Of a DNA stretch of 64,000 bases, positions 1 through 64,000 are shown piece by piece. A model generated the notes under the pieces. That model was not told the origin of the DNA, did no database searches, and saw nothing but the letters and a program-made list of their open reading frames with translations. This DNA comes from Octopus bimaculoides. Lineage: Eukaryota. The position numbers and the translations under genes are program-made. The DNA lies in the NCBI RefSeq assembly GCF_001194135.2, contig NC_068982.1, forward strand, positions 167,335,984-167,399,983, given 5' to 3'. The stretch's first letter is position 1; each line of letters begins with the position of its first letter.

Positions 1-480
1 AAATATTACATTAGATCTACCATAGATAACCCCAGTCCCATCTGAACCCCCAATCTCTCCACAACAAACTACAAACAACAACATATTTTGCATCAATACA
101 GCTATGTAGACCACACCAACAGCTCAGCCACACAGGGAAATAGAAATATTGAAAATAAAAGACCATTTAGACATGACATATGAAAGATGCAGTTTGTTGC
201 TACAGCAAACTCTAATCCTTATAGTCCATGCCTCTACATGAAAAACAATCTCCAAACATGCAGACACATATACAACACCCAGAACACATACACTATAACC
301 ATCACCAAGACCTACAGGTGTAGAGTAGCAGATATGGCCAGAAATAGATGAATAGGTGTACAGAAATAGACATGTCACACTGCACTACATACTACTGCAT
401 ATCGAAGTATGTACTATGGTTCTAAACTAGACATTAGCATAGAACAAAGATCTTTCGGTTGCACCTAGTCTTTCAGCTCA
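1..480 (+). mobile_element. Degraded non-LTR retrotransposon ORF2 C-terminal fragment, a different clade from the RTE copies
   Basis: Frameshifted reading TPTAQPHREIEILKIKDHLDM...QFVATANSNPYSPC resembles the post-RT region of I/Jockey-group LINEs. Recognised by eye; clade uncertain. Confidence 0.4.
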
Positions 481-975
481 ATACCTGAACATCATAGATT
501 CACTNNNNNNNNNNNNNNNNNNNNNNNNNNNNNNNNNNNNNNNNNNNNNNNNNNNNNNNNNNNNNNNNNNNNNNNNNNNNNNNNNNNNNNNNNNNNNNNN
601 NNNNCAGATCTACCTTTCAGCGTGCCGACGTTGAGAGTGCCAATCCTAATATATCAGTGTTAATTATTTATTAGCACTCTCACATCACTTAAGAGTGGGT
701 CTTTGGATATACTTGTGCCACACTGCTGGAAATAAGATTTAATTCTTTGGTCAGGCCTTTATTCAACTATAGTAGGACTCATAGACAAAAATCTCACCCA
801 TTGACCTGCACAAGATAGAAAGAAAATGCTTGGAAAACTGACATGGCTACTGCAGCTACCACCACCACCACCACCACCACCACCACCACTAGAAGAAGGC
901 TTTCTGGTTTTGTCATTGTCTTCTTCCTCATTGCTATTATCCTTACAAATAATATTAAATCTTGTAGGATATAAA

Positions 976-1205
976 GGCAATGAGCTGGCAGAATTGTTAG
1001 CACACCGAGTGAAATGCTTAGCAGCATTTTGTCTGTCTTCACATTTTGTGTTCAAATTCTGCTGAGATTGACTTTGACTCTCATCCTTTCAGGGTTGATA
1101 AAATAAGTATTAGTTGTGTGCTGGGGGTCAACGTAATTGACTTGCACCCTCCCTCTCGACTTACTGGTCTTGTGCCAAAATTTGAAATATTTGTAGGATA
1201 TTATT
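976..1205 (+). mobile_element. SINE family B copy (tRNA-type head), diverged
   Basis: ggcaatgagctggcagaattgttagcac...gtgttcaaattctgctgag...ctttcagggttgataaaataagta, homologous to the cleaner copies at 36834 and 52196. Confidence 0.8.
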
Positions 1206-1292
1206 TGTATCATGTCTCTTCAGTGTTTCAAGTGTAAAACCTGTTTAAATGTTGTTGCCATACATACAGGACACTCTCTATGAGAGAAACTC

Positions 1293-1450
1293 ATCATCAT
1301 CATCATCATCGTTTAACGTCCGCCTTCCATGCTAGCATGGGTTGGACGATTTGACTGAGGACTGGTGAAACCGGATGGCAACACCAGGCTCCAATCTAAT
1401 TTGGCAGAGTTTCTACAGCTGGATGCCCTTCCTAACGCCAGCCACTCAAA
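1293..1450 (-). mobile_element. RTE-LINE 3' tail fragment ending in (GAT)n
   Basis: (CAT)n followed by cgtttaacgtccgccttccatgctagcatgggttggacg...ctggatgcccttcctaacgcc; same tail as the ORF2-bearing copy at 12255. Confidence 0.88.
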
Positions 1451-3085
1451 CTATTAAATATAAAATTTACATTCAGTTTCTTTACTAATTTATTTAAATG
1501 AATATTTCTGTCCTTTTGACTCTTTACTTACAAAACTATTTCCATGTGACTTCTGATTGTTTTCAGTATCACTACCACTGCTATCATCATTGTTATTGTT
1601 GACATTGTCATTGTTGTCATCATAACCACCACCATCAGTTGAATCAAACAGCTGTTGAAAATGACTTTTCTTCATACCTTTTTAGAATTACATGGCTACC
1701 TCTTCTCTTCCTGTATATTTAATGTATTATGTCTACATGACTAACTTGTACTATCATTAAGAAGTTAGCTATATTATTATGAAGTAGTGTTGGGGAAAAT
1801 ACTTTGTGTTTTTTTTGCTATGATGCTTTATGTTCTGACTTTAAATCCAACTGAAGTGAATTCTGATTTTCATTTTTCTAGAGTAGAAGACATTTAGTTT
1901 GCATCAAATACAGGAGTTAATTCTAATGATTATGCTCACATCCAATATTCATTACTTTGTACCTATGCTAGAAATCATTGTGGTAATGGAATGTCAAGTA
2001 TATTGATAAGTTTTTGAGAATTGACTTTCTTCCAAGATTTAGTCCTTAGCTAAAACTTTTCACTTATATTGTGTTTAGACTTTTACTAAAAGTCTGAACA
2101 GAGCAATTTCATATTGACATTTCTTTATAGCATGGTTTTTTTAAAAATAGCTTTTGTTAATTTATTATTATGTTTTGGGATTCATTCTTGACCTGTAAAC
2201 TATCAAACTTCATACATCGAGTGCCATTTAGTTTTGTGCTCCATTTTCTTATGTTATTTCTGTCAAGAAATAAGGGCAAGGGTGCTCTGTACTCTCACCA
2301 CTCCTCTTGTCTCTCATTCCAAATCCCATTTTCAATACTCTGCTCTCTGTCTCCTTTCTCAGAATTGCAAACTCCTACTCCAATTTACATTTTTCTTATA
2401 GACACTAACCTGCAAATATTTACTGAATATCAATGTGTGGTACACACAACTTGCTATGCAATATGATATCAAGATTTGGTCCATGAGTATCTTTAGTGGG
2501 GTTCATCTTGCTGCAAGCATTCAAAACATTCAGTTTCCATATCACCTTTTTTTTTTTTTTTTTTTTTTACCTATGCACATTGGTCTGCAGACAAATGTTT
2601 AAATTGGGTTTGGGAGATTCTGCAAGCTAATGGGCATTGCCTGTCTGTCTGCCATTGATTAATTTAAGAATGACAAAAATGAGAATGTAATATGAGAAAT
2701 GACGAAAAGGTTACTTCCTCCTCCTCCTCCTCCTCCTCCAGACTGCCGTTGTGAACATCATTATAATGAACACTGATCACACATTATGATCATCACCTTG
2801 TTCACCATTGTTCACTGCCTTGTTCACCACCGTGATCGCCAACCTTGTTTACCACTACAATCACCCATATCATTTTGTAAGAAAGAATCATTATTATTAG
2901 AAAACCATATGTACATAGTTACTGGTGAATGAAATTTGTCATTTTGGAAATGCATGAATGATATACAAGTTCTTATTCTCTTTTATTATCAATTTGTAAC
3001 TTTGTTCCTCTACATCATTAAGATAATAAGTTGACAACTGTGGTAGATTGCTAGATTAAAATGTCTGACATTATTTAATTTCATT

Positions 3086-3625
3086 GTGAGATGGCGAGCT
3101 GGCAGAGTTGTTAACATGGATAAAATGCTTAGCATTTCTTTTAGCTCTGTAGTACCGCATAGTTCTAGACGCCATGTTGGAACATTCATCTGCGCATGCG
3201 CAAGGATTAGAGCCTGCCGAAGACCTGCCAGAAGCCCCTTGTGCGCATGCGCAGTCATCAGCGGCAGCTGGGGTTCACCACCATTCACTCTCTTCGATCA
3301 TGGCTTCTGACCGGGCAGGACACAACTTAGAGCAGCTCCGTCGAGAATGGGACTTTTAATGGCGAGTAGCACTGTGAGTCTGTAATAATGCCTTATTGCC
3401 TTGGTGCCTAACTACCAACCCCGCTGCTTCTTCATCTAGGTGTTCACAGCTACCGCTAACTAGAGATGGAACGTTTACTCAGAGAAATAAATTATTATTG
3501 TTATTTATTCAGAGAGATCTTGTCCTCACCTTTTCCTTCAATGAATTATGTATGGAATTGTGAAGCACCCAGCAAGTGCTAAATCACATTTTCTACAGCT
3601 CTTTATGTTCTGAGTTCAAATTCCA
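3086..3625 (+). mobile_element. SINE B 5' part interrupted by a solo LTR
   Basis: The head gatggcgagctggcagagttgttaac...aaatgcttagcatttcttttagctc resumes as tttatgttctgagttcaaattcc after 3601. Confidence 0.75.
3148..3597. mobile_element. Solo LTR (450 bp) with TGTAG...CTACA termini and a 4-bp TSD GCTC
   Basis: GCTC at 3144-3147 and 3598-3601; 5-bp terminal inverted repeat; AATAAA at 3486-3491. Removing it restores the host SINE. Confidence 0.78.
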
Positions 3626-3649
3626 TGCACACACCAAGATATTCTTTAT

Positions 3650-4190
3650 CATCATCATCATCATATGTCCATTTTCCATGCTGGCATGGGTTGGATGGCT
3701 TGACAGGAACTCGTAAGGTCTAGGGCCACATCAGGTTCCGTAGTTTGTTTTGGCTTGGTTTCTATGGCTGGATGCCCTTCCTAATGCCAACCACTCCACA
3801 AAGTGTACTGGGTGCTTTTCTATGTGGCACCATCACAGGTGATTTTTAAGAGGTATGAACACCAGTGCTTTTTACATGGCACCTTGGTTTTAGGATCTCA
3901 ATTCTGTTGTGGTGGCGGATCTTCTCAAGTAGAACAATGTGCCACATAACTCAATCCACTGTTATCTCTTTCATAAGGTTCAGCATTTTGAGATCAGCCT
4001 TCAAAACTTTGTCTCATGTCTTCCAGGGTCTCCCTTTATTACAACTTTCCTTCATTTTAAGGGATTGACACTTCTTTATGCAGCTATCTTCATCCATTTG
4101 CATTACATGACCAAACCAGCACAGCCTCCCCTCTTGCAGACTGCATATAATTCCTCTTATGTCCAACTCCTCGGTCATGAGTGGACGGCC
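3650..4190 (-). mobile_element. RTE-like LINE 3' fragment (tail, 3'UTR and degraded ORF2 end)
   Basis: (CAT)n tail and ctggatgcccttcctaatgccaaccactc. The minus strand near 4000-4150 resembles RLGWFGHVM...VKKCLKMKVV.KGRP.KTWDKV. Confidence 0.72.
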
Positions 4191-4204
4191 ATCATATATA
4201 TATG

Positions 4205-4280
4205 ATTAATCAAAGGACATACTAAGTATGTCTACCTGCTGGAAATTAGGTAGACATACTTAATATGTTCTTTGATTAAT
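4205..4280. repeat. Near-perfect inverted repeat: 33-bp arms, 10-nt loop, 2 mismatches
   Basis: attaatcaaaggacatactaagtatgtctacct [gctggaaatt] aggtagacatacttaatatgttctttgattaat. Confidence 0.95.
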
Positions 4281-4449
4281 TTTAATCCTCCAGCTATTTA
4301 ATGCATTTTTTTTTTTTGGTGGGGGGACTGCAATTATATATATTATTGATTCTGTGATTATCATTTTTAAAATTGCTACACTGGATAATAACAGAGTTAA
4401 TGATATCTTCGAAAATTAATTTTTTGTGAATTATTTGCTCCGTATATGT

Positions 4450-4490
<41 letters not shown>

Positions 4491-4658
4491 AAGTTTTTAT
4501 GTTGAGTCCTTTTTATGTTTTGTAACTTAGTGGTTTGACAAGTAGATTGATAAAATAATTGCTTACACTGAAGTTTTAGTATCAATATGATCAACTAAAT
4601 CTTTTAAGTTGGTGCTTCTGTATGACCAAAGTCCAATGACTGAAATCACTAATTTTAA

Positions 4659-5030
4659 TAACAAGAGCACTCACAGAGTGCAAACCTCAGCCAAGGCAAC
4701 ACCAACGTCCTCTCAACGATTAGCCGGAGATGATTTCTAAAATGAGAATATCTGAAATAAACTCAACTGCTCTCACAAATGAGAATATTAAAAATGAACC
4801 AGCCTGCTCTCAAAAATTAAGTAAGAAAAGAAACAGGAAAAATAATCCAGAATCCTTGTCCGGTACCGGATCGATCCGAAAATCTAATCAGTTTGTGCTA
4901 GACATGAGGCCAAACATCCCTGTAAGTTTCATCAGAATCCATCCAGTGGTTCTTGAGATATTTTGTCCACAGACAAACAAACAAGCACGACTGAAAACAA
5001 TACCTCCGTCTTCACTGAGGCAGAGGTAAT
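4659..5030 (+). mobile_element. Non-autonomous HINE/Helentron-like (pearl/DINE-type) element
   Basis: Starts taacaagag; internal GATCCG-type palindromes; short (ACAA)n core; 3' GC-rich stem-loop acctccgtcttcactgaggcagaggt at 5002-5027. Confidence 0.55.
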
Positions 5031-8000
5031 TAATACTATCTTTAGAATGAACCTAGTTTGAAACAATTAATAAACAAGGCCAACAGGAAGTCTATGGCAA
5101 ATAAAAACACACTTTTTGAGCTCTATAAAGGATGTACAGGACTTTAAATATAACTGTCAAATCAAATCTTTTTATTCTCAAGGTTTAAAAAAAGAATCTA
5201 GAAATATATCAAGATTTTCAATGTATAACAAAAGAAGTACTAGGAGTATGCACTAAATATTCTATTATTATTATACTTGTATATAAATTATATACCTGGG
5301 TTACTTTCACAACCTGTTTGTTACTTTTGATTCTTGATTTATATCTGAATTTCCAGATATTATGAGGTAAACTTATTTATGAATACTAGACTGTTAGGTT
5401 TTAGATTTATATGTAATTTTACAAATGTACTAAATGTACTTTGTAAGTTCACAAGGTAGGAACTAATTTGTTTTTAATTGGTTGGGTAAGTATGGTTGTA
5501 AGTTTGATATTTCCCTTTTTGTTGTTGCTGTTGCTTAGCCCAAACCATGCTAGCTTGGAAGATGGATGTAAAATATTGATAATGATGGTGTGTGTGTGTG
5601 TGTGTGGGGGGGGGGGGGCATTGGTGTTAGGAAGGGTATCCCGATGTAGAAATCATGCCAAAGCAGACAGTAGATCTTGGTGTAGTTTTCTGACTTGCCA
5701 ACTCCTGTCAAACATCATCCAACCCATGCCAGCATGGAAAATGGACATCAAATGATAAAGATAATGATAAATATATTCACACACATGTAAGTACGCAATC
5801 ATATTCATTACAGTTTCATGTTTTGTGTATGACAACATGCAAATGTGTTGAGAGAAAAGTTGGGCATAAGAAGCATAAAATGTATACAAGAGAAAAGACT
5901 GCTGGCATGGTTATATGATTTGTAAGAGGACATTTGCATAAAGAAGTGCCAATCACTAAATGTGGATGAAACTTGAGGAAGAGGGAGACAAAGAAGATAT
6001 TGGATGAAGTAATGAAGACTGACCCTGTTATCTCCTTACAGAGGATATAACAAGGACTCAGTTGATTGGTGATTTGCTGTACTCGATAACTGGACATATT
6101 GCATTGCCACTTTTGTGCTACCAGTTAACCTTCTCTTTGGCACCACTTCCTTTGTCACCCACGCCACATCCTCAATGTCATCCCTCACCATTTTATTTTC
6201 TACTGGATGCCCCTTTCCAATGAACTCCATCTCATATCCCAGAGCCATATGATTGTGAAGTAGACATTTTAACCTCACAGCATGTAACCATACTCCTCCC
6301 CACCACACACAATTATATAATGAACATATGTTTATTCTCACAAGACATGTGCCCACAACAATGCATAACCCCATAAACTCACTTGCTATGCTCATATCTG
6401 CTTAGCATAACACATCATACATCCTCATGCACATATACCAAAATGGCACATATATCGACACAGTCTACCTATACAGATGATGAACATAACTAACAACCCA
6501 ACAGAGTAGGCCTCTTGCATAGTTACTAACCTGTAAGAAATACCAAACAAATTTCTCTCTCCCTACTTAAAAAGAAAAAAAAAAAAAACGCATTGGGTAA
6601 CACTGATACACTAGCTGAAATACAGAGAGAGAGAGAGGGAGAGTGGTCATAGCTGGAATGTTTTTCAATATTAGGTCTGCTCATTCAGAGCTCACCTTAG
6701 GTTAAGCAAGAAACACCTACTAAAGCTTTGGTGGACTCAGCCTTGTGTATGAAATTGGGTAGACTTGTTGGATGGACAGTACTGGTCCTTGTGTGGCAGA
6801 TTATGTGTCACCAGGTTTAACACCACTAGTTGGTCCTTGGGTGTTTTTAGCAGAGTCCATGCTGTTGCATGCATCTGTACTAACACTGTGGTAAGCTTAG
6901 TAGCTTCATCCAATGCTCCTGTTGCAGCAACTCTTGTGGTTCTTCCTCCTATTCCATTCCAGTGTTGGTAGCCCTTCTTCCCTGATTAGGCCATCAAAAC
7001 ACACAACACACATACAAACAAATATTTAAAGATAAAATTGTTTTATAACTGAAAGTACTTTAAAAAACCTGGTTCAATCTCTGCTCAGTTGATCACTTAT
7101 TTTAATATCATTTTTCCCAAAGAGCAGTGATCGCAGAGTTAACAGAACACTGACCAAACTCTGTATTCATATCCTGGTATTGACTCTGCATTACAGTCAT
7201 GGTCAAACACCTCTTAGAGACTAATTCCACTTAACCTTCAGTAGATACTATGAATGGCACTATTTATTACTCTGAGCAGTTGCAGCACTGTGGAAATAAG
7301 ATCTCATTGGCTTATAGTACTGAGTTTATGATGGATCAGCATCCCACCAGTAGAGAGGGTGGGTATTTTTTGTTAGAGAAGCTAAAGTTAAATGCTGGTT
7401 CAATGGTTCATTGTGACCAGGAAACAGATTAGCCCTTTTTAATAAAATATTGAAAAGTATGGAAGTACAAGTCAATAAATAAGACGAGACTGTAAGTTGA
7501 CTTAACTAGGATGCTGTAGTAGTGCTGCAACATTGTGACAGTATTCCAACAAAGCCAGAATCATAATACAAGTACCAAACCATTTATCTGGCAAGCCTGG
7601 GATAGGAGTTTGTCTGGATTTCTGGATACAGGCTAAGTATATATTTAAAATAAAAAAGAAACAATGATAAGCAAGGGATAAAACTGTATTTAACAGGTAC
7701 AAATTAATACACTTCTGAAGCAAGGTCTGTTTGATCTCTATTAATTTGTTTAAATTTCTTAAAATAACCTGTAAAGAAAGCTTGTTAAACCTATATAGGA
7801 TGAAAATTAAGTGAAGAATAGAAATGAATATAATTTCACTTAATAGATACAGGTATAAATTAATACAAGATATGCTCAACATTCATATCCTGAGTCTTAG
7901 GGCTTCTTAAATTAATCTATTTCATTGTTATGATTAATTACTTGCATGTTGCAGAACTGTCATTTCTGAACAAAACCACATCAAAAGTATTACTTTATGA

Positions 8001-8189
8001 CAAAAACAATGAAATAAAAACTATAAGAGGCAGATAACATTCAGAAAACATGATAGGCCACAGAAAACACCAGAAAAAGTAGTCGCATAATGAACACAGC
8101 TGTAACTACTAAATTCAAAACTAGATAATTTTAGAAATAACTGGTTTTCTGGATTATCCAGATTTCTGGAAGCTTGTTAAGTATTCAGT

Positions 8190-9005
8190 ATCACCATCAT
8201 CATCATCATTTAATGTCCGCTTTCCATGCTAGCATGGGTTGGACGATTTGACTGGAGACTGGCGAACCTGATGGCTACACCAGATTCCAATCTGATCTGG
8301 CAGAGTTTCTACAGCTGGATGCCCTTCCTAACGCCAACCACTCTGAGAGTGTAGTGGGTGCTTTTTACGTGCCACCGGCATGAGGGCCAGTCTGGCAGTA
8401 CTGGCGACGGCCATGCTCAAATGGTGTTTTTTACGTGTCACCTGCACAGGAGTCAGTCCAATGTTTTGTTCACATGTCACCGGCACAAATGCCAGTAAGG
8501 CGAAGCTGGAAGCGATCACGCTCAAATGGTGCTTTTTACGTGCCACCGGCACGGGAGCGAGACTGCTGCTCTGGCAGTGATCCAGCTCGGATGGTGCTGT
8601 TAACGCTCCACTGGCACGGGTGCCAGTCATCAAATTTAGTTCAGTTTCGATCTCACTTGCCCCAACAGGTCTTCGCAAACTGAGTTTAGTGTCCAATGAA
8701 GGAAAGTTGGCATGGGTGCCAGTCATCGAATTTGGTTCAATTTCGATTTCGATTGCCTCAACAGGTCTTCACAAGCAGGGTTTTGTGTTCAAAGAAGGAA
8801 AGGTACGCATAAGTGGGCTGGCTACACCCCTGGCAGAGGCCATGGTGTATGGTCTCACTTGTCTTGCCGGGTCTTCTCACGCACAGCATATTTCCAAATG
8901 GCTGTTCGTACACATGCGTCATACAGTCTACCTTTTACTCTGAGCGAGAGGGTGAGCTCTCTGAACTTTGCCCAGGCTATTCTTATTCTAGCAGCTACAC
9001 TCTCT
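8190..9005 (-). mobile_element. Internally deleted RTE-LINE derivative (tail, modular 3'UTR and a short ORF2 piece)
   Basis: (CAT)n tail. At ~8897 it jumps from the ORF2 end into atggctgttcgtacacatgcgtcatacagtctaccttttactctgagcgag, identical to 13142-13192. Confidence 0.85.
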
Positions 9006-9329
9006 TATTGCTCCCAAATCTTTAACATTGTCCTCATTGTCTCTCTCGAACATTCACATAATCTCATTATCAAAGGAAATTCCATTTTTATCATAATCTT
9101 TGTCTGTTAGTCAAACTGCTACCTGTGTTGGACACATGTTCATTCTATTGACCTAAAAGCCCCTTAAATTGCAATTCATATTCTGTTCCATCTGTATCAT
9201 TGGAACTGTCATACATTTGAAAAAATTTCATCATTTACTTGAAATACCTTCTCATGTGTCTTAAACCCATTGCACAATAATATTTGGGAGTTTGAAAGCA
9301 CCTATCTTTGTTAGTTCCTGGTTTTCTGA

Positions 9330-10290
9330 TACTGTCCTTATGTTTCACAATTTCCTTATATGTATTTTAAATAACTTATTTAGTGAAATGTCTAATGGCT
9401 GTGGAATCTCTAGAGATGACTTCCCGTCTTATTTAAGTGAATCTGTAAAGATAAAATTACAGGAAAATGAAACGAGATAGAATTGATCTCATATACAAAA
9501 CAATTGTCGACTCTTTAGTTTTTTTTTTTTTCATCCAGCCAAACATGTATTTAATACATTCTTCATCCCTTTAAATGAACTTCAACAAGCATACCATGTG
9601 AACATTTTTCCTTTGATATACTTTTTCTTCCAAGTATTACTATTGATTTAAGTTTTATACCATCAGCTAGGCATACTAAAACTGCAAAATGTTGCCATTC
9701 TTGTCCAGTTATTTTAACACTAATAGTGGTGTTTTTCTAAAAAGTTCACTGGTATTACCACGCAGGTTGATAAAATATTGGAGTTTCATTCCTGTTTCTT
9801 TTTGTCAACAATACATACCCATGTCTGCATCAAATGATTATAAATTCATGGAATTGTATAGTTTATATTCTCCATATTCTTTGGTAACTTTTGTATAATA
9901 TGGGTTTACTTATGCAGTGCTTTCATATTTCTATGTAAAAGTCTGATACACCATTTAGCTGAAGCATGGAACTTTTGAATAATATTTTATTTACTTATGC
10001 CTCTGAAAAGCTGTAATGCTTTTATTCTGATAGCCATGGGGACGATAGCAAGTACTTTCAGCTGTTAACATACCCAAGTATATAAATCTTTTTCCAGTTT
10101 CTTATATAGAAAGACACTACAGCATTTAACTGTGTTCATTTTTGGCATTTTCTTGAGTGTTTCCTTTTCTTTCTGTCAATCCCTTCCTAATTTTTCCAAC
10201 ACATAAAGCTCTCTCTCATTACTTCCATTGTCCATATACTTCAACATATTCAATAACACACAACTTAAAACCAGCCTCTCCGTTTGTTGT
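9330..10290 (-). mobile_element. Decayed pogo-family (POGK-like) DNA transposase: BrkDBD/CENP-B HTH plus DDE_1
   Basis: Minus-strand fragments with stops and frameshifts: AGFKLCVIEYVE...ERELYVLEKL.RD.QKEKETLKKMPK; NETPIFY (~9770-9790); ITGQEWQHFAV (~9680-9712); QPLDISLNKLFK (~9364-9402). Confidence 0.8.
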
Positions 10291-12253
10291 TCTGCCTTAA
10301 GTGCTCATTGTTTAGTTTTTTCTTTTGTCTCTTTTTCTTATCAGAAGTAGAATTAATTTCTTAACACTTCTGGTGCATATATAAAGAGGTTCAGACTAAT
10401 GTATCATCATAAGTATGTTTGTTTTGTAACAGAATCAAACTCTACTTAAGTGGTTGTGTTTGTTTTTGTGTGATGTCAACAACATATATCTGTTTACAGT
10501 ATCAGCATCCAGATTTCATAGTAGCATAACTGATATGCCCTACACACTCAATTGTTTGTTGATATGTGTGTGGTGCAAATTTCAGGCCTAGATCCCTGAT
10601 GGTTCAGTAAATAAGTTACATGTGACTTTCCATGCAAATTTTTGAGTAAGAAACTGACTTACCTATGACTATATATTCTAATGTCAGTACAGAACATACT
10701 ATTGCTTGGTACTCTTTGTCCATTCATATCACCACATGTTCATATTGGTGTACTCATCTCTTTTGCACGCACCAAACTTAACTCATTGGCATACACAGAT
10801 CTTCCACATTTAGTGCTCTTATCTCACATACCGCAGTGTGGTATTGTACATTTTATATGTTTCATAAAACCTACCATTTGTATGAAGAAAGAATAGTTTT
10901 GTTGCTAGAAGAGGTAATAGTTCCTGGAACTCCTTGCATCTCTTTGTTATTCTTGCTGTTATCTTCTCACTATTTCTGTCTCTAGCATTATTTAGCTAAT
11001 TTATGTCACCAAAACAAGCAAGCAACTAATTTATTGACATCATTTCTTGGGGCTGCCATCTCCTCTTTTTGACTATTGTAGTGTATCTAGTTTTCTGTCA
11101 GTCTCCCAGAGATCCCACTACATTTTTTATATATCCAGTTTTTGTAAAGAGTAGTTATCTACTTATTCTTTTAAGCCTTTGCAGTTGGAGTCAGATTTTG
11201 TTTTCTAGTACTAATTAATATTTAAAGTAGTTTTAGTGTTGATCACTGAATTATAGACCATATTTCCAGATTTTGATCCTATTTTATTCCCTGCAGCTCT
11301 TTACAGATTCCCTACGGGAACCAGGTTGCCAGAGTGATTAATATTTCTGTTTGGAAAATAATGAAAAGCAATATATATTACATGCCAACATGAGTATATA
11401 TTTGTGTACAAAGCTAGTTGCTTTTGAATTGTTTTACTAAGAATATATATGGCTACATATTTTTCTTATATCAGGTTTATCTCTTCTGTATATCCTACTT
11501 AAAGAAACAGTCTGTTTCATTAAGTTAATGGGCCCTGATACTGAGTTAAACCCCTTGAAGCATCGTTCTCCTCTGTAAAGTTATAATGTCCAGAAAATAA
11601 TTGCAATTTCCTTTAAACAATTATCACAATAAAGTATATAAGTTCCTGTTCGGAATTGAAACTAAATTGCAGATTTCTACTGACACTACAACTGATGCTG
11701 ATCTCATTTTACTTGTTAATTATTTGAAAACAGTTTATAACGAAGAAAAAGGAAGATGTGACATACCTAGTGGTTGTAGTAACATTGTTAGATTGTGGAA
11801 CCAGTTTATTATTTTTTTTATGGAGTTATTCAAGGACGTCACTCCTATTGTTTTCTTCAGACTTTAACAAAACACTCATTAATATTGCTATTATCTAATA
11901 TCAGGTTATCCTTGATCAAGTTGGTCTATGATCAAAAGTGTAGCAGTTGTGATGACCCTATCCTTTCTTTTTTTCAGACAAGGTATTTCAGGTTACATTT
12001 TCCAGTGTAAAAGGAAGAATTGGCTGCTATTTTTAACAGGTTGAAAGACCATGTAGATGCTTCTGTTTCAGCTTGTACTCATTAATATTATCTTAGTGCT
12101 GTTATGGTGCCTACTTAGAGCTAGGCGAAGTGCCTTGGCCACAGTATTAGTGAAAGGATATTAACCTATAACTCCACAACTGCCTCTTACGGTATCATGT
12201 TAACTGTTCAGTATATATAAGTAGAATGAAATGTTTCTCAGTTGAAATTGGAA

Positions 12254-12254
<1 letters not shown>

Positions 12255-12303
<49 letters not shown>

Positions 12304-14470
12304 ATGTTTAATGTCTGCTTTTTATGCTGGCATGGGTTGGATGGTCTGACTGAGGGCTGGCAAGCCAGAAGGTTGTACCAGGTTCCAATCCGATCTGGCA
12401 AATTTTCGACAGCTGGATGCCCTTCCTAATGCCAACCACTCAAAGAGTATAGTGGGTACTTTTTACGTGCTGCCGGCACGAGGGCCAGTCAGGTGGTACT
12501 GGCATCGACCATGGTGTTTTTATGTGCCACCGGCGCAGGACCAGTCAGGTGGCACTAGCATCAACAACACTTGAATGGTGCTTTTTACATGCCACCAGCA
12601 TGGGTACTGATCAGGCGGTAGTGTCATTGGCCGTGACAACAATTTCACTTGCCTCAACAAGTCTTCGTAAGCACAGTTTATCGCCCAATGATCGAAGGGT
12701 ACTCTTAAATGGGTTGGTTATGCTGCACTGGCATAGGCCACGGTTACGATTTCACTTGGCTTGCCAGGTCTTCTCAAGTACAGCATATCTCCAAAGGTCT
12801 CGGTCACTTGTTTTCGCCTCGGTGAGGCCCAATGTTCGAAGGTCGTGCTTCACCAGGTCTTCCTTGGTCTACCTCTTCCACAGGTTCCCTCAATCGCTAG
12901 GGTGTGACACTTTTTCACACAGCTGTCTTCATCCATACACAACACATGACCATACCAGCGCAGTCGTCTCTCTTGCACACCACATCTGATGCTTCTTAAG
13001 TTCAACTTTTCTCTCCGGGTGCTTACACTCTGTTGTGTATGCACACTAACATTACACATCCAGCAGAGCATACTGGTTTCATTCCTCGCAAGCTTATGCA
13101 TGTCCTCAGCAGTCACAGCCCATGTTTCACAGCTATGTAGCATGGCTGTTCGTACACATGCGTCATACAGTCTACCTTTTACTCTGAGCGAGNNNNNNNN
13201 NNNNNNNNNNNNNNNNNNNNNNNNNNNNNNNNNNNNNNNNNNNNNNNNNNNNNNNNNNNNNNNNNNNNNNNNNNNNNNNNNNNNNNNNNNNNNNNNNNNN
13301 NNNNNNNNNNNNNNNNNNNNNNNNNNNNNNNNNNNNNNNNNNNNNNNNNNNNNNNNNNNNNNNNNNNNNNNNNNNNNNNNNNNNNNNNNNNNNNNNNNNN
13401 NNNNNNNNNNNNNNNNNNNNNNNNNNNNNNNNNNNNNNNNNNNNNNNNNNNNNNNNNNNNNNNNNNNNNNNNNATAGCACCTGAGCATTTGCCACATACA
13501 AAAACTATCTCCCCAGTTAGCCTTCCTTTGATATTGCTGCACCTCTTATGTGTCCATAGCTTACACTGGGAACATCTTATGGAGTTTCTACCTATTCCTT
13601 TTCTACAGATTGAGCAGGGCCATCTACCTGAAGGGATCTGTGGTTTGTCTGCCTTCCTACTTATTAAGACTTTGGTTTTAGCTAGGTTGACTCTAAGGCC
13701 CTTCGATTCTAATCCTTGCTTCCACACCTGAAACTTCTCCTCTAGTTCCTATAGTGACTCAGTAATTAGAACAAGGTCATCAGCATAGAGGAGCTCTCAG
13801 GGGCATCCTGTCTTGAATTCCTGTATTATTGCCTAGAGGACTATGATGAATAAGAGTTGGCTGAGGATTGAACCTTGGTGGACCCCTACCTGGAATTCTT
13901 CACTATACTCATTGCCAACCCTCACCTGACTGATACCGTCCCTGTACATGGTTCACACAGCTCTCACTAACCATTCATCTATCCCTAGTTTCCTCATTTA
14001 CCACCAGATAAGGGATCGGGGGACCCTGTCAGAGGCTTTCTCCATGTCAAGGAAAGCTAGGTACAGAGGTTTATCTTTGGCTAGGTATTTCTCCTGCAGC
14101 TGTCTTACCAGAAATATAGCATCAGTAGTGCTTTTCCCTGGCACAAGCCCAAACTGCATCTCATCTAGACTGACTCTCATTACCTGATACAACAACTTGA
14201 TACTTTTGTATCTAATGCATCACCTTTTCCTTTGTAGCAGTTGACTATGGTGCTGCTATACCAGTCATTGGATATGACTCCTTCATGTATCACCTGATTC
14301 ACTATATGGGTGACTAGACTATAGCCAATACCGCCAGATATTTTAAGCATCTCTTCAGTGATTCCTGATGGGCTGGGGGCTTTCCCTGTCTTCATACTTT
14401 TAATTGCTTTATCTACCCAAGGTGCTGTCAATTTGGATAGCTGGTCCCTCTGTTGGGAACCAGGTTACAG
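12255..14470 (-). mobile_element. 5'-truncated RTE-clade LINE: RT domain, inserted PHD finger, C-terminus, 3'UTR and (GAT)16 tail; non-functional
   Basis: Track ORFs give KAIKSMKTGKAP, QFGLVPGKSTTDAIFLVRQLQEKY, LAFLDMEKA, RLRWYGHV and GRGRPRKTW. YADD lies at 13776-13787. In-frame stops near 13750-13800, an internal deletion near 14200 and an N-gap at 13193-13473. Confidence 0.95.
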
Positions 14471-14823
14471 ATTTGATTCTCTGGGAGTTTGTCTCCGTTC
14501 TAGAGTGTGGATATAAAATCAGTATCGGTTTTATATTTCAAAGTACTCTCATTTGTAATTATCTCTTTGTGGCCAGTATAATGGAATTGTATCCTAAGAT
14601 ATATTACTTGAATACTGGAAAAAGTGGTTTCAAATATTGCTGGTGAATGTGATGTTTTATTGGATGCAAGTTCTGTAGAAATAAATTCCAGGTAGATAGG
14701 TTGAGGTCAGAATTGGATTTCACCTTTTGGTTGTAGTTATTTCACTTTTGTTACAAATGCTCTTAGGAAAGGCATGAACATTGTGATCTCACTTTCTCCT
14801 TTCTCATTATGAATCTAGTGCAT

Positions 14824-14875
<52 letters not shown>

Positions 14876-16269
14876 ATGTTTGAAATTGTATTGAGTTCAA
14901 ATAATGTTCTTATATTCTGTTACTAGTTTCAACTATTGGACTGCAATCATGTGAGGAGTGAGGTGAGGGTGGGCTACCACCAAGGTATTGTAGTCAATTA
15001 TTTTGACTTGATTACTTATTTCAGCTTGTCTTTATTTCAATAATCTGTATTTATTGAATGACTAAGTTAAATGTTTAGCACAAAAAACCACAGCTCAGTG
15101 TGCTGTTTTACACTGGGTACACACACATACATACTCTGTTATATTGAAAATGTGATAGTGTTCTGTTATTATTAGTATTATTTTCCTTTTTAATTAATGA
15201 CTGTTCCTATTTACTTATTAATCTTTTATGTTAGTTTGAAACAACATTTTCCTCAGCCCACCTATATTTTAAAGCCTCAGCTTCATTTTCTAAATGAAGT
15301 TGTGATAGAGGCGTATTTTGCCACTGTTTTGAACATCATAAGAAGGAGGTCATGGGAATGAGGGAATGACTTAATTGATAAATCCATCATTACTGGATTT
15401 GAAATTGTTTAATGGTTAACTACAGTTACTTTCATAGTTTGTGTGCTTTGTCAGTGTGTTGAGGATTGTATCAAGGAATGTTAGTTTTGTTTATCTCCCA
15501 CTTTATAACATGAGTAACTTACTGCATGCAAAATACCTTGAATATGAAATATATTGTAAAAAGGAGGAAATGATTAAACATTATTCTATACATGGACTCT
15601 GATGCTGTTGATTTTGACAAATAAGTTTCCAGTGCTTATGATTAATGGAACTACCCACCTGATAAAGTTTAGTGTAAGTGGCTGAGTATTCCACATGCTT
15701 TTACTCATGATATAATCTTCAAGCAGAGTCAACATATGACTGGGTAACAAGGTTATGTCATTAAGAAGTTTGCTTCACAATCACAGGGTTCCTGGTTCAA
15801 TCCCAGTGCTTAGCATGTTTGATAAATGCCTTCTGTGATAGCCTCAGATCAACCCAAGCTTTGTGAGTGAAATTGAAGTAGATGAAAACTATGTCGAAGG
15901 CCATCTGATGGGCTATAATTATGATGTGGGTGTTTGTATGTACTTGCTCTTTTGTCCATGTATGTGTACATACATGTGTGCTCACACTCACCCCCCTTCT
16001 CTTTCTTTAAAAAGTTTCCCTCTATGTAAAGCTTTATGATATGCAGAAAATAACTAAAATTTCATACATTGTGGCATTATTATACTGCTAGCTATTGTTG
16101 TAGAGACCTGAAGGCTACACTTTGTGAAGCTTGTAGTTGTAGGCTCTTAGTGGCAGGAAACATTTCCTTCTTTAAGTTCACTTACTATGTACCGCTATTC
16201 AATTTAAAAGTTGTAAAATGAAAAACTCTCTCTCTCTCTCTCTCCACTTCTGTGACTGCTGATTCTGTC

Positions 16270-16560
16270 TAAGGAGGTAAAAAGTTTGTTTCCTCACCAC
16301 ATGGTTCTGGGTTCAGTCTCACTGCATGATATAGGTAAATGTCTTCTATTGTAACCTCAGGCTGACCAAAGCCTTGTGAGTGGTTTTGGTAGATGGAGAC
16401 TGAAAGAAACTTGTTGTGTACGTGTGTGTGTGGTTTTGTGTTTGTCCCCCCCCTCCCCTTGATAACTGGTGTTGGTTTGTTTATGTCCCCATAACTTAGC
16501 AATTCTGCAAAAGAGACAAGTAGAATATGTACCAAGCTTGAAAAAAAAATTAAGTGCTGT
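16270..16560 (+). mobile_element. SINE family A copy, diverged
   Basis: ccacatggttctgggttcagtc...gaccaaagccttgtgagtggttttggtagatggagactgaaagaa...cataacttagc. Confidence 0.85.
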
Positions 16561-17869
16561 TGTGATCGTGACTGCAACACCCTAGCCACTAGGCCATAAA
16601 ATCAATAGAGCCAGTCAAACTGATGAAATATGATTGTGGTCACTAAACTTGCCACCAGTGGCTGCCAAATCTCCAAATTACTCCTTATAATTTGGAAGAA
16701 AGAGGAACAACACTTGGATTATGTAGTCCTTTTAAATATACCATTCTCATCCTGCTTTTGAATTGCAGTACATATTAGGTAAACAAAAAGCTTTAAGGGT
16801 AACATGTTTCCTCTCACAAATTGTCTACAAATTTATTAAGCCTTGTGATCTCCACAGTAACCAGCAGTATAATTACACCACGGTATTGTAAAATGTAGTC
16901 GTTTTATGCATCAGTTAATATGGTCCGTGCCAAACAACAACTTCAAAAGTTAGTCAATACCATTCAGATACGAACTTTTACCCAACCCTTGGTAGCATGG
17001 AAAACAAACAAAACAATAATGATGAGGATACCACTGCCATGCTAGGACAGGATGAGTTGGATAGGTCTTGGCACTAATTGGGATCTTTGTCATCTGGAAT
17101 ACACAGCAACAAAGAACACATGCTTTAAGGATCAATAATAAGGGGTGGGGATGAATTGATTTTTTTAAAGAACTATTTCTAAGGCACATGCTATTTATCT
17201 TAGGAATTCTTGAGTTATCTCCCCTATTGTCAACCAGTTTGTTGTTCCATAGATGAAATTTCAAAACCATTTCTATTTGTAATAGTTGTTGTCTAGTCCA
17301 AGACCAGCCTTCATTGAAAATATTCGAACCATGTCCTGACCATATCTTTTTCAGGCAGTAGAACATTATCCAGTCTGTCCTTTTTTTTTTAAAGACTAGT
17401 TTAATTTGAGTGAGATTTGGCCAAGGGGGTTTGATGTCCTGCATGAATTCATAGTTGATGCCCGTCTCAAGAGAAAAAAAAAAAGTAGTTTTATTAATTG
17501 TTATTTGATCTGCAATTTAAAAAAATATTTTTTATTCATTGCTTCATAAAATAGGTCTAATAAATTGTCACTTTTTCAAATAACCAGGGTTAATTTTTGT
17601 AGTATAGTGTTTTTTTTTAAAGTTTGATGGTATTAGCTTGATGATGTCATACTATCCCTTCAGTATATCCTCTGCATCTTAGCTTTTGTCTGTCGTGTGA
17701 TTTGATATCACTATTTTTACCCTTGGTTACCTTCAACCCTGAGTCCACTTGCTGAATGTTTTTGAACCAGGTTTGATAACTTGATAAACTGATATCTGTA
17801 AGGGAGTACAGATAGAAGTGGCTTTCCAGCAGATGCCCACCGTCCAGTTCTGACAGTAACATTATGGTA

Positions 17870-18210
17870 ACATTATAATGATAATAATTTCAAATTTTGA
17901 CACAAGGCCAGTGATTTTAGGGGTAAATAGATTACATTTACTCCAGTGCTCAACTGTTACTTTATTTTATCAAATCTGAAAGGATGAAAGCCAAAGTTGT
18001 AAGAGCTGGAAGAAATGCCACTAAGTATTTTGTTCAATGCACTAACAGTTTTCTCAGCTTGCCACCTTAATAATGATAACAGCAATCCTTTCTACTATAG
18101 ACACAAAGCCTGAAGTTTAAGGGTGGAGGCAAGTCAGTTACATCAATCCCAGAGCACAACTGCTTCTTTATTTTATTTCACCTGAAAGGGTGAAAGGCAA
18201 AGTCAATATT
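17870..18210 (-). mobile_element. Two tandem degraded SINE B copies
   Basis: Repeated cacaa(g/a)gcc...attacat...ccag...caactg...ttattttat...tgaaagg(a/g)tgaaag motif separated by AAT-rich linkers. Confidence 0.7.
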
Positions 18211-18611
18211 TTATGAAATACTTGTAGACCATGTAAATGGTTTCCATATTTGCATGAGTTGGTCATAATTTGATGAGGTAGATATTTTTATGGCGAGATG
18301 TCCTTCCTGTTGCAAACTCTTATCTGTTTCCAATTAAAGCAAGTTTGTCTGTGATAATTTACATAATTTTTATACAATGAGTATTTCTGACCAAGATTTG
18401 TGTAAAACTTAAAACCAGTTGAGTCAAAATAGGAGTTACTGATGAATAATAAAATAGAAAAACTAAAAGTACTTTTGTTTAGGTTGCTAATATTATTGGA
18501 AAATTGATAGACGCCACACTCTGTTTTCATTTCTGCATTCAAACATTTCCTATCCAGGAAAATCAGCAGGTCACATTTAGTATATTTGCCATATGATTTA
18601 TGCTTTTCTAA

Positions 18612-18782
<171 letters not shown>

Positions 18783-19431
18783 TGATGACTTAAGAAAAAA
18801 ATATTACACCATGACCTGACACTTAGTTGGTAACTAAGTATATGACTATATACTTTACAGATGATTTCTAACTGTTTTATGTGTTATAATTCTTGACCCA
18901 GCTTAAACATGGTATAACTCTATAATCAGTGGTTATTCTGTATCCGTATGCATCTATCCTTATCCTATTCAACCATACCGTCCATCCCATTTTATCAGCT
19001 CTTCCTCACTGCTATGTTATGATGACAACTAGAATTATTATGCACAAGTACATTGTTAATAGTTTCAAAATAAACAAAAGTCACTTTATAATAGTCATTA
19101 ACTACACATCACTCCATTGTTTAACTTGGGTAGTTATCAGATTTTTGGAAGTGAAATCAAGAGAATGAAATCTCGTCTTAAATATCAGTTGGTCTTCCAA
19201 CATTTCAGGAAAGCTGAAAAATCTGCTTCAAATATTTCAAAGTTCTTTTACTGGTCACATATGTTATTCTTGAATGTGTATAAATACTTAATTTTGTTTA
19301 ATTTGGAATGGTCACTGCCAATACACTAAGCAAGGGGTAAAAATCAACAAACAAAATAAATGGCATCTGTAAAAATTTAAATTCAATTCTTCTTTCCTCA
19401 TTACCCTTGTAGGTGTGAATATAATATATGA

Positions 19432-19770
19432 ACCAGCGTCGCCTTCCTGGCACTTGGCCGGTGGCACGTGAAAAGACGTTTTAGCGAGGTCGTTGCCAGT
19501 GTTGCTGGACTGGCTCCTGTGCAGGTGGCACATAAAATACACCATTTTGAGTGTGACTGTTGCCGGTACCACCTGACTGGCCTTCATGCCGGTGGCACGT
19601 AAAAGCACCCACTACACTCTCAGAGTGGTTGGCGTTAGGAAGGGCATCCAGCTGTAGAAACTCTGCCAAATCAGATTGGAGCCTGGCGTAGCCATCTGTT
19701 TCGCAAGTCCTCAGTCAAATCGTCCAACTCATGCTAGCATGGAAAGCGGACGTTAAATGATGATGATGAA
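19432..19770 (+). mobile_element. RTE-LINE 3'UTR and tail, sense orientation
   Basis: aaaagcacccactacactctcagagtggttggcgttaggaagggcatccagctgtagaaactctgcc...gcatggaaagcggacgttaaatgatgatgatg. Confidence 0.9.
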
Positions 19771-21916
19771 AGTATATTAATGAAAATATACTGTATCTGT
19801 TACAAATTAAATTTTACCAACAAATACATTTGTTATATTCTGTCTTTGTCTCTCCTCTTATTATCTCTTTGTCTTCCTCTGTTTCTTATGCATAGTTGTA
19901 TACAGCAATAGATATGTCAGAAACATCATCATCATCATCATCATTTAACGTCCGTTTTCTATACTGGCATGGGTTGGACGGCTTGACAGGAACTGGAGAA
20001 TAAAAAAGGAAAGGGGAAATGAGTATAAAATAGGAGGGGGTGATTTTCATTTTCTCAGTAGCCTGTACTTGACTTTTGAAATATGTTCCTACTTTAGGGA
20101 GTAATGAAAATGCTTACATGTCTGTTACGAATTCTTGTAATGATGTCATATACTGCACTTGGAGCTGAACCTATTCCCCCTCCCCCCACCCTTATTCCTC
20201 TAAGTAGTGAGAGTAGTTGAGTCAGAGCCATACAGAAATTTGATCTTCACAATTACAGAAGTCCTCTGTATTTTATAATTGCTTCATTGCTTTAATTTCA
20301 CAATACAAGAAGTTGGAACCAAAATAAAACAAGCAAAAATATACAAAATAAATGGAAAAAAAGTCTTTTGGAAAGGTTAAGAAAAAGATGTCACCAAATT
20401 CTCTTGGTTGATAATTAAATGAATTTTTGGATGTATTTAACATATTTAAAACATTTTCATGAGGGGAAGTTATTGGAAATGAAAGGTAAAGATTTCTAAC
20501 CTGTTTGATATTATCAGTTTTAAGCAACAAGTTCTTTTAATTTTCTTGAAAAGGATTGGCTTAAATGTCTTGTGTAATTTTTATTTTTAGATTTAGAAAT
20601 TTGTGATTCTAAACCTTGATGCCAATTATTTATTTTTTTCTCTCATTAAAAATAAAATTTTTTGATATTTTTAAGAGTCTTGGCTAATTTTCTGATGCTC
20701 TAGTAAACTCCCGTTAAGCTGATTCAGCAACTTTTATTTCTTCAGCTTTTATCATTTTGTGTTCAATATTTGTGAACATAGGTTTCTTGAAAAACATGTC
20801 ATCTCATCTTCTATATTGTCCTCTATAAATTTAAGACCTTTGCCTGTAAATAACTGTTTGTAAGGGCTGCAAAACAAAAAGTTTATAGTGTGCTGAGTTT
20901 ATGAACCTTTGATTTTAAATTGAAGACACTTCATTACTTTATGCTAATGCCACTAATATCTTTGAAAAATACATCACATGAGCTCATTCTCCGTGGTAAA
21001 TCTATGTTTAAAGCTTTGCTCAAGCTCTACAATAACCAGCTTCCTGATTCTTCCCCCTCAGAATGTCAATTTTCTGGATTACCCCAACTTCTTGCATTTT
21101 CTTGCAGACTGCGACCTACATATATCCAAATTAAAACAATTTATTTTTTAAAGTTTTAACAGATTACTTCACCACTGCTAACATCTGTTGTTTTATATAT
21201 GTATCTTCACAGAAAACAGTGAATGTTTCTTACATTTTATCCCATTTATTTAAATCTTATTTTACTTTGATTGTGAAGAAAGGTCACATCTTATGAAAGC
21301 CTTAGAAGAGTAGAGGAAGTGATTAAGATTAGTGGACAAAAGTGGTCTTTTAAGGATTCGAGCTTTATGTAGTGTGAAAATAAACACGACTAGATTAGAA
21401 CAATTGGCATGTGCAAAGATAATTAACAATAAAGGTTGGCGTCGTCTGTTTATTACTGTTCAATAATTGTGATAAACTTTCAGGCTAAACTGAAGCATCC
21501 AGAATTTTGGACAAGCCTGTCCTTTCATATATTTGACTATCTTCTTGCCCATAGGCATATTTAAATCCACCTGACTTGTTTTTGCTGTCAATACTATCAA
21601 AACCTACTGGTGTCCAGAAACAGACACATTAGTAAAGAAAATGTATCCTACCTTGATTGCCACACTGCACTTCATACAATTAACCATTGCATGTTGCAGC
21701 TGCAGTGTGGTTCTAGCTGGACAAAAACATGTGATCCATGAATCACACTTACTTATGTGGCCAACTATAGATGTTCCATAAAGTTGTTTGTTTTGGTCCG
21801 AGACTACATAACAACAGCAACAAAGACCACAACAGCACATATACTAAAAACAAATTTTTGTTATGAGGGAAATACATAGAAACATAGTATCAAAAGGAAA
21901 ATTGCATTGTTCTTGA

Positions 21917-22066
<150 letters not shown>

Positions 22067-22856
22067 TAGGTGTTGATTACAGACATGTGCACATATGCGC
22101 GCTCTGCATTTTGTTTCATATTTTTTGCTAATGTTCTGACAATTGATATTTTGTTACTCGATTGCGCCAAATTCAATTTTCCCTTCGATCTACTACTAAA
22201 TATATCTTACATAATCTGGTAAAAATTAAAGATCAACATGTTTTCAAATAATAGAAAAATAAAAAACTTTCCCACCACCTCCATAACATCACACCCGCAT
22301 GCCTGATGCTAGGCAAAATGGCTGAGTGCTGAATTTTAGTGTGATTAACTCAGGAGTATAACGTAATATAGGATTTGAACTTATAATTATGTGATCAGGA
22401 GTCTGACGTCTTAACTAGCAGCAGTTTTACCTCAAATGTCTGTCATTTTTACTATATAGATACATACTTCCAGGTCTTGCTTTTGCCCTGTTTCTAGCAG
22501 CCCTCTTCATCAGGCCAGCCTGGTGTGGATGCTGATTTAGTCACCAATGACCTGACATATTAACAGGTTGTACTTGATTACATATTACCAGTAGCACTGA
22601 AAGTACCCTAACATAAATGTGCGTGCGTGCACACACACACGCGCACACACTTTTCATTTTTCATGGAAAATTGAGAAGCGCTCAATGCACATCTCTGCTA
22701 GAATTGTTTGGTCTGTTAGAATTGTGTGTCATTAAACAGGTTTAATTCCACATACCTAAATGTTTTATATAGTTGATGTCAGTTGACTTGAAATTTTCAG
22801 GCACTAGGAATCAATTCTGTCAGAGCAACATGCAGTTCTCTGTCTGTCTGTCTCTG

Positions 22857-22890
<34 letters not shown>

Positions 22891-23049
22891 TACTCTGTAA
22901 ACTAGTGGTCATTAGGGAGGACCTCCAACTGTAGAAACAATGCCAGCATGGAAGGTGGACATAAAATTATGTAGTCTGTGAATGTATGTAAATACACACA
23001 TACACACAAAAGCTTTCGTTTGTAACCTTCTATATATTAAAAGCTGATC

Positions 23050-23142
23050 ACAGGCATGGCCGTTTGCTAAGAAGTTTGCTTCTACTATAGCCCCAGGCTG
23101 ACCAAAGCCTTGTGAGTGGATTTGGTAGATGGGAACTGAAAG

Positions 23143-23174
<32 letters not shown>

Positions 23175-23370
23175 TTGTGCTTGCCTATCACCACTTCTTG
23201 GCAGCTGGTGTTGTCTTCTTTACATCCTCATAACTTAGCAGTTCAGCAAAAGGGTCCGATAGAAAAAGTACCATATTTAAAAAAGGTAAGTACTGGGATT
23301 GATTCGTTTGACTAAACACTTCAACGCAGTTCAATGACTGAAACAAGTAAAAAGTAATAAATGATAAAAG
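23050..23370 (+). mobile_element. SINE family A copy, diverged
   Basis: ctactatagccccaggctgaccaaagccttgtgagtggatttggtagatgggaactgaaaga...(GT)n...cataacttagcagttcagcaaaag...gactgaaacaagtaaaa. Confidence 0.82.
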
Positions 23371-23538
23371 ATGATATTTAGCAAAGACACATATACGAGC
23401 TAATAGCGTTCAATGTCAGTCTACTTAGTTTTCTCCCTTACACAAACACTTACAATGAAGGAAACAAGTTCCAGGGAGATTATTCATGTGTGTATATATT
23501 GTTGACATGATAACCTTCAAAGCTGTTATCATCTATTA

Positions 23539-23910
23539 TCTATATATATAAAGATGAGAATGTGTGTGTGTATGTGTCTGTCTGTGTGTCTGCGTGAATC
23601 CCTAAAACTTGACAACAACACAACCAATTTCATTCAAATTTTACACATGCCTTACTTAGGGTCCATGTAGTGTCTTAGTTCCCCCCCACCCAATTTTAAC
23701 TTCTTGCCAAGTGCGACCCCAGAGCAATATCATATCTCCTCCACTATTGCAGTATTACATGTCAAAAGTGAAACAATAACATCTCTATTGTTATGTCAGA
23801 TATTTTCACTTTAATAGTTTCACTTTAATACTGAAACTATTAAAGTGAAACTATTCTCACGTATATACAGGCATATATACATACATACATACTTACATAT
23901 ATATAATATA

Positions 23911-23949
<39 letters not shown>

Positions 23950-24214
23950 TGGTGCTCCATGACCTCCATTTTTCAGGAGCAAAATCCTTTTAACAGGTTC
24001 CATAAGACTGGGATTTTGAAATCTGCGCATAAAGATCAGTAGTATGGGATACATGTGTCATGATTACAATTTTTTTAGGGTGTGTAAAGAGGGAAAGAAC
24101 CCTCATCTGCAATTTTGTGAATCATAGGTATTCCAGTTCATTAGAGAAAATATAACAGAAAAGTTTAATTCTTCCATTGCATGTAACATGGGCAACACCA
24201 GGTATCTCTGCTAG
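23539..24214 (+). mobile_element. Non-autonomous Helitron (676 bp)
   Basis: 5' A|TCtatatatataaa then (GT)n; 3' catgggcaacaccaggtatctctgCTAG|T. Fits the Helitron TC...CTAG termini inserted between A and T with no TSD. Confidence 0.8.
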
Positions 24215-25144
24215 TTTATTATAAATTACTTTTCTCTGTTATCACAGCTAATCTTATTCTTGAAGCAGAATCCTGCAAGAGAAACATTCCAAACTAAGAA
24301 TAATTGGTGCAGTTAGCGATTTTTTAACATAATCCCATGCTGCTTGACAGTATAGAAGCACAAACTTCCACTGTCCTTTAGGAAACAACCTTGCAAAACT
24401 AAGAAGGGAGCAAGAAATATGTTGTCTTCATTATGAGCGATGGATGCACAAATTGTACCGTCGGGGTCTTTGGCAAAGTGACAGATGTGGTGGTTGCCCA
24501 GAATTATTTGTATAAAATTGATAATTGGTATTTTTTGTTATATAGCTCTTGTTAGTACTAGATGTGCTGTAACAAAGTCATGACAGTTAGAGCAAGGAAA
24601 TGAGTGCTGAAAGTTAAGGAAGACAGACCTCTACTGGCTACAGTAAATTTCTGTTTTTGTGCAAAAAGTTGAGTTCAAGAACCATGAGTAAAAGTTGTGA
24701 TACTGCTTGGCAGTAAGACATGGATATTGAATGTGGAAGATCTGCTTGATACAGCATGAGATGATGTTTAACTGCATAAAGAAATAACACAAATAAGGCA
24801 GGCCGTTAAAGGTATCAGCTGAGACAATTAGGCAAGTATTGATATATGATATGAATGCTGATAAGTGTTAAGAGGTTTAAAAAAAAAAAAAAAAAAAAAA
24901 AAGAAAGAAATGTCATGTTCTGCCAGTTGAGTTTTCTTGGAAAGAGGAAGACATAGTGGAGATTGAAGTCAAATTTGAAGATGTTGGACTTCAGAAAATA
25001 TTACAAAAGATTGAGACTAGCGTGATAATATGCCGGACTGCAGAGCCATTCAACACACACGTTTATAGAATGTATTCATTCTGTTATTTATTAAACAATC
25101 TATGTTGAAATCTCTCTCTCTTATTCGTACTCTTTTCTTTTTAG

Positions 25145-25226
25145 GTCCCCTGCATTTAGTCATTTCATCAGCAAGTGCCTCATCAAAGATCCAGCACAGC
25201 GTCCAACGGCAGCTGAATTGCTACAG
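25145..25226 (+). CDS. SLK: SLK-like kinase exon (subdomain XI): (W)SPAFSHFISKCLIKDPAQRPTAAELLQ; 82 nt
   Basis: Acceptor tcttttctttttag and donor gtgaac. Contains the CL.KDP..RPTA.ELL kinase C-terminal motif and is in phase. Confidence 0.95.
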
Positions 25227-26825
25227 GTGAACTAATTAATCAATTTTTTTGCCACTTTTATTTGTTTAATTTCCATAAGAATTTAATTTCTTTTCTCTGT
25301 TTTAGAATGTTGACTTTTTTTAAAGCTGCCATTTTCTGGTATAGTTAATTATTTTCATATATCATTTGTGTTGTATCTTCTAGAACATTCACATTTTTCT
25401 GTTGGTCTTGAATTGGCACAGTTTAGAGTATTAAGCAAAATGCCTTCTTACATTTTGAGTTCACATCCCACTGATGTCAGTTTCGCTTTGCATCCTTCTT
25501 GGAGCAATAAAGTACTAATCTAGTGGTGGATGGCAAAATCCTTAGGCATCAAATGGAATGAGTGTGATATTTGTTCTGGCTCTTTGTGTTCTGAGATCAA
25601 ATTCTACTGTGGGTAGTAGCCAAGTTTAACATCACCACTTGATCTTTGGAGCTTTTAGCTGAGTCTACTCTTTTGCAAGCATTTGGGTGAAGTCTCTGGT
25701 TTGAGAATATCTTCTTTCCTCCCTCTCATCAGTCAGAGAACCCCTATAGACCATTTTTTTCAACCTTCTACTATGCTCCATCTTGTTCTCTTCTTTCTGT
25801 TTTTCTCTTTGTTTCTCCTACTTACACTTTATCCATTCTTCCACTTCTTTCTCCCTCTGTCTGTTTAGTTTACTGCTCATTGTAGAATCCTTTTCTCATA
25901 TTCCTTTACTAAAGACAAAGTATTGAGCTATGACAGTGTTGTAACTTTAATGAGTGATTCATTGTCTTGCAATGCCCAGTTCATTTGCTCGTATTGTAAA
26001 ATCATCCAACAATTGGCTATCATCATCATAACTAGGTTAAATTTATAAGTCATCTATTTTATCTTTATAGAAAACTGGCTTGATGGATTGTTTTTGTGAT
26101 TTAGAGAGGATTATCTTGAGTTCATAAATATAGATATGTAATCATTGTTATCTTTGGCATCAACCACACACATACATGTGCAAATTGACCAATCTTGGCA
26201 AAGATTTTTTTCCATAGATATTAGAATATATTCAGGTAAACCAAATTTCTTTTGCAGCTAATAAGCTACTGTTTAGCAGTATACTAAAGGATGGATTTTA
26301 AAGTAATAAAATTACATGTCAATTACCAATTCTAATTTGGTTGCTAGTCTTGCACTAAACTGCTGGAAAATCATTACACATATATACACTCAGTAGATTA
26401 AAATACTTCATCTTACAGAGGATGTTTATTTATATTGGATATTGGAAAGCTATATTCATATTATCTATATTTTGCTATACAGTACTGATATGTAATACAT
26501 ATTACTGTATCATGAGTATTTTTATATTTTCTTCACAATTTACTTTCTATTATAATTTGTCTGGCAGATGTTTTTAGTTTTGCATTTACACTGATGCACA
26601 TGTGAAAACATATGTACAGACATGGAAAATCACACATTCTGTCACTTATGAATATATGCATATATGTACAATTGCATATGTATATACAGAGTCATACTCT
26701 TACAAGAGGGCAAGAAAAACACACAAATATTTGTCCAGGTAAAACACAATTGCTGACACACCTTGAAATAGAATTGGTTCTTTTTCAATTGGCAACTATC
26801 TAAACTTTGTTTTTTGTTATTTCAG

Positions 26826-26948
26826 CATCCTTTTATCAAAGCTTTTACTAACAAGAAAGCAATATTAAACCTGTTGAGTGAAGCAAAGGCTGAAGTGGAG
26901 GAGACAGTTCTTGAAATGGATGATGAAGAAGATATAAAGTCAATCAAG
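26826..26948 (+). CDS. SLK: SLK-like exon: HPFIKAFTNKKAILNLLSEAKAEVEETVLEMDDEEDIKSIK; 123 nt, phase 0-0
   Basis: Acceptor tttttgttatttcag. HPF end of the kinase domain and the SLK/STK10 signature L..EAKAEV.E. The 3' end is inferred at an atypical AAG|gttcac donor, because the next exon is open only in phase 0. Confidence 0.88.
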
Positions 26949-27722
26949 GTTCACAACAGACATTTTCCCTTTTATAATAATTCCTTCCTTAAGAAATTTG
27001 ATCTTTTTTTTCCTCCATGCTTTTTGTTGTCATTTCCTTGTTTTTTTTTTTCATTCATTTTTTTTCCTTATGTTCATTCTGTTTCTTTCCCATTTAGTCT
27101 TTTACTTAGTCTATTGTCCATTTAGTCTTCAGCCTCTTCTTTATTTTGCCTGTTCACTGTTTTATCCATTTAGTCCTTTCCATTTTCAGTTTTTTACTCT
27201 TATGTATGTATGAGTTCATATGTTCATTTAGCTCTTCAGTTGTTACTTTATTTGTTCACTCGCCTCCTTCTCTTTCTAGTCTCTTTCATTTCCTTTTTCA
27301 AGTCCCCTTTTCTCGTTTGTTTCAAATCTCTCTCTCCTCCCTTCATTCTTTCTCTATTGCTTGCTTTTAAAATCTCTTGTATCCTCTCTCTCACAGTTTC
27401 TGCCTCATTTGTTTGTCGGTTGTTTCCTCTCTTTTCTCTACTCTCTCATATTCTTGTCTCTTACTCTTGTCTTTACTCTTTCTTATCCTCATCTTTGCTC
27501 CATCTCATCTGCTCTTTCACTTCTGTCCCTACATTTTCTTACATCTCTGCATTCTCTCTATCTTCTCATCTCATCTCTACTTTTTCTCTCTTTCGCTATT
27601 CTATCTATCTTGCATGTGTCTGCTTTCTTTTACCTCCATCACCATTGTATATCTTGTTCTCTCTTTTGGACTTCCCCTTGCTCTTGCTATCTTGCTCTCA
27701 TCTCTGCTTCCCCATCTGTACT

Positions 27723-27761
<39 letters not shown>

Positions 27762-28845
27762 AGTTTCTCTTGTTTTATTTTTTCATACTTTATTCATACT
27801 TTAATGCTCTTCTTTCTGTTTTTTATCATTCTGAAAATCATTCTTTGTCCCCATAGTTTTTATTTCTTTTAAAAATCACATCTTCTCATTCTATTTTATC
27901 CTACCATTAATATGCTTACCCCTTTACTCCAGATAACATTTTATATTCAGACTGCATAAAATATTTTTAGATAACATTTTAAAAATTTTATGTTTAAATC
28001 TGTTTTATTTTTCATTTTATTTCCANNNNNNNNNNNNNNNNNNNNNNNNNNNNNNNNNNNNNNNNNNNNNNNNNNNNNNNNNNNNNNNNNNNNNNNNNNN
28101 NNNNNNNNNNNNNNNNNNNNNNNNNNNNNNNNNNNNNNNNNNNNNNNNNNNNNNNNNNNNNNNNNNNNNNNNNNNNNNNNNNNNNNNNNNNNNNNNNNNN
28201 NNNNNNNNNNNNNNNNNNNNNNNNNNNNNNNNNNNNNNNNNNNNNNNNNNNNNNNNNNNNNNNNNNNNNNNNNNNNNNNNNNNNNNNNNNNNNNNNNNNN
28301 NNNNNNNNNNNNNNNNNNNNNNNNNNNNNNNNNNNNNNNNNNNNNNNNNNNNNNNNNNNNNNNNNNNNNNNNNATATATATACTCACACGTGTGTGTGTG
28401 TGTGTGCATGTGGTCATATGTGCATGCACACATACACACATGTACACACCTGCATAAATGCACATGCTTGTATGTGTATACACTCTGACTTAGAAATGTA
28501 TATACACATGCAGAATATGTTCACATTTAGCTTAGAACTCCTGATGAAGGAGTTAAAGTATTGAAATCTAACTCCATTGCCGATACATATCTGTATTCAT
28601 CTGAATATGCACAGTCATACACTTTCATAACATACACAAACACAAATGTTGGTTCTCAGAATAGAAAATAGCCAGTATGTGGAGTTGACTGGAGAGTTGA
28701 ATGGAGTGACCAAAGCCATAGTAATGCAGTGATGAAGATTTGGACAGCAAAGATGCTGATGAGCTTGGTGACATTGTGAAGCCCTTTATCTGCCTGCAAG
28801 CTGATTGCACTTTTTATTTTTGTTTGACCTTTCCCCTTCCCACAG

Positions 28846-28944
28846 AACATTCCAGAGGACAGCAAATCCTTCGATCTGGACACAATCTCCAACCTGAATA
28901 TTGAAGACATGGAGAAAACAGACCCGGGCAAGGATGACATTATT
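28846..28944 (+). CDS. SLK: SLK-like linker exon: NIPEDSKSFDLDTISNLNIEDMEKTDPGKDDII; 99 nt, phase 0-0
   Basis: Acceptor tttccccttcccacag and donor gtaagt. Only the phase-0 frame is stop-free, and it gives an acidic peptide. Confidence 0.82.
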
Positions 28945-29799
28945 GTAAGTAGAGAGGTACAGAGGCTGTGGTGGTGGTGTTAGTGGCAGCATTATTGGAG
29001 GTGTTAGGTGTGTAATAGTGGTAGTAGTTTGTGGTTGTGATGCTTATAGTTGCACTACAAATTCCTCTCTGTCTCTCTCTCTCTCTATCTATCTCTCTCA
29101 CTCAATCTCTGCCTCAGGAATTACACAATATTGTTTTGCTTAATACCTTAACATCTTATTCTAAAAGCCACAAATATTGTATTGAGCTTATTTTGATTCA
29201 GTTTTAGAAGGATAGGTGTCCAACAGTAAAATATGTTTTTACAAATGAAGAACAGACCTGGATTTGTAGAAAAAAACCCCAATCCATTGTAGAGTATTAA
29301 AAAATAAAATTATCCAGATATACAATTACATGCATGCATCACACTAACAACTCTACAAGCACATGCATGCACACACACATGCACATGCACCCCCTTATTA
29401 CTGCTAGTGCAGAGTTATAAATTACATAAAATTAATAAAGGATGTAATTTTATTGCTGTCGCTATGTTGTTTATAGTACTTTCCAGTTTACAGTGAAGTG
29501 CTGGGTATTTGAAATAACTAAAGTTAGTCTTTGTTGAGAGAATGATTCAAATTCATTATGTTAGATGTAACATCAAGCATAAAGCATTGCTAATTAGTGC
29601 TTTATGCTATACCTTGTGTGTTTTTCTTAATCATTTTAATAACCATTTGAAGTTGACAATGATCTCTTGATTTGATGTCACTAGAGTGACTAACTACTGT
29701 TTGGAATGACCACAAGAGATATGCACTTATGAAAAACAGCAGGACTGTTGGTAACAATATAGGGATGTTGAATATATGCAAAGTAGGACATGCACTAGT

Positions 29800-30910
29800 C
29801 ACTTGTCTTTAATTGCTGTAAAAGCACAGGAGATGCTTTGAGAAAGAAGCAACTACAAAGACATCAAGCTAATAAACCACTATATTAATGTACCAGAAAG
29901 AGTTATAGTTCAAAAGATTAGAAAAAATATAATTTAGATGAGATGCAGTTTGGGTTTGTACTACTGGTTCCCTCTCGGGAAGTGCTTAGAAAGTGCAGGC
30001 CACTGTACATAGCATTCATTGACCCCGCGAAGAACTTTAATAAGGTACTATGCTCTGAAGTCTGGTGGTTACTAAGAAAACTTGTAGATAAATGAATTGT
30101 GAGAGCCATTCAAGCTAAAAGGTGCTGTTAGCAAAGGAAATAGCAACATATACAGCAAGGAATTTAGCATACAGGTAGGTAGCTAGCAAAGCTTGATACT
30201 CATCCTCTTCTGTTTATTATAATTCTCCAGGTCATATTAATAGTTCTGAATGCTGATACCCTAATTTGCATATTTGAATCTGTTCATGATTTAGCAAGAA
30301 GTTCCATTTGCAGAATCAAATCCTGAAATCATGAGGTTTTCAAGTAAACCCACCAAAGATAAAAATGTATGCTGCTATCTGGAAAGTGGCAATGCTCAAC
30401 ACACAGAAAAAGAATAGATAGAAATGTCAAACAGTGTACTTAGTGTAAACTATGATTGCTTAAGAAACGCTGTAGACTCACAGACAGGCTGACAAAGAAG
30501 AAGGACTTCATATGTGATAGATGCATAAGAGTAATTATTAGTAGAGTCCCCACCATAAAGTTCTTTCAAATACCAAGAAGGCTCCAAGAAATAGTTGCCA
30601 GTTTCTGTTACTTAGGCAATCAAATTAGTGGTATAATAGTGTTTTGAACACATAGAAACCAGAGTAGAAAGGGGAGGTCAAAAATCCAGAAAGTTATTAT
30701 TTTTACTAATAGCAAAGGGATTATCTATCCAAGAGAAGGGCAGATAGCATGATGCTTGTATACAAACTGCATTGTAGCATGGTAACAAAACATGGTCAGT
30801 GAGTGTAGAGGATGTGTGAAAGCTGGGAAGAAATGAGGTGAGTATTCTCTGCTGGGTGTGTTGAATTAATTTGCATGAAGGATGGACAGCAAATGAGCTT
30901 AGAGACAAAA
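29800..30910 (+). mobile_element. Old, heavily mutated RTE-LINE ORF2 relic
   Basis: Fragments read KSTGDAL..SNYKDIKL, LDEMQFGFV, PLYIAFID, CT*CKL*LLKKRCRLTDRL..DFICDRC, EIVASFCYLGNQIS and KGR*HDACIQTAL*HGNKTW, collinear with the 12255-14470 copy. Confidence 0.8.
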
Positions 30911-31793
30911 AAAAAAGGATGTCACAGAAATCAGGTGTGCTGGAGAGAAGACTTAGCTAATATAGGCATATGTAATGCATATAGATACAGTTGGGTAACA
31001 AAGTAATAAGCAATCCATGTGGAAGGAAGCTACAAAAAAAAGGAAGAATAATTGTTGCAGACGAAGACCTACCCAACCCATGCAAGTAGAGAAAAATGGA
31101 CCTAAAATGATGATGACTGTTGACAATTTTAATATATTATGTTAATATTTTTCTTAATTATTTCTCATGAAGTCATTTTTATTATTTGGGATTTGTTGAT
31201 AATATGACTGACTGTTTCAGCCTGTTAATGCATTAGTGTGCTGTCTTGTCAACTAAAGGGTGGGTTTTGTATTTCATCATCAGCATGTTGCCTGTCCTGG
31301 TGAAAACATTAAGCTCTCAGTCCATTTTGTAAAAATGGGATATAATTGCAAGAGATACATTTCATCACTGTAAGCCATGAGATCTCTGTTTTATTGACAA
31401 ATATGTTTGTTATTAGTAATATACTACATAATTGACAAATGCACTATGTATCTGGCAAATTTATTGTCACACAATGCAGAGTTCAAATCATGGCATGTAC
31501 AAAACCATGACAACCAAGACACCTTATTTGAGAAGTTCTTGTAGTTTGTATTTGATATTTTGAATTTTTTCTGCAAAGTGTTACATGTCATACAGAAATT
31601 AATCAAATATTGTCATGTTCATACGTGATTCTTTACATTGAGAAGTATCATTCAACTGACAGGTTGAACTGTCTATGGAAATAATAAATGCAAAGGTTTA
31701 GAATTTTTACCATTCATCCATTTTTGATTGTTTACATTGCAATTCCTTAATTTCCCTACTGCTTAATGAAATCATTGCCTTCTTCTTGCACAG

Positions 31794-32213
31794 ATTGATA
31801 ATGATAATAAAGATATTCCTGCCCCTGATGACTCCAGCACACCCTCACCAGCTTCCGTTACCTCAGACAAAGACACGAAACAGAGCAAAACTGTTTCAAA
31901 TGATTCCAGTAGTGTTTCCATTCCTGAGCCTTCTTCCAAAATTCCCCAAGCTTTACCCGATACTACTGAATGTGCTTCTAACAGTCCAGAAGTCCCATCT
32001 GAGGCTCCAACCCCTATCAGTGAAAGTTGCAGCTCCCTGTCTGACACCCATGAGAACATTGCACAAAAGCCCACCAGTCTGCCTGTCAGTAGTAATGATA
32101 CCATGGCTGAAATTAGTGTTGATAAGAAATCATTGGAAACCACTGAGGACTTAGATCGCTCCTCTGATGAAGGGTTAGGTCCTAGTGGAGATGAGAAGTC
32201 TGATGCCAGTGCG
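31794..32213 (+). CDS. SLK: SLK-like Ser/Pro/acidic linker exon IDNDNKDIPAPDDSSTPSP...DEKSDASA; 420 nt, phase 0-0
   Basis: Acceptor gccttcttcttgcacag and donor gtaagc. 140 stop-free codons; the frame has no ATG start, so the ORF track missed it. Confidence 0.88.
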
Positions 32214-32997
32214 GTAAGCGGTTGATTAATCTTATTTATTTTAATTTGGTTTTGGTTAACTCAGCCTTTATCTTGCTTCTTTTTTTTTTCTTTGTTATGA
32301 AAGGCAATTTTTTAAAATTTATTTTAGCCACCTGTAATTGTCTGAATTAATCAGAACAATTAATTGTAGAATCGTTGTGGCTTTGAGGCTACTGAACTAC
32401 AAGGTGTTGAATTAAAACCTTTAAATAGCTATATATGAACTTTCTTTTGTCCTTATATAGTCCTACTTTTGTTATTTTCTTTTTAATTGTAGAAATGGTA
32501 TTCAGATGTAAAATATATTAGCCCTCATTAATTCATAAGTTTTTTTCTATTATTTGTAATTGTCAATTGATATTATTAGCTAGTTTTAGTTGGAGATGAA
32601 ATTGAGCTTTCCATATGAAAGTTATAAAGTAAATATTTTGATTTCTTTTTGCATGTTTTACATTTGTTTTTCAAGTTAACATTAGTGGAATTATTTTTAG
32701 CAAATTGGATGTTTGTATATTGTTGGAGCAAATGTTCTTGCATCTGGATACCATTCTTGAAGTAATAGTGTAGTCTGCATGTTTTTCAAATAGATTAAGG
32801 CAAGCAGAATTGTGCCTTCATCAGAGACCCAGCACAATACCTAGAGTAAGATTTAAACCTAATTATGCTTGTTAAGTTGTCCAACATCTTAATCTCATGC
32901 CATTATATTTTTCTAAACACTTAATAAACTATTTCAGACACATCATTTCATTGCCCCTACTGCTTTTCATTGTGATTTGTTTGTTTGTTTGTTGTAG

Positions 32998-33714
32998 AGC
33001 CCTGCTAAAATTGTCGAGGACAAAATTTTGGTTCCTAGTGGTCCAGCAGATACTGTGATTTCAACTACGTCTCCATCAGATATACTAATTCAGCAAAAGG
33101 AGGAAGATTCTAACAAAGCTAATATAGCTTACCAGATTCTTGAAGACATCATTGATGACGTCATCAAGTCAACAACTGTCCAGCCTTCCATTCCAGCAGT
33201 TGTCTTTGATACAGTTAGTGATGTGGTCGGAGAAGACAGAGAGATTAATGACCAAGATGAAGTGCCAGGTGATTTCCCTTATGAGAAAATTACCAGTGAC
33301 GAGCCCATTAGTGCCTTAGATGAGACGGAGGTGCAAGAAGTTAAAGTCAGCATTTTAGAGGACAATGAAGACAATGTGCCATGTGAACCATTAACTGATT
33401 TGAATTCTGTGTTTACAATCAATGGACAAGTGATACCAGAAAACCATAATGAATTTGTTGCTAATGGTTATGTACCTGGGACAGAAAATGGTACATATGA
33501 TATGAACAATGTGTCTGTGGCTAACACGAAGCCACAACCAGTCCAACATACGGACTTAGACACATTTGAAACTAAACTGGATATTTCAAACCCAGATGAT
33601 GATGAACGACTAAAAGATTCTGATACCCTTACCTCCCTCAGCAGTTTTGAGAAAGAGGAGAAGAAACCAACAAAAGATAATGCTGTGTTACGGTATAAGC
33701 AAAGGCAAAAAACG
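32998..33714 (+). CDS. SLK: SLK-like acidic linker exon SPAKIVEDKILVPSGPAD...VLRYKQRQKT; 717 nt, phase 0-0
   Basis: Acceptor tttgtttgtttgttgtag and donor gtgaga. Same frame as track ORF 33028-33840, which runs on into the intron. Confidence 0.9.
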
Positions 33715-34404
33715 GTGAGATCTTTCTTTAAGTATTTATTTTTCTTGTTCTTGTATTTAATATATTTACTTATTTCCTTCAGTTTTTATGCTCATATTTT
33801 GAAAAAGACTTACATTTTGCTTGTCTTTTCTTTGTTGTGAAGGAAATATTTTGTTTGTGTATGTATTATTTGTACAAATAATACATACACAATGTATTAA
33901 CTGAAAGGGAATAGTTAAAATGAAATGAGTTGAAATTCTAAAATATTAAGAAATCAATTATATTATTGAAGAGTTAAAGGCTTGAACAATGGTTGATGGT
34001 TAAGAAGACATTAAAATAAATATTCAGCTGGTCAGGGAACGAAATTATTAATTTGTTAATTGAACTTTACTTGAAGCGGATAAAGAAAAATTAAAAAATT
34101 AAGCCAAGAATATCTATTAGAGTAAGTGCTCTGGTATAATTGTATTAAAGTTACTCTTTTGACATGAGGAATTGATATTTTCCTTTTATTAAATGACTGT
34201 CTAGAAAGTTGTATCAACAGAAAAGAATTGGATTATCAAATAATTTCTGTAATATAAAACATATAGAAATGAAATATACATGCATATGGGTGTTTATGCT
34301 CATAATACATGTGCAAATGTATATGATGGAAATATGTGCATGCTTGTATATAGTCATAACATTTAACACAGAAATTTACTTGTTTAACTTTGACTGATAT
34401 ACAT

Positions 34405-34580
34405 CATCATCATCATCGTCGTCGTTGAACGTCCGCTTTCCATGCTAGCATGGGTTGGATGATTTGACTGAGGACTGGTGGACCAGGAGGCGACACCAGG
34501 CTCCAATCTGATTTGGCAGAGTTTCTACAGCTGGATGCCCTTCCTAACACCAACCACTCCGAGAGTGTAGTGGGTGCTTA
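34405..34580 (-). mobile_element. RTE-LINE 3' tail fragment
   Basis: (CAT)n followed by cgttgaacgtccgctttccatgctagcatgggttgg...gagagtgtagtgggtgctt. Confidence 0.9.
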
Positions 34581-34819
34581 TATATATATATATATATACA
34601 TGTGTGTGCAACTACAATTTTTCTTAGTTTGCTGTAAATGGCAAGAATATTTTGAAATATGATGATGGTCCTTTTTGCTCTCCTCATTTTTATTTCTCTC
34701 ATGTATCATCAAAGTTTTCTTCTTCATACTTTCAGTTTAATTTAATTAAATGAAACAGAAGTTACTTTTTTTTCCTGTTGTAATTAGTTTATGAATTTTC
34801 ATGTATTGAGTACTGTATT

Positions 34820-34872
<53 letters not shown>

Positions 34873-36049
34873 TAAAATTTAAAATTTGTCTCCTTTCATT
34901 ATAGATTGGCGTCATTTCTTTCTGGCATTGCAGCTTTTCACTTTCTTTCTGTTGCTTTCTTTGGCTCTTAAGTGGAAGTCCTTTTAGATAACTAAAGCTG
35001 TTCTCCTTATCAGTTAATCTGATAACATGGCTCTTATCTGATTTCATATCATGTTTTCTATTTTGTGTTCAAATATGGCAAGTGGTTGTGTGTTTATTTT
35101 AATTTCATTGATGTTGCTAAAGCCTTGTAAAAACTTGATTGAAATAGGTGCTGAGCTCAGATGTGAGAAAAATAAAACTAAATTCTGTAAAAAATAAGAT
35201 CTTTATTAATTCTGTAAATAATAAGTATTATTAAAATGTTATAGATATCTAAGAATGTAAGGGAATGGGTTGGAATTAAATTATTTAAAGTATTTAGGTC
35301 TGATAGTCATAATTCTGAGTTCATATCATAGTAAGATTGATTTTCATTTCAATGAGATTGATAAAATACATAGCAACGATATATTGAGGTCAGCTTAATC
35401 AACTCTACTTCTTCCATTCAATCAAATTATGTGAGAAATCATTGTATGTAATCATTTTCTATATTTAATGTATTGTCTGCACATGCTATGTTGTTATTGT
35501 TGAGAAAATGAAAATAACCTTTTGCCATCTAAACTGTATTTTTTGATAATGTTTTGAGTGTCTTTTTGACAATAACAAATCTTTACAAATTTGTTTGTAT
35601 ATTGTGTCTATACTTGATTTTAATTTATAATTGCTCAGAGTAGGATGATAATTTGCTGTTTGCTGAGTTCAGTGCTTTTAATTTCATTTGATTGCATCAT
35701 CATTATCTCTATTATCATTATTCTTTATATCATTTTTAAAAGTGTGGTAGAGTGAAGGAAAGCACTGTACTATTTACATTTGCATTTAGTTTTGCACCTC
35801 AGCTGGCAGATTGGAATTTGCTTCTCATATCAATAAATTTAACACTTAGCATTTAAAATGGCCATATCCGGCCAAAGTATTCTGACTGTTATATATTCAA
35901 ACAGGCCAGATCTGGTCTCTCACACTAACCTTACAATATCATTTTAAAAATTATAGCACTTACCTCATCAAGATTAGCTACAAGATAATGCATGATTAGT
36001 TCAAAACAATGTGAATAAAAAAAAGCATTAATTTGGCAGTATGAAAGTG

Positions 36050-36432
36050 AAATCGTGATGGCACCACCATTCGAGCGTGATTGTTACCAGCGTCACCTTC
36101 CTGGCACTTGTGCCGGTGGCACGTGAAAAGTCATTTGAGCGAGATCATTGCCAGTGCTGCTGGACTGGCTCCTGTGCAGGTGACACATAAAATACACCAT
36201 TTTGAGCATGGCCGTGGCTAGTACCGCCTGACTGGCCTTCGTGCCAGTGGTACGTAAAAGCACCCACTACACTCTCAGAGTGGCGGGCATTAGGAAGGGC
36301 ATCCAGCTGTAGAAACTCTGCCAAATCAGATTGGAGCCTGGTGTAGCCATCTGGTTCACCAGTCCTCAGTCAAATCATCCAACCCATGCTAGCATGGAAA
36401 GCGGACGTTAAACGATGATGATGATGATGATG
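36050..36432 (+). mobile_element. RTE-LINE 3'UTR and tail, sense orientation
   Basis: Same modules as 19432-19770; ends ggaaagcggacgttaaacgatgatgatgatgatgatg. Confidence 0.9.
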
Positions 36433-36833
36433 TTAACACTAAAGGGTTAAATATCAGTAATGCACTAGAATCAATTCAGTCTTGGTGACCACTATTTTCC
36501 CTATCTCAGGGAAAGAAATTATTATCAAACTTCCTATTTCTCTTGAGAAAAGAAATGTCATACTTCATGTCTATTTAATAAAAGACAATTTTCTGTTGTT
36601 AGCAATAAGTTCTCAATGTGTAGAATCTGTAGCAGTGTTTCAGGTTTTTTTTGGGACCATTTCTACTACTACTCTTAGTTAATTCCTTCCATGAAAATTC
36701 TGTGTTAATTGAATATTGTAATTAAGAAAAGCACTTATTAGTTCAAGACTTTACTTGGTTGATGTAATTATTTTAGCGTACTCCTCCAAATTGATTTAGT
36801 AATAGTGTGGCACGGACATGGCTGTGTGGTAAG

Positions 36834-37064
36834 GCGGCGAGCTGGCAGAAACGTTAGCACGCCGGGCGATACGCTTAGCAGTATTTCGTCTGCCGTTACG
36901 TTCTGAGTTCAAATTCCGCCGAGGTCGACTTTGCCTTTCATCCTTTCGGGTCGATAAATTAAGCACCAGTTACGCACTGGGGTCGATGTAATCGACTTAA
37001 TTCCTTTGTCTTTCCTTGTTTGTCCCCTCTATGTTTAGCCCCTTGTGGGCAATAAAGAAATAAG
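36834..37064 (+). mobile_element. Young SINE B inserted into the head of a SINE A
   Basis: The SINE A head ggctgtgtggtaag is interrupted by gcggcgagctggcagaaacgttagc...gttctgagttcaaattccgcc (B-box-like)...aataaagaaataag, then resumes as aagcttgtttcccaaccacatgg. Confidence 0.88.
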
Positions 37065-37125
37065 AAGCTTGTTTCCCAACCACATGGTTCTGGGTTCAGT
37101 CCCATTGCATGACACCTTGGGCAAT

Positions 37126-37761
37126 NNNNNNNNNNNNNNNNNNNNNNNNNNNNNNNNNNNNNNNNNNNNNNNNNNNNNNNNNNNNNNNNNNNNNNNNNNN
37201 NNNNNNNNNNNNNNNNNNNNNNNNNNNNNNNNNNNNNNNNNNNNNNNNNNNNNNNNNNNNNNNNNNNNNNNNNNNNNNNNNNNNNNNNNNNNNNNNNNNN
37301 NNNNNNNNNNNNNNNNNNNNNNNNNNNNNNNNNNNNNNNNNNNNNNNNNNNNNNNNNNNNNNNNNNNNNNNNNNNNNNNNNNNNNNNNNNNNNNNNNNNN
37401 NNNNNNNNNNNNNNNNNNNNNNNNNNNNNNNNNNNNNNNNNNNNNNNNNNNNNNNNNNNNNNNNNNNNNNNNNNNNNNNNNNNNNNNNNNNNNNNNNNNN
37501 NNNNNNNNNNNNNNNNNNNNNNNNNNNNNNNNNNNNNNNNNNNNNNNNNNNNNNNNNNNNNNNNNNNNNNNNNNNNNNNNNNNNNNNNNNNNNNNNNNNN
37601 NNNNNNNNNNNNNNNNNNNNNNNNNNNNNNNNNNNNNNNNNNNNNNNNNNNNNNNNNNNNNNNNNNNNNNNNNNNNNNNNNNNNNNNNNNNNNNNNNNNN
37701 NNNNNNNNNNNNNNNNNNNNNNNNNNNNNNNNNNNNNNNNNNNNNNNNNNNNNNNNNNNNN
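37126..37761. other. Largest assembly gap. Other gaps: 505-604, 13193-13473, 28026-28373, 38612-38764, 58545-58650, 61219-61312, 63658-63838
   Basis: Runs of N, mostly next to microsatellites or repeats. Confidence 0.99.
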
Positions 37762-37967
37762 CATATATATTATGCATGTGTGTTTTTGTGTCTATGTTTG
37801 TCCCCCACCACTACTTGATTGCTGGTGTTGGTGTGCATATGTCTTCGCAACTTAGCTTGATTAAATTAAGCACCAGTTATGCACTGAGGTCGATGTAATC
37901 GACTTAATTCCTTTGTCTTTCCTTGTTTGTCCCCTCTATGTTTAGCCCCTTGTGGGCAATAAAGAAA

Positions 37968-38381
37968 TAAGAAGCTTGTTTCCCAACCACATGGTTCTGG
38001 GTTCAGTCCCATTGCATGACACCTTGGGCAATAGTCTTCTATTGTAGCCTTGGGCTGACCAAATCCTTGTGAGTGGATTTTGTAGATAGAAACTGGAAGA
38101 AGCTTGTCATCTATATATATATATACACATACACACACACATATGCATATATATTATGCATGTATGTTTTTGTGTCTATGTTTGTCCCCCACCACTACTT
38201 GATTGCTGGTGTTGGTGTGCATATGTCTTTGCAACTTAGCAGTTTGGCAAGAGATATCAATAGAATAAGTATAAATAAAAGAGTCCTGGGGTTGATTCAT
38301 TCGACTAAAAATTCTTCAAAGTGGTGCCCCAGCATGGCAATAGCCTAATCTAAAGATTGAAACAAGTAAAAGAATAAAAGA
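37968..38381 (+). mobile_element. SINE family A copy (plus arm of an inverted pair)
   Basis: aagcttgtttcccaaccacatggttctgggttcagtccc...gtggtgccccagcatggc...gattgaaacaagtaaaagaataaaaga. Confidence 0.88.
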
Positions 38382-38391
38382 AAAAAATATA

Positions 38392-38932
38392 CTCTTTTAC
38401 TCTTTTACTTGTTTCAGTCATTTGACTGTGGCCATGCTGGAGCACCACCTTTTTAGTCGAGCTAATTGACCCCAGGACTTATTCTTTGTAAGCCTAGTAC
38501 TTATTCTATCGGTCTCTTTTGCCGAACCACTAAGTTACGGGGATGTAAACACACCAGCATTGGTTGTCAAGCGATGTTGGGGGGACAGACGCATACACAC
38601 ACATACATACANNNNNNNNNNNNNNNNNNNNNNNNNNNNNNNNNNNNNNNNNNNNNNNNNNNNNNNNNNNNNNNNNNNNNNNNNNNNNNNNNNNNNNNNN
38701 NNNNNNNNNNNNNNNNNNNNNNNNNNNNNNNNNNNNNNNNNNNNNNNNNNNNNNNNNNNNNNNNTATATATATATATATGACGGGCTTCTTTCAGTTTCC
38801 GTCTACCAAATCCACTCACAAGGCTTTGGTCGGCCCGAGGCTATAGTAGAAGACACTTTCCCAAGGTGCCACGCAGTGGGACTGAACCCGGAACCATGTG
38901 GATTGTAAGCATGCTGCTTATCACACAGCCAC
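38392..38932 (-). mobile_element. SINE family A copy (minus arm of an inverted pair; contains N-gap 38612-38764)
   Basis: ctcttttactcttttacttgtttcagtcatttgactgtggccatgctggagcacc...gtgggactgaacccggaaccatgtg...cacacagccac. Confidence 0.92.
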
Positions 38933-39099
38933 AAATGAAATGATGCTTTACTTTAGAGTGCATAAAAAAATGGAGGAAACAAAATAGTTTTCGATGAATT
39001 TATTTCTTTGAGTGATACATATTCAATCAAAATCATTTGAACTACATATTTATCTTATATTTTCTTTATCTCTGTGTCCATATGCCTGTATCTGTGAAG

Positions 39100-40010
39100 T
39101 TATTGGTCCAAGTTTCACCGATCTTGAATGCTTCATTCAATGTTATTAATTGCTTGAATTTTTTATATTTGAGAAACATCCATCTAATTCTTTTATGGTC
39201 ATTTTCTTTATTTGTTGTTCATTTTTGTAAGCTTGATTTTCCACTTCTTTGTTTGCATGCTATTGATCCAAATTAAGAAGGTCACGACCAGCTTAATTCT
39301 TTAAGCATGATTGAACTAAATCACAAACATCTCTATTGTCTATTCCATCAAAATTGCTTTCTTCCAAAGTTAGCTAGTTGTTCAATAAATATTTCTTGTT
39401 GAGGAAGTTTAGCAAAATTGTTAGTGCAGTATCCCTTGGGCTATAGCCAGTAGAAAGGCAAAAATAAGACCTTCATATCTTTGTCTAAGTCACTAAGTGC
39501 AGGTAGATGACTAGAGTATTGTCTAAAATTTAAAAAAAAAACTTTCAAAGTAAGATCATTTATTTTGCAGTACTTTTCTTCTGCGGGGCAAAAATGTTGA
39601 AAACCCATCTTCAAAAATTGCTTTGTTAGAATGCCAAAATATTTCTGAAGATTATTGGTTGTAGCTGTTAACAAACCTGGGATTCTCTGTGTGTTACTGA
39701 AAAATGGGTTTTAATTTAAAGTGACTGTCAGAATTTCCTCTTAAAAGTTCTTATTGATCTTTTGACTCTTCAAAACTGGGTTGCAATTTTACTTTCTTCA
39801 ACAAAAAGTTTATTGTGAAAGAATTTTTCAAGAGTAAGCCCGTTTCATCATATTTATTTCTTGTTGATTATGTTTTCAAAACAGCAGGACAATTTTTGGT
39901 TGCACTTTTTATCTGCATTTGCAGCCTTACTTGTTATATGGACATTGTAAATTACTATTTGACCAAAACTAGCAGTAAAAGTTTCTTCAGTTCAGATCTA
40001 ATTTTTTTTT
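39100..40010 (-). mobile_element. Decayed Tigger/TIGD-like (pogo family) transposase, DDE_1 domain
   Basis: Minus-strand fragments YDETGLL (~39835-39850), RGNSDSHFKLKP...ENPR (~39680-39740), GFQHFCPAEEKYCKINDLTLKV..LDN (~39510-39610; track ORF 39441-39674) and AQG.L at the QPMDQG position. Confidence 0.8.
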
Positions 40011-40778
40011 AAATTCCAGAGATGCTTAAAGCTATCATATTAACAATCATCATGCTTAAGGAACTCATTTTTGGCTACAGTCTTCCATCCTCATAGACAA
40101 AATATGCTCCATTTCAATCATGACCCTACATCTATTCCTTTTTTTCCCTTTTCTGTTTGAATATCTGAAGTTGATGCAATACCGTTATTTGTCATCGTCA
40201 TCTATTCTTATTGTTGGCATTGTTGCTTCATCCATTCCAAAGTCTTACTCTGTCTTTGTTTTACTGTCATCACATTCATGTTCTAGTCTATCATCTACAG
40301 TTAAAACTGTCCTCCTCTTAACTCTTCCCCTAAGTATTCTGACATACTAGATCTCTCACATTATATAGAAAGAGTTGCATAATGACAAACAAGACAGGAA
40401 GTTACAAATAAAATGTCAGCAAAGCATCACACTATGGAATGAAATCAAAAATATGATTTATCCAAAACATTATTCTATTACTGTACAACTATGTTTGCAA
40501 TGATTTAGCAAATTTTAATATGTTGTGTTACATCCTTATTTTCATATTAGAGAAATGTTCATATGGCTGGCCTTGAACCCACAGTCTCACTGAATAAACT
40601 GCTACACTGAGCTGTAGATTCTCTAAAAAACATATCACTAATATCGTAATAATATGTATCTGTATCGCTCTATCTCATGCACAATTCCTCTTCCCTCATA
40701 TTTTTCTCTATTTGATACTTTCCTTAACTTTATGTAAAATGTAGGTAAGTAAGACTGCACTATTGAATTAATATAGTC

Positions 40779-40942
40779 CAGTGTTCCGCAACATTTTTTT
40801 CACCTGTGGTAACATTTATATTCTTTTCAAACTTCGGCAGCACATGTGAACTAAAAATATAACTAAAAGTATATAACTAAACACACTTAGCATCGTCTCA
40901 TGGCACACCAGTGTGCGGTGGCATGCCAGTTGCAGAGCACTG
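40779..40942. mobile_element. hAT-type MITE (164 bp) with 14-bp TIR and perfect 8-bp TSD ATATAGTC
   Basis: TSD at 40771-40778 and 40943-40950. TIR cagtgttccgcaac versus the reverse complement of gttgcagagcactg: 12/14 match. Confidence 0.9.
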
Positions 40943-41059
40943 ATATAGTCCATCTGTCTTTCTTGGTTAAAAATAGAAATCTGCATAACTGAATACCTTT
41001 GCCACTTTATCCATTATTGGTAAATTACATTGTTTTCTATCAACAAAACAACCTTGTGT

Positions 41060-42330
41060 TTATACTTACAGTTTGGGTTTGTCTATTTTCCTCTGTGCAT
41101 GCTCCACCTCTTCTATTTCTCATATCATTTTGTCTGCCATTGCATAAACATTTCTTTTTCTCATAATTGTGTCTATAGTGGCCCTAATTTCAGGGTTACA
41201 TCTAATTTTAGACTTAGTGATGAAATCCTATTTCATTAGCCTTTGTTGAATCAACAATATACAGTTGAGAAAATTGTCTTTCACTTCCTCTTGAGTGTAT
41301 ATTAGAAGTGCAATAATAGAGGCCTATGCAATCTAAAATGATGATAAATTGGCCCTTGCACTCTAAAATGTAAAATATCTTCAAACCTGTAATTCAGTTA
41401 TTTTAGCCACCATACAAACAAATTAAAGTGTCGAGTAGTATGGTCTAGTTGTTTTAAAATTAGAATGCGAAGATGATCTGGTTATCTCATAACATGATTT
41501 AGATATTCTAAGAAACATTGCTGCAGAGCAATCTTAACTTTACCTTTATGGCAGCAGTTAAAAAATAAACCATTGCTGGATTTCTCAGCAAGAAAGTACT
41601 TTGTCCGCAAAATTGATATAATCATAAAATTCTCCACAGGAATGATGTTTGAGAAAATATTAAATTATTTATGTATTATTGTATTTGTCATGTCATGCTT
41701 GTCTCATGTTCTTAGCATTACAACATCTCCCAATATTTCTACGATCTGTTTCATTTTATATTTCCACAATAATTGTTGTCCTTTTATTTTCCCAATGTGC
41801 ATCTTTTTGTTATTGAGTTTCATCTGCTCATCTTGTTGCAACTACTTGCCTTAAGTCATCTATTCTTTCTCTTTGTTCTTCAGATCTATTTTCTAATCTT
41901 GTAGAAGCCCTTTGTCTGAGATCTTCAATTTCTTTATTCTTGACTCTAGCAAATCTTACTACTATTATTTCTATTTTTATTCCTCTTTGTTCTTCAGTTT
42001 TATTTTACATTCTGGTTGCTGTTCTGTACTTTGTGCTCTCATTCTCTTTCTTTCTTCAATAACAATTGTTTCCAATCATCTTATGTGCTTCTCTCCATCT
42101 TGCTGTCTTCTCATCTAAGTTTCCTCAAGTGTCTCTTCAGATTGTCCAACACACTGACTTCGAGCATCTTGAATTCTTCTTTCTGCTATTGTGTCTGCAA
42201 TCTCACGCTGTCACATCTGATGTACTTTGCTCTTGCTGCTCATCATCTATCCACTTCTTCAGAATCTCTGCTCCTTCATTCCATAGCTGATAAATCTGCT
42301 TTTAGATATTAGGGGCTTCGCTGCATCTTT
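41060..42330 (-). mobile_element. Decayed autonomous Helitron Rep/helicase N-terminal region
   Basis: Minus strand gives E/R/Q-rich repeats (41860-42300), then LAEKSSNGLFFNCCHKGKVKIA (~41527-41590), FRVQGPIYH (41341-41368), QFSQLYIVDSTKANEIG (~41228-41278) and NVYAMADKM. CC..GKV, G..YH and F.QLYI.D are Helitron RepHel signatures. Confidence 0.8.
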
Positions 42331-42836
42331 AGTTATCAACTAACTTACTTTAAACACACACACACACACTCTTACTTGTGCACATTTTTACATAAATACA
42401 TCCCTTATACATGCACAAAGAGAAGACCTTTAAAAGTTTATTACAAATCTTTTGATAAAATGAAATTGATATCTGCATTTGTGTAGTGAATTTACAGTCT
42501 TGGAGTAGACAGATTTTCAGTTGCTTGCATTATTATTTTATTCATTGAAATGGATTTCAAAAATTATTCAAAAAGATAGGCGAGAATGACATAAATGAAA
42601 ATGTAGTGTCATCACAAACTTTGCTACATATTTTTACTTTTCCTTCATCACCTCTCTCTTTCTTTACATGGAGTTCTTATTACCCCCCCCCCCCAACTTT
42701 CCATTTCCTATGCTCTCTCACATGTTTACTTTACCTCTCACTTTTACTCAGTCTTGTGTTTCTAATCCGCATCCTCTATCTATGTTACTTTCTCGGGAAT
42801 GTGTGTTTGATATCCTTGTTTGTGTATCATTTATAC

Positions 42837-43088
42837 CAATGCTCCACAGCCTTTTTCCACTTGCAGTACACTTATATTCTTTTCAAAATTCAGCAGCACA
42901 CCTGAACTAAAAATATAACTAAAAGTATAAGGCAAAAAATTATATTCAGGTTACACTGCGGCACACCTAGCATCGTCTTGTGGCACACCTAGCATCGTCT
43001 TGTGGCACACCTAGCATCGTCTTGTGGCACACCAAGCGTCATCTCATGGCACAGCAGTGCGCCACAGCTTACTGATTGTGGAGCACTG
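42837..43088. mobile_element. Second copy of the hAT MITE (252 bp) with an internal 22-bp tandem expansion
   Basis: TSD atttatac / atttatat (7/8). TIR caatgctccac versus cagtgctccac. Shares the core tatattcttttcaaa...gaactaaaaatataactaaaagtata with 40779-40942. Confidence 0.88.
42961..43048 (+). repeat. 22-bp minisatellite gcacacctagcatcgtcttgtg: three perfect copies plus one diverged copy
   Basis: Units at 42961, 42983, 43005 and 43027 (diverged); no spacers. Confidence 0.95.
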
Positions 43089-44918
43089 ATTTATATCTTG
43101 GGGTCTCATTATTCTGAGTCGTCCTTCATACATGTAAAGTTGAACATGTTTTTGAGTTCATGGTTTATGGTGATTACATATATTGATAATGCTTGATTGC
43201 CTTCATGGATGATCTTACGTTGTGTTGATGCCCCAGGCGAAGAAGTAGGATCTCCCAAGACATAAATAGAAGTAGTCTGGTCGTGGTAGGTGTGGTTGAG
43301 TAGCAGTTGTGTAGCGGTTGAGTAGAGATCATCCGAAGGTACTAGATAGCAGTAGCTTGAGACATAACATGTTATTAGGCTAGGACAAAACTTAATGGTT
43401 TCTAGTTTTGGGAGGTACTGTTGGAAACGTGTATATATATGTGGGGTGTGTATGTGTGTGTGCATGTGTGTGTGCGAGCGCACATGCAAGCATGGTTGTG
43501 TTGTGATTCTTTTTCAATTGAAGGGTTTTGATGTTCTGGAGAAGACACTTTAGTTGTATAGAGAGTATGACAGCTCTTCTAGTGTTGATACCTTGATAGA
43601 ATGTACCCAGTATATTTTCTAAAGTGGCTGATGTCAGGAAGGGCACCTAGCTATAGAAACCATGCCTAAAGTGGAATGTATGTGCGAGACATGGTCTACC
43701 AGTCCATCAAAGTGAGCTGTAACTAGAAATAAGAATTGAATCAAACCATGATGATGTGTCTAACCCATGCTTACGTAGAAAATGATGATGACCATTGTTA
43801 TCAAGATTTTCAGCACCATCATAATCATGATGATTTCCGACATTTTGAATCTCATTATTATCTTTAAATATCACCATCATTTTTACCTTTGTTAGTATCA
43901 TAACATCGAGCCATTGTAATTTCATGCTATCATCAACCGAATGCCACCATTAACTTCCCATTCTTTGAAGAATACTCTTTTTAGTGCAAAGATACAGTGC
44001 AATTCAGTGGGTGTTGTTAGATTTTGACATGCAGCTCATTATCATAATTCTTTATTGTTCTAAAAGTAACCCCCCTCCCCCGCAAAAAAAAAAAAGAAAA
44101 ACATGTTGCAGTTAGATTATTTGCTTTTAAACTTTCATCAACATGATAATTGTTAACACAATTATGATTATCACTTATGCTTTCACCATCATCTTCAGCA
44201 TCTTTATCAATACCTTTCTCAAAAACTAGTTGAGAATGATGATGTACAGTCTTCAGTGATTTGGAACATGAATAAACAAAAGTTACAGAATGATAGAAAA
44301 CATTTTGGCAATCTCTTTCCTCAAGTAAGAGTGAGAAGAAAGAAATTGCTAAATTCTTAATTTAATTCCTGTTGTTGTCTGGCCCCAGGATGGTTTCGAG
44401 CCTACAATCATATGCATTCCAACCTTGACCGCCTAGATTTTTTTTCAGGCATAGCAGCAGTATCTACTTCTATATTATTAATGTGTCTTTCCTTTTCTAA
44501 GATGCTAAGATGCAATTTGGTTGCTTTTCATAACAGGCTGTGTAATTATGTAGAGGCTCCCTAAGTGGCTTATGTTAAACTCCTGTTGATAATAATGGTG
44601 ATGATAGTAATAATAATGGAGTAGATGGTAATAATTATAATGATGAAGATCCTGCTAAGCTTTAAAGTGAACTAGCAACTGAGTGGGCTTTAGTTCCTAA
44701 GAATCTTTAACAATCATTAGGAATTAGGAACTTTTCACTTTTGACTGTTGTAGTAGTACACTTAGTCTTAGTAGTTTCAGTTTTCATTATTGTTGTTGTG
44801 GAGGAGTTAAATTACTGTCAGTGTTTGGTTAGGCTATGTGATTGCAAAATAGATTGAATTGCTTTTCAGAGAAGTTCTCTATATGATAGCAAGCAGTGTT
44901 ATATTTCAGTAAAACTGA

Positions 44919-44974
<56 letters not shown>

Positions 44975-47900
44975 CTTGTAATTGTGGTATAGTGTTAACC
45001 ATAGTCTGTGATGCAGCCTAGAGCCATTTTAAGCAATATATTTTTGAAACCTCAACAGCAAGTAAACATTAAGATGCTTGAATATTAGTTTACTTATGTC
45101 AATAGATACAACCAGTCTGCAAAAATGAAACCCGATGACCTGGAATTGTTTGTTTTTTGGTTATTCTTATTGTATCTGCTGTTGTTATTGCTTTTATTAT
45201 GATTTTCAATTCTTTATGTAATAACATCTCTAATTGTTGAAATTACAAGAGTATACTGTCCACTAAATTCACTTTAATAATCATATTTGTTCAAGACCTT
45301 GCTCCCATATTACCACTACTGTTATTATTACTCTAACTACTACTACTACTGGTCTTTTCATATTGTTATTGTTGATATTGTTGTTCCATTCAACCAAGCT
45401 CCAAGTTTTATTGTATTTTATCAATTATCAGCAAGTATATAATGGTATTTTAATCTATTGCAATTATATTGATTTTCCCCCCATTCTCCTATGTATATCT
45501 CTTTCTCTTCTCATGTTAGCTATTGTGTATATTTTTCTGTTTCCAACTCATTAGAAAGACAAAGCATCATTCTATTACTCATGATAATACTCTGAGGCTA
45601 TATTTTAATTTTATTTTGGTTTCTGCTGCCAACAGCTTCCTGCTGACCTTTGCATAGCTTTTCACTGACCCCAAAAATATTTCCATTGATTTCATTGCAA
45701 TTTTTCAGTTAGATTGGTTTTGCAAGTGTGGGTTGGGTCAGGTTAGTGGAGAGTGAGTAGATGGTGTGTAATATGAAGAATATAGAAAGAAAGGTTAATT
45801 GATAACTTCTCTCTACATAGAAATATTTTACCAGAGTTAATAAAAATCGATATTCTAGGAAGTTAGTTGATCAGAGAACAGCTGTGTTTATGAAAACATA
45901 AGTGCTGTTTGAAATTGTATTCATATATCTATAAATTTCTTTTCCTCAACATCTAAAGCATTTTCATAAAGCTCAACCTCAAAGAAAATGTCTTTCTAAC
46001 TTAATTCCTGATCTTAATATATACTAAACATCCTTATATAATGACCTGTAAATATTCTGTTTCTTAATTGTTCTAATTAAATTTTGTTTCAAGTTTGAAA
46101 TGATTAACTAACAATAAAGCAATTTATTTTCATAATGAATTAACACTTGCTCATACTGAAACAAAATATTAGAAAAATAAAAGGCCACAATTATATTTTA
46201 CCCTTTTCTCTCTGAACAAACATTTGTAATAAAAATTGATATTCAGTTCACAGTGTATTGCATAAGAAATACATAGATACACGATAAATAACTGTGAATT
46301 TTGAAAATGTGAAAGAACTGCAGTATTTATAAAGCATTGTAAAGTCAAAGTAATTCTCAGTGAACTGAGTTTACAAACCAGTTTCAATTCCTGGCTGGAG
46401 TTGTGTAACTTCATTTGTATTATCAATACTGTTAGAAAATCTTTATCAACACCTGTGTTGCTATGCCTTAAATTCATAAGTTTCATTCCTATGAAATTGG
46501 CTGTAGCCATTAGTTTGGTGAGGTTCTGTCTGTTGCACTAAAAGAAAATGATGTTTTCAGTGTTGTGCCAATATTTCAATGAATTACAGGACATTTTTCC
46601 ACAGTGGTTACAGGGAAATGAACCACATACTAGATGTATTGTGGAAATTTGGTCAGCAGACTGAATCTAAATGAATTGTGTATGTTTATAATTAAGATGA
46701 GGAGAACTTTGATTTGGCACAGTTTCTAGGTCACAGGAAGTAGTGAGTTCAAATATGGATAGGAAATGAGATCATATAAATTGGGAATTGACCACAAGAA
46801 AAGGCAATTGCATTATGGTTCTTTTTTTAAAATTTGTATTTTGATGCTCAACACACATTCATGTTTCTTTATAGTGACTACATATAGCCATCACAAACAA
46901 GCATGTAAATTTGCATTTAGATACATGATTTTGATTGGTTGGACTATAAACCTCATCTCTACAGACGAAAAACAGTTTAGTATCTGAACAAAATTGTAAT
47001 CAGTTTGATCTCTAATCATCATTAGACATCTTATTTCTGGATTGTACATAGTACTAGGCTAAATTTCAATGCATAACATTTATTTCTAAACTAAGAGTAA
47101 TAACATTCCCATTCATTAGGCCACTGACACATTGGCAATTAATGAATCATTTCTAGGTTATTTAGATTCATTTTTCACTTATTGAGTTTAAGTCTACCTT
47201 GGTTTCTGATTACAGTAACAGTAGCTTTACACCTACTATTTCTTTGATCTTTTTTTTTAAAGTTTTCACCATAGTTAATTATTAATTATGGAAATTTCAT
47301 TCAGTTGTAGTGTGTTTCCATTTTTTTTTTTTTTGCACCATATGTGTTCAATTATTCTTCACTGAAATATTTCTCCTCTTGTTAAGGCTTTTCTTATGTT
47401 CCCCTAATCTTTAGAGACTTCTCATGAAAACATTTTTCATATCTAATGTGATTGTAATAGTCTGAAAAATATTTGTAATACCAGTAACTTATCTAAGACA
47501 TTTAGGCATTGCAAACGTGCTGTAGGGTTGGGTTAAGTAGGAGAAGGGATTTCTTGTGCCTTTTATCACTTAACATCAAATAATTTACTAACAAAATGAG
47601 AACTTTTTTTTTAAACCCATAAATTAAAGCCATATTTCTTCATTATTGAATACTTCAGTATTTTTTTTTAAAGACAAAAAAGAAAGCTTTCTGCAGCTAA
47701 GATAATGGAAATACAAATTTCCAGAATTTAAATTTTGTTTTATAAAACTGTTTTAGAGGTATTTATTTTTTAAATTGCTATGCATCCTTTTAAGGGGTTT
47801 TGAAATAGAGATACTCATCTGAATTTATCCAACAAATATAAGAAACTGGATATTTTTTCTTTTAAATTTCAATTATTTGAAAGGATTGGTAATTAAATTC

Positions 47901-48058
47901 AACTGGATTGATTCAAAAGCACAATTCATATGCCAATGTCAGGATTTCAACACCTGAGATTTCAGTCATTATTTCAGTACTATATTATTGTTCATAAAAC
48001 ATTTTTACTCTTTTATTTTTGTTTTTAATCTGTTGCCGTTGAGATTTCTTAATGTCTT

Positions 48059-48455
48059 GGACGGCTGTGTGGTAAGTAGCTTGCTTACCAACCACATGGT
48101 CCCGGGTTCAGTCCCACTGCGTGGCATCTTGGGCAAGTGTCTTCTACTATAGCCTCGGGCCGACCAATGCCTTGTGAGTGGATTTGGTAGACAGAAACTG
48201 AAAGAAGCCTGTTGTATATATGTATATATATATATGTATGTGAGTATGTGTTTGTATGTCTGTGTTTGTCCCCCCAACATCGCTTGACAACCGATGCTGG
48301 TGTGTTTATGTCCCTGTAACTTAGCGGTTCAGCAAAAGAGACCGAAAGAATAAGTACTAGGCTTCCAAAGAATAAGTCCTGGGGTCGATTTGCTCGACTA
48401 AAGGCGGTGCTCCAGCATGGCCACAGTCAAAAGACTGAAACAAGTAAAAGAGTAA
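48059..48455 (+). mobile_element. Near full-length SINE family A, ending ~107 nt upstream of the exon 48562 acceptor
   Basis: ggctgtgtggtaagtagcttgcttaccaaccacatggtcccgggttcagtccc...gactgaaacaagtaaaagagtaaa. Confidence 0.93.
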
Positions 48456-48561
48456 ACAGGCGTGTTTGATTTAGTATCCTTCTGAAGCATTATTGGAACT
48501 AATTATTCAATGGATTGCTCTTTAGCATGATGTAATCATTATTATTTTATTTCTGTTGTAG

Positions 48562-48695
48562 GAAACCAAGAGCCATTACAGAACCATCACTAAGACCAGG
48601 AAATTTATCAAGGATGGTGTTATGGTGACAAGCACCACTTCGAAGGTTATAGCAATGGGAGAAGAAAACAAAGTTAAAGATGACCATTTTCTCAG
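48562..48695 (+). CDS. SLK: SLK-like exon starting the C-terminal domain: ETKSHYRTITKTRKFIKDGVMVTSTTSKVIAMGEENKVKDDHFL(R); 134 nt, phase 0 to phase 2
   Basis: Acceptor ttttatttctgttgtag and donor gtaagt. Matches the SLK/STK10 motif TLKKTRKF.VDGVEVSVTTSKI...FLR. Confidence 0.95.
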
Positions 48696-51000
48696 GTAAG
48701 TTATTCTGAGTTTTTCTTTTTTTTATAATCTAGCTTATTGTGACTGTTGTAGTTTTGTTGGTGGTAGTGATTGCTATGATTGTTTTGATGATGGTATATG
48801 TTATTTTTTTCTAATGGCTTAGTTGATGGAGAAAATCCAGTGTCATGCACTTTTGTAGGATCTCCAAGTCTAATGGAGGGGAAGGAAAGACAAAAATGCT
48901 ACACATTGTTTGCTGCTAATCATTACTTTAATACCTTTTTGTAACAGTTGAAAACTGGTGCCTGCAATTGGGGGTCACCTGCAGATATGGCAGCTTCTCA
49001 AAGAACTATGTAAAGATGCTGGTCCCTAGGCTTAGGCTTCTGCGGGTGGTGGGGTGACTTTTGTATTTACTCTATAACAAGCACTTTCACTACCATAATG
49101 AAGGTGCTGTAGGAAGCAGCTTATCAAGATATCTAGTTATCTTCAGACTAGAGTTCAGGTCTGAATACTTGCAACAGAGTGGACTCTACTAAATGCACCC
49201 AAGGGCTAAGTGATAGGGTTAAACCAAGTCATGGATTACCCATAGCTTCTAGCAGACAAAAAAAATGAAACACATACACAAGATGGACGAATATAGTCAA
49301 TAACAATCAAAAAACAAGTTATTAATTTTATTGAGAAATCAATAAGAAACAAACCAATTAATCTAGCAATTCTGCTTTGCATGTGTGGTTTTGTGGTTGT
49401 TATGAGCCATGGTTGCTAAGAGCCTTCTAAGATTACTGAGCCATTTTGATAGTCTCCCTCAAGACACAATAGTATATGCCCCCTACTTTTTTGTTTTTAC
49501 ATTTCAGCTCAAAATATATTTTAATATTTTCAGTATTTTCCTTGTTTCTTTTGCTGCATACAATGGTACTGATAACAGGCAAGAAAATTCTCTGACACTT
49601 GTTCTTACTGTTATTGTTAGCATTGTTATTGTTTAGCCACAGGTCAGCTCTGATCCAGAAAATCTATGACGAGGAATGTTCCAGCTATGACACTCCTCAT
49701 CCATCTATTCAGATGGTGTATCTTGGGTCACATCATCAAATGTGTCCTTCCTCTTTCAAGACAGCTGGGTATGTGATATGAAGGAGATTTGATGGTAGTT
49801 TTTAGCAGTGTAAAGGCTTGTTTTTATTTTTTAGTGTTATTACTGCTGCTTGATAATCTAGGGTGTGGTTAGTGTCAGATAAAAACCAGAGAAAAAGTTT
49901 TATGGGTTGGTGAAGGGATTGTGAAGAGCAGGGGTGAAGTGATGGGGTGGTAGGGTTTACTGACATCAAACAATGTAAGGGGAGATGAAAGTTTTTTTTT
50001 ATTGATTTTTCAACTAAATAAATATCTTTTTTGTTTGTTATTGACTATATATTCAGTATGTGTAGTTTTATGTTTGTATTTTAATGTGTGTATATACTTG
50101 TGTGATTTAGCATTTTATAGTGATATCAGATTGTGAGTTTGTATGTGTGTACATACACATATGGTTGTATGTCTGGAGTGACCTGTGCAAATATGTGCTG
50201 TGTGCCTGTCTGTCTGTCCTGCATTTCCATTTTTATCACTTTTCCTCATTAACATAGAAATAGATTGTTTTCTGAAGCCTGATATTATTTCACAGATGTG
50301 TTTAGCCAATAATGTGTTAGTTGATTTCTGATGTTATTTTGTTATTTTCAGCATTAGCTGAATGAATTCCTCTCTTTTAAAATCTCTGCATCAACCACCT
50401 GGTATACAATATTATCAAAAATAATAGGTTTTACTGGTCAGTACAGAAATTTCGATTTGAAATTCCTAATAATAGGAGTTAATAGGAGCTTCAAGCAAAT
50501 TGTATGTCTATCCTGGAAGGATGACAAATAAATCAACATTAGTCGAACTTGATCATAGAACTCTGGTACACTCATCTAGACACAAGTATAACATTTAGTT
50601 AAGCATTCAACTGCCTTAAACTTTGATAATAATAATTTCTGGTCATTAGAACTCATCATTGGTTCAATGCCAATATTGAAGGGGAGCTGTATCATCAGTT
50701 GATGAAATCTGGTGTAATTTTGGTTTGACCAGGAATAAATGGAAAGCGAAGTAGATATTGACATACTTTGAACTCATTGTAGCAAGTCATAAAAATAACT
50801 ATTATCTCACCTATTTATGCTACCCTAATAATAAAGGTTATGATTATGATGATGATGATGGTAATTGATAATATTTCAAAAAAATTTATTGGCTGGTCTG
50901 GAGGAAGGGGTTAAGCAGGAAAAACGTTTGCAGTGGAAGAAATTCCAGAATTATGGTATTCTAGGATTGAAGGGGATGGTTGTAGAGATTAGTGTGGAAA

Positions 51001-51003
<3 letters not shown>

Positions 51004-51088
<85 letters not shown>
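51004..51088. repeat. Compound (GT)n(GA)n microsatellite, representative of dozens of di- and trinucleotide repeats in the window
   Basis: Read directly. Others include (CCA)n ~857-890, (GT)n 14828-14868, (GTA)n ~44926-44973, (GA)n ~59744-59782 and (TA)n flanking several gaps. Confidence 0.97.
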
Positions 51089-51089
<1 letters not shown>

Positions 51090-51399
51090 ATGAATTTGAG
51101 TGAAAATTTGCGGATTTGAAGTGCCTGAGTGGAAGACAACTGTGTGTGTAACAGCAGCACCATCCTAGATGTAAGAGTAGTACTCCTATTATTGTTCCTA
51201 CCCAAGTTTTGCAAAGGTTTTGCACATATTCTGTGATAAAAGGATCAGAAGAATGAAGTGTTCGAGATTGCTTGGCATTATTTTAGAGAGAATCCATATG
51301 TTGTTGGGGTGATGTGTATGGAATGATAATAGCATTCTTTCTCTTACTGATGTCAGAAAGAAAGAGGCATGGATGTGCTACAATGAGAGGCTGTTGAAT

Positions 51400-52060
51400 G
51401 TGCAGATTGTATGGGGGGTGGTGAGAGCCTATTCATGTAGACCCAGAAGAGGAACCAGCTATCCAAGTTGACAACAGTATGGTAAATTGAGGAAGTAAGG
51501 ATATGAAAACAGGAAAGCAGCTGGTCAGGGACAACTGTAGAATTATTTAGCTCAGAGTAAGTTCCTACACGTAGCATTCATCAACCTGGAAAAGGGCTTT
51601 GGTTGGGCCTTTCCCTCTGATTTGGTGATTACTAATGGAAACTAGGCTTGAAGAATGATTTGACAACAAAGGGCTTCTCCCTCTGAGTGAGAGACAGATT
51701 GTACAATGATTTCTTGCAAAGTGCAATGCTGCATGGTAAGCGAGACATGGGCCTTGACTGCAGAAGATTTGCAAAGACTAGTAAGAAATGAAGTGAGTAT
51801 ACATTGCTTGATGAGTAAAATTAGTGTGCATGAATAATGAAGTACTATAAGCTGAGAGAGAAGCTGTTTATGAGAGGAATTATTGTAGTAGGTGAGAAAG
51901 GAAATTGTGATTATACAGACATATGATGTTTATAGGGAGGGTGACAGCTGCATGCTCAAAGTGAATGGAACTTGTAGAAGATGGAGACAGAGGAGGACAT
52001 GGGACAAAATGTTGAAGACTGATTGCAAGATGTATTGTACTAAGGAAATGACAAAGGATT
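51400..52060 (+). mobile_element. Old RTE-LINE relic collapsed by several large internal deletions
   Basis: Consecutive pieces resemble EGPAIQ.D...MKTGKA, QL.E.YLA..K.L..AF..LEK, KLG.EE, KG.SL....RLY..F..SAMLHG.ETWA.TAED and EGTC.R.R...TWDK. Confidence 0.65.
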
Positions 52061-52195
52061 GTAATGCTTAACAATACAGTGTCAGAGAAAACCCATTCAT
52101 TTGTGTGAATATGGCAAAACATACAATAAAATGGGGCTAGTGATGGAGATTGGGTTCATAACATACACACACACACACACGCGTGCGCGTGCACT

Positions 52196-52422
52196 GCGAG
52201 CTGGCAGAAACGTTAGCACGCCGGGCGAAATGCTTAGCAGTATTATGTCTGCCGCTACGTTCTGAGTTCAAATTCAGCTGAGGTCGACTTTGCCTTTCAT
52301 CCTTTCGGGGTCGATTAAATAAGTACCATTTACACAATGGGGTCAATATAATCGACTTAATCCGTTTGTCTGTCCTTGTTTGTCTCCTCTGTGTGTAGCC
52401 CCTTGTAGGTAGTAAAGAAATA
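52196..52422 (+). mobile_element. SINE family B copy
   Basis: gcgagctggcagaaacgttagcacgccgggcgaaatgcttagc...gttctgagttcaaattc...agccccttgtaggtagtaaagaaataa. Confidence 0.92.
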
Positions 52423-53229
52423 ACACACACATGCACACATGCACGCATGCACATGTGAGTCTTTTACCCTATTCTTGTTAAATCTCCATCTACTGTTCCT
52501 ATTGCCTATTCAAACCACAACTAGCTAAGAAAGTTAAAACAAGAACAAATAACAAATTATCTTTGATTCACGCCTGAGGCTGAGTTGTAATGCAGTCAAA
52601 AGTTGGAGGTCAGTATGTTTTGAAGCAGTAGAAAATCACACCATGTAAATATAAACTGTATTGCAGTTATCATATCTGATATCATGTTTGGCAAAATTCT
52701 ACTGTGTGCTTTCTTGTTCTTTCTAACATAAAGTAATAATGAAAAAAGTTCTCTCTCTTTTTCTCACTCTCAACACTGATTTATGTCCGTTTATTATGAA
52801 AGACCTCACAACTTGACAAGAGATGTATTTCTGAACTGTAGTAATTTACTGCTGAATAGTTATGACTAGGAAACTCATTATGTTTTTAACTCTGGTTTCC
52901 TTAACCAGTTTTATTTTCTAAAATCTACTTTTGATTGAGTATCTTCAAACGATACATTTCTATCTTTTATGTAAATCTAAGGTTAGGCTGGCTTTGCTTG
53001 TTAGATTTTTTTCTTTCTTTTAAGTAGATTATCAAAAGTCAAGCTTGTTGGGCTAGCTACAGAAATTGTTAATATTATAAAGTTAACAGGCTGTTCATGC
53101 CATTAAAATGATTTGCTTCAGTAAATTTATCTGAAACTTTCCATTAATTGATCTCATTTTGAACAAAACATTTCAATGCAGCAATACTGAGCCAGAACAT
53201 GATTTTAGATGATGTATTATTTATTTATT

Positions 53230-53264
<35 letters not shown>

Positions 53265-54039
53265 AGGTGAGTAGAGAAGAGTATGAATTTCTTCATCCAT
53301 TTGGTTCATTGGGGCAGTGTATGTAATCATGAAAGGGTCTAACCCTCATGTTGGTAAGATTTGAATTTAGCACTGAAAATTACGAAACACCACAGATTTA
53401 TGCCTTTCTTTCCCCTCTCCTACTTCGTGCTAAGTTTTACATACTTATTGGTTCCTTCTTACAGGTAAGTGAACTGGACCATTTGGAAATAATTTGAGTC
53501 ATTGTTACATTGATGTAATATAAACTGTTGTTCTGGTTAGTAGTCTAGAACCTTGTTAGGTTGGCCATCAGACCTTTTTAGAACAATGTGCAAAGGATCA
53601 AGTGCAGATTTTAAAAAAATGTTTTTGTGTATTTTTTTAGTTTGAGGAAGGAAAGTTGTACCTATGTCCATTTAGCTTCTGTTAGAGAGAGGATTTTAAA
53701 ATGACTTTTAAAATAGCTTTTGTCAGTTATCCGCATTCTGTAGTATGAGAGGCAATGAGAAAGCTTGTTATAGATGACTAGCTTTTGAGAGCTGAGTATT
53801 ATTTTTGAGGATTTTGAATGAAGTATATATATATTGTTAATGAAGAATTTTTGGTGTACACATAAGTATCCACCCAGGTGCTATGCCTTGTTGCTTTGGC
53901 AAATTGAATTTCTTTGGGAATATCTTATATGCTGATGACGGGTTTCTCAGGTTATCATGAAGAACTGAAAAAGCTGGAAGAGTTGGTTTTGAATCCAGTG
54001 GATAAATCCTTTAACTGCAAAATTAAATTTCATGCAGCC

Positions 54040-54230
54040 CTGTACTGGTGACACATAAAAGGCACCCATGACACTCTCGGAGTAGTTGGCGTTAGAAAGG
54101 GCATCCAGCTGTAGAAGCCAAGCCCAAATCAGACTGGAGCCTGGTACAGCTCTCTGGCTTACCAGTTCCAGTCAAACCGTCTAACCCATGCCAGCATGGA
54201 AAATAGACACTAAATGAGGATGATGATTCC
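54040..54230 (+). mobile_element. RTE-LINE 3' tail fragment, preceded by a degraded ILYADD RT scrap at ~53915-53990
   Basis: ggcacccatgacactctcggagtagttggcgttagaaagggcatccagctgtag...catggaaaatagacactaaatgaggatgatgat; tatcttatatgctgatgac upstream. Confidence 0.75.
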
Positions 54231-56428
54231 AATAATGATAAATTTCTACCAAGAAAATAGAATTGGTATTTTTTGCTAGTCACATTGCCTCAATAAACTT
54301 AACATCTCAGCAAAAAACAATTTCAAACATGAAATACTTCAACAAAAGATAGATTGGAATATAAAACTGCTTTCTGCTGTTAATGGTAATGCAATTTTGA
54401 GTGAATATATAATTTCCACAGTAAAAGGGGTTAAAGGTGAATTTATATCTGTGACATACAGTAGAAAGGCTTCTGAACATCCAAGGTTAAGGACACTTTT
54501 GGTTTGGCACCTTATCATAATTAGTGGAGATGAAAGACTAGAGAAAGTTTTGCAGCCTTTCACACCTGCTCCCAAAAATGACTCCTTTGTCCTCACCTGT
54601 CAGCTTCCACTCCATTGCCAGCTCTTACCCCAGAACCTACCCCCAGCTCCCACCTCTCATCTCTGTTTACCTTCATTTCCTCTCATCTTACTATGTTTCT
54701 TCTTTAAAGTAGGGGGGGCACCCATCAATGACAGACATCACACAAAAAAAACAAAACAAAAAAAAACTAATAGTGTAAATCGAATGTCCTTACCTGATAT
54801 GTGGAGAGTTGACAAGAATTTTAATGAAAACAGTTAGACCTTAAACAGAGCATCAGCACATTAAAGTATTCAACGAAATCTCTCTATATGTTACTGGAGA
54901 AGTTAACTGCATGAGTAACCATTAGCCATATACTGCTTAGTAGACCATGGATTACTCAGATGATTCACTAAGTATTGTTACCTAGGTGACATATTTAATG
55001 CTGGAGGTAGGAGTGATTGTTGCTTGGTGTTAATGATTCATGAGTGATGGAAGTGGTTTAGGGCTTATTACCGATATTGCCAATATTTTTTGTAAACAAA
55101 GGTATCTGAGTTAAAGAAATTGAAGGAGTGAGAAGCTATTTGGCAGTGAAGAAAAAATAATGAATCTAGAAGATCTGCAGAAATTAGAGAAAAATTAGCT
55201 GATTGTAGACTGATGGACGTGCAAGTAAGTTAAACTGAATTGCAATTAAAAATGTGTGAGATGGCCACTTTAGGGGAACATTTATTAAGGCAAGCAAATG
55301 ACAATTGATAGATGGAAGAAAACAAACAAAAATTAGAGATATATAAAGAAATCATTTCTTAGATGTAAAGTAAGAAAGATCTGGGATGAACTAGACTGAG
55401 AAATGTTGATTTTACAGATGACCTGGCACACGATTATGATGTGTAGAAAGGTGACTTACCTTATTTGTGATAGTATAGGGAAATAGATGTTAAAATGATA
55501 ATAGTGATGATAACAGCAGCAGTGATGTTGGGTTTTAAAAATGGACAAAGAATAAGAAAATAAATGTGAAAGAAGATGAAAAAAATTAAAAAAGTAAAGC
55601 AACTTTATTTCTTGGAAAAATGTATTTATAGATCATTTCTTGAAAGCAGCCCAAAAAGCTAATTTTAGAGTTAATTAGATTAATTCACAAACAATATCAT
55701 TTTTTAGTATTTTTATTTTAAATATAAAGATGTTAGTCTTCATGTTTCAGTCCTATTGAGTAGGCCACTTGTAAAGTCATTCAACTGTGAGTATAGACTG
55801 AGGGAATAGATGATGGAAGTGGTAGGAGTGGTGGTTACTATTTGCCTGCACATCTCTGTCTCTCTCTCTAGCTGTCTGTTTCACTGATTTTGTCAGCTTG
55901 TCTATTTGTTTTTATTGTCTATATATTCCCCTACATGTGTTTGTATATCTTTGTATCTGATTCTATCAGTCATAATGTTTCTGATAGAACATGAATTGTC
56001 AGTTTCTTGGCTGATTCAACATATAAGGCTGCTCTGGTACTTTATAGTTAGTTATTCTAGTATGGTGGCACTGCTTTAGGTCCAAGTGTTTGCAACATGA
56101 AATCACATTTTGAATAGAATGCAAATTGCTATCCCAAATTGTCTGAGGTACAGTTCTCAAGGATAAGTTCTCCATAGAAGTTTCAGATCTCAAGCCAAAT
56201 CCAATTGAAGCCATTCTGCCACTTCAACTCAAATTGCAACATTGAACTTCCATGACCATAATATAATCGTTATGACAACATGTGTGCTGCTTTTGTGGTT
56301 TCAAAAGTCTTTTGATGTTATTGCCTCAGTGACAGTTTGGTCATTTCCAATAGAGTTGTGTCATTATGCTGAAATAGCTTTTAATTTTTAAAATCATTGT
56401 TCTGAAATCAGTGTTCTTTAAACGACTT

Positions 56429-56468
<40 letters not shown>

Positions 56469-57014
56469 TGTGTGCATATATGTTAGGAGATAATGAATTT
56501 ACCACTGCTTTGATATTTGTTTAAATTGTTTCTGTACCTCTTTGTTTTTAAATACATTGCATGTAAATGATTCTGTGTGAAAAGTTATGTAATATGTGTG
56601 ATTGAATATGTTGGAGCAGTTCTTCATCAGATTGGCATTACACTGTGCCTCTTTGCCTTGTGTGAAGAATATGCATTTGGTGTTGTTTATATAAAAAGGA
56701 AACAACAATGATTATAAAAAAAAAAAAGCTATGAGAAAGATAAAAATAACAACAATTCCAACCTTAATAAAACTAATAGTTGTGGTACAAAAGGCTTTGA
56801 TAAAACACGGGACAGTAATAAATCACAAATGTAAGTAGTGGCCAATGTAGAAAATATTATGGGGTGGGGGAGTGCACAATAATGATAATAAAATTTAAAA
56901 TAAGAATATGTACAAAAATTAAGTTAAAAAAGAATAAGAATAATAAAAGAAAATCTTTTCAATTACCATAACTGGTAAACGAGCAGTTAGTAAAAAAACA
57001 AGTTTTGGGTAATT

Positions 57015-57505
57015 TTGATGATGATAATCCTTTCTTCTATAGAGACAAAGCCTGAAATTTTGGGGAATGGGAATTAGTTGATTACATTGATCCTGGTGGT
57101 CAACTGGTTCTTATTTTATTAACCCTGAAAGGCAGTTGACCATGGCAGAATTTGAACTTAGAACAAAAAGACGGACACATTGTTCAGTGTGCTAATGATT
57201 CTGCCAGCTTGCTGCCTTAATAATAATGATATTAATAATAATAATAATAATAATAATGATGATAAACATAGTATTAATATTGGTTTCAAATTTTTGCACA
57301 AGGCCAGCAATTTTGAGGGAGTGGACGTGTTGATTACATCAATTCCAGTACTCAACTGGTGCTTATTTTATAGACCCCCCCCCCTCCCCAAGATTGAAGG
57401 CAAAGTTGACCATGGCAGAATTTGAACTCCGAACATAAAGATGGACGAAATGCTGCTAAGCATTTTACCTGGCATGCTAATGATTCTGTCAGCATGCTGC
57501 CACCT
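57015..57505 (-). mobile_element. Two head-to-tail SINE B copies separated by (AAT)n
   Basis: Two units ...caactggt(t/g)cttatttt...gaccatggcagaatttgaact...gctaatgattctg(c/t)cagc at ~57020-57215 and ~57270-57500; (AAT)n at 57218-57263. Confidence 0.8.
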
Positions 57506-57922
57506 TCAATATAATGCTAACATTAGGAAATAAATGCTAATAATAATGACAATGATGATGATGATTATAGTGGTTATAATGGTGATATGAAAAGAATAAA
57601 CAAACACTAGAGTGAAAACAATCAGTTGGAGTGTAGGTGTGTGATGGGTAAAGAGAAAAGTTAGTGGCAATAAAATTCTAGGGCAAACTATAGAGGAATG
57701 TAGTGGTGATAATGATAAAATATAATCAAATTAATGTGGACAGTTGTTGTTTGACATTCATTGCACTGGAGCATCATAAAGTGGATTGGCAGAGGATAGA
57801 CACTGACATCAAAATGTATCAGTCAAGCGCATATGTTGAGTAATGAAAGCAGGAGGATAATTATAAAAATTAAAAGGTAGAGATGTAAAAAAGTAAAACT
57901 AAAATAAATAAATATATATATA

Positions 57923-58328
57923 GGCGCAGGAGTGGCTGTGTGGTAAGTAGCTTGCTTACCAACCACATGGTTCTGGGTTCAGTCCCACTGCATGGCACTT
58001 TGGGCAAGTGTCTCCTACTATAGCCTCGGGCCGATCAAAGCCTTGTGAGTGGATTTGGTAGACGGTAACTGAAAGAAGCCCAATCGTATATATGTATATA
58101 TATATGTGTATATGTGTGTATTGGTTTGTGTGTCTGTCTTTGTCCCCCCAGCATCGCTTGACAACCGATGGTGGTGCATTTACGTCCCTGTAACTTAGCG
58201 GTTCGGCAAAAGAGACCGATAGAATAAATTCTAGGCTTCCAAAGAATAAGTCTTGGGGTCGATTTGTTTGACTAAAGGTGGTGCTCTAGCATGGCTGCAG
58301 TCAAATGACTGAAACAAGTAAAAGAGAG
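57923..58328 (+). mobile_element. Full-length SINE family A (tRNA-type head, CORE-like ttgggcaagtg segment, microsatellite middle)
   Basis: ggcgcaggagtggctgtgtggtaagtagcttgcttaccaaccacatggttctgggttcagtccc...gactgaaacaagtaaaagag. Confidence 0.94.
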
Positions 58329-59339
58329 TATATATGTATATATGGGAGAATATACAAATAATAACAAGACGAGGACAGGTGGTGTGTATATATATATATA
58401 TATATATATATGTAAATATATATATATGTATGTATATATATATATATATAACGTTGACCACTAACGTGGACATTCAATGTGCTAGAAATAGATCACATCT
58501 TGTGTCTATTAAGACCTAAATTGTTCGGCGGTGGGCAACTATGTNNNNNNNNNNNNNNNNNNNNNNNNNNNNNNNNNNNNNNNNNNNNNNNNNNNNNNNN
58601 NNNNNNNNNNNNNNNNNNNNNNNNNNNNNNNNNNNNNNNNNNNNNNNNNNTATATATATATATATATATGTAAATATATATATATGTATGTATGTTATAC
58701 ACATGCTCACACATGTACCCATACACACACACACGGTTATCATTATCTTCATCTTTGTTAGTTACTGTTCTAACAAGGTTGAACATTATAAGGGTAGGTT
58801 AGTCGTATTTCATATAAGAATTGACTTTCTATTTAGTTAGAGAGAATTGTCACCACCACCACCATCATTATTAATCCTCCCACCATCATGTTTTGCACTT
58901 AAAGAAATCTGATGTAGTCTTATTAGCTTTCACTATGCCAGTTACTTCATTGATTTTGGCTGAATATTTTGAGTAAAGTTGAAGTTGATATGCTAACTGG
59001 GACCAGGTTAGTGAGGTTAAATCTATAAGCATTGACCATAGTACATTTATATTGTTGGCAGCTGATCTCTTGCTGAGCCATATTTACACTTTAAGATTAA
59101 TTAATGAAAAAAAAAAAATCAATTGTTTGCCTTAGCTAAGTTGTGTGTGTGTGTGCATGCATACATGCACGTGCGTGTGTGTTAATTGAAAGTAAGAATA
59201 CAGTTTCACCAAAATGCCTGAAGGTGACTGATGAAAATTCTTCATATTAAGTCAGTATCTGAGGTCACAAAAGTCTAGTTGTTACAGGGAAATTCCTTTG
59301 CTCAGCTTGTAGAGTATAAAGAAGTAAGAATTTAATATT

Positions 59340-59620
59340 TCATAGTCTGTGTAAGCATTTAGTGCATGAAGGTTCTGTGAGGTTTCTGGCAAGAAATCAA
59401 GCATCAAAGAATGTACTAGGTACACTAGACTAGCTTAAAACTGCATGAGAGCAAGTATGACTTACTGATATGGATCAACTGAAGTTGTTGTTTTGGATAC
59501 TTCAGTTGAATTGTAAATGTTAGTAGTGGTGCTTATGGCGGGAGAAGCAGTATAGTTTTTAGGGAGAAGAAAAGTTTTGGAGAATTGCTACCCATGGAAG
59601 TAGTGAAAGGCACATTGATG
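59340..59620 (+). mobile_element. Very old RTE-LINE relic (PHD end and RT domain 7 region)
   Basis: tgtaagcatttagtgcatgaaggttctgtg resembles CKL.VH..C; gaagttgttg...tac resembles EVV..F.YL; ttttggagaattgctaccc resembles FRELLP. Confidence 0.5.
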
Positions 59621-59740
59621 TTGTCGTGTGCAAGAAATTGGATGCCATTTGTTTAGAGATTTGGATGGCAAATATAGAGTATCTTCTAATGACTGGGTGG
59701 AATGTTGTGTCATTTATGTTTGGTAGAGAATATTAATCTA

Positions 59741-59785
<45 letters not shown>

Positions 59786-60468
59786 GTATTTTGGGAAATC
59801 ACTAGGTATCAGTTGCTGATAGAGGTATGATAGACTGGACATTGGCTGATAGAAGACTGGACATGTCATATGCATTGATGGAGCATGCTGAGGGATAAAG
59901 AACATTGTGTGTGTGTAAGAGAGAAAGAGAGAGAAAATAGATGTGTGGATGTGTGAATATATATATGTATGTAAATTTATGTAGATGAATAGGTGTGTAT
60001 GTATGTGTGCTAGTCTATGTTTGTTCACCTAATTTAATGGAATTTTATAAAGGAACTGTGTTTGTGTGTGTGTGTGTGTTTAAAAACTATATAACTATGT
60101 AAAATGTGGTGGAACCACTTAGTTCAATTAATTAGAACATTGTTTGTAGTTACTCTTCACCTTCATATTCACTATATTTTGTTGTTGCATTTTTAATATA
60201 TATATTTTTTGTACTCACTGTCATGCTGATCAGATAGCTGTACATATCTTGCTTGTTTTTTAATATTTTTCTTGTATTTTCTCTGATTTTTCTTTTAATT
60301 TTTCAATCATCAGTTAAAAAAAATGCCTACTTCTCTTTCTTTCACTTTCTTTTATCACTTATGTCACAACTAAAATATATTTCTCTTGATAAAAATGTAA
60401 ATTTACAATGGTATTAATAGAAGAAATATGCATGTATGTATGCACAGCATGCATGCATGCGTGTGTGT

Positions 60469-60528
<60 letters not shown>

Positions 60529-60544
60529 AAGATCATTATAGTTT

Positions 60545-60880
60545 CCATGTTTGCATGAATCAGACTGGCCTTCTCCAACACAGCATCTGACCACTTGTTA
60601 GGGTCTGTTGTCCTCTACTTTGTGTGGTTCAGTCACTTGAGATTTATCTTCACTTCCTATATTTTCCTTGGTCTTCCACTTACGCAAGTTCTTTCCATTT
60701 GGATCACTTGGTACTTTCTTACCCAACTGTTATCCTCCATATATATCACATGTTCAAACCTGCTCTGGCTTCTCTCTTGCATAATACATTTCTTGTACAT
60801 CCAGATTTCTCTTGTATCCAGTTTTTCTCTCAGCTCAATTTTATTCCATTGTTCATGCTCACTAACTTAATACATCCAGC
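60545..60880 (-). mobile_element. Degraded RTE-LINE ORF2 C-terminus
   Basis: Minus strand reads MLCWMY.VSEHEQ...ELREKL...FEHVIYMEDNSWVRK....MERTC.SGRPRK. Confidence 0.7.
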
Positions 60881-60937
60881 AGAGCATACAAACGAAATGA
60901 GGACAAATATCCACAATATTCGTCAAATGTAAATAAT

Positions 60938-61040
60938 CATCATCATCATCATCATCATTTAACGTCCGCTTTCCATGCTAGCATGGGTTGGACGACTTGA
61001 CTGAGGACTGGTGAAACCGGATGGCAACACCAGGCTCCAT
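60938..61040 (-). mobile_element. RTE-LINE 3' tail fragment
   Basis: (CAT)n ttaacgtccgctttccatgctagcatgggttggacgacttgactgaggactggtgaaaccggatggcaacaccaggctcca. Confidence 0.88.
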
Positions 61041-61171
61041 ATTTTTCTTAACATTTACTGAGTATTAATTGAAACAGCTGTAAGGGATGAGGATTAATTT
61101 ACTGTTAATAATAAACAATTGTTAATTTCCCAGTCTCCATTTTCTTTTTCATCTTTTATACGAATATAAAC

Positions 61172-61218
<47 letters not shown>

Positions 61219-61313
61219 NNNNNNNNNNNNNNNNNNNNNNNNNNNNNNNNNNNNNNNNNNNNNNNNNNNNNNNNNNNNNNNNNNNNNNNNNNNNNNNNNN
61301 NNNNNNNNNNNNN

Positions 61314-61353
<40 letters not shown>

Positions 61354-61604
61354 ACATATACATACACACATACACACACACACATATACACACACAAACA
61401 GTGGGGTACATGTGTATGTTTGTAATCTCACTCAGCTCTGAAATTCTGGAACCTATCCTGCTAATATTATTTACTTGCTAAGTATTATCCAAAATAATTC
61501 TTCTGTAGTGGTCATATTCTTGTGAGTTTTCTATTTTTGTTCAATAGTTTTGATGTCTTTTATTTATATCAAGCATCTAAGAACTGCCTTGCGAAAAACC
61601 TTGC

Positions 61605-61644
<40 letters not shown>

Positions 61645-61939
61645 CAGATTTAGGGTTCTGTCAATGTGGAAAGCAGGGATGGTTTGTCTAAATGACTCAT
61701 AACACAAACATGCCAATCACTGCTACATCTAATGCAAAAATGAAAGCAAAAAAACACAACAAACAAACAAAAACCACAAAAAAAAACAAAAAAAAACAAA
61801 CAAATAGAACCCCCTCTAGATTGTATTCATCTTCTTAATGCTTGTTTTTTGTAGTAGGGTTTCCCCACCCTCATTCGTTTTGACCCCTATTTATGCAACT
61901 TTTTTTTTATTTTGCTCTTGCTAAAAGTAATTACTTAAC

Positions 61940-62220
61940 AAACCACTGCATCCACCACCACCATTTATCATTATTGGCTTCACCCTCGTTACCACCAACA
62001 TGACTATCACCCTTTACAATCACAGCTATCACATTATCTCCACCACCACCACCACCACCACCACCATTGTTATCATTATCCCCACTGTTATCATTGGCTA
62101 TTATATTTACCATTATAACCATAATCATCATGACTGCTGTTGCTATTACCTTTTCCACTCTCAGAATTATCACCTTCACCACCATTACTACCTCTATCAT
62201 CATTACTGTTATCACTGGCT
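61940..62220. repeat. CAC/CAT-rich low-complexity tract
   Basis: Runs of accaccacc and atcatc; these generate the spurious ORFs at 61931-62267. Confidence 0.85.
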
Positions 62221-64000
62221 CTCCCATTGATGAAAGATTCAAAGTGATCAAACCAGACCCTGTTTAATTTGACATCCTTATTTAGTTGTGCTTAAGTTTA
62301 TTGATCCTCACCTCCGAAATCCAGTTAAAAGCTAAAACAACAAAGATACTTTTTTGTAGGGCAGGAGTCAGAGCATGACCAATATTTGTGAGTAGGGGAA
62401 GAGATAATATAAGGGTCAGTAGATCAAGTGTAAGCTGAAAAGATAGTGTATATATGAGTCAATTGGATCAGGTGAATCGTGAAGGGATATTGTTGGGGGT
62501 CAACCAGATTAGACGAAGAGTAATAATGTCAGGGTCACATAGATCAATGTTACTATTATTATTTTGTTGGTACAAGTTATAAAAAAAAGACCTAGCTGAT
62601 TCTTGTGGGAATTGAACTAACAGTAGTTAAGTAATAGTGGGTAAGGTTGTACCAACTTCACACCTAAGGAATTAATAGTCTATAACGCTCTCATGGATTA
62701 TAACCTGTTGCTACAGTGTTTAGTTTCAGAAATTGTTGCACACTTTGTACATGTGAGAGAGTGCAAGTGCATATTATTTGCATGTGTCTGTATGAACGTG
62801 TGATTATTGTAAATATGTAGACATGCATTTAAATAAACAGCTGCACATGCGCATCCATAGATGTGCACGTTAATAAAACTGCATTCAAATGTGAATACAT
62901 AAGTACACAAATATTCACTGTGCACACATGTGCATGCATGTGTGCATTGCATACACAATTAAATGCTCTTAACAATTCTCTGCATCACATAACCAAATGC
63001 TTGCATTTAGAAATGTAAACACGTGTAGATACACACCCGCTCTATTCTCTCACCTCTCTTCTACTTTCTTCTCTCTCTCACCTCGTGGTGAATGATCACA
63101 TTTTCATTATAATTAGTGTGTATTAGTAAGAGTGTTTAGAAAACATTAAGTGATGCGGTTTAAATTTCTCTTGTGAATGACTAATTAACATTTTTATTGG
63201 CTGTTTATTTAACATATTTATAATGATTTTATTGAACCTTACCTCCTCAAATGCACATAAGTCTGGTGTGAACAAACTCATAAACACATCACATGAGAAC
63301 ATACTGGATATAGTCAAACATATTTACTCTCGGTATAGCTGAAAGATATATATGCTTGTTTAGGTGTGTGGGAATGTATAAAATTAAGAGAAAATGTTCT
63401 CTCTCTCACCCTTATTTTTTTTTTATTAATAATCAACAGTAGTTATACTGTGATTCTAGGACTGAAAGTTTCGTGTGTTGGCACTTATTACCCCACCATC
63501 CTTATCTGTCTGTCTGTCTGCCTGCCTGCATATCTGCCTACCTGCCTGTTTATCTATCTATCTATCTATCTATCTGTCTATAGATAGATACATATTCACA
63601 TACACACACACACACATATATATATACATGCACATACATATATACACACACATATATNNNNNNNNNNNNNNNNNNNNNNNNNNNNNNNNNNNNNNNNNNN
63701 NNNNNNNNNNNNNNNNNNNNNNNNNNNNNNNNNNNNNNNNNNNNNNNNNNNNNNNNNNNNNNNNNNNNNNNNNNNNNNNNNNNNNNNNNNNNNNNNNNNN
63801 NNNNNNNNNNNNNNNNNNNNNNNNNNNNNNNNNNNNNNGAATTGTTGATACTGGTAAGTTCTCATGCTAGTCGAAGGAAAATGTGAGGTGAGGACATGAG
63901 GAGAAATCTGGGAATATTGGTTCCCAGATGATATGTTGTAGACTTGAGATATTGCCGACACATCTGACCCTGGCCATTATTGGAAAGCAAATATTAAGAT

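What the first reader, a model, noticed from the sequence alone, without database searches (positions are those of the whole stretch)
53405..53470. Candidate recursive-splicing ratchet point (zero-length exon): ...ttccttcttacAG|GTAAGT deep in the >15-kb last intron
Seen: 4.8 kb after the donor at 48696 the sense strand reads tgcctttctttcccctctcctacttcgtgctaagttttacatacttattggttccttcttacag|gtaagt. That is a pyrimidine tract, a branch-like CTAAG about 31 nt upstream, a CAG acceptor as strong as this gene's real ones (compare ttttcttttacag at 21947), and then a perfect GTAAGT donor, in sequence I cannot assign to a repeat. Established: this fused 3'/5' motif defines ratchet points used for stepwise removal of long introns in Drosophila and RS-exons in vertebrates. 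Inference: this kinase intron may be spliced recursively, which I do not know to be described in molluscs. Caveat: by a rough base-composition estimate, AGGTAAGT alone is expected about once per strand in 64 kb, so the case rests on the attached pyrimidine tract and branch site. A 30-nt in-frame microexon (53435-53464, SFTYLLVPSYR) is an alternative reading, but it would interrupt the conserved FLR.QEL motif.
Basis: partly seen in the sequence, partly recalled or inferred. Interest (0 to 1): 0.72.

Follow-up and report, generated by a model that had tools for sequence, protein, structure and literature searches.

The report
Lone splice-site look-alike in kinase intron
A perfect "acceptor-then-donor" splice motif really does sit 4.8 kb into a long intron of an SLK/STK10-like kinase gene. 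One such motif per window is close to what chance gives, and nothing available here shows that it is used, so it is most likely an ordinary decoy rather than a proven recursive-splicing site.

Summary
The sequence is exactly as described. On the + strand, 53403-53470 reads cctttctttcccctctcctacttcgtgCTAAGttttacatacttattggttccttcttaCAG|GTAAGT. It lies 4,769 nt after the donor of exon 48562-48695 of an SLK/STK10-like kinase gene. The next exon is not in the window, so the intron is longer than 15.3 kb.

It passes every motif-level criterion of a Drosophila-type ratchet point that I could test:
- an acceptor within the range of the gene's real ones;
- TT at -6/-5 and C at -3;
- a perfect 9-nt donor;
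- a branch-like CTAAG at about -31;
- a long host intron.

It also has the best composite score of the 367 AGGT sites in the window. These criteria discriminate weakly:
- 85 equally good pseudo-acceptors and 19 GTAAGT lie on the sense strand.
- The fused motif is expected 0.01-0.11 times per strand per 64 kb, which means hundreds to thousands of chance copies in a gigabase genome.
- The two other long introns of the gene carry no comparable site.
- In humans only about 0.2% of predictor-passing AGGT loci have RNA support.

RNA evidence and cross-species conservation are the defining tests, and neither could be reached.

The site is most likely a chance decoy (about 0.7). A real recursive site has a probability of about 0.15.

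The parts
48562..48695 (+). Upstream coding exon of the SLK/STK10-like kinase gene (ETKSHY...DDHFL, ends in phase 2 with AG)
   Evidence: Translation; tblastn alignment to a human SLK segment written from memory, E 2.5e-4; acceptor ttctgttgtag| and donor CAG|GTAAGT.
48696..48701 (+). Real 5' splice site GTAAGT that would be joined to the candidate site in a first recursive step
53403..53426 (+). Distal pyrimidine tract cctttctttcccctctcctacttc. It lies upstream of the CTAAG, so it would serve the AG at 53433-34 (microexon reading) rather than the CAG at 53462-64.
   Evidence: 13/16 Y for the 53435 acceptor.
53428..53430 (+). TGC (UGC) trinucleotide directly upstream of the AG at 53433-34. It is relevant only to the microexon rival.
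   Evidence: the UGC feature of eMIC-dependent exons is described in PMC8797185.
53430..53434 (+). CTAAG: a branch-point-like motif (CUAAY with G in the last place) with its branch A about 31-32 nt before the CAG. Alternatively, its AG is a weak AAG acceptor.
   Evidence: Fly ratchet-point branch points lie at -36 to -21 with a peak at -30 (10.1101/006163).
53435..53462 (+). Proximal pyrimidine-rich stretch ttttacatacttattggttccttcttac, with further YTNAY branch candidates (A at 53439 and 53447). TT at -6/-5 and C at -3 of the acceptor.
53463..53470 (+). AG|GTAAGT core: a candidate zero-length exon (acceptor AG 53463-64, donor GT 53465-66). After ligation to exon 48562-48695 the junction would read CTCAG|GTAAGT, the same 9-nt donor as the original.
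   Evidence: It has the top composite score of 367 AGGT sites on both strands: 11.0 bits against 7.6 for the next.
53465..53535 (+). Possible 71-nt cryptic RS-exon. It is out of frame, and a stop follows at once (AG+G TAA = R*).
53536..53541 (+). Weak downstream donor CTG|GTTAGT that could define the cryptic exon. Donors this good occur about every 485 nt, so its presence is near chance.

Best explanation
The site is most likely a chance juxtaposition, in unique AT-rich intron sequence, of one of the many pseudo-acceptors with a consensus donor hexamer. It has no selected role in processing this kinase pre-mRNA. Shown: the motif exists and is the best of its kind in the window. Inferred: it is normally ignored by the spliceosome, as are the other roughly 80 equally pyrimidine-rich YAG sites and 18 GTAAGT on the sense strand. 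If the acceptor were occasionally used, ligation would rebuild the same CAG|GTAAGT donor, and the rest of the intron would then be removed from there. Sporadic use would therefore leave no trace in the mRNA and cost nothing, which is also why such a motif need not be purged.
For: There are 85 sense-strand YAG sites with a tract at least as pyrimidine-rich as this one, of which about 6 are real acceptors, and 19 GTAAGT. The fused motif is expected 0.01-0.11 times per strand per 64 kb, which scales to roughly 10^2-10^3 or more chance copies per strand in a gigabase-scale genome. AGGTAAGT is as common antisense (3) as it is at intronic sense positions (3). GTAAGT shows no strand asymmetry (19 sense, 17 antisense). 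The other long introns of the same gene (more than 18.6 kb upstream of 18638, and 14.8 kb at 33715-48561) hold no comparable site; the only other sense AG|GTAAGT there, at 40743, has a poor tract. The putative RS-exon donor is no better than what occurs every ~485 nt. External calibration: only 6% of fly introns above 11 kb are recursive (10.1101/006163). In human brain, 3,022 of 1.67 million predictor-passing AGGT loci (0.18%) had RNA support (10.64898/2026.09.10.750672).
Against: The site is an outlier within the window, 3.4 bits above the best antisense site, and it is the only hit of the strict motif on either strand. It also meets fly-specific details that were not used to select it: TT at -6/-5, a CUAA-type motif near -31, and a first segment of 4.8 kb, which is inside the 2.6-63.6 kb range. 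It lies in sequence with no in-window repeat copies. Under a fly-like prior for ratchet-point density, the posterior for function would be much higher.
Confidence: 0.7

Rival explanations
1. It is a genuine intronic ratchet point (recursive splice site). U2AF and U2 recognise the branch at CTAAG (or CTTAT) and the CAG at 53462-64, possibly helped by exon definition through the weak donor at 53536. Exon 48562-48695 is ligated to 53465, removing the first 4,769 nt as a lariat. The rebuilt CTCAG|GTAAGT donor outcompetes GTTAGT and is then spliced to the next exon or the next ratchet point beyond the window. The mRNA is unchanged.
For: The juxtaposed acceptor and donor carry all the tested fly hallmarks (criteria). 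The host intron is longer than 15.3 kb. The candidate 71-nt cryptic exon is out of frame, and its donor (2.2 bits) is far weaker than the ratchet-point donor (9.2 bits), as in the donor-competition model. The motif is expected well under once per window by chance.
Against: There is no RNA or conservation evidence of any kind. The statistics are post hoc and marginal. The gene's other long introns have no such site. The downstream donor is at chance level. Motif-only predictions have a low yield in large genomes. Recursive splicing is not reported for any mollusc in the held literature.
Confidence: 0.15
2. It is a 30-nt alternative microexon, 53435-53464, spliced from the AAG at 53432-34 to the GTAAGT donor. 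It would insert SFTYLLVPSY between ...DDHFL and the R(K/R)QELREL segment of the kinase's coiled-coil region, possibly under neural (Srrm/eMIC-type) control.
For: The length is a multiple of 3 and the frame is open. A long UCUC-containing pyrimidine tract (53403-26) and a UGC (53428-30) sit directly upstream of that AG, and the donor is perfect. UGC and long CU-rich tracts are the described signature of eMIC-dependent microexons (PMC8797185).
Against: The acceptor is AAG, the least favoured purine context. The would-be exon is 73% pyrimidine and encodes a hydrophobic peptide in a charged coiled-coil segment. An open, in-frame 30-mer is expected by chance about one time in five. The AG-free zone is only about 37 nt and contains no CUAAY. 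No homologue with an insert at this point was seen, but no close relatives were available.
Confidence: 0.05
3. It is the acceptor of a poison exon or an alternative terminal exon. Use of the CAG without re-splicing includes 53465 onwards, giving ...DDHFLR-stop. The result is either an NMD target (71-nt exon) or a kinase truncated before its coiled-coil tail, ending at a downstream poly(A) signal.
For: A stop follows immediately in frame. ATTAAA at 54022 and AATAAA at 54292 lie 0.56-0.83 kb downstream.
Against: The perfect donor at the start of the exon should be re-used, as fly mutagenesis shows. Poly(A) hexamers are common in AT-rich DNA. There is no transcript evidence.
Confidence: 0.04

Closest known systems
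Drosophila intronic ratchet points (zero-nucleotide recursive splice sites; Hatton 1998, Burnette 2005, Duff 2015, Joseph 2018/2021, Pai 2018)
   Same: (Y)n-NCAG|GTAAGT architecture on the sense strand; TT at -6/-5; a branch-like motif near -30; a host intron above 11 kb; a first segment within the known range; a possible short out-of-frame cryptic exon with a weaker downstream donor.
   Different: There are no junction reads, saw-tooth, lariats or conservation, which are what define the fly sites. The animal is a different phylum with a much larger genome, so the chance background of the motif is orders of magnitude higher. The first segment (4.8 kb) is at the short end of the fly range (mean about 18 kb).
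Vertebrate recursive splice sites / RS-exons (Sibley 2015; Blazquez 2018; Bass & Salzberg 2026 preprint)
   Same: An AGGT core with an upstream pyrimidine tract inside a long intron of a protein-coding gene. The exon-definition model needs a downstream donor, and a weak candidate exists at +71.
   Different: Vertebrate sites are defined from total RNA data. Only a tiny fraction of motif matches are used (0.18% of predictor-passing loci). No such data exist here.
Pseudo-exons / decoy splice sites of long introns
   Same: An isolated good acceptor and a good donor deep in an intron with no coding potential around them, among many similar pseudo-sites (85 acceptor-like sites and 19 GTAAGT on the sense strand).
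   Different: Here the two decoys abut exactly, which happens rarely (expected 0.01-0.11 per strand-window).
eMIC/Srrm-dependent neural microexons
   Same: A frame-preserving 30-nt segment, UGC next to the acceptor, a long CU-rich tract, and a strong donor.
   Different: An AAG acceptor, pyrimidine-rich hydrophobic coding content, and no evidence of inclusion or conservation.

Membership tests
Intronic ratchet point / recursive splice site | [quoted passage not shown] | tested here: met
   CAG|GTAAGT at 53462-53470, 4,769 nt inside the intron that starts at 48696. No coding exon abuts it: a stop follows at once downstream, and only a 30-nt open segment lies upstream.
Intronic ratchet point / recursive splice site | Very strong acceptor: a prominent pyrimidine tract and TT at -6/-5 (99.5% of fly sites) | tested here: met
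   13/16 Y at -20..-5 (real acceptors of this gene: 12-16), TT at -6/-5, C at -3 (criterion). It falls in the lower half of the gene's real range, so it is not stronger than the real sites, as fly ratchet points tend to be.
Intronic ratchet point / recursive splice site | Regenerated donor strong enough to outcompete any downstream cryptic donor | tested here: met
   CAG|GTAAGT is the full 9-nt consensus, 9.2 bits against 2.2 bits for CTG|GTTAGT at 53536. The position weight matrix is my own rough one.
Intronic ratchet point / recursive splice site | Long host intron (flies: 11.3-132.7 kb) and excised segments of 2.6-63.6 kb | tested here: met
   The intron is longer than 15,305 nt and its end lies outside the window. 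The first segment is 4,769 nt (ranges).
Intronic ratchet point / recursive splice site | Branch point 21-36 nt upstream of the acceptor | tested here: inconclusive
   Motif level only: CTAAG with its branch A about 31-32 nt upstream, and YTNAY with A at -26 and -18. No lariat data.
Intronic ratchet point / recursive splice site | Short cryptic RS-exon (~50 nt) bounded by a downstream donor, usually out of frame | tested here: inconclusive
   A 71-nt out-of-frame candidate ends at GTTAGT (53536), but donors this good occur every ~485 nt on this strand (criterion).
Intronic ratchet point / recursive splice site | Motif occurrence above chance, with a sense-strand bias | tested here: inconclusive
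   1 sense against 0 antisense in the window; expected 0.01-0.11.
Intronic ratchet point / recursive splice site | Sequence conservation of the site in related species (fly sites are ultraconserved) | not testable with these tools
   No close relative is in the collections. The related contig L001 (56% aa identity in the large exon) does not reach the orthologous intron. An exact 21-mer and the exon peptide were absent from the metagenome contigs.
Intronic ratchet point / recursive splice site | Exon-to-site junction reads, saw-tooth intronic coverage, recursive lariats | not testable with these tools
   No RNA-seq access. No transcript-derived protein covering exon 48562-48695 was found in the database.
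eMIC-type neural microexon | Length of 51 nt or less, frame-preserving, open reading frame | tested here: met
   30 nt, reading SFTYLLVPSY(R).
eMIC-type neural microexon | UGC close to the acceptor and a long CU-rich pyrimidine tract | tested here: met
   UGC at 53428-30; tract 53403-26 containing CTCTCC (criterion).
eMIC-type neural microexon | Long AG-exclusion zone with a strong CUAAY branch site upstream | tested here: not met
   The nearest upstream AG is at 53394-95, leaving a zone of about 37 nt. That zone has no CUAAY; the nearest CTAAC (53339-43) is separated from the acceptor by several AGs.
eMIC-type neural microexon | Inclusion in (neural) transcripts and conservation of the exon | not testable with these tools
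   No transcript or orthologue data.
SLK/STK10 (STE20-like kinase) host gene | C-terminal half of a protein kinase domain followed by the TRKF..DG..V..TTSK...FLR segment that precedes the coiled-coil tail | tested here: met
   Pfam Pkinase E 9.7e-18 on the joined exons. tblastn alignment to human SLK, written from memory, at 45-69% identity per exon. The best database relatives are named STE20-like kinase or serine/threonine kinase 10.

The most novel reading that the evidence does not exclude
The site is a working ratchet point, and this SLK/STK10-like intron is removed stepwise. That would be the first recursive splice site documented in a mollusc (or any lophotrochozoan). It would imply that zero-length-exon recursion with the fly-type (Y)nTTNCAG|GTAAGT signature is an ancestral bilaterian way of handling long introns, used in the intron-rich genomes of cephalopods.
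Probability: 0.12. Interest if true: 0.5.

Novelty: not a real feature. Interest (0 to 1): 0.18.

Why it matters
If it were real, it would extend recursive splicing from insects and vertebrates to a third major animal lineage. It would also give a concrete locus for testing how large-genome invertebrates remove long introns. That would be a taxonomic extension of a known mechanism, not a new mechanism. As it stands, the value of the result is cautionary. A textbook-perfect ratchet motif, complete with fly-specific details, turns up at roughly the rate expected by chance in AT-rich, pyrimidine-skewed intron sequence. Motif reading alone therefore cannot nominate recursive sites in gigabase genomes.

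Tried and rejected
- **Repeat or transposon origin.** Self-BLAST of 53000-54000 and 51500-56500 against the window found only the (TG)n(AG)n microsatellite at 53231-53266 and flanking SINE-like copies at 52196-52423 and 54039-54227. Nothing covers the site. This says nothing about copies elsewhere in the genome.
- **Minus-strand U1 snRNA pseudogene.** ACTTACCTG is the U1 5' end, so I checked for one. Rfam gave no hit in the whole window, and the match does not extend beyond the 9 nt that any consensus donor gives.
- **A missed next exon in 48696-64000.** I found no QELREL-type open segment.
- **Orthologous intron.** The only related contig reachable (L001, ENA ERZ21867824, 69% nt and 56% aa identity in the large exon) has neither exon 48562-48695 nor alignable intron within its 10-kb flank. 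Walking further would have needed more protein searches than the cap allows, and would have stopped short of the site even with identical spacing, so I did not spend the last search.
- **Source contig or same-species transcripts.** The window's 270-aa ORF is not on record. Two protein searches that included the exon peptide returned nothing closer than 56-71% identity and nothing covering that exon.
- **Metagenome contigs.** An exact 21-mer across the site gave 0 hits, and the exon peptide had no confirmed relative.
- **Downstream donor as independent support.** A raw count of 7/9 consensus matches looked rare (1 per 1.5 kb). That count ignores the unfavourable T at +3. With a weight matrix, such donors occur every ~485 nt, so I dropped the argument.

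Full report
**What is there.** The AG is 53463-64 and the GT is 53465-66.

**The host gene.** It is on the + strand and is an SLK/STK10-like STE20 kinase.
- Exons at 18638-18714, 21948-22065, 25145-25226 and 26826-26948 encode the C-terminal half of a kinase domain. Pfam Pkinase scores E 9.7e-18. Per-exon identity to human SLK, which I wrote from memory, is 45-69%.
- The closest database proteins are named STE20-like kinase or serine/threonine kinase 10.
- Exons 31794-32213 and 32998-33714 encode a serine/acid-rich linker.
- Exon 48562-48695 encodes ETKSHYRTITKTRKFIKDGVMVTSTTSKVIAMGEENKVKDDHFL and ends in phase 2.
- The RQELREL-type exon that follows in SLK proteins is not in the remaining 15.3 kb. 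The intron is therefore longer than 15.3 kb, its true length is unknown, and it is not the gene's last intron.
- The gene has other long introns in the window: more than 18.6 kb upstream of 18638 (no kinase exon found there) and 14,847 nt at 33715-48561.

**How the site compares with real sites.**
- The acceptor has 13 of 16 pyrimidines at -20..-5, C at -3 and TT at -6/-5. Seven real acceptors of the gene have 12-16 of 16.
- The donor is the full 9-nt consensus and is identical to the real one at 48696.
- CTAAG places a branch-type A about 31-32 nt upstream, and two YTNAY motifs lie at -26 and -18.
In the recursive reading the working tract would be the 28-nt stretch 53435-62 (75% pyrimidine).

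**Is it more than chance?**
- AGGTAAGT occurs 7 times in the window against 2.4 in dinucleotide shuffles. The copies split 4 sense (one is the real donor) and 3 antisense, so the excess is not related to splicing. Only the copy at 53463 has a good tract; the others have 7-9 of 16.
- The strict fused motif (Y>=13/16, YAG|GTAAGT) occurs once on the sense strand and never on the antisense strand.
- Its expected number per strand per 64 kb is 0.008-0.015 in Markov simulations of order 1-5, or 0.01-0.045 with GTRAGT. An empirical product gives 0.11 (2,015 positions with such a tract x the observed 8-mer frequency). The product of 85 pseudo-acceptors and 19 GTAAGT per 64 kb gives 0.025.
- With a rough composite weight matrix of my own, the site ranks first of 367 AGGT sites on both strands, at 11.0 bits. 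The next best are an antisense site at 7.6 and the real acceptor at 21946 at 7.1.
- The site is therefore a real outlier in this window, at roughly the 1-in-10 to 1-in-100 level, with a threshold chosen after the fact. Scaled to a gigabase-size genome, the same rates predict hundreds to thousands of chance copies per strand.

**Further properties.**
- No in-window repeat covers the site. The flanking repeats are 52196-52423 and 54039-54227, and a (TG)n(AG)n microsatellite lies at 53231-66.
- Rfam finds nothing in the window.
- Downstream, the best donor-like site is CTG|GTTAGT at 53536. It would bound a 71-nt out-of-frame cryptic exon with an immediate stop. This fits the fly model, in which a short cryptic exon with a weaker donor defines the ratchet point (PMC8605326). 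However, donors this good occur every ~485 nt on this strand, so it adds little.
- The other long introns of the gene have no comparable site. The sense AG|GTAAGT at 40743 sits near the midpoint of the 14.8-kb intron but has a poor tract (8/16 Y, 1.3 bits).

**What could not be tested.** Ratchet points are defined by junction reads, saw-tooth coverage, lariats and strong conservation (10.1101/006163).
- The window's genome is not in the contig collection.
- Two protein searches that included the exon peptide found nothing closer than 56-71% identity and nothing covering exon 48562-48695.
- The one related contig (L001, 69% nt identity in the large exon) has neither that exon nor alignable intron within reach.
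- A 21-mer across the site and the exon peptide gave nothing in the metagenome contigs.

**Calibration from the literature.**
- In flies, 197 ratchet points lie in 130 introns of 11-133 kb. Only 6% of introns above 11 kb are recursive. 99.5% of the sites have TT at -6/-5, and branch points peak at -30.
- Fly recursive acceptors are stronger than ordinary ones (PMC6110457).
- In human brain, 1.67 million AGGT loci passed a splice-site predictor and 3,022 (0.18%) had robust RNA support (10.64898/2026.09.10.750672).
- Lungfish do not rely on ubiquitous recursion despite giant introns (10.1101/2024.12.11.627982).
- No paper in the held library describes recursive splicing in a cephalopod or any other mollusc. 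The three co-mentions are incidental.

**Weighing.** The probability that a motif match is functional equals the density of functional sites divided by the density of all matches.
- With a fly-like density of ratchet points, the posterior could reach 30-60%.
- With a vertebrate-like genome architecture, which long introns and a repeat-rich sequence suggest here, it is a few percent to about 10%.
- I put a real recursive site at about 0.15 and a chance decoy at about 0.7. The decoy may be used sporadically but is harmless, because its use rebuilds the same donor.

**Other readings.**
- **30-nt microexon (about 0.05).** This is the described signature of eMIC-dependent microexons (PMC8797185). 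Against it, the acceptor is AAG, the content is pyrimidine-rich and hydrophobic, and the AG-free zone is short.
- **Poison or terminal exon (about 0.04).** This reading would give ...DDHFLR-stop, with ATTAAA at 54022 and AATAAA at 54292 downstream.

**Verdict.** The interpretation cannot be decided with the data reachable here and is not favoured by the base rates. If true, it would be a new member of a known kind in a new phylum. As evidence stands, it is an isolated look-alike.

Noticed in passing
window 40743-40750 (+): A second sense-strand AG|GTAAGT lies 7,030 nt into the 14,847-nt intron 33715-48561, at 47% of its length. It is not an exon end, because stops occur in all frames just upstream. 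Its pyrimidine tract is poor (8/16 Y) and it has T at -3, so it scores only 1.3 bits.
   Followed up: partly
window, both strands: 10657, 23284, 35958, 40743, 48694, 53463, 55454: The 8-mer AGGTAAGT occurs 7 times against 2.4 expected from dinucleotide shuffles (none of 100 shuffles reached 7). The copies are split about evenly between strands, so the excess is compositional rather than splicing-related.
   Followed up: partly
window 54039-54227; also 1299-1447, 3648-3839, 5621-5755, 8196-8376, 12291-12469, 19591-19769, 34412-34577, 36252-36425: A SINE-like interspersed repeat of about 180 nt is present in at least 9 copies, in both orientations, at 77-85% identity. All copies lie inside introns of the kinase gene.
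   Followed up: partly
window 52196-52423; also 982-1109, 36837-37063, 37859-37970, 57397-57493: A second interspersed repeat family (up to 89% identity over 228 nt). It often sits next to TG/AG microsatellites and assembly gaps.
   Followed up: no
window 12850-14431 (-): Degraded retroelement ORFs lie on the antisense strand of the first long intron and are interrupted by a run of N. ORF 13998-14195 gives a sub-threshold reverse-transcriptase (RVT_1) match (21.8 bits, cut-off 29.6).
   Followed up: partly
window 26945-26954 (+): The exon 26826-26948 (HPFIKAF...DIKSIK) appears to end at a very weak donor, AAG|GTTCAC (-3.9 bits on my rough matrix). The true exon end, or possible alternative use, was not resolved.
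   Followed up: no
window 53428-53434 (+): UGC directly precedes the AG of CTAAG, behind a long CU-rich tract. This is the cis signature described for Srrm/eMIC-dependent microexons, and it fits the 30-nt in-frame reading 53435-53464.
   Followed up: partly
window 6525-6540 (-): An antisense look-alike of the candidate, ttggtatttcttacag|GTTAGTAA (7.1 bits). It shows that near-matches to the fused motif arise on the non-transcribed strand too.
   Followed up: no
L001 10001-10711 (ENA ERZ21867824, contig ctg122408l, 395 kb): A contig filed under a metagenome-type accession carries the orthologue of the large linker exon (56% aa, 69% nt identity). It evidently comes from another cephalopod-like genome. 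No other exon of the gene lies within 10 kb on either side, so its introns are at least as long as those here.
   Followed up: partly
window, several runs of N (e.g. ~13180-13480, ~28030-28390, ~37125-37760, ~38610-38770, ~58545-58650, ~61220-61320, ~63660-63840): There are many assembly gaps, usually flanked by microsatellites. Three of them fall inside the intron under study, so its sequence after 58.5 kb is incomplete.
   Followed up: no
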